Below, piece after piece: positions 1-32,000 of a stretch of 32,000 bases of DNA. Position numbers and translations under genes: made by a program. The notes under the pieces are model-generated. The model did not search any database. It was not told where the DNA came from and saw nothing but the letters and a program-made list of their open reading frames with translations. How positions within the stretch are numbered: the first letter of the stretch is position 1; every line of letters begins with the position of its first letter. The stretch covers positions 3,630,001-3,662,000 of the forward strand of contig NZ_CP021983.2 of the NCBI RefSeq assembly GCF_002075285.3, read 5' to 3'. This stretch comes from Halomicronema hongdechloris C2206 (GTDB taxonomy: Bacteria > Cyanobacteriota > Cyanobacteriia > Phormidesmidales > Phormidesmidaceae).

Positions 1-400
1 TCACATCCCAAATCTGCACCTGAGTCCCCACCCCATAGGCAAGCAGGTGCTCCTGGGGCTGCCAGGCGAGTCGATCAATCCACACCCCCGGATGAGATCG
101 GGTGAAAGCCGCGGCCAGAGGCGATGGCGTTGAGGAGGCAGTGGGTAACGATCGCAACGACCACACCATCACCTGACCCGCCTGGCCACTGGCAGCCAGA
201 AACTGGCCATCCCCAGAGAAAGCCAGGGCGTCCATGGACTGACCCGTAGCTCCTTGTAGCTCGACCCATGACTGCGACCGGTGATATAACCTCACCTCCC
301 CTGCCGCCGACACCACTGCCAGCCAGTCTCCCCGGGAGGACCAGGCTAAGGCCGTGATGTAATCATTCAGAGAACTGTGCCACGATGCCGTGCACCTCAT
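1..400 (-). CDS. WD40-repeat protein, N-terminal part (gene runs off the left edge of the window)
   Basis: My own minus-strand translation; it is absent from the ORF track because there is no stop in the window. ATG at 400..398, then MRCTASWHSSLNDYITALAWSSRGDWLAVVSAAGEVRLY..SMDALAFSGDGQFLAASGQAGQVMVWSL..LLAYGVGTQVQIWDV. This is a repeated WD40 blade pattern (a-x-S-x-DG-x-LA..G-x-V-x-hydrophobic-W/Y). The frame is open to position 1, and the start lies 12 nt after the stop of the COG0523 gene. Confidence 0.6.
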   Translation of the reverse strand, partial: MRCTASWHSSLNDYITALAWSSRGDWLAVVSAAGEVRLYHRSQSWVELQGATGQSMDALAFSGDGQFLAASGQAGQVMVWSLRSLPTASSTPSPLAAAFTRSHPGVWIDRLAWQPQEHLLAYGVGTQVQIWDV

Positions 401-411
401 GCCTGCAGTAA

Positions 412-1374
412 TCACGCCAGACAGGCCCGAAACCCAGTTCGCAGTTCGGTTTCATCCAAGTTACGGCCAATCACCACCAGCTCGCTGCGGCGTTCTTCTG
501 GGGAAGCCCAGAGGCGATCACTGCGCCCGTCAAAAATCATGTGCACCCCTTGAAATACATAACGCTCATCGGCACCAGCCAGATTCAAAATTCCCTTCAT
601 GCGAAAAATGTCTGGCCCTTTGGTTTCCAATAACGTAGACACCCAGCGGCTGAGCTTATCACCATCGAGGGGCCGCGGCTCCACAATGGCCAGCGAATAG
701 ACAGATTGATCATGGTCGTGGGCGATTTCATTCAGAAAGTTCGGATCCAACTCTAAGGCCCGATCTAAATCAAAGGCCCTCACCCCTAAGATGTGCTCCA
801 TCTTGACGTTAGAACTTTGGCTGCGATAGAGCTTCACCATGGCATTCATGGCACGGATGCGTTGCTCTAACTGCTCGAGTTCGGACTCAGAGACTAAATC
901 GGTTTTATTCAGCAAGATGACATCGGCAAAGGCAATTTGTTCCTGGGCTTCGTCACTGTCCCAGTGCTGCCAGATATGTTTGGCATCCACTACGGTCACA
1001 ACCGCATCCAAAACCAGTTGGGCTTTGAGATCTTCATCGACAAAGAAGGTTTGAATCACCGGCGCCGGGTCGGCCAGACCGGTGGTCTCAATCAGCAGGT
1101 GGTCAAAGCGCTCCCGACGTCGCATCAGGTTGCCGATGATGCGGATCAAATCTCCCCGTACGGTGCAGCAAATGCAGCCATTATTCATTTCAAAGATTTC
1201 TTCATCGGCATCAATCACCAGCTGATTGTCGATGCCCACCTCGCCAAATTCATTGACGATTACGGCTAATTTCTGGCCATGTTCATGGGTCAAAATGCGA
1301 TTGAGCAAGGTGGTTTTTCCGGCGCCTAAATAGCCGGTAATCACGGTTACTGGAACTGCTGTTGTGGTGGTCAT
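412..1374 (-). CDS. COG0523/CobW-family G3E GTPase (putative metallochaperone)
   Basis: 320 aa. P-loop GYLGAGKTTLLNRIL, metal-binding CxCC motif (GCICCTVRGDL), ETTGLADP switch and NKTD, plus the CobW C-terminal domain pattern (FRMKGIL..YVFQGVH). Confidence 0.9.
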   Translation of the reverse strand: MTTTTAVPVTVITGYLGAGKTTLLNRILTHEHGQKLAVIVNEFGEVGIDNQLVIDADEEIFEMNNGCICCTVRGDLIRIIGNLMRRRERFDHLLIETTGLADPAPVIQTFFVDEDLKAQLVLDAVVTVVDAKHIWQHWDSDEAQEQIAFADVILLNKTDLVSESELEQLEQRIRAMNAMVKLYRSQSSNVKMEHILGVRAFDLDRALELDPNFLNEIAHDHDQSVYSLAIVEPRPLDGDKLSRWVSTLLETKGPDIFRMKGILNLAGADERYVFQGVHMIFDGRSDRLWASPEERRSELVVIGRNLDETELRTGFRACLA

Positions 1375-1405
1375 AGGTCTGATTTAAGCGGTGGGCAAAT
1401 CGCCT

Positions 1406-1650
1406 TTAATCTACGCTGGCTTGCGGGGCCTGCCGTAGCTGCGCCTCGGTGATGGCAGCGACGGCAGCATGAATTTTGAAGGTCTGCGGCGGCTGGCTCA
1501 TGACGGCGATGACGGTTTCTACCGGCGGGCAACCGGGTTCGGTGCGGAAACCGGCGCCTCGGCCTCGAGGTTGAGGGTGGCATAGACCCAGGCTTTCAAC
1601 TGCTGCCGCTGGGCCACATCGGTTGTCGGGGGGCGATGGAATACATTCAT
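1406..1650 (-). pseudogene. small conserved-looking ORF (about 81 aa) interrupted by an apparent 1-nt frameshift
   Basis: ATG at 1650..1648 gives MNVFHRPPTTDVAQRQQLKAWVYATLNLEAEAPVS, then a premature stop. The +1 frame continues as (F)RTEPGCPPVETVIAVMSQPPQTFKIHAAVAAITEAQLRQAPQASVD to the stop at 1406. The span is 245 nt, which is 246 minus 1. Both halves look protein-like only in their own frames. Confidence 0.35.
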
Positions 1651-1724
1651 GATGGCAAGGGGGCGAAGACTGGAGCGTGCTTATCGTCTTACCCAATTTA
1701 TGGTCCAGATAAAAGTAGCCTCTG

Positions 1725-2948
1725 TTACGCTTTTTCCATCTGTTGCGGCAGCCAAATTTGAAAGCAGGTGCCAACGCCCACCTGGCTGCGCACGGCAATG
1801 TTACCCCGTTGCAACTCGACAAATTGCTTGACGATGTTGAGCCCTAGGCCGGTGCCAGGGATATTGCTGACGTTGCGTCCGCGGTGGAAGGGCTCGAATA
1901 GATAGGGCTGGTCGGCGGCGGGAATGCCGATGCCCTCGTCTTCGATTTCAAACAGAATCTGCGGCGGCTGCGGTGAAATCCGGACCTGAATCGGCTTGTC
2001 GTCTGGGGTGTAGCGGATGGCGTTGAGTAGGATGTTGGTCAGAATCGAGCGCAACAGCCGTTTGTCTAGGACGGCCATCAGATGGGGGGCAGTGCTGGTA
2101 AAGCGGATCGGATTGCAGGCACGCTCGAAGGTGGTTTCTGCCAACAGGCTGCGGCAGAAGTCTACCAGGTCGAGAGGCTGGGGCTGAATCTCCAGGATCT
2201 TGGCTTCGATTTTGCCAATCACCAGAATGTCATCGATCATCTGGGTCATGCGCTCGACGTTGGCGGCGATGGTCTGCAGATAGGTGGCTTTCTGTGGGGG
2301 GCTGAGTTGGGTGTCATAGCGATCTAATGAGGAAACAGAGAGGGCAATGGTGTTGAGGGGGTTGCGAAATTCATGGCAGACCATGGCGATAAAGCGCGAT
2401 CGCAACTGGTTCAGTTCCCGCAGTTGCTGGTTGGCAGCATAGAGTTCTGCGGTGCGCTCCTGCACCTTGTGCTCTAGCTCTTCATTGGCCCGCTGCTGCA
2501 CGGCTTCGGCCCACTTGCGCTGGGTGATATCGCGAAAGGTCACCACGGCCCCGATCAACTGGCCGGCCTCGTCGTGCAGAGGGGTGCTGATATATTCCAC
2601 CGGAAAGGTGGTGCCATCTTTGCGCCAGAACACCTCGTGGGTGACTCGATGCACCGCTCCGTCCTGAAAGGCGGCATAAATCGGGCAGGCTTCCCGAGGA
2701 TAGGGGGTGCCATCGGCATGGGAATGGTGCAGCACCGCATGCATAGACTGGCCGATCAGGTCTTCCATGTCCCAGTCGATCATGGCGGCCGCCGCCGGAT
2801 TCACAAAGGTAACATTGCCGTTTAGATCGAGGCCATAAACCCCTTCTCCGACGGCATTCAGGATCAGTTGATGTTGCCGTCGCAGGGCTTCGAGTTCTTT
2901 TTCAGACTGATTGTTGTCAGGGGCCGGTAACCAGAAATACTGTCGCAT
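1725..2948 (-). CDS. PAS-domain sensor histidine kinase
   Basis: 407 aa. N-terminal PAS (LILNAVGEGVYGLDLNGNVTFVNPAAAAM..FRDITQRK), coiled-coil linker, H-box MVCHEFRNPLN, and N/G boxes (NAIRYTP, DEGIGIP, GTGLGL). Confidence 0.9.
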   Translation of the reverse strand: MRQYFWLPAPDNNQSEKELEALRRQHQLILNAVGEGVYGLDLNGNVTFVNPAAAAMIDWDMEDLIGQSMHAVLHHSHADGTPYPREACPIYAAFQDGAVHRVTHEVFWRKDGTTFPVEYISTPLHDEAGQLIGAVVTFRDITQRKWAEAVQQRANEELEHKVQERTAELYAANQQLRELNQLRSRFIAMVCHEFRNPLNTIALSVSSLDRYDTQLSPPQKATYLQTIAANVERMTQMIDDILVIGKIEAKILEIQPQPLDLVDFCRSLLAETTFERACNPIRFTSTAPHLMAVLDKRLLRSILTNILLNAIRYTPDDKPIQVRISPQPPQILFEIEDEGIGIPAADQPYLFEPFHRGRNVSNIPGTGLGLNIVKQFVELQRGNIAVRSQVGVGTCFQIWLPQQMEKA

Positions 2949-3421
2949 AACCCTATTGGCGGCATAGATACTTTTTCATCGCCCTTGGTCATCTTTTTTG
3001 TCAAGGGTTGCAGCATAAAAACCCGTTAGCCAGACAGTTTGTAGCCCAGTATACTAAGGCCCGACCCTGAAGCGATTAATAGAATTAATAGCACCAGGTT
3101 AGGGGGTAAACGATCGGTTGCCCTGGCCAGGATAGATGTGCCATTCAGGGGTTTCTGGTTCCATTAGCGTACGTTGTTATCGGCCAAGTCGCGCTTAAAT
3201 GTTGTTTCATCCGTCCCAGGTGAGCTGACACGGGCTACTTAACTAGCGTCTACAGCCATGGCCCAACTGGTTATTGGGTGTAGCTCTGTCAGCCTTTTCA
3301 GCATTGGCAATGGCAGGATTTATGCCCGCTTCAGCTAACGGGTGGCCACGCGATTCTCCGGCAGAGAATGCCTGGAGGCACCAACATTTGCTGACACGTG
3401 CTGAGTAAATGCCGAGGGACT

Positions 3422-4207
3422 ATGACCAGAAAAATTCTAGTCATCGAGGACGAAGCCCAAACCCGAGAACTCTTTTTGAATTGCCTTAAGTTTGAAGATT
3501 TTCAGGGGTTTGGGGCCGAAAATGGCTGCCAAGGAATTGATCTGGCCAAAACTGAGCGGCCTGATTTAATTGTCTGCGACATTATGATGCCGGATATGGA
3601 TGGTTATGAGGTGCTCTCAACGCTGCATCAAACCCCTGCCACGGCATCGATTCCGTTTATTTTTTTAACGGCCAAGGTGACCATGGCCGACCTGCGGCGG
3701 GGGATGACCTTGGGGGCTGACGACTATCTGACTAAGCCCTGCACAGTGAATCAGTTTTTAAGTGCGATCGCAACTCGTCTGAAGCGCAAAGAGGCCCTAA
3801 ATCAGGGTTTCTGTCCCGCTGAGGCAACACCGATAGCATCGGATTCCCCAGTGTCAGGCCCAACCCCCGAGCCAATTTTTCCCGACTACCCGAAGCTAAA
3901 TCCCATCTTTCAATTCATCGATGCCCACTATCAAAAATCGCTGAATTTAAGCGATGTCGCCAAAGTCGTGGGCTATTCTCCCGCCTATTTAACTAATTTG
4001 GTTCACACCCAGACGGGACGCACCGTTAAGCAATGGATTATTGAGCGACGCATGGCCCAGGCCCGGGCCCTACTAGCCCATACCAATCAATCCATCCGCC
4101 AGATCGCCGAGGCCGCTGGCTATAGTGATCCGGGTTATTTTGCCCGTCAATTTCGTCAGTGCCATGGCGTATCTCCCCAGGTTTGGCGAGGAGAATCAGT
4201 AACCTAG
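3422..4207 (+). CDS. response regulator with receiver domain and AraC-type HTH output
   Basis: REC domain (KILVIEDE..LIVCDIMMPDMDG..LTAK..DYLTKP). C-terminal AraC/XylS double HTH (LNLSDVAKVVGYSPAYLTNLV..IRQIAEAAGYSDPGYFARQFRQCHGVSP). I prefer the ATG at 3422, preceded by GAGGGA, over the GTG at 3398 in the ORF track. Confidence 0.85.
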   Translation: MTRKILVIEDEAQTRELFLNCLKFEDFQGFGAENGCQGIDLAKTERPDLIVCDIMMPDMDGYEVLSTLHQTPATASIPFIFLTAKVTMADLRRGMTLGADDYLTKPCTVNQFLSAIATRLKRKEALNQGFCPAEATPIASDSPVSGPTPEPIFPDYPKLNPIFQFIDAHYQKSLNLSDVAKVVGYSPAYLTNLVHTQTGRTVKQWIIERRMAQARALLAHTNQSIRQIAEAAGYSDPGYFARQFRQCHGVSPQVWRGESVT

Positions 4208-4377
4208 ATTACCGTTTTGGCATCTTCTTTGTAGGGAAAAATCAAGTCCCAAAGAAAGTCCCAGTCAATTCCTAAAAATGATCCAATGTTATTTCCATAA
4301 GGGTCTGATAGCGTACAAAGCAACGTGCCGATCAGCTCACCGGGACCCATTCATTAGAGTTTAGTTGGACAAGGTTT

Positions 4378-6018
4378 ATGGTTTTTGCATCCGCAACTCA
4401 GACCGCTCAAAAGTGGGGCAATCTTAATTGCGATCGCGCTGAACTCTCTGATTTGGAGTTGAAGTGCATTATCTGCGGCGGGTTCCATCTCACCCGCGAC
4501 CACTACGAGTTCATGCAAACCATGCCTCAGGACCCGGTAGACATGGTGGATGATCTGGTCAAAATGGGCCTCTACAAAGACAATCAGCTGTGGGCCGCCG
4601 ACGGGGTCAACGCCTATGAGCTGCGCAAAGCGCTTTTCCTCAAGACTGTAGGCCGCGGTGATCCACGGCGTGAACAGTTAATTCTGGCCCTGTGTAAGCA
4701 GGCGGGCGGTATCGAGCATGCCTTTGCCGCCGCCTTTGGCCCCAAGGCGGGTCTGTTCTTTGCCGATTCTATTCGCAATAGCCGCTTCACCCGCCGCGAA
4801 TTTTTACGCAATCTGGCTGTCGGGGCCGCCATGGTTACCCTGGCTAACTGTGGGGGCGGCAGTGAGCCGGTGGCTGACGATGCCCCCGTAGACCCGGCGG
4901 CCACCGCAGACTTAGAAAAGACCGACTTGCAAATCGGCTTCATTCCCATCACCTGCGCCACTCCCATCATCATGTCGGAGCCCCTGGGCTTCTATCAGAA
5001 GTACGGCTTTAACGCCAAGGTGGTGAAGATGCCTAGCTGGGGTGCAGTGCGCGACTCTGCCATTGCTGGGGAACTGGATGCCTACCACATGCTGGCTCCC
5101 ATGCCCATTGCCATGACCCTAGGGCTGGGTTCGGCCGCCTTCGGGGTGAAGCTGGCCAGCATCGAGAATATTAATGGTCAGGCCATCACCATCGCCAATC
5201 GTCACCTAGGCAACGTCAACGGTCCCGCCGACTTCAAGGGCTTCGTCATGGGGGTGCCCTTCCCCTATTCCATGCACAACCTGCTGCTGCGCTACTACCT
5301 GGCCACCGGCGGCCTCGACCCCGATGTGGATGTGCAGATTCGTCCGGTGCCGCCTCCAGACAGCATCGCCCAGATGGTGGCCGGCGACATCGATGCCTAC
5401 CTGATGCCCGATCCGTTCAACCAGCGGGCCGTCTTCGAAGGCGTCGGCTTCATCCACATGATTACCAAGGATCTGTGGCCCGGCCATCCCTGCTGTGCCT
5501 TTGCCGCCAGCGACCAGTGGATTAATGACAATCCCAATACTTTCCGGGCGCTGAATAAATCCATCATCGAAGCCGCAGGCTACGCCCAGGATCCGGCCAA
5601 CCGGCCTGAAATTGCCGCCGCCATTTCCGAGCGGGCCTTCTTGAATCAGCCGGTCGAAGTCGTAGAAGCGGTGCTGACCGGCAACTATGAGGACGGTCAA
5701 GGCAACACCATGGAGGTGCCCGATCGCATCGACTTTGACCCCTATCCCTGGCAGAGTTTCGCCAGCTGGATTTCGTCCCAACTGGTGCGCTGGGATCTCC
5801 AGGGCGACGGTGTGGCCGCCAAAGTGATTCCCGAGCAGGGCTATGACACCGTTGGCAAGGACATTTTCTTAACCGATCTGGCCCGGGACCTGGCCCAGGA
5901 AGTGGGACAAACCCCGCCCGATGAGATCTACCGCACCGAAGAACTCATGTTTGACACGTTTGATCCCGCTGATCCAGCCACCTATGTGCAGCAGCAAATC
6001 GATCAGTACGGCGTATAG
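4378..6018 (+). CDS. cynA: NrtA/CmpA/CynA-family ABC substrate-binding lipoprotein, probably cyanate-binding, with a long N-terminal extension
   Basis: 546 aa. Twin-arginine motif SRFTRREFL (aa 135-143) and lipobox LANC (Cys158), followed by an NMT1/SsuA-like binding domain (IGFIPITCATPII, AYHMLAPMPIAMTLG, GHPCCAFA). The substrate is inferred only from the downstream permease, single ATPase and cyanase (cynABDS order). Confidence 0.7.
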   Translation: MVFASATQTAQKWGNLNCDRAELSDLELKCIICGGFHLTRDHYEFMQTMPQDPVDMVDDLVKMGLYKDNQLWAADGVNAYELRKALFLKTVGRGDPRREQLILALCKQAGGIEHAFAAAFGPKAGLFFADSIRNSRFTRREFLRNLAVGAAMVTLANCGGGSEPVADDAPVDPAATADLEKTDLQIGFIPITCATPIIMSEPLGFYQKYGFNAKVVKMPSWGAVRDSAIAGELDAYHMLAPMPIAMTLGLGSAAFGVKLASIENINGQAITIANRHLGNVNGPADFKGFVMGVPFPYSMHNLLLRYYLATGGLDPDVDVQIRPVPPPDSIAQMVAGDIDAYLMPDPFNQRAVFEGVGFIHMITKDLWPGHPCCAFAASDQWINDNPNTFRALNKSIIEAAGYAQDPANRPEIAAAISERAFLNQPVEVVEAVLTGNYEDGQGNTMEVPDRIDFDPYPWQSFASWISSQLVRWDLQGDGVAAKVIPEQGYDTVGKDIFLTDLARDLAQEVGQTPPDEIYRTEELMFDTFDPADPATYVQQQIDQYGV

Positions 6019-6044
6019 AGGCAGTTCGATGGAGGTATGGCCCC

Positions 6045-6887
6045 ATGGCGCTGAGTAAGGCAGCAACGGGCAGATCGATTCACAATGCTACCCCAGAGGC
6101 ATGGTTTAAGAGTCAAGAGGTCAGAGCAGCAGCCCTGTTTCTACTGTCATTAGGAGCCTTTCTCCTGTTCTGGGAGGTGGGTGCGAGCTTAGGCTGGTTT
6201 GCCAAGGGCATGCCCACCGCCTCTACCACCCTGAAAGAGTTTTGGTGGTGGATAACCAACCCCTTTTTCCGCAATGGCCCTAACGATATGGGTATCGGCT
6301 GGAACTTGCTGATTAGCCTGCGACGGGTGGCCATTGGTTATGTCTTGGCCTCAATCTTGGCTGTTCCTTTGGGGATCCTGATTGGTATTTCGCCGGTGGC
6401 TTACAAGGCATTTAACCCCTATGTGCAGTTACTGAAGCCGATTTCACCGCTAGCCTGGTTGCCCTTGGGGCTTTACATCTTTCGCGATTCGGAGCAGACG
6501 GGGGTGTTTATTATTTTTATCTCCAGCATCTGGCCAACGCTGATTAATACGGCTTTCGGAGTTGCCGGCGTCGATAAAGACTATGTCGATGTGGCCAGCA
6601 CCTTGGGTGCCTCGCGGATGCGCACCATTTTTAAGGTGATTATTCCGGCAGCCCTGCCCAACATTGTCTCGGGCTTGCGCATCAGCATGGGCATCGCCTG
6701 GCTAGTGATTGTGGCGGCGGAAATGTTGTTGGGCACGGGGTTGGGTTACTTCATTTGGAATGAGTGGAATAACCTCTATATCCCCAATATTTTGGTGGCC
6801 ATCTTCATTATTGGCCTGGTGGGTCTGGCCCTAGATAGCATCTTTGCCGCTCTGGAAAAATTTGTTGCGTTTGGTCGAAACTCGTGA
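6045..6887 (+). CDS. cynB: NitT/TauT-family ABC transporter permease
   Basis: 280 aa, about 6 TM helices, BPD-transporter EAA-like loop ([22 protein letters not shown]). GGAGG lies upstream, and the stop overlaps the next start (GTGA at 6884-6887). Confidence 0.8.
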
Positions 6888-7774
6888 GCTTAGCATCTGT
6901 GAACGGCTTCACTCCTACCGATCAGGCCGATCAGGCTTCGGCGTCAGCCCAGCTATCGATTCGCAATGTCACCAAGGTTTTTCCGGGTAAAACGGGCTTG
7001 GTCAATAAGCTTACTGGCAAAACCAGCCGCGACTTTGTCGCCATCGAAGACATCAGCCTGGAGATTGAGCCCAATACCTTTGTCACCATCATTGGACCGT
7101 CGGGCTGTGGCAAATCAACCCTGCTGGGCATGATTGCCGGTCTGATGCCAGTTACGATGGGGCAAATCTTGCTCAATGGCCAGCCCATTGTTGGCCCTGG
7201 TCCCGACCGCGGCATGGTGTTTCAAAACTATGCCCTGATGCCCTGGATGACCGTCGAAGAAAACATTCGCTTTGCCATCGAAACCGTTACCCCCAAGATG
7301 TCACCGAAACGATGCGATCGCATCATCAAAGAGCACATTCAGCTGGTGGGTCTCAGTGGAGCGGAGAGAAAACATCCCCACGAACTATCGGGGGGCATGC
7401 GCCAGCGCGTCGGCATCGCCCGGGCCCTAGCCATTAACCCGCAGATTCTGCTGATGGACGAACCCTTCGGCGCCCTCGATGCCCTCACCCGCGGCTTTCT
7501 ACAAGACGAAATCGAGCGCATCTGGGAGCAGCAACGCAAAACCGTGATCATGATTACCCACAGCATCGAAGAAGCATTATTGCTCTCCGACCGCATCGTC
7601 ATGATGACCCGGGGCCCCGCTGCCCGAGTCGATGAAATTTTAGAAGTTCCCTTCCCCCGGCCCCGCAACCGCGAAACCATTGACCAACATCCCGCCTACC
7701 ACGATCTCAAAGCCGAGATGGAGAGCCATCTGTTTCGGGAGACGCGGGCTGTTGAGGCCGCCAGAATTGGTTGA
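6884..7774 (+). CDS. cynD: NitT/TauT-family ABC transporter ATP-binding protein
   Basis: Walker [11 protein letters not shown]-loop, signature [15 protein letters not shown], Walker [12 protein letters not shown], and H-loop ITHS. The GTG start is translationally coupled to the permease gene. Confidence 0.85.
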
Positions 7775-7780
7775 AAGTAG

Positions 7781-7816
7781 CGTCAGGGCAAATAGTCATC
7801 GGATTTTCCCCTGACG
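7781..7816 (+). terminator. hairpin between cynD and cynS (possible attenuator or terminator)
   Basis: Perfect 8-bp inverted repeat CGTCAGGG (7781-7788) / CCCTGACG (7809-7816) with a 20-nt loop, followed by T-rich ttctttcccaattttt. The loop is long for a canonical intrinsic terminator. Confidence 0.3.
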
Positions 7817-7838
7817 TTCTTTCCCAATTTTTGCCAAC

Positions 7839-7878
7839 TTGACGTAACAACAAACTGACGTAACTAAGACGTAACTAA
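7839..7878 (+). promoter_or_regulatory. three direct copies of GACGTAAC upstream of cynS, including an exact 11-bp tandem duplication
   Basis: GACGTAAC occurs at 7841-7848, 7857-7864 and 7868-7875. GACGTAACTAA|GACGTAACTAA is a perfect tandem (7857-7878) that ends at the SD-like AAGAGGA. TTGACG at 7839-7844 could serve as a -35 element. Confidence 0.4.
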
Positions 7879-7890
7879 GAGGACACAATC

Positions 7891-8334
7891 ATGGCCGTTC
7901 CAGTGATTACTGAAAAACTGCTCGCCGCTAAGAAGTCAAAGGGGCTGTCCTTTGCAGATCTAGAGGCGAAAGTCGGCCGCGATGAGGTCTGGATCGCCTC
8001 GGTGATTTACCGCCAGGCCAGTGCTTCAGAGGAGGAAGCGACCAAGATTGTCGAGGCCATCGGCGCTGATTCCTCCTTCATTGAGCCCCTGACAGAGTGC
8101 CCCGTCAAAGGCGCCCTCGATCCGCTGGTGCCCACCGACCCCCTGCTCTATCGCTTCTATGAGATCATGCAGGTCTACGGCATGCCTGTAAAAGCCGTAG
8201 TCCACGAGCACTTTGGCGACGGCATCATGAGCGCCATCGACTTCACTATCGACGTCGAGCGAGAAGAGGACCCCAAAGGCGACCGGGTCAAGATCATCAT
8301 GTGCGGCAAGTTCTTGCCCTACAAGAAATGGTAA
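7891..8334 (+). CDS. cynS: cyanase (cyanate hydratase)
   Basis: 147 aa, the typical CynS length. N-terminal HTH-like region ([34 protein letters not shown]) and C-terminal catalytic domain ([38 protein letters not shown]). Confidence 0.95.
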
Positions 8335-8467
8335 TTGGCCTCTCAACAGGTTGGGAGAAGCATCAAAGACCTCCAACCTCCCTTGACAGCATTGACTGAC
8401 GTACATGTCGCCAGACTGTTACCAGTTGGATAGCTACCCCCCGCAAGTATTTGGAGAAAAATAATAG

Positions 8468-9130
8468 ATGTCACGATTGCAGTTAACTCAGAGATTTTGC
8501 CTGTTTCTCAAGCAGGCTCCGGGCTTAGGGCTAGTCACTGCTGCCGGGGTATTCGTCGCTGCGTCCCCTGCCTGGGCTCACCATCCTTTTGGTAGCGAAG
8601 TCCCTACTAATGGGATAGAGGGCTTTTTGTCCGGGGTAGGGCATCCTGTCATCGGCGTCGACCACCTGGCCTTTGTCGTCACTGCTGGGCTCCTGGCCGC
8701 CGTTGTGGGGTGGGGACTGTTGATTCCAGCAGCCTTTGTTTTAGCCTCCTGGGCGGGCACGGGGCTACATCTAGCGGGAGCCAGTCTACCTGCTTCCGAA
8801 CTCTGCATTACTGCCTCGGTAGCGATCTTTGGCAGCCTACTGGCCATGAAGCAGCGGCCCCAAACGATGGTGGTGGTAGCCTTAAGCGCTATTGCCGGTA
8901 TCTTCCACGGTTACGCCTACGGAGAGGCGGTAGTCGGCGCTGAAATGACGCCACTGTTGGCCTATTTGCTAGGATTTGCCACCATTCAGACGGTCATTGC
9001 TGCCGCTGCCTACGGCGCTGCCAAGTGGCTGGGAGCTGCTAAGGAGAATGGGGCTTTGACCCTGCGGTTTGCGGGCTTTACCCTAGCCGGGGTCGGGGCT
9101 GCCTTTTTGTCTAGCGTGGTGTTGGGCTAG
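8468..9130 (+). CDS. hupE: HupE/UreJ-family Ni/Co transporter
   Basis: 220 aa with a signal peptide ending AWAHHPFG, the signature [21 protein letters not shown], and multiple Gly/Ala-rich TM helices. GGAG lies 9 nt upstream of the ATG. Confidence 0.85.
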
Positions 9131-9141
9131 GTGTGTGGCTA

Positions 9142-9621
9142 ATGACCAATGGACCGGCACAGAAACTGGTGCCCCCCTTCAATAGTGACAGTGCCCTGGC
9201 TAAGGTGCGTCTGGCCGAAGATGCTTGGAATAGCCGTGACCCCGACCGGGTATCGATGGCCTACAGCGAAGATAGTTTCTGGCGCAACCGGGCCGAAATC
9301 TTTCAGGGGCGTGAGGCTATCCGAGCCTTCTTGCGGCGTAAGTGGGATAAAGAACTCGATTATCGCCTGGTAAAAGAAATGTGGGCCTATGGCGACAATC
9401 GCATCGCCGTGCGCTTTCAATATGAATGGCACGACGATGGCGGTCAGTGGTACCGTGCTTACGGCAACGAAAATTGGGAATTTGATGATAGCGGCCTGAT
9501 GCGGCGGCGAGAGGCCAGCATCAATGATAAGCCCATTGCAGCGACCGATCGCCGCTTTCATTGGCCAGCCCCAGGACCAAGGCCTGCAAACCATTCCGGA
9601 CTGATCGACTCTCCAGTTTGA
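9142..9621 (+). CDS. DUF1348 (COG3558, NTF2/SnoaL-like) family protein
   Basis: [101 protein letters not shown] matches my recollection of the DUF1348 consensus almost throughout. I prefer the ATG at 9142 over the GTG at 9133. Confidence 0.8.
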
Positions 9622-9825
9622 TGAGTGATTGCACCACAATAGTGGCTATGCATTCAGGTTGGTCCTGGGGTAGGCTCTGCCACCGTGATCATTACTTCCT
9701 TCCAGTGCTGGTAGGCTCGAGAACCTGCCAGCTCTATCCTCTCCAGCTTTGACTGCTCTGTGATTCGGCGCTACTTTCCCGCCGTCGATCGGGAGTTGCC
9801 TAAGCAGATAGGTTAAGCAGTATCC

Positions 9826-11733
9826 CTACTGGGGCAGTCGACCTTGCTGCTGCAAGATACTGGTCATGTGGGCAGCCGTCATCGGTCTGGCAAACCAATA
9901 GCCCTGGCCATATTGGTAGTTCATACCCAGCATCAGGTCCCGCTGGCTGTCCTGCTCAATGCCCTCGGCCACTAGACCAAATTGCATCCCTCGGGATAGG
10001 GTCGAGACTGCCTGGCAGATGGCCATCTTTTCCAGATCGTCGGCATGGGTAGGAATGAAATAGCGATCGACCTTGACATCATCAAAGCGAAACTGCAGCA
10101 GCTGCGCCAACCCCGATTGGCCGGTGCCAAAATCATCGACCTTCAATCGCAACGACATCTCTCTCAGGGCCTGGAGGCTTTGCAGATAGCGATCAAGGTC
10201 ACGATAGATGCCGCGCTCGGTGATTTCTAAGCCCACCAGTTTGCGCTTGATCCCCACCTCCGAGACCCGTCGCGACATCCGTTCGATAAAGTCGTCATCT
10301 TCCAATTCGAAGGGGCTGATGTTGATAGACAAGGAGAACTCTGGCGCCATTTGCTGCCAGATGGCCAGCTGTTCTAGGGCATGACTTAAGACCCAATCAC
10401 TGACACGATGGACCAACCCGGTCATTTCGGCCACGGGAATGAATTCACTGGGGGAGATGGAGCCCAGGTGGGCAGAATCCCACCGAATCAATGCCTCTGC
10501 CCCAATAATCTCTCCGGTATCCATGTGGCAGATCGGCTGATAGGCCAACCAGAATTCGGCTTCAGTGCTGCGCTGGTAGAGATAGGCCTCTAGGGTAATT
10601 TGACGCAGCCGTCGCTGGGCCAACTCCATATCCCAGACCCGAATGCGATGCTGGGGGTGGTCCGAGTGCCGGTTACGTTTGGCCTCCCGCAGGGCGGTTT
10701 CGGCAGCCTGCAACAGGCGGTTAATGGGGGTATCGTTCCCGAAGGCGTCAATGGGGATCTGGGCAATGCCGATGGACGCACTGATGCCAGCCCCTTGAAT
10801 ATCGATGGCCAGAATATCTTGCAATACGGCGGTGATGAGATCGGCGATCGCATCTGCTTCCAGGGTCGACAGTAACAGCACAAACTCGTCGCCACCGACT
10901 CTAATGGCAATGCCATCATAGGGTTGAATGTGGGATTGCAGCACGGCGGCAACTGCCACCAACAATTGATCGCCGAGCTGATGGCCTCGCTGGTCGTTGA
11001 TTAACTTGAACCGATCTAAGTCGATATAGGCACAGGCCTGCCAGCCATCGATGTCCATCTCGAGAATGCGGCGATTGTACAGCCCTGTCAGCGGGTCGTG
11101 GATGAAGCCGCTGATCTCTGAAAACGTCATGTAAAGGAGGTTGGGCGAGAGGGCCGTGACAATGGTGAGATACCAACCAGAGATTTCGCCATCGTAGTAA
11201 AACTCCAGCCGCTGAGACTCGCCAGAGTTCAGAGTTTGGAAGTAGAGATCGATGAGTGGCACTCTGTAGGGATAGACCTGTTGCCGATGGCTAGGCATTT
11301 TCTCGCAGAGGTCATCGCCCACCTGCAGTAGATTCTGGGTAATGGTCACGGCGGCTGGGTTGATCTTCAGTACCGTCAAGTCGTTCCCGTGACGCTCACA
11401 GAGAATTTTGCCGGTGATGGAGCCTTCCCAGGTGGTTTCTAGCAGATGAAAGGTATCTCCCAGATAGCGTAGCCGGCTGCGACTACCCAGCAGCACCACG
11501 ACCGCCATCCAGGAGACAGCTGCAGTCACCCAATGCCACGGAGGGCTATACATGTGCAGGGCATTGAGAACATGCCCAACACCGCAGCTGAAGACAAAGG
11601 CAATTGCCAACAGCAGATTCAACCAAATTTCTCGGCGGGCTGTCTGCAACAGGGGGATCAGGGTGAGGGGAATGATGAAGTAGGCAAGTGCGATCGCACC
11701 ATTAGACAGCGCCCCATGGGAGATATTATCCAT
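9826..11733 (-). CDS. membrane sensor with ETR1-like ethylene-binding-type TM domain, PAS-like region, GGDEF and EAL domains
   Basis: 635 aa. N-terminal 3-TM module (AYFIIPL..FSCGVGH..VTAAVS). GGDEF domain (DPLTGLYNRR..RVGGDEFVLL). EAL domain (EALIRW..LEITE..VDDFGTGQSGL..VAEGIE). The catalytic motifs of both enzymatic domains look intact. Confidence 0.9.
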   Translation of the reverse strand: MDNISHGALSNGAIALAYFIIPLTLIPLLQTARREIWLNLLLAIAFVFSCGVGHVLNALHMYSPPWHWVTAAVSWMAVVVLLGSRSRLRYLGDTFHLLETTWEGSITGKILCERHGNDLTVLKINPAAVTITQNLLQVGDDLCEKMPSHRQQVYPYRVPLIDLYFQTLNSGESQRLEFYYDGEISGWYLTIVTALSPNLLYMTFSEISGFIHDPLTGLYNRRILEMDIDGWQACAYIDLDRFKLINDQRGHQLGDQLLVAVAAVLQSHIQPYDGIAIRVGGDEFVLLLSTLEADAIADLITAVLQDILAIDIQGAGISASIGIAQIPIDAFGNDTPINRLLQAAETALREAKRNRHSDHPQHRIRVWDMELAQRRLRQITLEAYLYQRSTEAEFWLAYQPICHMDTGEIIGAEALIRWDSAHLGSISPSEFIPVAEMTGLVHRVSDWVLSHALEQLAIWQQMAPEFSLSINISPFELEDDDFIERMSRRVSEVGIKRKLVGLEITERGIYRDLDRYLQSLQALREMSLRLKVDDFGTGQSGLAQLLQFRFDDVKVDRYFIPTHADDLEKMAICQAVSTLSRGMQFGLVAEGIEQDSQRDLMLGMNYQYGQGYWFARPMTAAHMTSILQQQGRLPQ

Positions 11734-12056
11734 AACTCGCCTCTTCCACTAACGGTTCATGACAATGACTTAGGCATCTCTCATCCCCTTCAACCTCGCG
11801 TTACCCTTCCTCAGGGTAAAGACTGCCTGGTTATAGCAACCACCCTTGGGCAAAGGATTGCAACTTTTTTAGGCTTCATAGCCCTTCCCCGTCGAAGCCT
11901 AGGCGGCTAACCTGCTAAGTTATCGCCTAGATCGCAGCCAGATAACTACCGTTGGACCCCTTGTACTCTATCGGGTAGAGCGATTGACAGGGGCTGGGGG
12001 GGAACCCATCATTGCCCTATAAGCCAGCTAAATTTGATATACTCAGAAGCTGATGC

Positions 12057-12128
12057 GGCGACATAGCCAAGCGGTAAGGCAGAGGTCTGCAAAACCTCCA
12101 TTCCCCGGTTCGAATCCGGGTGTCGCCT
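12057..12128 (+). tRNA. tRNA-Cys (anticodon GCA)
   Basis: Hand-folded cloverleaf. Acceptor GGCGACA/TGTCGCC, D-arm GCC..GGC with AGCGGTAA loop, anticodon stem GAGGT/ACCTC with loop CTGCAAA, T-arm CCCGG TTCGAAT CCGGG, discriminator T. No CCA is encoded. Confidence 0.9.
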
Positions 12129-12271
12129 TCTTTAGAGTGATCGAAATCCTTGCCAGGAGGCCTTTTCAGGACTGCATGCTTTTGTGTATTGTTGATGGTC
12201 GTGGCTAATTGTAGATAAGCGAGGGTAGATTTTTAGGCAAATTTTAGGCATGGATTTTCAGCAGCGCCTGA

Positions 12272-12397
12272 ACCGTGCAAATGGACGAACGGGATAGATT
12301 GAGGGTTGACCAGCAAACTGCTTCTACAATGAGGGCATCTGAGTGTCCCTATAGTCATCCCTACTACTGGGCTGCCTTCACCCTATCTGGCCTATGA
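12272..12397 (+). pseudogene. C-terminal remnant of a CHAT-domain protein gene
   Basis: A short open frame ends ..ECPYSHPYYWAAFTLSGL*. SHPYYWAAF(T/I)L.G is the characteristic C-terminal signature of cyanobacterial CHAT-domain proteins. Only about 40 codons are open, with a stop at 12269-12271 upstream. Confidence 0.5.
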
Positions 12398-12539
12398 AAG
12401 ACATTGACAAAACTACCCTCCGAGCCTTTATCTTCGCTCTTTCTCTACATTCACCCTGTTAGCACATCTCCATGAAATGCCTCTAGGCGCTCAACATGCC
12501 AAAAATAAGTCAGTCGGGCAGATCTGGGATTGAAGTGAC

Positions 12540-12667
12540 CCCCGCTTTTTGCTCACCGATGCCTTGAGTTGGGAAGCCCACCGGATTCTGACCACCTGGA
12601 GCTATCGGTGGCCTGTGAGATCTTTCACGAGTTCTGCAAGCAGGTAGCAGGCTTCGAGTCGACTTAG
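12540..12667 (+). mobile_element. decayed fragment of a DDE (IS4/IS701-like) transposase gene
   Basis: FLLTDALSWEAHRILTTWSYRWPV is followed, after a 1-nt frame change at about 12617, by EIFHEFCKQVAGFEST*. Joined, these give the RW-x-V/I-E-x-x-F-x-x-x-K motif around the catalytic Glu of DDE_Tnp_1-type transposases. The fragment is truncated at both ends and no terminal inverted repeats were identified. Confidence 0.45.
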
Positions 12668-13138
12668 AACATCGCGGCAGCGTCAGTTCCACTCATGCGC
12701 TGTCCATAAACTTCCAAGTTGGATCATACACCTACTCACCCGCTGGGGCGTACCCGTAATCAAAAGCATGTCGCTCCAGGGCTGGATATGGGTCTGCTCG
12801 ATTCATATTTCATCACCGCCAGAGAAACTAATACCTATGGTAAGGAGTTAGTGAAGATGGGGGACTGAGATTGTCAGTCCAACCTTGCTAGTGGAACACT
12901 GAATTCTACATGATGTCCTGCTTTTAGCACTAGGTAACATGTTTGATATCTCTAAAGTCTGTCCCGGTGTTCATATATCCTGACCCAGCAGGTCGCAAAG
13001 GTTGCTACCAGGTTAAGCCGCCTTGCTGATCACCAAAATCAATGGGAATAGGCAGGAACTTATTCCTGCGAAACACACTCTACAGTCCTAGGGATTCTCT
13101 ATAGGGCTGTAGCTGCTTACTCATCAGCGATACTGTCT

Positions 13139-14158
13139 GTGTCATTACTCACTATCTCGATTGTCATTCCCGTCTATAACGGTGGGGCAAGCTTCCGTGA
13201 ATGCCTTGCCAGCCTCACATTGAGCCGACGTCCTGCTGATGAGGTGATTGTGGTATCTGATGGTGATACCGATGGTTCGTGGCAGGTAGCAGAAGCATTT
13301 GGGACCAAAGTATTTCGATTACAACGTCCAGGGGGACCAGCCCAAGCTCGCAACATTGGTGCTCAAGCTGCTCAAGGGGACATCGTGTTTTTTATTGATG
13401 CAGATGTAACGCTCCACCCCAACACCTTAGATTTAGTAGAACAGCAGTTTCGACAGCACCCCCAGCTGGACGCCCTAATTGGGTCCTATGATGATGCCCC
13501 TGGAGCCAATAACTTCCTGTCGCAATACAAAAACTTATTTCATCACTACACCCACCAAGTCTCTTCAGAAATAGCCTCCACCTTTTGGGGAGCCTGCGGC
13601 GCCATTCGGCGGTCAGTTTTCCTACAAGTGGGAGGATTTGATGAAACCTACCGCAAACCTTGCATTGAAGACATTGAGTTGGGATATCGATTGACACGGG
13701 CAGGGTATTCCATCGCCCTCTGTAAAGAGATTCAGGTTAAACACCTGAAGCAATGGGAACCTCTATCGCTAATCAAAGCAGAGATTTTTTATCGGGCTCT
13801 CCCTTGGACTACCTTGATTCTACGAGAGCGTTGCGCTAATGCTGACCTCAATTTAAGCCATAGCAACCGATTCAGTGTGGTTTTTGCGTTTGCTCTTATA
13901 GGAAGTGTGGCTGCTAGCGGATTATATCCCTGGCTATTGGCCATTGCCCTGGGTCTCAGTCTAGGACTACTGGTTATGAATGCAGAGATTTATCGATTTT
14001 TCTACCGTAAGCGAGGTTTGCTATTTGCCTTGCAAGTTATTCCCTGGCACTGGTTTTACTTCCTCTATGGAGGAGCAGCCTTTGCCTATGGCACATTGAT
14101 ACACATTATTAGCCGCGTTTATTCATCTAAGCCAGTTGGGAGGTTGGGATGCTTCTAA
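13139..14158 (+). CDS. family 2 glycosyltransferase with C-terminal transmembrane region
   Basis: ISIVIPVYNGGASFRECLASL, VIVVSDGDTDGS, a DxD-like FIDADV, then 3-4 hydrophobic helices at the C-terminus. Confidence 0.85.
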   Translation: MSLLTISIVIPVYNGGASFRECLASLTLSRRPADEVIVVSDGDTDGSWQVAEAFGTKVFRLQRPGGPAQARNIGAQAAQGDIVFFIDADVTLHPNTLDLVEQQFRQHPQLDALIGSYDDAPGANNFLSQYKNLFHHYTHQVSSEIASTFWGACGAIRRSVFLQVGGFDETYRKPCIEDIELGYRLTRAGYSIALCKEIQVKHLKQWEPLSLIKAEIFYRALPWTTLILRERCANADLNLSHSNRFSVVFAFALIGSVAASGLYPWLLAIALGLSLGLLVMNAEIYRFFYRKRGLLFALQVIPWHWFYFLYGGAAFAYGTLIHIISRVYSSKPVGRLGCF

Positions 14159-14184
14159 GCCTAGTCCGCCAAGGTGGAGATAAG

Positions 14185-14233
14185 AGGGCAAAAAGTGAAA
14201 AGGGAAATTCTGAAAATGCAGTCTTTTTGCCCT
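14185..14233. repeat. perfect 11-bp inverted repeat downstream of the first GT2 gene (hairpin/terminator candidate)
   Basis: AGGGCAAAAAG (14185-14195) and CTTTTTGCCCT (14223-14233) are exact reverse complements separated by 27 nt. Confidence 0.3.
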
Positions 14234-14320
14234 AGTTAATAGAGGCGTTATTTCTGCCTCAGAGTACTAGACTAATGGAAAAATTATCGAGTACATTATA
14301 CCAATAGTCGGAGCCTATCC

Positions 14321-15817
14321 ATGGTAAATTCTCGACCTGTCGTCATTATCGGTGGTGGCCCAGCTGGACTGACGGCGGGTTACGAATTAATGAGACATAA
14401 TGTTCGATCTATTGTCTTGGAGAAAGCCAACAAGGTTGGTGGTATTTCTCGAACTGAAACCTATAAAGGGTATCGCTTTGATATCGGTGGCCACCGCTTT
14501 TTTACCAAGGTGAGTGAAGTCCAGGAAATTTGGAAGGACATTTTGTCCGATGACTTCATTCAGGCTCCTCGGTTATCTCGGATTTACTACGACGGAAAGT
14601 TTTATGACTATCCCCTATCCTTGTTTAAGACCCTAAAGAATCTGGGTCCCTTAAGCAGCACCCTGATTCTATTCAGTTACTTAAAGGCTAAGCTAAGACG
14701 ATACTTACACCCTGATTTAGAGGCAATGACATTTGAAGATTGGGTGATTGACTGTTTCGGAGAGCGGCTCTACAGAATTTTCTTTAAAACCTATACGGAG
14801 AAGGTTTGGGGCATTCCCTGCAACCAAATTAGAGCCGATTGGGCTGCCCAGCGAATTCGCAATATGTCTCTGAAACAAGCCGTGCTCAACGCCTTGTTCG
14901 GTAATCAAGATGCCAAGAGTCTGATTAAGAAGTTTGACTATCCTCGCCTAGGTCCCGGCATGATGTGGGAACGCTGCCAAGAATTACTGGAAACCTATGG
15001 TTCGCCAGTTCATCTCAATACAGAGGTAGTTCGGGTTGAGCGGGAAAAGAAGCGGGTGACGAAGGTAATTGCTCGACGGGGTGATAATACTTTTGAGTTG
15101 ACGGGAGATCACTTTATTAATTCCATGCCCATCTCGCTGTTAGCCCATCGTCTATATCCATCACCACCTGATCAGGTGCTAGCAGCAGCCCAAGGGCTAA
15201 ATTATCGTGACTTCTTAATTGTGTCGCTTATTATCAATCGCGATCATCTTTTCCCTGACAACTGGCTCTATATTCATAGTCCTGACTTCAAAGTAGGCCG
15301 CATTCAAAACTTTAAGAATTGGAGTCGGGAAATGGTCCCCGATGCCAGTAAAACCTGTTTAGGCATGGAATACTTCTGTAGTCAGGGAGATGATCTCTGG
15401 GAGATGTCTAATGGGCAATTAATTGAATTGGCCGCCAAAGAAATTGTTCGGCTTGACTTAGGAGTTAAGCCTGGAGATGTTGAAGATGGTTGCGTGATTC
15501 GTCAGCGTAAGGCTTATCCTGTTTATGATAGTGAGTACCGCCAACATTTGCAGGTATTACAAGATTACTTCACATCTTTTGAGAATTTACAAACGGTTGG
15601 ACGCAATGGCATGCACCGCTACAACAACCAAGACCATTCCATGCTGACGGCATTGTTGGCTGCTAGAAATATTTTGGGTGAACAACATGACATCTGGAAT
15701 GTGAATGTTGAGCGTTCCTATCACGAGAACTTTACCGATCAAGAGTGGTCTAAAGTGAAGCTCCAGAAGACTAAAAATCCAGGTATTTACTCGCAACCGC
15801 TACCATCTGTTCAGTAA
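14321..15817 (+). CDS. FAD/NAD(P)-binding oxidoreductase of the amine-oxidase / UDP-galactopyranose-mutase-like fold
   Basis: N-terminal Rossmann dinucleotide motif VVIIGGGPAGLTAGYEL..LEK..VGG and GYRFDIGGHRFF. The C-terminal VGRNGMHRYNNQDHSM resembles the GR-x-G-x-Y-x-Y-x-(D/N)-x-D motif closing the FAD site in UGM-type and related flavoenzymes. Confidence 0.75.
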   Translation: MVNSRPVVIIGGGPAGLTAGYELMRHNVRSIVLEKANKVGGISRTETYKGYRFDIGGHRFFTKVSEVQEIWKDILSDDFIQAPRLSRIYYDGKFYDYPLSLFKTLKNLGPLSSTLILFSYLKAKLRRYLHPDLEAMTFEDWVIDCFGERLYRIFFKTYTEKVWGIPCNQIRADWAAQRIRNMSLKQAVLNALFGNQDAKSLIKKFDYPRLGPGMMWERCQELLETYGSPVHLNTEVVRVEREKKRVTKVIARRGDNTFELTGDHFINSMPISLLAHRLYPSPPDQVLAAAQGLNYRDFLIVSLIINRDHLFPDNWLYIHSPDFKVGRIQNFKNWSREMVPDASKTCLGMEYFCSQGDDLWEMSNGQLIELAAKEIVRLDLGVKPGDVEDGCVIRQRKAYPVYDSEYRQHLQVLQDYFTSFENLQTVGRNGMHRYNNQDHSMLTALLAARNILGEQHDIWNVNVERSYHENFTDQEWSKVKLQKTKNPGIYSQPLPSVQ

Positions 15818-15840
15818 GATAATTGCTGAAGATTAACGCC

Positions 15841-16758
15841 ATGGATAATTATCCTTTCGTTTCAGTGATCATTCCAGTATTTAATGATCAAGAGCGTCTC
15901 AAGCTTTGTTTAGATGCTTTATGTCAACAGACATATGAGCGAACTCGCCATGAGATCATCGTAGTGGATAACGGATCAGAAGACTATGGAAAAGTCCAAC
16001 ACATTGTCGAAGGCTTTGAACAAGCAACTGTAGTCCAAGAGTTGTTTCCGAGTTCTTATGCTGCTCGCAACAAAGGGATTTTACTAGCGAAAGGTGATAT
16101 TATTGCATTTACTGATTCAGATTGTATCCCCGATATTCATTGGCTAGAAAAAGGTGTAAAACACTTAACCAGTCAATCAGACTGTGGCATGGTAGTAGGT
16201 CGTATTGAAGTCTTCTTCAGAGATCCTCAAAAGCCAACATTGGTTGAACTTTATCAGAGTCTAACTGCCTTCCCTCAAGAGCAACACCTCAAAGAATTTA
16301 ATGGGGGTGCTACCGCTAATTTGATTACGTTTAGGGAGGTTATTTATCGGGTTGGAAACTTCAATAGCTCTCTCAAGTCTTTTGGGGATTTTGAGTGGGG
16401 AAGACGAGTGTTTATGGCAGGATACAAACAGGTATATGCGGATGATGTCATAGTGAAGCATCCTGCCCGTAGTTCTTGGCAAGAATTGCAAAAACGCACG
16501 ATTCGAGCATCAGGTGGAGTTTATGACTATTTTCTAGGGAAGCAAACATCTTGGCTGGGCAAGAATAAAATGTTCATGAGATTATTACTAAATGATCTGG
16601 TCCCACCTGTTCATTTTACTATCAGCACTTTTAGAAACCAACAGCTGAAAACTTTTTACGAAAAGCTGAATATATCATTGATTCTTCTAGTGGTTCGCTA
16701 TATTAGCGCACTTGAGAAAATTCGACTTCGATTTGGAGGTGCTTCAATACGGGCATAG
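15841..16758 (+). CDS. family 2 glycosyltransferase
   Basis: FVSVIIPVFNDQERLKLCLDAL, IIVVDNGSED and FTDSDC (DxD). I prefer the ATG at 15841 over the TTG at 15823 in the ORF track. Confidence 0.85.
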   Translation: MDNYPFVSVIIPVFNDQERLKLCLDALCQQTYERTRHEIIVVDNGSEDYGKVQHIVEGFEQATVVQELFPSSYAARNKGILLAKGDIIAFTDSDCIPDIHWLEKGVKHLTSQSDCGMVVGRIEVFFRDPQKPTLVELYQSLTAFPQEQHLKEFNGGATANLITFREVIYRVGNFNSSLKSFGDFEWGRRVFMAGYKQVYADDVIVKHPARSSWQELQKRTIRASGGVYDYFLGKQTSWLGKNKMFMRLLLNDLVPPVHFTISTFRNQQLKTFYEKLNISLILLVVRYISALEKIRLRFGGASIRA

Positions 16759-16879
16759 TCTTATCATAGTGGCCAAAGATGACAGCCTGTGGCAGCTTCT
16801 TATCCATGAAATCGACAAAGTAATATGGCAATTAAATTGCCATCAATTTATAGCTTACAAGAGCAGGTAGGTCAGGCTA

Positions 16880-17923
16880 ATGCTAACAACAGATATGCCA
16901 AAAGTAACTCTAGTCGTTGTCCCAAGAGAACGCTTTAGCTGTACAGCTCGATCACTTGAAAGCATCTTTGAACATACGAAGGTTCCCTTTAAACTAATTT
17001 ATGTCGATGGAAACTCACCCACACCAATTCGAGAATACTTGGAGAAAAAAGCACATGAAAGACAATTTGAGTTAATTCGAACTGACAACTATCTACATCC
17101 AAATGCAGCTCGAAACATTGGCTTATACAGAGTTCAAACAGAATACTTAGTCTTTATAGACAATGATGTCGTTGTCTCAGATGGATGGCTAGATGCTATG
17201 GTGAGCTGTGCCGATAAGACTGGTGCAGATGTAGTTGGTCCTCTAGTTTGCCAAAATGAGCCCATACACACAGAAATTCATTGTACAGGAGGAGAAGCTC
17301 GCATTATTATCGATAAATTTGGCAAGCGGAGGCTCCGTGAGAAACTCTACAATCAGGGCAAGAAAGTTATTGACTTGATATCTCGCCTTCAACGTATTCA
17401 GACTGAAATCGCTGAGTTTCACTGTGTTTTAATTCGTAAAACTATCTTTGAACGTATCGGTTATTTGGATGAGGCGTTGTTGAACACCAGAGAGCATGTC
17501 GATTTTTGCCTACTCGTGACTGAGGCTGGTGGTAGCATTTATTTTGAACCTAGCTCGATTGTCACCTACGTTCCTGGACCACCTTTAAAGCTGAGTGACA
17601 TACCCTTTTATATGCTGCGCTGGAGTGATGACTGGGAACTTAAGAGTTTGCATCATATCTACCGTAAGTGGGATGTCGTAGAGGACGGCTATTTTAAAAC
17701 AAGATATCGTCGCCGTGGTTGGCGTAGATATGTAACACTATTTCATCCACTCTCTAAGAAACTCCTTTTTAACTGGAATTGGGGTAGTCATTTCCTGGCT
17801 AGGGTATTGGGCAAGTTAGATCATTTATTCCTTAATCCTTATCTGACAGCTGTTTATGCAAGACGTCAACGATCCGCTCCAAAGACAATAGTTTCGGCTG
17901 GGTCTTCTGAGTCAATGATTTAG
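16880..17923 (+). CDS. GT-A fold (GT2-like) glycosyltransferase
   Basis: VTLVVVPRERFSCTARSLESI, LIYVDGNSP and FIDNDVVVSDGWL (DxD). It is more divergent than the other GT2 genes. Confidence 0.7.
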   Translation: MLTTDMPKVTLVVVPRERFSCTARSLESIFEHTKVPFKLIYVDGNSPTPIREYLEKKAHERQFELIRTDNYLHPNAARNIGLYRVQTEYLVFIDNDVVVSDGWLDAMVSCADKTGADVVGPLVCQNEPIHTEIHCTGGEARIIIDKFGKRRLREKLYNQGKKVIDLISRLQRIQTEIAEFHCVLIRKTIFERIGYLDEALLNTREHVDFCLLVTEAGGSIYFEPSSIVTYVPGPPLKLSDIPFYMLRWSDDWELKSLHHIYRKWDVVEDGYFKTRYRRRGWRRYVTLFHPLSKKLLFNWNWGSHFLARVLGKLDHLFLNPYLTAVYARRQRSAPKTIVSAGSSESMI

Positions 17924-17950
17924 TTTGACTGGAGAGCATTAGATATTATT

Positions 17951-18805
17951 ATGACTTCTTCACAGTCAGAGTGGATTGATGGCCAGCTTAAGCTTAGTGC
18001 TATTTCCCAAACTAATCTGCAACTTTGGCAACAGTTGCAGAGGGCAGGGTATAGTAGCCACGATCTAAAACTAATAAACCGTGCCTATCAAGCGGCCATG
18101 ATTTTATTTTCAGGTCGCTTTCGGGCATCAGGAAAATCGTTTATTGCCCACCTTGTTGGCACAGCAAGTATTCTAGGTCATCTAGGTGTATCAGCACCAT
18201 TGGTGGCTGCAGGCTTATTGCATGCAGCCTATGACTTTGGGGATTTTGGTGGTTGGAAGCGTTCGGGTATTACAGCGACTAAGCGAATGTGGTTGTGTCG
18301 TGAAGTTGGCAGTCAAGTCGAGCAATATATCACTGCGTATTCAGCTTTAGCCTGGAACTCAAATACAATTCCTACTATCAAAAGGTGCTCATACAAGTGG
18401 GAGAAAATTGAACGAAGTGCTCTTTTAATACGTCTGGCTAACGAGTTAGAGGAATACCTTGATTTAGGAATACTTTATTGTGGCAAAAAAAGCCAAATAT
18501 ATAACCAGCATCAGTCTGATCTCATTGTTGAACTTGCCAGGGCTCTTAATTTTCCTAGATTAGCTCAGGCATTAGCCTCCGCGCAGCAGGTTGTAGAATA
18601 TTCTCAGGTATTACCGGAGCTAGTGAATCCAACAAATGCTTCTGGTTCAGCCCTAATTACACCCTATTCGTGTTGTCGAACTCTCATTACCAAACTAACT
18701 CAAAATCGTATTATCCGATTATTTGAACAAATATTCAATAGACCCTATTTTCAAAGAGATCTCAGTTGCAATCCTTTACTTAAACACAGACGTAAGGCAA
18801 TATGA
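17951..18805 (+). CDS. hypothetical protein with degenerate RelA/SpoT-type HD (HD_4-like) motif pattern
   Basis: aa 42-100 read INRAYQAAMILFSGRFRASGKSFIAHLVGTASILGHLGVSAPLVAAGLLHAAYDFGDF. This parallels the SpoT hydrolase pattern A..A..H.GQ.R.SG.PYI.HP..VA.IL..D..AALLHD..ED, with HD replaced by HA. The stop overlaps the flippase start (ATGA at 18802-18805). Confidence 0.5.
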   Translation: MTSSQSEWIDGQLKLSAISQTNLQLWQQLQRAGYSSHDLKLINRAYQAAMILFSGRFRASGKSFIAHLVGTASILGHLGVSAPLVAAGLLHAAYDFGDFGGWKRSGITATKRMWLCREVGSQVEQYITAYSALAWNSNTIPTIKRCSYKWEKIERSALLIRLANELEEYLDLGILYCGKKSQIYNQHQSDLIVELARALNFPRLAQALASAQQVVEYSQVLPELVNPTNASGSALITPYSCCRTLITKLTQNRIIRLFEQIFNRPYFQRDLSCNPLLKHRRKAI

Positions 18806-20265
18806 ACTTTAAAGCCCAGGTTATTAAGGGGGCAATTTGGTCACTGATTCAGGGTTGGGGAACACAGTTTGGATCGCTAGCTGTGTTCTTTTTGTTAGCA
18901 CGGTTACTAACACCAGAGGCTTTTGGATTAGTCGCACTTGCGAATGTTTTTCTAGCATTCATGCAGGTTTTTTTAAGCCAAGGTTTTGCCGATGCTATCG
19001 TGCAGAAAGAAGGACTTAAATCTGAGCATCTCGATGCTGCATTTTGGACTAGCTTAGCTCTAGGAAGTGCATTAATGGTGATCGGATTAGCAACTTCAAC
19101 ACAGATAGCTAATCTCTTTCAAAAACCACAACTTGCTTCGGTGCTTTCCTGGTTTTCTATCATATTACTAATCAATTCTCTTTGTAGTGTTCACCAAGCC
19201 CAACTTCAGCGCCAGTTCGCTTTCAGAGCCCTCGCTTTGCGTCACTTAGTTGGCATAGTTGGTGGTGGCATCATTGGCATTATTATGGCCTTGAACGGTC
19301 TAGGAGTCTGGGCCCTAGTTGGTCAGCAATTTACTCAGGAATTAGTTGGTGTAATTGTTCTCTGGAATGCCGTGGATTGGAAGCCCAAGTTGAATTTTTC
19401 TGTTGAACATTGGCAAGAACTACTAAACTTTGGATTAAATCAGTTAGGATTTGGGTTGTTAGGCTTTATCAATAACAGAGCTGATGATTTCTTGATTGGC
19501 TTCTATCTTGGTCCTACGAGTTTGGGTTACTACAGCCTAGCCTATCGCATCTTGTCAGCAATGACTAATTTACTGATCAATAGTAGTAATCAGGTAGCGC
19601 TTCCCACATTCTCACGTCTACAGAATAATTTGGAACGCTGCCGAATTGCTTTCTGTAGTGCCACTAAATTGTCTAGCGCATTGGCTTTTCCTACTTTCTG
19701 TTGTATAGCACTACTCTCTCCTGAATTTATTACATTACTTTTTGGGGAGCAATGGCTGCCATCTGTACCCGTTTTACAAGTGTTATCTATCGTGGGAGCA
19801 TTACGATCAGTTACATACTTTAAGTCTTCAGTTTTTTTGGCTATGGGTAAACCAAGCTGGAAGCTACGGCTCGGCGTAGTTAGTTCAACATTGAATATTG
19901 TCGGTTTCTTTGTGGCTGTACGCTGGGGAATTGTTGCTGTATCCATCGCTTACTTAGTCCGTGCTTGTATTATGTTTCCTATTAGTCAGTTAGCTGTCAG
20001 TAAATTAATCAGTGTTTCCTTTAACAAATATTTAAAGCAATTTATCCCGTCAGTTGTCAGCACCTTAGTTATGATATTTTGTATGACTTTAATATCTAAC
20101 TTGACCGAGGATCTATCTAATCTAGCCATAAAAATACTATGTGTATCATCAGCAGGATTGACAGCATACATTCTAGCGCTTTATTGTTTTGAGCCAAAGT
20201 TCTTCGAGCGAATCCGGGGTATCGGGATGCTCTTACTCAAACGAGTTCAACAAGAGCAAAATTAA
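18802..20265 (+). CDS. Wzx-type (MOP/PST family) polysaccharide flippase
   Basis: 487 aa with about 12-14 TM helices. The N-terminus is typical of polysaccharide biosynthesis proteins (KGAIWSLIQGWGTQFGSLAVFFLLARLLTPEAFGLVALA). Confidence 0.85.
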   Translation: MNFKAQVIKGAIWSLIQGWGTQFGSLAVFFLLARLLTPEAFGLVALANVFLAFMQVFLSQGFADAIVQKEGLKSEHLDAAFWTSLALGSALMVIGLATSTQIANLFQKPQLASVLSWFSIILLINSLCSVHQAQLQRQFAFRALALRHLVGIVGGGIIGIIMALNGLGVWALVGQQFTQELVGVIVLWNAVDWKPKLNFSVEHWQELLNFGLNQLGFGLLGFINNRADDFLIGFYLGPTSLGYYSLAYRILSAMTNLLINSSNQVALPTFSRLQNNLERCRIAFCSATKLSSALAFPTFCCIALLSPEFITLLFGEQWLPSVPVLQVLSIVGALRSVTYFKSSVFLAMGKPSWKLRLGVVSSTLNIVGFFVAVRWGIVAVSIAYLVRACIMFPISQLAVSKLISVSFNKYLKQFIPSVVSTLVMIFCMTLISNLTEDLSNLAIKILCVSSAGLTAYILALYCFEPKFFERIRGIGMLLLKRVQQEQN

Positions 20266-20298
20266 ATTACAAAATACTTTAAGTTATTATTCGTTTCC

Positions 20299-21228
20299 AT
20301 GAGGCATATGGAATTCAAACCTCTTGAATTTTCAATCATTATTCCCACCTATAATCGGCCTGATCGCCTGCGGCAGTGCCTGCAGAGCCTGACCCAATTA
20401 GACTACCCTCGCACTTGTTTCGAAGTGATTGTGGTGGATGATGGTAGCCCGCAGCCCCTCACTCCCGTGATCAAACAATTTGAGTCTACTTTGAGTCTGC
20501 AACTGATGCGCCAGCGTAATGCTGGTCCTGCCAGTGCCCGTAATACTGGCGCGACCGCTGCCCAGGGTGCCTACCTAGTCTTCACCGACGACGATTGCCA
20601 ACCCCAGCCTAACTGGCTGATGGCCCTGGCAGCAGCCATTGCTAAGGTCCCTGGGGCTCTCATCGGCGGCCATACCCTTAATGCCCTGCCCCATAACCCC
20701 TACTCGACGGCCAGCCAGTTGCTGATCGATTATCTCTACGATTACTACAACCAAGCTCAGGGAGAGGCAACCTTTTTTGCCTCGAATAATTTTGCCGTTC
20801 CTCGAGATCAGTATCAAACTCTAGGAGGCTTTGATACTAGTTTTCCTCTGGCTGCCGGAGAAGATCGGGAGTTTTGCGATCGCTGGCGACACCATGGCTT
20901 CCCCATGTGTTACGCCCCCGAAGTAGAAACTCATCACGCCCATACCCTAACCCTGGCCTCCTTTTGGCGCCAGCACTTCAACTACGGTCGCGGGGCCTTT
21001 TACTTCCACCACATCCGTAGCCAGCGCCAAGCCGACGCTATGGGGGTAGAGCCCTTGTCTTTTTATACTCGTCTGTTGACCTATCCCCTGTCTCGGGAAC
21101 TGAGTTGGCGAGCTGGCCTAATTGCAGGGCTGCTTTTCCTATCCCAAGTTGCCAATGTGGCTGGATTCTTCTGGGAACGACGCCACCAGCAAGCCTCGCC
21201 GCCAGCGGCTACGGCGGCGTCTTCGTAA
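20299..21228 (+). CDS. family 2 glycosyltransferase (high-GC, native-looking)
   Basis: FSIIIPTYNRPDRLRQCLQSL, VIVVDDGS and FTDDDC (DxD). Contains a HIP1 site at 20876-20883. Confidence 0.85.
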   Translation: MRHMEFKPLEFSIIIPTYNRPDRLRQCLQSLTQLDYPRTCFEVIVVDDGSPQPLTPVIKQFESTLSLQLMRQRNAGPASARNTGATAAQGAYLVFTDDDCQPQPNWLMALAAAIAKVPGALIGGHTLNALPHNPYSTASQLLIDYLYDYYNQAQGEATFFASNNFAVPRDQYQTLGGFDTSFPLAAGEDREFCDRWRHHGFPMCYAPEVETHHAHTLTLASFWRQHFNYGRGAFYFHHIRSQRQADAMGVEPLSFYTRLLTYPLSRELSWRAGLIAGLLFLSQVANVAGFFWERRHQQASPPAATAASS

Positions 21229-21251
21229 TCGATAGCACTAGGTGTCTTGGC

Positions 21252-22991
21252 TTAGTCTGCGGGGTCCGCTGGGACGAAGCCAGCGTCAATGCCCTGAGCT
21301 GGGTTGCGTAGACGGATAGCTTTATCGCCGGGAGCACAGGGCAGTGGGGCATCCCAACACTGTCCCCGATCATTGTTGGGGGAGACATAGTTAACGTCGT
21401 AGGATTGTCTGACTTCAACGTCGGTTGTTGGCATAGCTGGTGGTAACAGCCAGCGCGCAGGCATATCTGACCGTAGCAGGTGCAGGGCACCCACTACCCC
21501 GAAGCCGGCCCAAAAGGCCAGGAAGATGAGATTATGCAAGGTTTGGCCGGAAACCCCCTGAGGCAAGCGGCCATGACTTCGGCTGACGGCGAACGGTCTC
21601 AACAGTGCGATCGCAACGGCTGGGGTCATGACGAAGTAACCGAGGCCGAAGCGTATCATCGGCGCCCGCAGCAGAATAAATAGCATTCCCAGCAGACTGA
21701 GGCCAAACAGCCAGGGAGTGCCGGCAAGCTTGTGCTGGCGGGCAACCCCAAACGTGCCCCCCCTACCCGCGATAGACACAACTAAGATAGACACAACTAA
21801 CAGCACCAACATCACCACATTGAGGCGGGCAAACTGCAGCCACTGCCACAACCGCCACAACAATGAGTTGGTCTCGGCGGGGGGCGTCCCAAAAGCATTA
21901 TCCCAGATTCGGATCACCTCTGCCGCCGCATCCGCTTGGGCCGCCGAGAGCCGCCAGGGCACCTCTAAGCAGAGGGCAGCGGAGGGATAAAAGGGACAAC
22001 CTGACGTGATGATCCCAAAGGCCATGAAGGGCACCATCAGCCCTGCAGCCAGTACTCCGCCGACGAGTAATCGCCGCAGCGTCCATGGACGCTGCCTCCA
22101 ATAAAACAGCAGTGCTACTGGGAGTAATGGTAGGGCTGACAGCTTGATGGAAACGGCTGCCGTCGCCAGGATCAGCGGAATCAAAGTGGCATCCCACCCC
22201 GATGGTGTAGCAGATCCTGATGGCAATGGCGGCTGATTAGCCACCACGAGGAGGCTCCAAGCCACCATCCCAGTCAGAAAAATCACCGGAATATCGGGGG
22301 ACGGAGACAGCAGAATCGCGGATAAAAACGACGTCAGGGTCATGGCAGGCAACACCAACCCTAAAAAGATCACCATGAATTTGTCGGGGAAGCGGGCCCG
22401 ACCGGTGAGCCAGCGTCGCAGCCCCATCAGCCCCTGCCCGGTTGCGAGCAGCAAAGCGAGCCCGTTGGTGATGGCACTCACCTGGGATGCGATCGGGGCG
22501 GCATTCAGCGGAGCCGCCAGGGCAAACCAGGCGGAGGTAAAGCCAAAGTTTTCCATCAGCAGGGCCAAGCCAGGGACGGCACCATAGTCCGATAGCCAGC
22601 GAATCGCCCCATAGTGATAGAGTCCGGTATCATACCAGGTCACTCGTCGAGTCATGTAGGTTGCCACCACTGCCACCCACGCGATCGTCGCCACCACCAG
22701 CGGCCAAGACACCTGCCGCCAGAGTTTGCTTAGGTCGGCGCGAACGGGTGCCCAGGCCAGCAAGAGCAGGGATGCGATCGCAACGCCTGCCCCCACCATG
22801 GGCGATAGCGGTAGGCCCAGCGACAGCAACAACAACCCCTGCGACAGCAGGCCAATTCCCAACCATAGAGCCACCATGGCGCGATCACCGACCCGATCGA
22901 AACAGTCAGCCCGCCACCCATGCAGTAAGGCCGTGCCCATCAGCCAGCTCACACCCCCTAGTAAGCTCCACACCGCGATGAAATACAGCAT
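21252..22991 (-). CDS. large polytopic membrane protein, candidate glycan polymerase or GT-C-like enzyme (function not established)
   Basis: 579 aa. It is almost entirely hydrophobic helices (more than 12), with a soluble C-terminal tail of about 70 aa carrying a Cys pair (GQCWDAPLPCAPG). It converges on the glycan cluster. I recognise no specific family signature with confidence. Confidence 0.55.
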   Translation of the reverse strand: MLYFIAVWSLLGGVSWLMGTALLHGWRADCFDRVGDRAMVALWLGIGLLSQGLLLLSLGLPLSPMVGAGVAIASLLLLAWAPVRADLSKLWRQVSWPLVVATIAWVAVVATYMTRRVTWYDTGLYHYGAIRWLSDYGAVPGLALLMENFGFTSAWFALAAPLNAAPIASQVSAITNGLALLLATGQGLMGLRRWLTGRARFPDKFMVIFLGLVLPAMTLTSFLSAILLSPSPDIPVIFLTGMVAWSLLVVANQPPLPSGSATPSGWDATLIPLILATAAVSIKLSALPLLPVALLFYWRQRPWTLRRLLVGGVLAAGLMVPFMAFGIITSGCPFYPSAALCLEVPWRLSAAQADAAAEVIRIWDNAFGTPPAETNSLLWRLWQWLQFARLNVVMLVLLVVSILVVSIAGRGGTFGVARQHKLAGTPWLFGLSLLGMLFILLRAPMIRFGLGYFVMTPAVAIALLRPFAVSRSHGRLPQGVSGQTLHNLIFLAFWAGFGVVGALHLLRSDMPARWLLPPAMPTTDVEVRQSYDVNYVSPNNDRGQCWDAPLPCAPGDKAIRLRNPAQGIDAGFVPADPAD

Positions 22992-23336
22992 CCTGTCCTG
23001 TACCTCGCTAAACTCCCGCTAAAATCTGATGGCTCGTCACCACACACGTCGTGGTAGTCGCTATACCCCCTAACCTCCTTAAAAGTATCTAGAACAGCAC
23101 TGGGAAGGTAGGGGTCCTTGCAATCTTCATTCAATCTTGGAACCTAGCCGTGAAGAGCTCATTGGCGAAGCAACTCTTAGCCAGTCTGCCAGGCAATTGC
23201 GGTCATGGCTGCCAGCGAACTTGTACGGAGCCACAGGGGCTATCCATTGTGGATTTCAGTTTGCGGTGAGCTTCCTAGCCGTGGGGCTTGGGGTCTCGAT
23301 CCACTTTGCTGACGCTGCAAGCCCTAAGATGCCCTA

Positions 23337-24725
23337 TCAGGACGCGTTGATAATCTTCTTGAAAACATTGAGTTTACCGGCGTAGGGCGCGTATCGCCAG
23401 GCGAGATCAAACCAGAATGGCTTCTTCAGCACACTCTTCTGGTGAGAAAAGGTCTCAAAACTGGCTTTGCCGTGATAGGCACCGATGCCGCTGTCACCGA
23501 CACCACCAAAGGGCAGTCCCCAGATAGCGACTTGCAAAAATACATCATTCAGGCAAGCACCGCCAGAAGAGGTATTGGCCAGTACGTGGTCCTGGAGGGC
23601 CTGATTGCGGGTAAACAGGTACAACGCCAAGGGTTTGGGACGAGCATTAATCTGCGAGATCGCCGTCTCTATGTCCTGAAACGTCAACACCGGCAGAATT
23701 GGCCCAAAAATTTCGTCCTGCATGATGGCAGCATCCCAACTGACGTTGTCAAGGATTGTGGGGGCAATGTAGCGGGTGTCGCGGTCGGTGTCACCCCCAA
23801 TGGCGATCGCGTCTCCTGCCAGCAGGCGAGTCAACCGGTCAAACTGCCGATCGTTCACGATTCGCGCCAGGTCAGGGCTTGCAGCCGGATCTTCCCCAAA
23901 GAATGTTCGCAGGGTTTGTTGCAGGGCGGTCATGAGCGCCGGCTTAATGGCCTCGTGCACCAACAGATAGTCTGGGGCGATGCAGGTTTGTCCGGCGTTG
24001 ACGTACTTGCCCCAGATAATTCGTTTGGCAGTCACACCAATATCGACATCTTGGTCGACGATGCAGGGGCTTTTGCCACCTAGTTCTAACGTGACCGGCG
24101 TTAGCTGCTTAGCGGCAGCTTCCATGACAATTTTCCCCACTCGGGTACCGCCGGTAAAAAAGATATGGTCAACCTTCTGAGCCAGGAGGGCCTGAGCAGT
24201 TTCAACCCCTCCTTCCACGGCGGCGATGTAGTGGGGCTCGAAGGTGTCGTTGACTAACTGAGCGATCACCCTGGAGGTGGCAGGGGCTAGTTCCGAAGGC
24301 TTGAGAATGGCACAATTACCCGCCGCCATTGCTCCCATCAGCGGCGATATTAGCAGCTGAAATGGATAGTTCCACGGCCCAATGATCAGCACCGTGCCTA
24401 GGGGTTCCGGTTGCACCCAGGCTGACCCGGGCCATTGAGTCAGGGGCAAGCCAACCCGTCTTGGCTGAGCCCACCTGCGGAAGCGTTTGAGGATGTAGGT
24501 CAATTCATTGAGGACGCCCAGTTCAAAATAGCCCTCATACTCAGGGCGTCCCAGATCGGCTTTGGTGGCCGCCACAATCTCCGTTTGCCGCTGCAGCACT
24601 GCTGCTTTCAGACGTTTCAGTTGCTCTGCCCGGAACGTCAGGGATTTTGTTGCTCCGGTGGCAAAAAATGCCCGCTGCTGTTGCAGAATTTCAGCTGGGG
24701 CCCCAAGGCTAGAAAGCGCAGTCAT
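23337..24725 (-). CDS. aldehyde dehydrogenase, class-3-like
   Basis: FTGGTRVGK, catalytic Glu in LELGGKSP, catalytic Cys in AGQTCIAPDY, and EIFGPILPV. I prefer the start at MTALSS (ATG at 24725..24723) over the upstream ATG at 24764. Confidence 0.9.
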   Translation of the reverse strand: MTALSSLGAPAEILQQQRAFFATGATKSLTFRAEQLKRLKAAVLQRQTEIVAATKADLGRPEYEGYFELGVLNELTYILKRFRRWAQPRRVGLPLTQWPGSAWVQPEPLGTVLIIGPWNYPFQLLISPLMGAMAAGNCAILKPSELAPATSRVIAQLVNDTFEPHYIAAVEGGVETAQALLAQKVDHIFFTGGTRVGKIVMEAAAKQLTPVTLELGGKSPCIVDQDVDIGVTAKRIIWGKYVNAGQTCIAPDYLLVHEAIKPALMTALQQTLRTFFGEDPAASPDLARIVNDRQFDRLTRLLAGDAIAIGGDTDRDTRYIAPTILDNVSWDAAIMQDEIFGPILPVLTFQDIETAISQINARPKPLALYLFTRNQALQDHVLANTSSGGACLNDVFLQVAIWGLPFGGVGDSGIGAYHGKASFETFSHQKSVLKKPFWFDLAWRYAPYAGKLNVFKKIINAS

Positions 24726-24844
24726 ACCATCACAGTGCCATGCATCATTACTGATCTTATGCAATTTGCCAGGGCCTGCTATCTCCTTTCGTGCCCTCTA
24801 TCCCCGTAGCTGGCCCCGTGCTGGTGCATCTATGAGTGGCTACC

Positions 24845-25678
24845 CTACAGTTGTGCCTTGGCTCTGACCGTGTCGTAGAGGGTTTCCATGGCTTCAATAA
24901 AGGAGTTGTCCCGTTCCCAGAAGGCCGGGAAATCTCCCTGTTTCTTAACGGCGATGCCAGATACCGGGCTAGGATAGCAAGGGTCCATGGTTTGCGGTAG
25001 CCGCTTGGCGCCTTGCCAAAAATCTCGCAGATTGGTGCAACTGTCGGCTGCCGTGGTACGGAGCGGTGGGTAGTAGGACCCCATCGGTCGGGGAGGCTTT
25101 TTCTCAAGCTGGAGTTCGGCCGACAGCGCTTGCCCTAAGGGAGATTTCGCCAGTTCCTGGAGTAGGTTTTGCCGCGACAGCCCTCGCAGTTCAAACAACA
25201 GGAAGGGATCGCGGTCGAGCTCAGCCGCCACTAGATAGTAGACCCCGGCGATGTGCTTGCAGGGGTTGCTCCAGTCAGGGCAGGAGCAGTGGGCATCGAA
25301 GTCCTTGCGGCTGGCGGGCAGCAGGTGCAGATTCAGTTGCTTGAAGGTGTCTTCGATGGTGTCAGGAATTTCGTTCAGCAGCAGGCGGGAGATCAGGCTG
25401 GCTTTGGCGGCAATGTGTGCGATCGCATCGGACCACTGAGCCGCGCTGATCGGCTGAAACTCGATCGTCGTCGTGTAGAGGGGTTCTTCGTACACCCCAA
25501 AGTAGGGATTCACAGACCCACGCACCTGGGCGGAAACAATGCCGTCTTTAATGCCGAAGCTTTTGACCTTTTTGCCCCTGGCATAGGATCGTCCCCGACT
25601 GAGGCGCCCGGAGTCGGTCAGTTCCTCCATGGCTGCGATAAACTTCTGTCCCCACCAGGTGCGGCTAAACTGGCTCAT
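24845..25678 (-). CDS. SWIM zinc-finger protein
   Basis: 277 aa. N-terminal WWGQKFIAAME..GRLSRGRSYARGKKV and the SWIM CxCxnCxH signature CSCPDWSNPCKHIAGVYYL. Confidence 0.85.
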   Translation of the reverse strand: MSQFSRTWWGQKFIAAMEELTDSGRLSRGRSYARGKKVKSFGIKDGIVSAQVRGSVNPYFGVYEEPLYTTTIEFQPISAAQWSDAIAHIAAKASLISRLLLNEIPDTIEDTFKQLNLHLLPASRKDFDAHCSCPDWSNPCKHIAGVYYLVAAELDRDPFLLFELRGLSRQNLLQELAKSPLGQALSAELQLEKKPPRPMGSYYPPLRTTAADSCTNLRDFWQGAKRLPQTMDPCYPSPVSGIAVKKQGDFPAFWERDNSFIEAMETLYDTVRAKAQL

Positions 25679-25755
25679 CAGTCATACTCCGCGAACGGTT
25701 TCAAAGCATCGAGATGCAAGCAAAATGGTTGTTCCATCAATATTAGGAGACCCAA

Positions 25756-26376
25756 TCACCTTGTTTCGCCCAGGGCTTGCCGAAATTCTACGACCGCATC
25801 TAGCGGTTCCGGGTATTGAACGTAGGTAGCCAGCAGGGTGAGGTCCAAATCAGGGAGAAATTGGCTGCGATCGCACCGCTTGTACCCTTCCTCTAGCAGG
25901 TGATAGACCCTAAATTGCTGACCTTGCCAGAACCATACCTCTGCCACACTCAAGCCCTGATAAACGTCGAGCTTATTGATGCTGCCACTGGTGTGCACCA
26001 CTTCGATGGCAATGTCTGGCAATTCCTTATTGGTACCAATGCAAAACGACACATCCGGCTCGGCTCCGCGTCGTTTAGCTTCAACTGTAAAGGTGGTGGA
26101 CCCAAGACCATAAAAGCGGGTACGGGTTTCTTCGAAGTAGGCCCTCAGCAAGCCCGCGATGTTATCTTTCAAAACTTCGTGCCGACGACCGGGCATGGTA
26201 ATCTCTAGTGTCCCATCCAGATAGTGAACCCTCAGTCCGGGGAAATCGTCTCCCAGGTCAGAGAGCAGCGCTTCGTAAGCCTGCCAGCTGACCCCCGTAA
26301 TGGTGTATTGCTGATCGGTCTGGTCAGACAGTAGTTCGGGATGGGCGTTCAGTTTTTCTATAAGTAGGGGATTCAT
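25756..26376 (-). CDS. Uma2-family (DUF820) PD-(D/E)xK endonuclease
   Basis: SWQAYEALLSDLGD..RVHYLDGTLEITMPGRRHE..LL, PDVSF and PDIAIEVVHTSG match the Uma2 pattern common in cyanobacteria. Confidence 0.85.
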   Translation of the reverse strand: MNPLLIEKLNAHPELLSDQTDQQYTITGVSWQAYEALLSDLGDDFPGLRVHYLDGTLEITMPGRRHEVLKDNIAGLLRAYFEETRTRFYGLGSTTFTVEAKRRGAEPDVSFCIGTNKELPDIAIEVVHTSGSINKLDVYQGLSVAEVWFWQGQQFRVYHLLEEGYKRCDRSQFLPDLDLTLLATYVQYPEPLDAVVEFRQALGETR

Positions 26377-26594
26377 GGGAAAAAGCTGGGGAGAAGGATT
26401 GCAGAAAGCCTAGCATCATTAAGAATCTCTACTCTTTGACCATTGCCCGTTTGGTTAGTATAGTAGCCAGCCAAAATTGCTTGCTCGGTCGTTGTCAGGG
26501 CAGCGGCATAATTCGCCAGTCGTTCGTACAGGGACTCAATTTCTCTGACGTCAGCATCAATGTTCGCCTTGAGCAGGGCTGCCTGTGGATTCAT
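26373..26594 (-). CDS. short hypothetical protein (possible truncated partner of the upstream nucleotidyltransferase)
   Basis: 73 aa. It overlaps the NTase 3' end by 38 nt, and its stop overlaps the Uma2 start (ATGA at 26373-26376). A helical N-terminus (ALLKANIDADVREIESLYERLANYA) is followed by low-complexity sequence. No R-x4-H-x-Y HEPN motif is present. Confidence 0.35.
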   Translation of the reverse strand: MNPQAALLKANIDADVREIESLYERLANYAAALTTTEQAILAGYYTNQTGNGQRVEILNDARLSAILLPSFFP

Positions 26595-26952
26595 AGATCA
26601 GTTCTCCGGTCTGGCGAACGATATCGGCAAAGTGGCAGGGCTGGTTAATTTCTCGCAGGTCAATCGCCTGGTTGGGGTAGGCAGTTTCTAAATCACGCCA
26701 GAGGGCAAAGTAAGTGGCGGCATCAGTGCCCGCTACGGCAATGTCAATGTCGGAATGGTGGCGAAATTGTCCGGGCTGGGTAATGGAGCCAAACAGATAG
26801 ATCTGAGTGATTGCAGGATAGGCCGGAACAACCTCAAGAATAGCTGCAACGATCGCTTCATGGACCTGCGATCGCAACGCTTCCCGCGCTGCCCGCTGAT
26901 TGGCGGTTCGTTGGCGGAAGTTGTCGCGACATTGCTGCAGGTCAATTGCCAT
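26557..26952 (-). CDS. MNT-type nucleotidyltransferase-domain protein (type VII TA antitoxin-like)
   Basis: Pol-beta superfamily motif IYLFGSITQPGQFRHHSDIDIAV (GS..DxD). About 131 aa from the ATG at 26952 (MAIDLQQ). Confidence 0.8.
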   Translation of the reverse strand: MAIDLQQCRDNFRQRTANQRAAREALRSQVHEAIVAAILEVVPAYPAITQIYLFGSITQPGQFRHHSDIDIAVAGTDAATYFALWRDLETAYPNQAIDLREINQPCHFADIVRQTGELIYESTGSPAQGEH

Positions 26953-27087
26953 CGGTAGACAGTGCAAACTTTTTCCCATTATTAGGAAGCGGTGCAATGC
27001 AGCGGTTTTGGCATCAGCGGTGGGTAAGTCAGAGGATTTGTACTGAGCTGAAGAAGCCTGAAAGGGTGTTGCCTACCCGACCGAAGT

Positions 27088-27543
27088 TTAGATTGCAGGG
27101 AGAAAATCGGGATTCAGGGTTTCTGCAGGGGTAAAGGGAGCATTCTCGGGAAAGACCTCGATAGACAGCCCGGTTTCGACGGCAGCTTTTCTGCGGGCGC
27201 GGGCGTAGCAGTCTGCAAAGACAGACTCATAGTAAGGTTTGAGGCTGGGGCTGTCACGAAAGAGGCGTTCGATGCGATCGCGCTGCTCCAGAATGGTAAA
27301 TCGCCAGCTGTTGGAGCGTCGTTCTGGCTGATACTGGTACTTCAGCAGGTGCCTCAAGAGCACTTCCAGATTGCTTTCTAATGCCCGTTTCTCGCTCCGC
27401 CCCATGTCTTCAAGCTCTTCAATCAAGCTGGGAATATCGATCTGTTCTAGCTTGCCTTGCCGCAGCAGATCTACCGTGGCTTCAAGCCAGAGTACATAGT
27501 CCTGATCGTACAGACCGGAGGGTTGCTGCAAGGGTGCAGTCAT
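27088..27543 (-). CDS. DUF29-family protein
   Basis: YDQDYVLWLEATVDLLRQGKLEQIDIPSLIEELEDMGRSEKRALESNLEVLLRHLLKYQYQPERRSNSWRFTILEQR matches the DUF29 consensus along its whole length. Confidence 0.85.
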   Translation of the reverse strand: MTAPLQQPSGLYDQDYVLWLEATVDLLRQGKLEQIDIPSLIEELEDMGRSEKRALESNLEVLLRHLLKYQYQPERRSNSWRFTILEQRDRIERLFRDSPSLKPYYESVFADCYARARRKAAVETGLSIEVFPENAPFTPAETLNPDFLPAI

Positions 27544-27725
27544 GGGAAGGAGCCTCACAGGTTAAGCGCATCAGGTTTGATCTTATCGGATTCGCCTGAC
27601 TGCGATTCTGATGTGCGATCGCTCAGGATGCATTCAGTTAACGGTGAAGTTGTGCGGCGGTAGATAACCTTGAACTCCCACCGATAACCTCTATACCGCC
27701 CGCACCAACGAAGGGTTAGGCGGTT

Positions 27726-28106
27726 TCAACGACTATACGGTTGCTCCAGACTTAAGCCCGGAATGATTCGGTAGTGCTTCACGTTAAAAGTACAGAGAGT
27801 TGCATTGCGCCCAACGGCACAAGCCGCAATCAAGGCATCAATTAGGCCGACCTGATGGGACAGATGATAGGCGGTGAAATCAGACAGAGCACGGGCGCAA
27901 TCCGTCTCGGTAGGCCAAACGATTTGCAACGGAGCCACCATTTGTAGAACTGTACGAACCTGCTGCTTGTTCTGAGCGTCCTGAATCAATTCCATTACGA
28001 CAAACCCAGGAATGCTCGGTAGTTTTGAGACAGAGGCAAACCACGCGAGTGCAGGCGCGTAACTCCGCTGGATGTCAATCATGACATCAGTATCAACGAG
28101 GTACAT
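27726..28106 (-). CDS. vapC: PIN-domain ribonuclease toxin (VapC-type)
   Basis: 126 aa with the acidic PIN residues in place (MYLVDTDV, VVMELIQD, GLIDALIAA, TFNVKHY). It starts 7 nt after the antitoxin ORF. Confidence 0.9.
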   Translation of the reverse strand: MYLVDTDVMIDIQRSYAPALAWFASVSKLPSIPGFVVMELIQDAQNKQQVRTVLQMVAPLQIVWPTETDCARALSDFTAYHLSHQVGLIDALIAACAVGRNATLCTFNVKHYRIIPGLSLEQPYSR

Positions 28107-28112
28107 TCTTCC

Positions 28113-28373
28113 CTAAGCCCGCTCTCGATTTTCGGCTTGGTTACGCAATATGCGTGCGTATTCCTGACTATCCGTAATGTCAGGTCGGGAACCTACTACT
28201 CCAATGCTTTCCCAGTAAGCCACGAGTTCTAATCCTGTTTGAGGAGGATGTTGGAGAAAAGGGCGGAAGGCAAGGACGCGCAGAATATACTCTGCTAAAG
28301 GGAGCTTAAGCTCTGATGCCTCATTGGCTAGTTCCCGCTCTAGATCCGAAGGGAGATCTAATGTGACGGTCAT
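28113..28373 (-). CDS. antitoxin partner of the PIN toxin
   Basis: 86 aa, sitting directly upstream of vapC. The N-terminus MTVTLDLPSDLERELANEASELKLPLAEYILRVL is typical of small cyanobacterial VapB-like antitoxins. Confidence 0.75.
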   Translation of the reverse strand: MTVTLDLPSDLERELANEASELKLPLAEYILRVLAFRPFLQHPPQTGLELVAYWESIGVVGSRPDITDSQEYARILRNQAENRERA

Positions 28374-28387
28374 AACAGTGCTCTCCG

Positions 28388-28573
28388 CTAATAGACGACG
28401 CCGTGATTTTTTTCAGCACAACCTTGGCAGACATCATCATTATGCATCCAACCGCAGGGCTGACGCTGTTGACACTCTTGACAAAATCGAAAGTATTGTT
28501 TGTCTTGCAAAATTTCTTGGACTTTGGAAGCAATTGCTTCCGGCAAAGATTCGGATGGCAACACAGTGACCAC
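28388..28573 (-). CDS. Cys-rich mini-protein (zinc-ribbon-like); may be the 3' part of a frameshifted gene starting at 28692
   Basis: 61 aa from a GTG start. Contains CQEC-x5-C and CQGC. The overlapping 123-aa ORF (28321..28692) looks protein-like only in its first 40 or so codons. Confidence 0.35.
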   Translation of the reverse strand: MVTVLPSESLPEAIASKVQEILQDKQYFRFCQECQQRQPCGWMHNDDVCQGCAEKNHGVVY

Positions 28574-28723
28574 TTGCCAATCAGATGCTGGCTCATGTGG
28601 ATGCGGCCAAGATATCTTACAGACGGAAATTCTTTTTCGCTCTCAAGCGAGTTAATTTTTATGAATCTAGAAATAAGTTCTGTCTCATTCATCTGTTTGC
28701 CAACCTTAAGTTTCTGTTGAAAA

Positions 28724-29518
28724 TCAACTTTCGATCGCTCCTAAGCCAGACAGTGATTCAAAAATCCTTGTCCTCCAGTATTCAAGCTTGTTGGCATCAG
28801 TAGGAGATTTACCTATTAGCCTTTTCCATGCTCCATTTGCTGCTCTGCCAGGATGAAGAAACCTGAGGTGAGGAACTTCTATATTGACAGCAGATAAGCT
28901 GTTAGCGGCTTCATTACCCCATGTTATTAATGCAACAGGCTTTACGGCCTGGAATTCTAATTCCAAAATACGAAAGAATCTCTCTTGATCTATTCGCGGC
29001 AACTTGCATCTTGAATAGGGACTGGTAGGGTCGCAAACCCATACTTTAAATATGTCGGTCAAATACACTCTATAGCCCAAGCTGAGCAATACGAAGACCA
29101 TTTCAAAATATCGCTTCGTATGTTTTATACGGCATTCCTTCGAATGTAATGCATAAGGAGTTCCAACAATAATATTCTCAAAATCATGATCATTTTTGGG
29201 ATCTTGTCCAAGAATGACGACAGTTGGTTTATTGATGTCCCCATTGTCTAACTCAAGAATGCTTGGTAAGTCAACAGCAATTACAGGAGATTGTGCATAT
29301 ATTGCTCGAAAACCTTCATCCATACTTGTGAAAAAAGCTCGATCAACAAAAATTGGAGAAGGATGATCATTGTCAAAGTCATCGTTCAATCTTGTGTAAA
29401 GCTCAGTAAGCTCAGTCTTTGATATAGTGAAAAGAGAGCTAAGAATATCAGAGATAACTTCAAACCCTTTTGAGGAGAACTGAGAGAAGAGAAGATTTTC
29501 AGCTACTTGAGATGCCAT
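28724..29518 (-). CDS. divergent uracil-DNA-glycosylase-superfamily (UDG-fold) protein with an N-terminal extension of about 100 aa
   Basis: The ordered motifs match the UDG layout. TVVILGQDPKND (aa 99-110) corresponds to family-1 GQDPYH. GTPYALH and GYRVYLTDIFKVWVCDP are present. KPVALITWGNEAANSL corresponds to LLWG..A. FLHPGRAANG (aa 221-230) corresponds to HPSPLS. The gene is low-GC relative to its neighbours. Confidence 0.55.
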   Translation of the reverse strand: MASQVAENLLFSQFSSKGFEVISDILSSLFTISKTELTELYTRLNDDFDNDHPSPIFVDRAFFTSMDEGFRAIYAQSPVIAVDLPSILELDNGDINKPTVVILGQDPKNDHDFENIIVGTPYALHSKECRIKHTKRYFEMVFVLLSLGYRVYLTDIFKVWVCDPTSPYSRCKLPRIDQERFFRILELEFQAVKPVALITWGNEAANSLSAVNIEVPHLRFLHPGRAANGAWKRLIGKSPTDANKLEYWRTRIFESLSGLGAIES

Positions 29519-29546
29519 ACTTAGCTTTCATGTGTCTAGGAATTCC

Positions 29547-29576
29547 ATTATATGAGGCAAGTTGAACGCCTAACAA
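29547..29576 (-). promoter_or_regulatory. sigma70-type promoter candidate for the UDG-like gene
   Basis: Minus strand reads TTGTTA (29576..29571), an 18-nt spacer, then a perfect TATAAT (29552..29547). The -10 element lies about 29 nt upstream of the ATG at 29518. Confidence 0.35.
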
Positions 29577-29587
29577 AGTTATTAGAC

Positions 29588-29710
29588 AGAAAGTTTCCGC
29601 ATATTCCCCCTCTTAGGGTGGATCGCAAGAAACTTTCTGCATATCTACCTAAAAAAGTTTCCGCATATTATCCAGATTTGGTTGGATAGCCGGAAAGTTT
29701 CCGCATATTT
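29588..29710. repeat. four iteron-like direct repeats, consensus RAAAGTTTCCGCATATT
   Basis: Copies are aligned at AAGTTTCCGCATATT and start at 29591, 29631 (degenerate: AACTTTCTGCATATC), 29655 and 29695. Start-to-start spacing is 40/24/40 nt. The core GAAAGTTTC is a near-palindrome. The array lies between the SNF2 stop (29764) and the promoter of the UDG-like gene. Confidence 0.8.
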
Positions 29711-29763
29711 TAGCTGTAGTACATACAGGCTATCGTGTGGTAGAGATACCTGAATTCACCTCG

Positions 29764-32000
29764 TTATTCCATAATGGCGCGTTTATTGAGGGAAATCAGT
29801 TCCCGGAAAGCATCGTTATCCAGCTCCGTCAGCCAGGATTCATCGGAGCCGACGATCGCACCAGCCAGCTTTTTCTTGTCTTCGATCATCTGGTCGACGC
29901 GTTCCTCCAGGGTACCGATGGCCACAAACTTATGCACAAACACATTCTTCTTCTGGCCGATGCGGAAGGCGCGGTCGGTGGCCTGATCCTCCACCGAGGG
30001 GTTCCACCAGCGGTCGAAGTGAAAGACGCGGTTAGCTTTAGTGAGGGTGATGCCCACACCCCCCGCTTTCAGGGACAGCACAAAGGCCGAGGGTTCCGTC
30101 TCCGGATCCTGAAACTGGGTGATCATGGCTTCCCGCTTTTTCCGGGAGGTGCCGCCGTGTAAGTAGTAGGTGTTGAAGTGGCAGGTGTGGCGCAGGTACT
30201 TTTCCAGGGCGGCTCCCAGCTCGGTGAACTGGGTAAAAATCAGCAGGCTTTCCTCCTCAGCCATGGCTTCTTCCACCATCTCGGTGAGGCGGGTGAGCTT
30301 GTGGGAGCGGGCCGCCGTAAAGTCGCTACCGTCTTGTAGAAACTGCATGGGATGGTTGCAAACCTGCTTCAGCTTCATTAAAGTGCTGAGGATCAAGCCC
30401 TTACGTTGGATACCTTCGCTGCCCTGCAACTGCTCTTCCACGTCCTTCACCACGGCTTCGTAGAGGGAGGCCTGTTCTTTGGTTAAGTTGCAGAAGAGTT
30501 TTTGCTCCACCTTATCGGGCAGGTCTTTGATGATGGACTGATCCGTCTTCACCCGCCGCAGAATGAAGGGTTCCACTAGCTTCTTGAGAGTGGCAGACTG
30601 CCGGGGGCTATTGTCTTTCTGGATCGGCAGCTCAAAACCGCGACGAAACTGGGCCTGGGTACCCAAATAGCCCGGATTCAAAAAGTTGAAGATAGACCAC
30701 AGGTCCATGAGTCGATTTTCGATGGGGGTGCCGGTGAGGGCCAGCCGATGGGGTGAGGAGAATTTAAGGATGGCCTTGGTCAACGCTGCCTTGGGATTTT
30801 TGATGTTCTGGGCCTCGTCCAGCACAATCCGGTGCCACTCGATGCCGTTGAACAGCTTGGCATCCTTACGGGCCAAGGCGAAGGAGGTAATCACGATGTC
30901 GTGGTCCCGGCAGAGTTGTTTGAAGTGCTTGGATTCCTTGGCCCGATCGCTACCATGATGCACCACCGCCCGAATCTCCGGGGCAAACTTGTGGATTTCG
31001 TGAAACCAGTTGCCGATGACAGAAGTAGGAGCAACTAGCAGGGTGGGAGGGATTCTTTGCCCCTGCTCCGCCTGAGCCTGTTCCCGCTCCTGCAGCAGGC
31101 GGGCGATCACCTGCACGGTTTTCCCCAATCCCATATCATCGGCCAGACAGCCGTTGAGACCCAACTGCTCCAGGTATTGCAACCAGGAAACGCCCCGCTT
31201 CTGGTATTCCCGTAGGTTGCCCTGGAAGGTTTCAGGATCGTCCACCGGCTGCAGCTGACCCTTGTTACTGAGCTTCTCCAGCATCTCGGCCAGGGCATCG
31301 TTGCGATCGCACTCGACCTCGAGCTCGTCGCCATCTCCCTCCGCCGTCAGCTTGATGAAGTCCATCAGGCTCATTTCCGGATTCTCCGCCTGCTGGGTCT
31401 GCCAAAACTCCAGCATCTGCCGCATTTTGTCCTGGTCCAGCTCCATCCACTGGCCGCGAAACTTAACCAAGGGGGTCTTGGCATTGACTAACTGGTTCCA
31501 CTCCTGCTCGGTCACCCGTTCCCCGCCAATGGCCAGCTCGTACTGGTACTGCACCAGGGTCTCGAAGGAAAAATAGCTTTTGGCTTTGGTATTGCCCCCG
31601 AGGGATTTGCCCTGGGCCTTGAGGCGGACCTTGGCGCGCTTGCGTCCCTTGGGAGTCCACCAGGCGGGGACGATCACCTTGTACCCGGCGTTCTCCAGCA
31701 CCCAGGCCGATTCCTTCAGGAAATTGAAGGCGGCGTCCAGAGCCAGAGTAATGCCGACGGGCTGGTCCGTCTCCAGTCCCTGCCACAGGTCAGGATAGAT
31801 GCGGGCGGCATAGCCCAGGTTCAGCAGTAGGTTTTGCTCGAACTCACCCCCCAGCTGAGCTTTCACCTGGTTCTGCTGTTTGGGGCGCATGCGCCAGTAG
31901 TCCTCCAGGGAGACTTTCAGAGACGGATCATGCTTGGGGGCCACCTGAAACTGGAGTTGCCAGGGTTCCTCGGGCTTAACCGGGTCTTGCAGATGAAAAT
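29764..32000 (-). CDS. SNF2-family (SWI2/SNF2, RapA/HepA-like) helicase/ATPase, C-terminal 745 or so codons (N-terminus beyond the right edge)
   Basis: SNF2-associated N-terminal region, then motif I LADDMGLGKT, DEAQNIKN (motif II), LALTGTPIEN, and the helicase-C region (LIFTQF..GGVGITLT..DRWWNP..QATDRAFRIGQ). The frame stays open upstream of the track's GTG at 31944 to position 32000 (..HLQDPVKPEEPWQLQFQ). Confidence 0.9.
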   Translation of the reverse strand, partial: FHLQDPVKPEEPWQLQFQVAPKHDPSLKVSLEDYWRMRPKQQNQVKAQLGGEFEQNLLLNLGYAARIYPDLWQGLETDQPVGITLALDAAFNFLKESAWVLENAGYKVIVPAWWTPKGRKRAKVRLKAQGKSLGGNTKAKSYFSFETLVQYQYELAIGGERVTEQEWNQLVNAKTPLVKFRGQWMELDQDKMRQMLEFWQTQQAENPEMSLMDFIKLTAEGDGDELEVECDRNDALAEMLEKLSNKGQLQPVDDPETFQGNLREYQKRGVSWLQYLEQLGLNGCLADDMGLGKTVQVIARLLQEREQAQAEQGQRIPPTLLVAPTSVIGNWFHEIHKFAPEIRAVVHHGSDRAKESKHFKQLCRDHDIVITSFALARKDAKLFNGIEWHRIVLDEAQNIKNPKAALTKAILKFSSPHRLALTGTPIENRLMDLWSIFNFLNPGYLGTQAQFRRGFELPIQKDNSPRQSATLKKLVEPFILRRVKTDQSIIKDLPDKVEQKLFCNLTKEQASLYEAVVKDVEEQLQGSEGIQRKGLILSTLMKLKQVCNHPMQFLQDGSDFTAARSHKLTRLTEMVEEAMAEEESLLIFTQFTELGAALEKYLRHTCHFNTYYLHGGTSRKKREAMITQFQDPETEPSAFVLSLKAGGVGITLTKANRVFHFDRWWNPSVEDQATDRAFRIGQKKNVFVHKFVAIGTLEERVDQMIEDKKKLAGAIVGSDESWLTELDNDAFRELISLNKRAIME

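What the first reader, a model, noticed from the sequence alone, without database searches (positions are those of the whole stretch)
28724..29518. Orphan, highly divergent UDG-superfamily protein carried on a low-GC insert inside a toxin-antitoxin/defence-like islet
The 264-aa product keeps the ordered landmarks of the uracil-DNA-glycosylase fold:
- LGQDP, with the family-1 catalytic Asp position;
- a Y/F-containing G-x-P-Y segment;
- a hydrophobic strand ending in D-P;
- ITWG..A;
- a C-terminal HP motif, the family-1 His position.
Everything else is unrecognisable, and it has an N-terminal extension of about 100 aa with no motif I know. A hand-counted line (29101-29160) is about 35% GC against about 60-65% in flanking native genes, and there is no full HIP1 site in the gene, so it looks imported. 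It is co-oriented with VapBC, DUF29, MNT and Uma2 genes. UDG-fold enzymes that excise modified phage bases are an established defence principle (the Brig1 type). By analogy this could be a glycosylase-based immunity or mobile-element maintenance gene rather than a repair enzyme, but that functional reading is speculative.
Basis: partly seen in the sequence, partly recalled or inferred. Interest (0 to 1): 0.75.

Follow-up and report, generated by a model that had tools for sequence, protein, structure and literature searches.

The report
Acquired UDG-fold glycosylase with Asp-for-Asn pocket
The gene is real and encodes a DNA base-removing enzyme of the uracil-DNA-glycosylase fold from a widespread but unstudied family whose uracil-reading residue is always changed, and it arrived by horizontal transfer; an anti-phage role is plausible but not shown.

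Summary
The 264-aa ORF at 28724-29518(-) is real. The window is from Halomicronema hongdechloris C2206.

- **Fold:** it is a UDG-superfamily protein. The AF2 model has pLDDT 93.8, and all top-50 Foldseek PDB hits are UDGs. Fifty of 56 homologues hit Pfam UDG, and hhalign to family-4 TthUDGa gives 94.5%.
- **Not an orphan:** there are 112 clusters at 90% identity in cyanobacteria and 709 clusters at 50% identity overall.
- **Conserved positions (242 members):** The residue aligned with the uracil-reading Asn (TthUDGa N80 / EcoUNG N123) is Asp155 in 242/242. The family-1 Tyr gate is absent and there is no Fe-S cluster.
- **Known families:** it fits none that could be tested: family 1, 3 or 4, UdgX, BdiUng or Brig1. 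Brig2 could not be tested.
- **Imported:** gene GC3 is 0.325 against 0.71-0.76 in the flanking genes. An 869-bp cassette is 94% identical to a Limnothrix contig with unrelated flanks. It lies in a 4.08-kb islet that splits a conserved SNF2-SWIM gene pair. Family genes are GC-poorer than their flanks in 40/40 loci.
- **Selection:** dN/dS is 0.26.
- **Context:** there is no conserved partner gene, no phage or plasmid copies, and only mild toxin-antitoxin enrichment nearby.

Best reading: an accessory monofunctional glycosylase with non-uracil specificity. A defence role is inferred, not demonstrated.

The parts
28724..29518 (-). Gene for a 264-aa UDG-superfamily glycosylase of an uncharacterised clade. 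Key codons: D83 29272-29270, D106 29203-29201, Y122 29155-29153, D155 29056-29054, K158 29047-29045, H222 28855-28853.
   Evidence: ORF. AF2 pLDDT 93.8. Foldseek top 50 are all UDGs. hhalign 94.5% to TthUDGa. Column conservation in 242 members. dN/dS 0.26.
28706..29574 (.). 869-bp cassette (ORF plus 56 nt upstream and 18 nt downstream) shared at 94.1% nucleotide identity with a Limnothrix sp. RL_2_0 contig. The flanks are unrelated.
   Evidence: Single blastn HSP. The Limnothrix neighbours are HNH, Abi_alpha and IS110 genes.
29547..29576 (-). Promoter-like site TTGTTA-18-TATAAT (10/12 matches), 29 nt upstream of the ATG. The -10 hexamer lies inside the shared cassette.
   Evidence: Consensus scan. 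This is a pattern match only.
28400..29800 (.). Low-GC tract (0.32-0.47 per 100 nt) that contains the cassette and both of its intergenic flanks.
29590..29708 (-). Four copies of ATATGCGGAAACTTT (three exact), organised as two 55-nt units with a palindromic core GGAAACTTTCC. They lie between the SNF2 stop codon and the cassette edge, and outside the segment shared with Limnothrix.
   Evidence: Not found in any other fetched locus.
25681..29761 (-). 4.08-kb accessory islet inserted between the conserved SNF2/DUF3670 helicase and SWIM genes. It holds the glycosylase, a 61-aa CxxC ORF (28388-28573), VapB (28113-28373), VapC/PIN (27726-28106), DUF29 (27088-27558), MNT/Polbeta (26557-26997), a 73-aa ORF (26373-26594) and Uma2 (25756-26376).
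   Evidence: Pfam. In Nodosilinea sp. P-1105 the SWIM gene follows SNF2 after ~190 bp. blastn homology stops at 29762 and resumes at 25680.
29764..31944 (-). Native SNF2/DUF3670 helicase (C-terminal 726 aa as an ORF in the window). It is 100% identical to the H. hongdechloris C2206 protein. GC3 is 0.76.
24845..25678 (-). Native SWIM zinc-finger protein, the usual downstream partner of the helicase. GC3 is 0.71.

Best explanation
The gene encodes a stand-alone, monofunctional DNA glycosylase of the UDG superfamily. It belongs to an uncharacterised clade of proteins of about 258 aa.

**Clade signature**
- a family-specific N-terminal region of about 95 aa containing an invariant D83-x-P85;
- motif A [GA]-[QE]-D106-[PS];
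- a base-stacking T-P-[YF]122;
- Y-x-T-D155-x-x-K158;
- E188;
- motif B H222-P.

**Inferred mechanism, by homology.** The target base is flipped into the pocket and stacks on Tyr122. The Gln105-Asp106 doublet positions or activates the water, as in family 1. His222 stabilises the leaving base through its O2 (or an equivalent atom). Asp155 sits where every characterised uracil-specific UDG has the Asn that hydrogen-bonds N3-H and O4 of uracil. [quoted passage not shown] The family-1 Tyr gate is replaced by Lys or Leu, which leaves room for a 5-substituent. The preferred substrate is therefore probably a modified base and not plain uracil.

**Biology.** This is an accessory gene that moves horizontally as a minimal promoter-plus-ORF cassette. 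Here it landed in a toxin-antitoxin islet that splits the SNF2-SWIM pair of Halomicronema hongdechloris. It most likely surveys foreign or modified DNA as single-gene immunity of the Brig1/Brig2 kind and is not part of core base-excision repair.

**How sure each step is.** Fold, clade, residue mapping, acquisition and purifying selection are shown. Catalysis is strongly inferred. Non-uracil specificity is inferred at roughly 50%. A defence role is inferred at roughly 35%.
For: **Fold**
- The AF2 model has pLDDT 93.8 and pTM 0.91.
- All 50 best PDB Foldseek hits are UDG-superfamily enzymes: SMUG1 at E 2e-6, UdgX, family 4 and EBV UNG.
- Viral hits are UDG-like proteins and PolA-fused UDGs.
- 50/56 homologues hit PF03167, best E 1.5e-9.

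**Residue mapping**
- hhalign of the family against TthUDGa (sequence verified exact against 1ui0) gives 94.5% probability and E 7.7e-8. It aligns GQD106P with GEGP, GTPY122 with GRPF54, VYLTD155IxK with VYITN80IVK, and H222P with H155P.
- The roles of N80/N123, F54/F77, H155/H187 and the QD/EG doublet are taken from PMC5387724.

**Conservation in 242 members at 20-93% identity**
- D155, K158 and E188: 242/242. D83 and P85: 241/242. D106: 232/242. H222: 238/242. Aromatic residue at 122: 241/242.

**Asn-to-Asp precedent**
- In saturation mutagenesis of hUNG N204, only Asp gave cytosine excision. EcUNG N123D and HHV1 UNG N147D behave the same way, and Y147A opens the pocket (PMC11289083).
- Brig1 uses an acidic residue (E147) in place of the Asn and a stacking Tyr (PMC11078745).

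**Acquisition**
- GC3 is 0.325 against 0.71-0.76 in the flanking genes.
- The 869-bp cassette is 94% identical to a copy in a different genome and context.
- The islet splits a conserved gene pair.
- The gene is GC-poorer than its flanks in 40/40 loci, staying at 0.33-0.43 whether the host is at 0.36 or 0.59.

**The gene is functional**
- dN/dS is 0.26, with no substitutions in residues 72-165.

**Accessory character**
- Genomic contexts vary.
- The scan found 44 species genomes out of 185,579.
Against: - No biochemical data exist for any member, and the substrate is unknown.
- The defence role lacks direct support. PADLOC gives no hit. No defence neighbour is conserved, and many copies sit among housekeeping genes such as COX, NDH/ChpXY-Kai and RlmL.
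- TA/Uma2 enrichment near the gene is small, at 9 against 2 visible hits per 150 ORFs. It was judged from top-25 family lists only.
- The Nostoc subclade is syntenic, meaning stably and vertically inherited. That pattern also fits a maintenance enzyme.
- UNG N204D mutants retain some uracil activity (my recollection of Kavli et al. 1996, not checked here), so Asp155 does not exclude uracil.
- I could not inspect the model coordinates. Pocket geometry and the role of D83 are therefore unverified.
- Asp106 is less conserved (96%) than Asp155, so the assignment of the catalytic residues could be wrong.
Confidence: 0.5

Rival explanations
1. It is a divergent but ordinary repair enzyme. It would serve as a back-up uracil or deaminated/oxidised-base glycosylase (U, hmU, xanthine, hypoxanthine) feeding base-excision repair, in the way SMUG1, SMUG2, family 5 or BdiUng do.
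For: - It has the UDG fold and a family-1-like QD doublet and His.
- NCBI names several members 'uracil-DNA glycosylase'.
- Many copies lie among housekeeping genes, and the Nostoc copies are syntenic.
- It has its own promoter and is under purifying selection.
- Broad-specificity UDG families that lack the Tyr gate exist, for example BdiUng (PMC5449639).
Against: - The uracil-reading Asn is Asp in 242/242 members. Every characterised uracil-acting family cited here keeps Asn at this position.
- It was found in only 44 species genomes, in variable contexts.
- It has foreign base composition in 40/40 loci.
- There is a recent inter-genus transfer at 94% nucleotide identity.
- No NCBIfam repair-enzyme model comes near its threshold. 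The best hits have E 1.7e-6 against cut-offs above 160 bits.
Confidence: 0.3
2. It is a maintenance or selfish gene of a small mobile element. Examples would be a glycosylase that biases recombination or repair to favour its own spread, or one that acts as a toxin-like addiction module within the TA islet.
For: - The shared cassette is minimal and has sharp edges.
- The low GC is family-wide.
- It sits beside HNH, IS110 and Abi_alpha genes in Limnothrix and HNH_2 in Calothrix.
- TA and Uma2 genes are the commonest neighbours.
Against: - No recombinase, transposase or terminal repeat travels with the gene.
- No antitoxin-like partner is conserved.
- It is absent from phage, plasmid and viral-contig collections.
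- HNH neighbours occur in only 2 of about 45 loci.
Confidence: 0.1
3. It is a catalytically inactive UDG-fold protein that only binds a particular base or lesion. It would act as a reader or sensor, comparable in spirit to the uracil-DNA-binding UdgX.
For: - About 4% of members lack Asp106 (they have S, A, G or E) but keep Asp155.
- Foldseek ranks UdgX among the best matches.
Against: - Asp106 is kept in 96% of members and His222 in 98%.
- The UdgX-specific KRRIH loop with the covalent His is not present in the alignment.
- The protein is compact and single-domain, with no effector domain or partner gene.
Confidence: 0.07

Closest known systems
Family 4 UDG (UDGa; T. thermophilus TTHA0718, PDB 1UI0)
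   Same: - It is the best profile match: hhalign 94.5% probability over 119 columns.
- It shares G-x-P-[FY] stacking, the Y-x-T-[N/D]-x-x-K strand and the H-P motif B.
- Foldseek TM-scores reach 0.54.
   Different: - There is no 4Fe-4S cluster; no Cys column exceeds 31%.
- Motif A is Q/E-D-P, not E-G-P-G.
- The base-reading Asn80 is Asp.
- It has an extra conserved N-terminal region of about 95 aa with D-x-P.
Family 1 UNG (E. coli Ung / human UNG)
   Same: - It has the GQDP 'QD doublet' motif A and H-P-S motif B.
- The only PDB sequence hits and the commonest NCBIfam hits are UNGs, though they are weak.
   Different: - NCBIfam ung scores are about 12-16 bits against cut-offs of 162-186.
- hhalign to EcoUng gives only 7.9%.
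- The Tyr66/Tyr147 gate is absent (Lys or Leu instead).
- Asn123/Asn204 is Asp.
- There is no HPSPLS Leu-intercalation loop.
Brig1 (anti-T-even defence glycosylase, UDG fold; PMC11078745)
   Same: - It works like Brig1 in outline. Both are single-gene UDG-fold proteins of about 260 aa with an N-terminal extension, a stacking Tyr (Y121 against Y122) and an acidic residue in place of the base-reading Asn (E147 against D155).
- Both are horizontally mobile and sit near TA genes.
   Different: - There is no detectable sequence relationship (hhalign 0.3%, BLASTP not significant).
- Brig1 has GLNPG and N-F-E motifs and lacks the QD doublet and the HP motif.
- Brig1 homologues are often in BREX/Pgl defence islands, and this family is not.
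Brig2 (integron UDG-like defence enzyme against 5-(2-aminoethyl)uridine phages; bioRxiv 10.1101/2025.10.29.685425)
   Same: - It has the UDG fold.
- Its homologues lie preferentially in A/T-rich, recently acquired regions.
   Different: - Brig2 homologues are mainly Pseudomonadota and Bacillota, with 1 cyanobacterial hit.
SMUG1 (family 3) and UdgX
   Same: They are the top Foldseek hits: SMUG1 at E 2e-6 and UdgX at about 3e-5.
   Different: - Identity is 11-16% and TM-scores are 0.32-0.48.
- SMUG1 has GMNPG/HPSPRN and Asn; UdgX has GEQPG, an Fe-S cluster and the covalent-His loop. None of these features is present here.
BdiUng-type UDG (Blr0248; PMC5449639)
   Same: Its motif A is GQDPA, without the Tyr gate, and it has broad specificity.
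   Different: - BdiUng has YVMVN (Asn kept) and lacks motif B (it has a protrusion instead).
- Its motif A is at residue ~55, so it has no long N-terminal region.
- It is not among the top 50 Foldseek hits.

Membership tests
UDG superfamily (Pfam PF03167 / clan) | alpha/beta/alpha fold with a four-stranded parallel sheet typical of UDGs | tested here: met
   The AF2 model has pLDDT 93.8. All 50 best PDB Foldseek hits are UDG enzymes, with probability 1.0 and E down to 2e-6.
UDG superfamily (Pfam PF03167 / clan) | Profile match to PF03167 | tested here: met
   The window protein is sub-threshold (21.3 bits against 24.3). However, 50/56 homologues match, best E 1.5e-9, and hhalign to a family-4 member gives 94.5%.
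UDG superfamily (Pfam PF03167 / clan) | Motif A after beta1, an aromatic stacking residue, and a motif B His | tested here: met
   D106 96%, Y/F/W122 99.6% and H222 98% of 242 members.
Family 1 UNG | GQDPY(H) motif A with the Tyr steric gate | tested here: not met
   GQDP is present, but the next residue is Lys (Leu in most of the family), never Tyr.
Family 1 UNG | Asn (EcoUNG N123 / hUNG N204) reading uracil N3/O4 | tested here: not met
   Asp155 in 242/242 members.
Family 1 UNG | HPSPLS motif B with the intercalating Leu; match to the NCBIfam/TIGR00628 equivalog | tested here: not met
   The sequence is HPGRAANG (family consensus HPSGAANG). TIGR00628 scores 12.5 bits against a cut-off of 185.75.
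Family 4 UDGa | Four Cys ligands of a 4Fe-4S cluster | tested here: not met
   No Cys column exceeds 31% frequency.
Family 4 UDGa | GE(A/G)PG motif A and the Y-x-T-N strand | tested here: not met
   Motif A is [GA][QE]D[PS], and the strand ends in Asp.
UdgX | KRRIH loop with the His that forms a covalent bond to the abasic site | tested here: not met
   No such insertion or motif follows the Y-x-T-D-x-x-K strand in the alignments.
SMUG1 (family 3) | GMNPG motif A and HPSPRN motif B | tested here: not met
   The motifs differ. The structural match is only TM 0.32-0.43 at 11-16% identity.
Brig1 family | Sequence homology to Brig1 (the paper defined homologues by PSI-BLAST) | tested here: not met
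   hhalign probability is 0.3% and BLASTP E is 2.4. The Brig1 sequence was taken from the paper's supplement and is an OCR copy.
Brig1 family | Excision of alpha-glucosyl-5hmC and protection against T-even phages | not testable with these tools
   This needs enzyme and plaque assays.
Brig2 family | Sequence or structure homology to Brig2 | not testable with these tools
   The Brig2 sequence is not in the stored tables. Its taxonomic profile differs, with 1 cyanobacterial homologue.
Known anti-phage defence systems (PADLOC-DB v2) | Match to a defence-protein model, or a conserved defence neighbourhood | tested here: not met
   There is no PADLOC hit for the protein. No neighbour is conserved. 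PADLOC hits among neighbours are scattered singletons.

The most novel reading that the evidence does not exclude
This would be a natural 'Asp-pocket' branch of the UDG superfamily. Its enzymes would have evolved to excise an amino-bearing modified base instead of uracil. Candidate targets are a 5-substituted or N4-modified cytosine, a 7-deazaguanine derivative, or 2-aminoadenine as in cyanophage S-2L. The enzymes would serve as single-gene, horizontally traded anti-phage immunity in cyanobacteria and other phyla. That would make it the first glycosylase-type defence described for cyanobacteria, and a natural counterpart of the engineered UNG N204D cytosine glycosylases used in base editors.
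Probability: 0.25. Interest if true: 0.8.

Novelty: new variant of a known kind. Interest (0 to 1): 0.55.

Why it matters
**What the family shows.** The UDG superfamily is a textbook case of how a few pocket residues set base specificity. This family has at least 709 clusters at 50% identity, and the uracil-reading Asn is replaced by Asp in every member examined. Protein engineers introduce the same change (hUNG N204D) to turn UNG into a cytosine glycosylase.

**If the natural enzymes are modified-base specific.** They would add a third, independent UDG-fold lineage to the defence glycosylases after Brig1 and Brig2. They would extend that principle to cyanobacteria. They could also supply ready-made scaffolds for glycosylase base editors or for mapping modified bases.

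**If they prove to be ordinary uracil or lesion repair enzymes.** The family would still be a new UDG family with an unexpected pocket chemistry.

**The genomic side.** The gene keeps about 38% GC in hosts ranging from 36 to 59% GC. It moves as a bare promoter-plus-ORF cassette. This is an unusually clear example of a gene that does not ameliorate to its host's composition.

Tried and rejected
- **Brig1 membership:** rejected by hhalign and BLASTP against the published sequence.
- **Brig3:** irrelevant, because it has an AAG-like fold.
- **BdiUng-type family:** rejected on motifs and architecture.
- **Phage, plasmid or viral origin of the low-GC gene pool:** there are no relatives in 50,697 phage records, 72,556 plasmids or IMG/VR.
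- **A hidden partner gene:** all-against-all clustering of ORFs within 3 kb in 45 loci found only Nostoc-specific synteny.
- **Informative domain fusions:** the longer members (P0276, P0079, P0098 and others) carry no recognisable extra Pfam or PADLOC domain.
- **The operon of a distant Bacteroidota-like member (L056):** its neighbours are a MORN-repeat protein and unknown ORFs, with no defence hits.
- **HIP1 depletion as evidence of import:** not significant.
- **Terminal or target-site repeats around the cassette or islet:** none are convincing.
- **Technical dead ends:**
  - The broad alignment A2 was too diverse for the genome scan.
  - Exact look-ups of the window protein and of the Halomicronema helicase found no record.
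  - The profile search of the named database recovered mostly the same cyanobacterial proteins, so the taxonomy of distant members is known only for one Flavitalea protein.
  - The Lucas-Lledo 2011 UDG phylogenomics paper is not held. I therefore could not check whether this clade matches one of the two 'defined but uncharacterised' families mentioned in PMC8307549.
  - The N-terminal domain was not modelled separately.
Full report
**1. The observation**

The ORF is there: 28724-29518 on the minus strand, ATG start, 264 aa. GC falls to 0.37-0.42 across about 28400-29800, against 0.50-0.60 on either side. Gene GC is 0.394 and GC3 is 0.325. The flanking genes are lower than the 60-65% claimed:

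| Gene | GC | GC3 |
|---|---|---|
| SNF2 | 0.572 | 0.759 |
| SWIM | 0.579 | 0.705 |
| Toxin-antitoxin genes | 0.50-0.54 | not listed |

There is no GCGATCGC site in the gene. With 16 sites in 32 kb, only 0.4 are expected in 795 bp, so the absence means nothing.

**2. Is it a UDG-fold protein?**

Alone, the protein is below Pfam's threshold for PF03167 (21.3 bits against 24.3, E 2.9e-4). It has no PDB sequence hit and no PADLOC hit. It is not an orphan, however.
- The 5.8-billion-protein search returned 112 clusters. All the named ones are cyanobacterial, and most are full-length at about 258 aa.
- An exhaustive profile search found 709 representative clusters at 50% identity, 481 of them with E<=1e-10. 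Most cover the N-terminal region too.
- 50 of 56 aligned homologues hit PF03167 on their own, best E 1.5e-9.
- An AlphaFold2 model built on that alignment is confident (pLDDT 93.8, pTM 0.91).
- All 50 best Foldseek matches in the PDB are UDG-superfamily enzymes: SMUG1 at E 2e-6, then UdgX, family 4 and EBV UNG. They match at only 11-18% identity and TM 0.3-0.54.
- The viral library gives phage UDG-like proteins and polymerase-fused UDGs.

The fold assignment is secure. Closeness to any one family is not.

**3. Residue-level anatomy**

hhalign of the broad family alignment against T. thermophilus UDGa gives 94.5% probability and E 7.7e-8 over 119 columns. My recalled UDGa sequence is identical to PDB 1ui0. 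The alignment pairs:

| This family | TthUDGa |
|---|---|
| ilGQD106P | ivGEGP |
| GTPY122 | GRPF54 |
| VYLTD155IxK158 | VYITN80IVK |
| H222P | H155P |

PMC5387724 gives the roles of these residues.
- H155 (EcoUNG H187) binds O2 and stabilises the leaving group.
- F54 (EcoUNG F77) stacks on the base.
- The motif-1 doublet is 'QD' in family 1 and 'EG' in family 4.

I then aligned 242 full-length members, 20-93% identical to the window protein with a median of 33%.

| Position | Conservation |
|---|---|
| D155, K158, E188 | 242/242 |
| D83, P85, P121, G201 | 241/242 |
| T154 | 240/242 |
| Y152 | 239/242 |
| H222 | 238/242 |
| D106 | 232/242 |
| Aromatic residue at 122 | 241/242 |
| Most frequent Cys column | 31% |

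The family-1 Tyr gate (two residues after the Asp) is Lys here and Leu in most of the family. There is no Fe-S cluster.

The N-terminal ~95 residues have no Pfam match but are part of the family. They contain the near-invariant Y41 and D83-x-P85.

**4. What is known about such a pocket?**
- In saturation mutagenesis of human UNG N204, only Asp produced cytosine excision. EcUNG N123D and HHV1 UNG N147D do the same, and Y147A opens the pocket to 5-substituted bases (PMC11289083).
- Brig1 is the UDG-fold defence enzyme that removes alpha-glucosyl-5hmC. It stacks the base on Y121 and needs E147, an acidic residue where other UDGs have Asn (PMC11078745).
- By analogy, an invariant Asp155 without a Tyr gate argues for a substrate that offers H-bond donors. 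That means a cytosine-type base or, since a carboxylate is also the classical guanine N1-H/N2-H reader, a guanine-type base, probably modified. This is inference. No member has been assayed.

**5. Membership tests**

| Family | Result |
|---|---|
| Family 1 | GQD and HP present; Tyr gate, Asn and HPSPLS absent. TIGR00628 12.5 bits against 185.75. hhalign to EcoUng 7.9% (sequence verified). |
| Family 4 | Best profile match, but no Fe-S Cys, a different motif A, and Asp for Asn. |
| SMUG1, UdgX | Structural neighbours only. |
| BdiUng | Keeps Asn, lacks motif B and has no long N-terminus. |
| Brig1 | hhalign 0.3%, BLASTP not significant. |
| Brig3 | AAG-like fold, so not relevant. |
| Brig2 | Sequence unavailable; its homologues are mostly Pseudomonadota and Bacillota, with one cyanobacterial hit. 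|

NCBIfam has no model for the clade. Twelve of 56 members give far-sub-threshold hits to 'ung'. A review says nine UNG-like families are defined and seven characterised (PMC8307549). I could not obtain the source paper to see whether this clade is one of the other two.

**6. Surroundings and origin**

The helicase next door is 100% identical to the annotated protein of Halomicronema hongdechloris C2206. It is 78-95% identical across Leptolyngbyaceae and Nodosilinea, so it is a core gene.

In Nodosilinea sp. P-1105 the 277-aa SWIM gene follows the helicase after about 190 bp. In the window, blastn homology ends at the helicase stop (29762) and resumes at the SWIM start (25680). So 25681-29761 is a 4.08-kb insertion into a conserved gene pair. 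It carries the glycosylase, a 61-aa CxxC ORF, VapBC, DUF29, MNT plus a 73-aa ORF, and Uma2.

Within it, the glycosylase segment is compositionally distinct: GC3 is 0.33 against 0.43-0.61 for the other islet genes.

The closest relative (93% aa) is in Limnothrix sp. RL_2_0, next to HNH, Abi_alpha and IS110 genes. The two DNAs share a single 869-bp block at 94.1% identity, window 28706-29574. That is the ORF plus 56 nt upstream and 18 nt downstream, with nothing shared beyond it. A promoter-like TTGTTA-18-TATAAT sits at its upstream edge.

dN/dS between the two copies is 0.26. All 19 amino-acid changes lie outside residues 72-165, so the gene is maintained by selection.

**7. Family-wide genomics**
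- A scan of one genome per species (185,579 species) found 44 loci. Essentially all are cyanobacterial: Nostoc, Calothrix, Nodosilinea, Leptolyngbya, Acaryochloris, Snowella and others. One is a Pyrinomonadaceae MAG.
- The scan pattern was strict, so 44 is a lower bound.
- In all 40 loci with usable flanks the gene is GC-poorer than its surroundings. Gene GC stays at 0.33-0.43 (mean 0.383) whether the host flanks are at 0.36 or 0.59.
- No neighbour is conserved beyond a syntenic Nostoc subclade. Contexts range from housekeeping operons to mobile or accessory genes.
- Among the three nearest ORFs on each side in 25 loci, the commonest Pfam families were Uma2 (4), an ABC-transporter permease family (BPD_transp_1, 4), Phd/YefM (3), ParE (2) and XisI (2), out of 137 families.
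- A control set 6-10 kb away showed Uma2 (2) and no Phd or ParE among the listed families. This is a mild enrichment, judged only from the top-25 lists.
- PADLOC hits among neighbours were scattered singletons.
- No relatives occur in the phage, plasmid or IMG/VR collections.

**8. Interpretation**

*Shown.* It is a UDG-fold protein from a large, uncharacterised clade with a distinctive invariant signature. It is under purifying selection, was horizontally acquired, and is carried as a stand-alone cassette in an accessory islet.

*Strongly inferred.* It is an active monofunctional glycosylase, because the QD doublet, the aromatic residue and the His are conserved.

*Inferred, about 50%.* Its preferred substrate is not uracil, because of Asp155 and the missing Tyr gate.

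*Inferred, about 35%.* Its role is surveillance of foreign or modified DNA, in the manner of Brig1 and Brig2. In favour are the accessory and mobile character, the foreign composition, the pocket analogy with Brig1 and the A/T-rich location, which was also reported for Brig2 homologues. Against are the lack of any defence-island signal, the many housekeeping contexts and the vertical inheritance in Nostoc.

*Main rival, about 30%.* It is a divergent back-up repair glycosylase.

*Smaller rivals.* It is a mobile-element maintenance gene, or a non-catalytic base reader.

**9. Verdict**

'Orphan' is wrong, and the defence idea remains a hypothesis. The most interesting fact is the universal Asn-to-Asp change in a sizeable, unstudied UDG clade that keeps its own base composition across hosts. 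I rate it a new variant of a known kind, of moderate interest. A short panel of glycosylase assays and point mutants would settle it.

Noticed in passing
window 29590-29708: There are four direct copies of ATATGCGGAAACTTT (three exact, one with 2 mismatches; 0.8 expected by chance). They are arranged as two 55-nt units, and the core GGAAACTTTCC is palindromic. They lie in the low-GC spacer between the SNF2 stop and the glycosylase cassette, outside the block shared with Limnothrix, and are absent from all other fetched loci. They could be operator sites or a remnant of the insertion event.
   Followed up: partly
window ~13650-19900: This is a second, larger low-GC tract (~0.40 against a window mean of 0.52), with no HIP1 site between 11690 and 20876. 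Judged by eye from the translations, with no family scan run, its ORFs look like a surface-polysaccharide cluster: several family-2-type glycosyltransferases, a FAD-dependent oxidoreductase and a Wzx-like flippase. It is probably another acquired island.
   Followed up: partly
window 28388-28573 (-): A 61-aa ORF with two CxxC pairs (FCQEC...CQGC) lies between the glycosylase and VapB, in the GC transition zone. It has no Pfam match. It may be a real zinc-ribbon mini-protein or a chance ORF.
   Followed up: partly
window 24845-25678 and 29764-31944: The SNF2/DUF3670 helicase and the SWIM zinc-finger protein form a conserved adjacent pair in relatives, with a spacer of about 190 bp in Nodosilinea sp. 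P-1105. In this genome the spacer has become a 4.08-kb landing pad for TA-type genes. The helicase also scores strongly against the PADLOC DpdE and ZorD models (E ~1e-130), which probably only reflects the shared SNF2 core.
   Followed up: partly
window 28724-29518: The exact protein is not in the 15-billion-protein collection, although the neighbouring helicase of the same genome is named there. The gene may be unannotated, or annotated with another start, in the H. hongdechloris C2206 record.
   Followed up: no
family alignment (residues D83, P85, K158, E188 of the window protein): D83-x-P85 in the family-specific N-terminal region, K158 and E188 are more strictly conserved (241-242 of 242) than the presumed catalytic Asp106 (232/242). 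The catalytic assignment borrowed from family 1 may be incomplete, and D83 could be an active-site residue.
   Followed up: no
L039 10001-10756 (Pyrinomonadaceae MAG, Acidobacteriota): This is the only non-cyanobacterial genome in the scan. It carries a cyanobacterial-type copy (41% identity) with a GC of 0.40 against flanks of 0.50. It is either a cross-phylum transfer or a binning artefact.
   Followed up: no
L056 8216-11903 (Bacteroidota-like metagenome contig): A distant family member (26% identity) sits in a tight co-directional block with a 592-aa MORN-repeat protein and three small unknown ORFs. This differs from the stand-alone cyanobacterial genes and may be a different functional arrangement in that branch.
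   Followed up: partly
L011/L051 (Nodosilinea sp. CTOTU7353) and L046/L049 (Sphaerothrix gracilis): Two genomes carry a second copy. These second matches cover only residues ~100-257 of the query (at the locus start in L049, internal in L051), which suggests repeated acquisition or decay.
   Followed up: no
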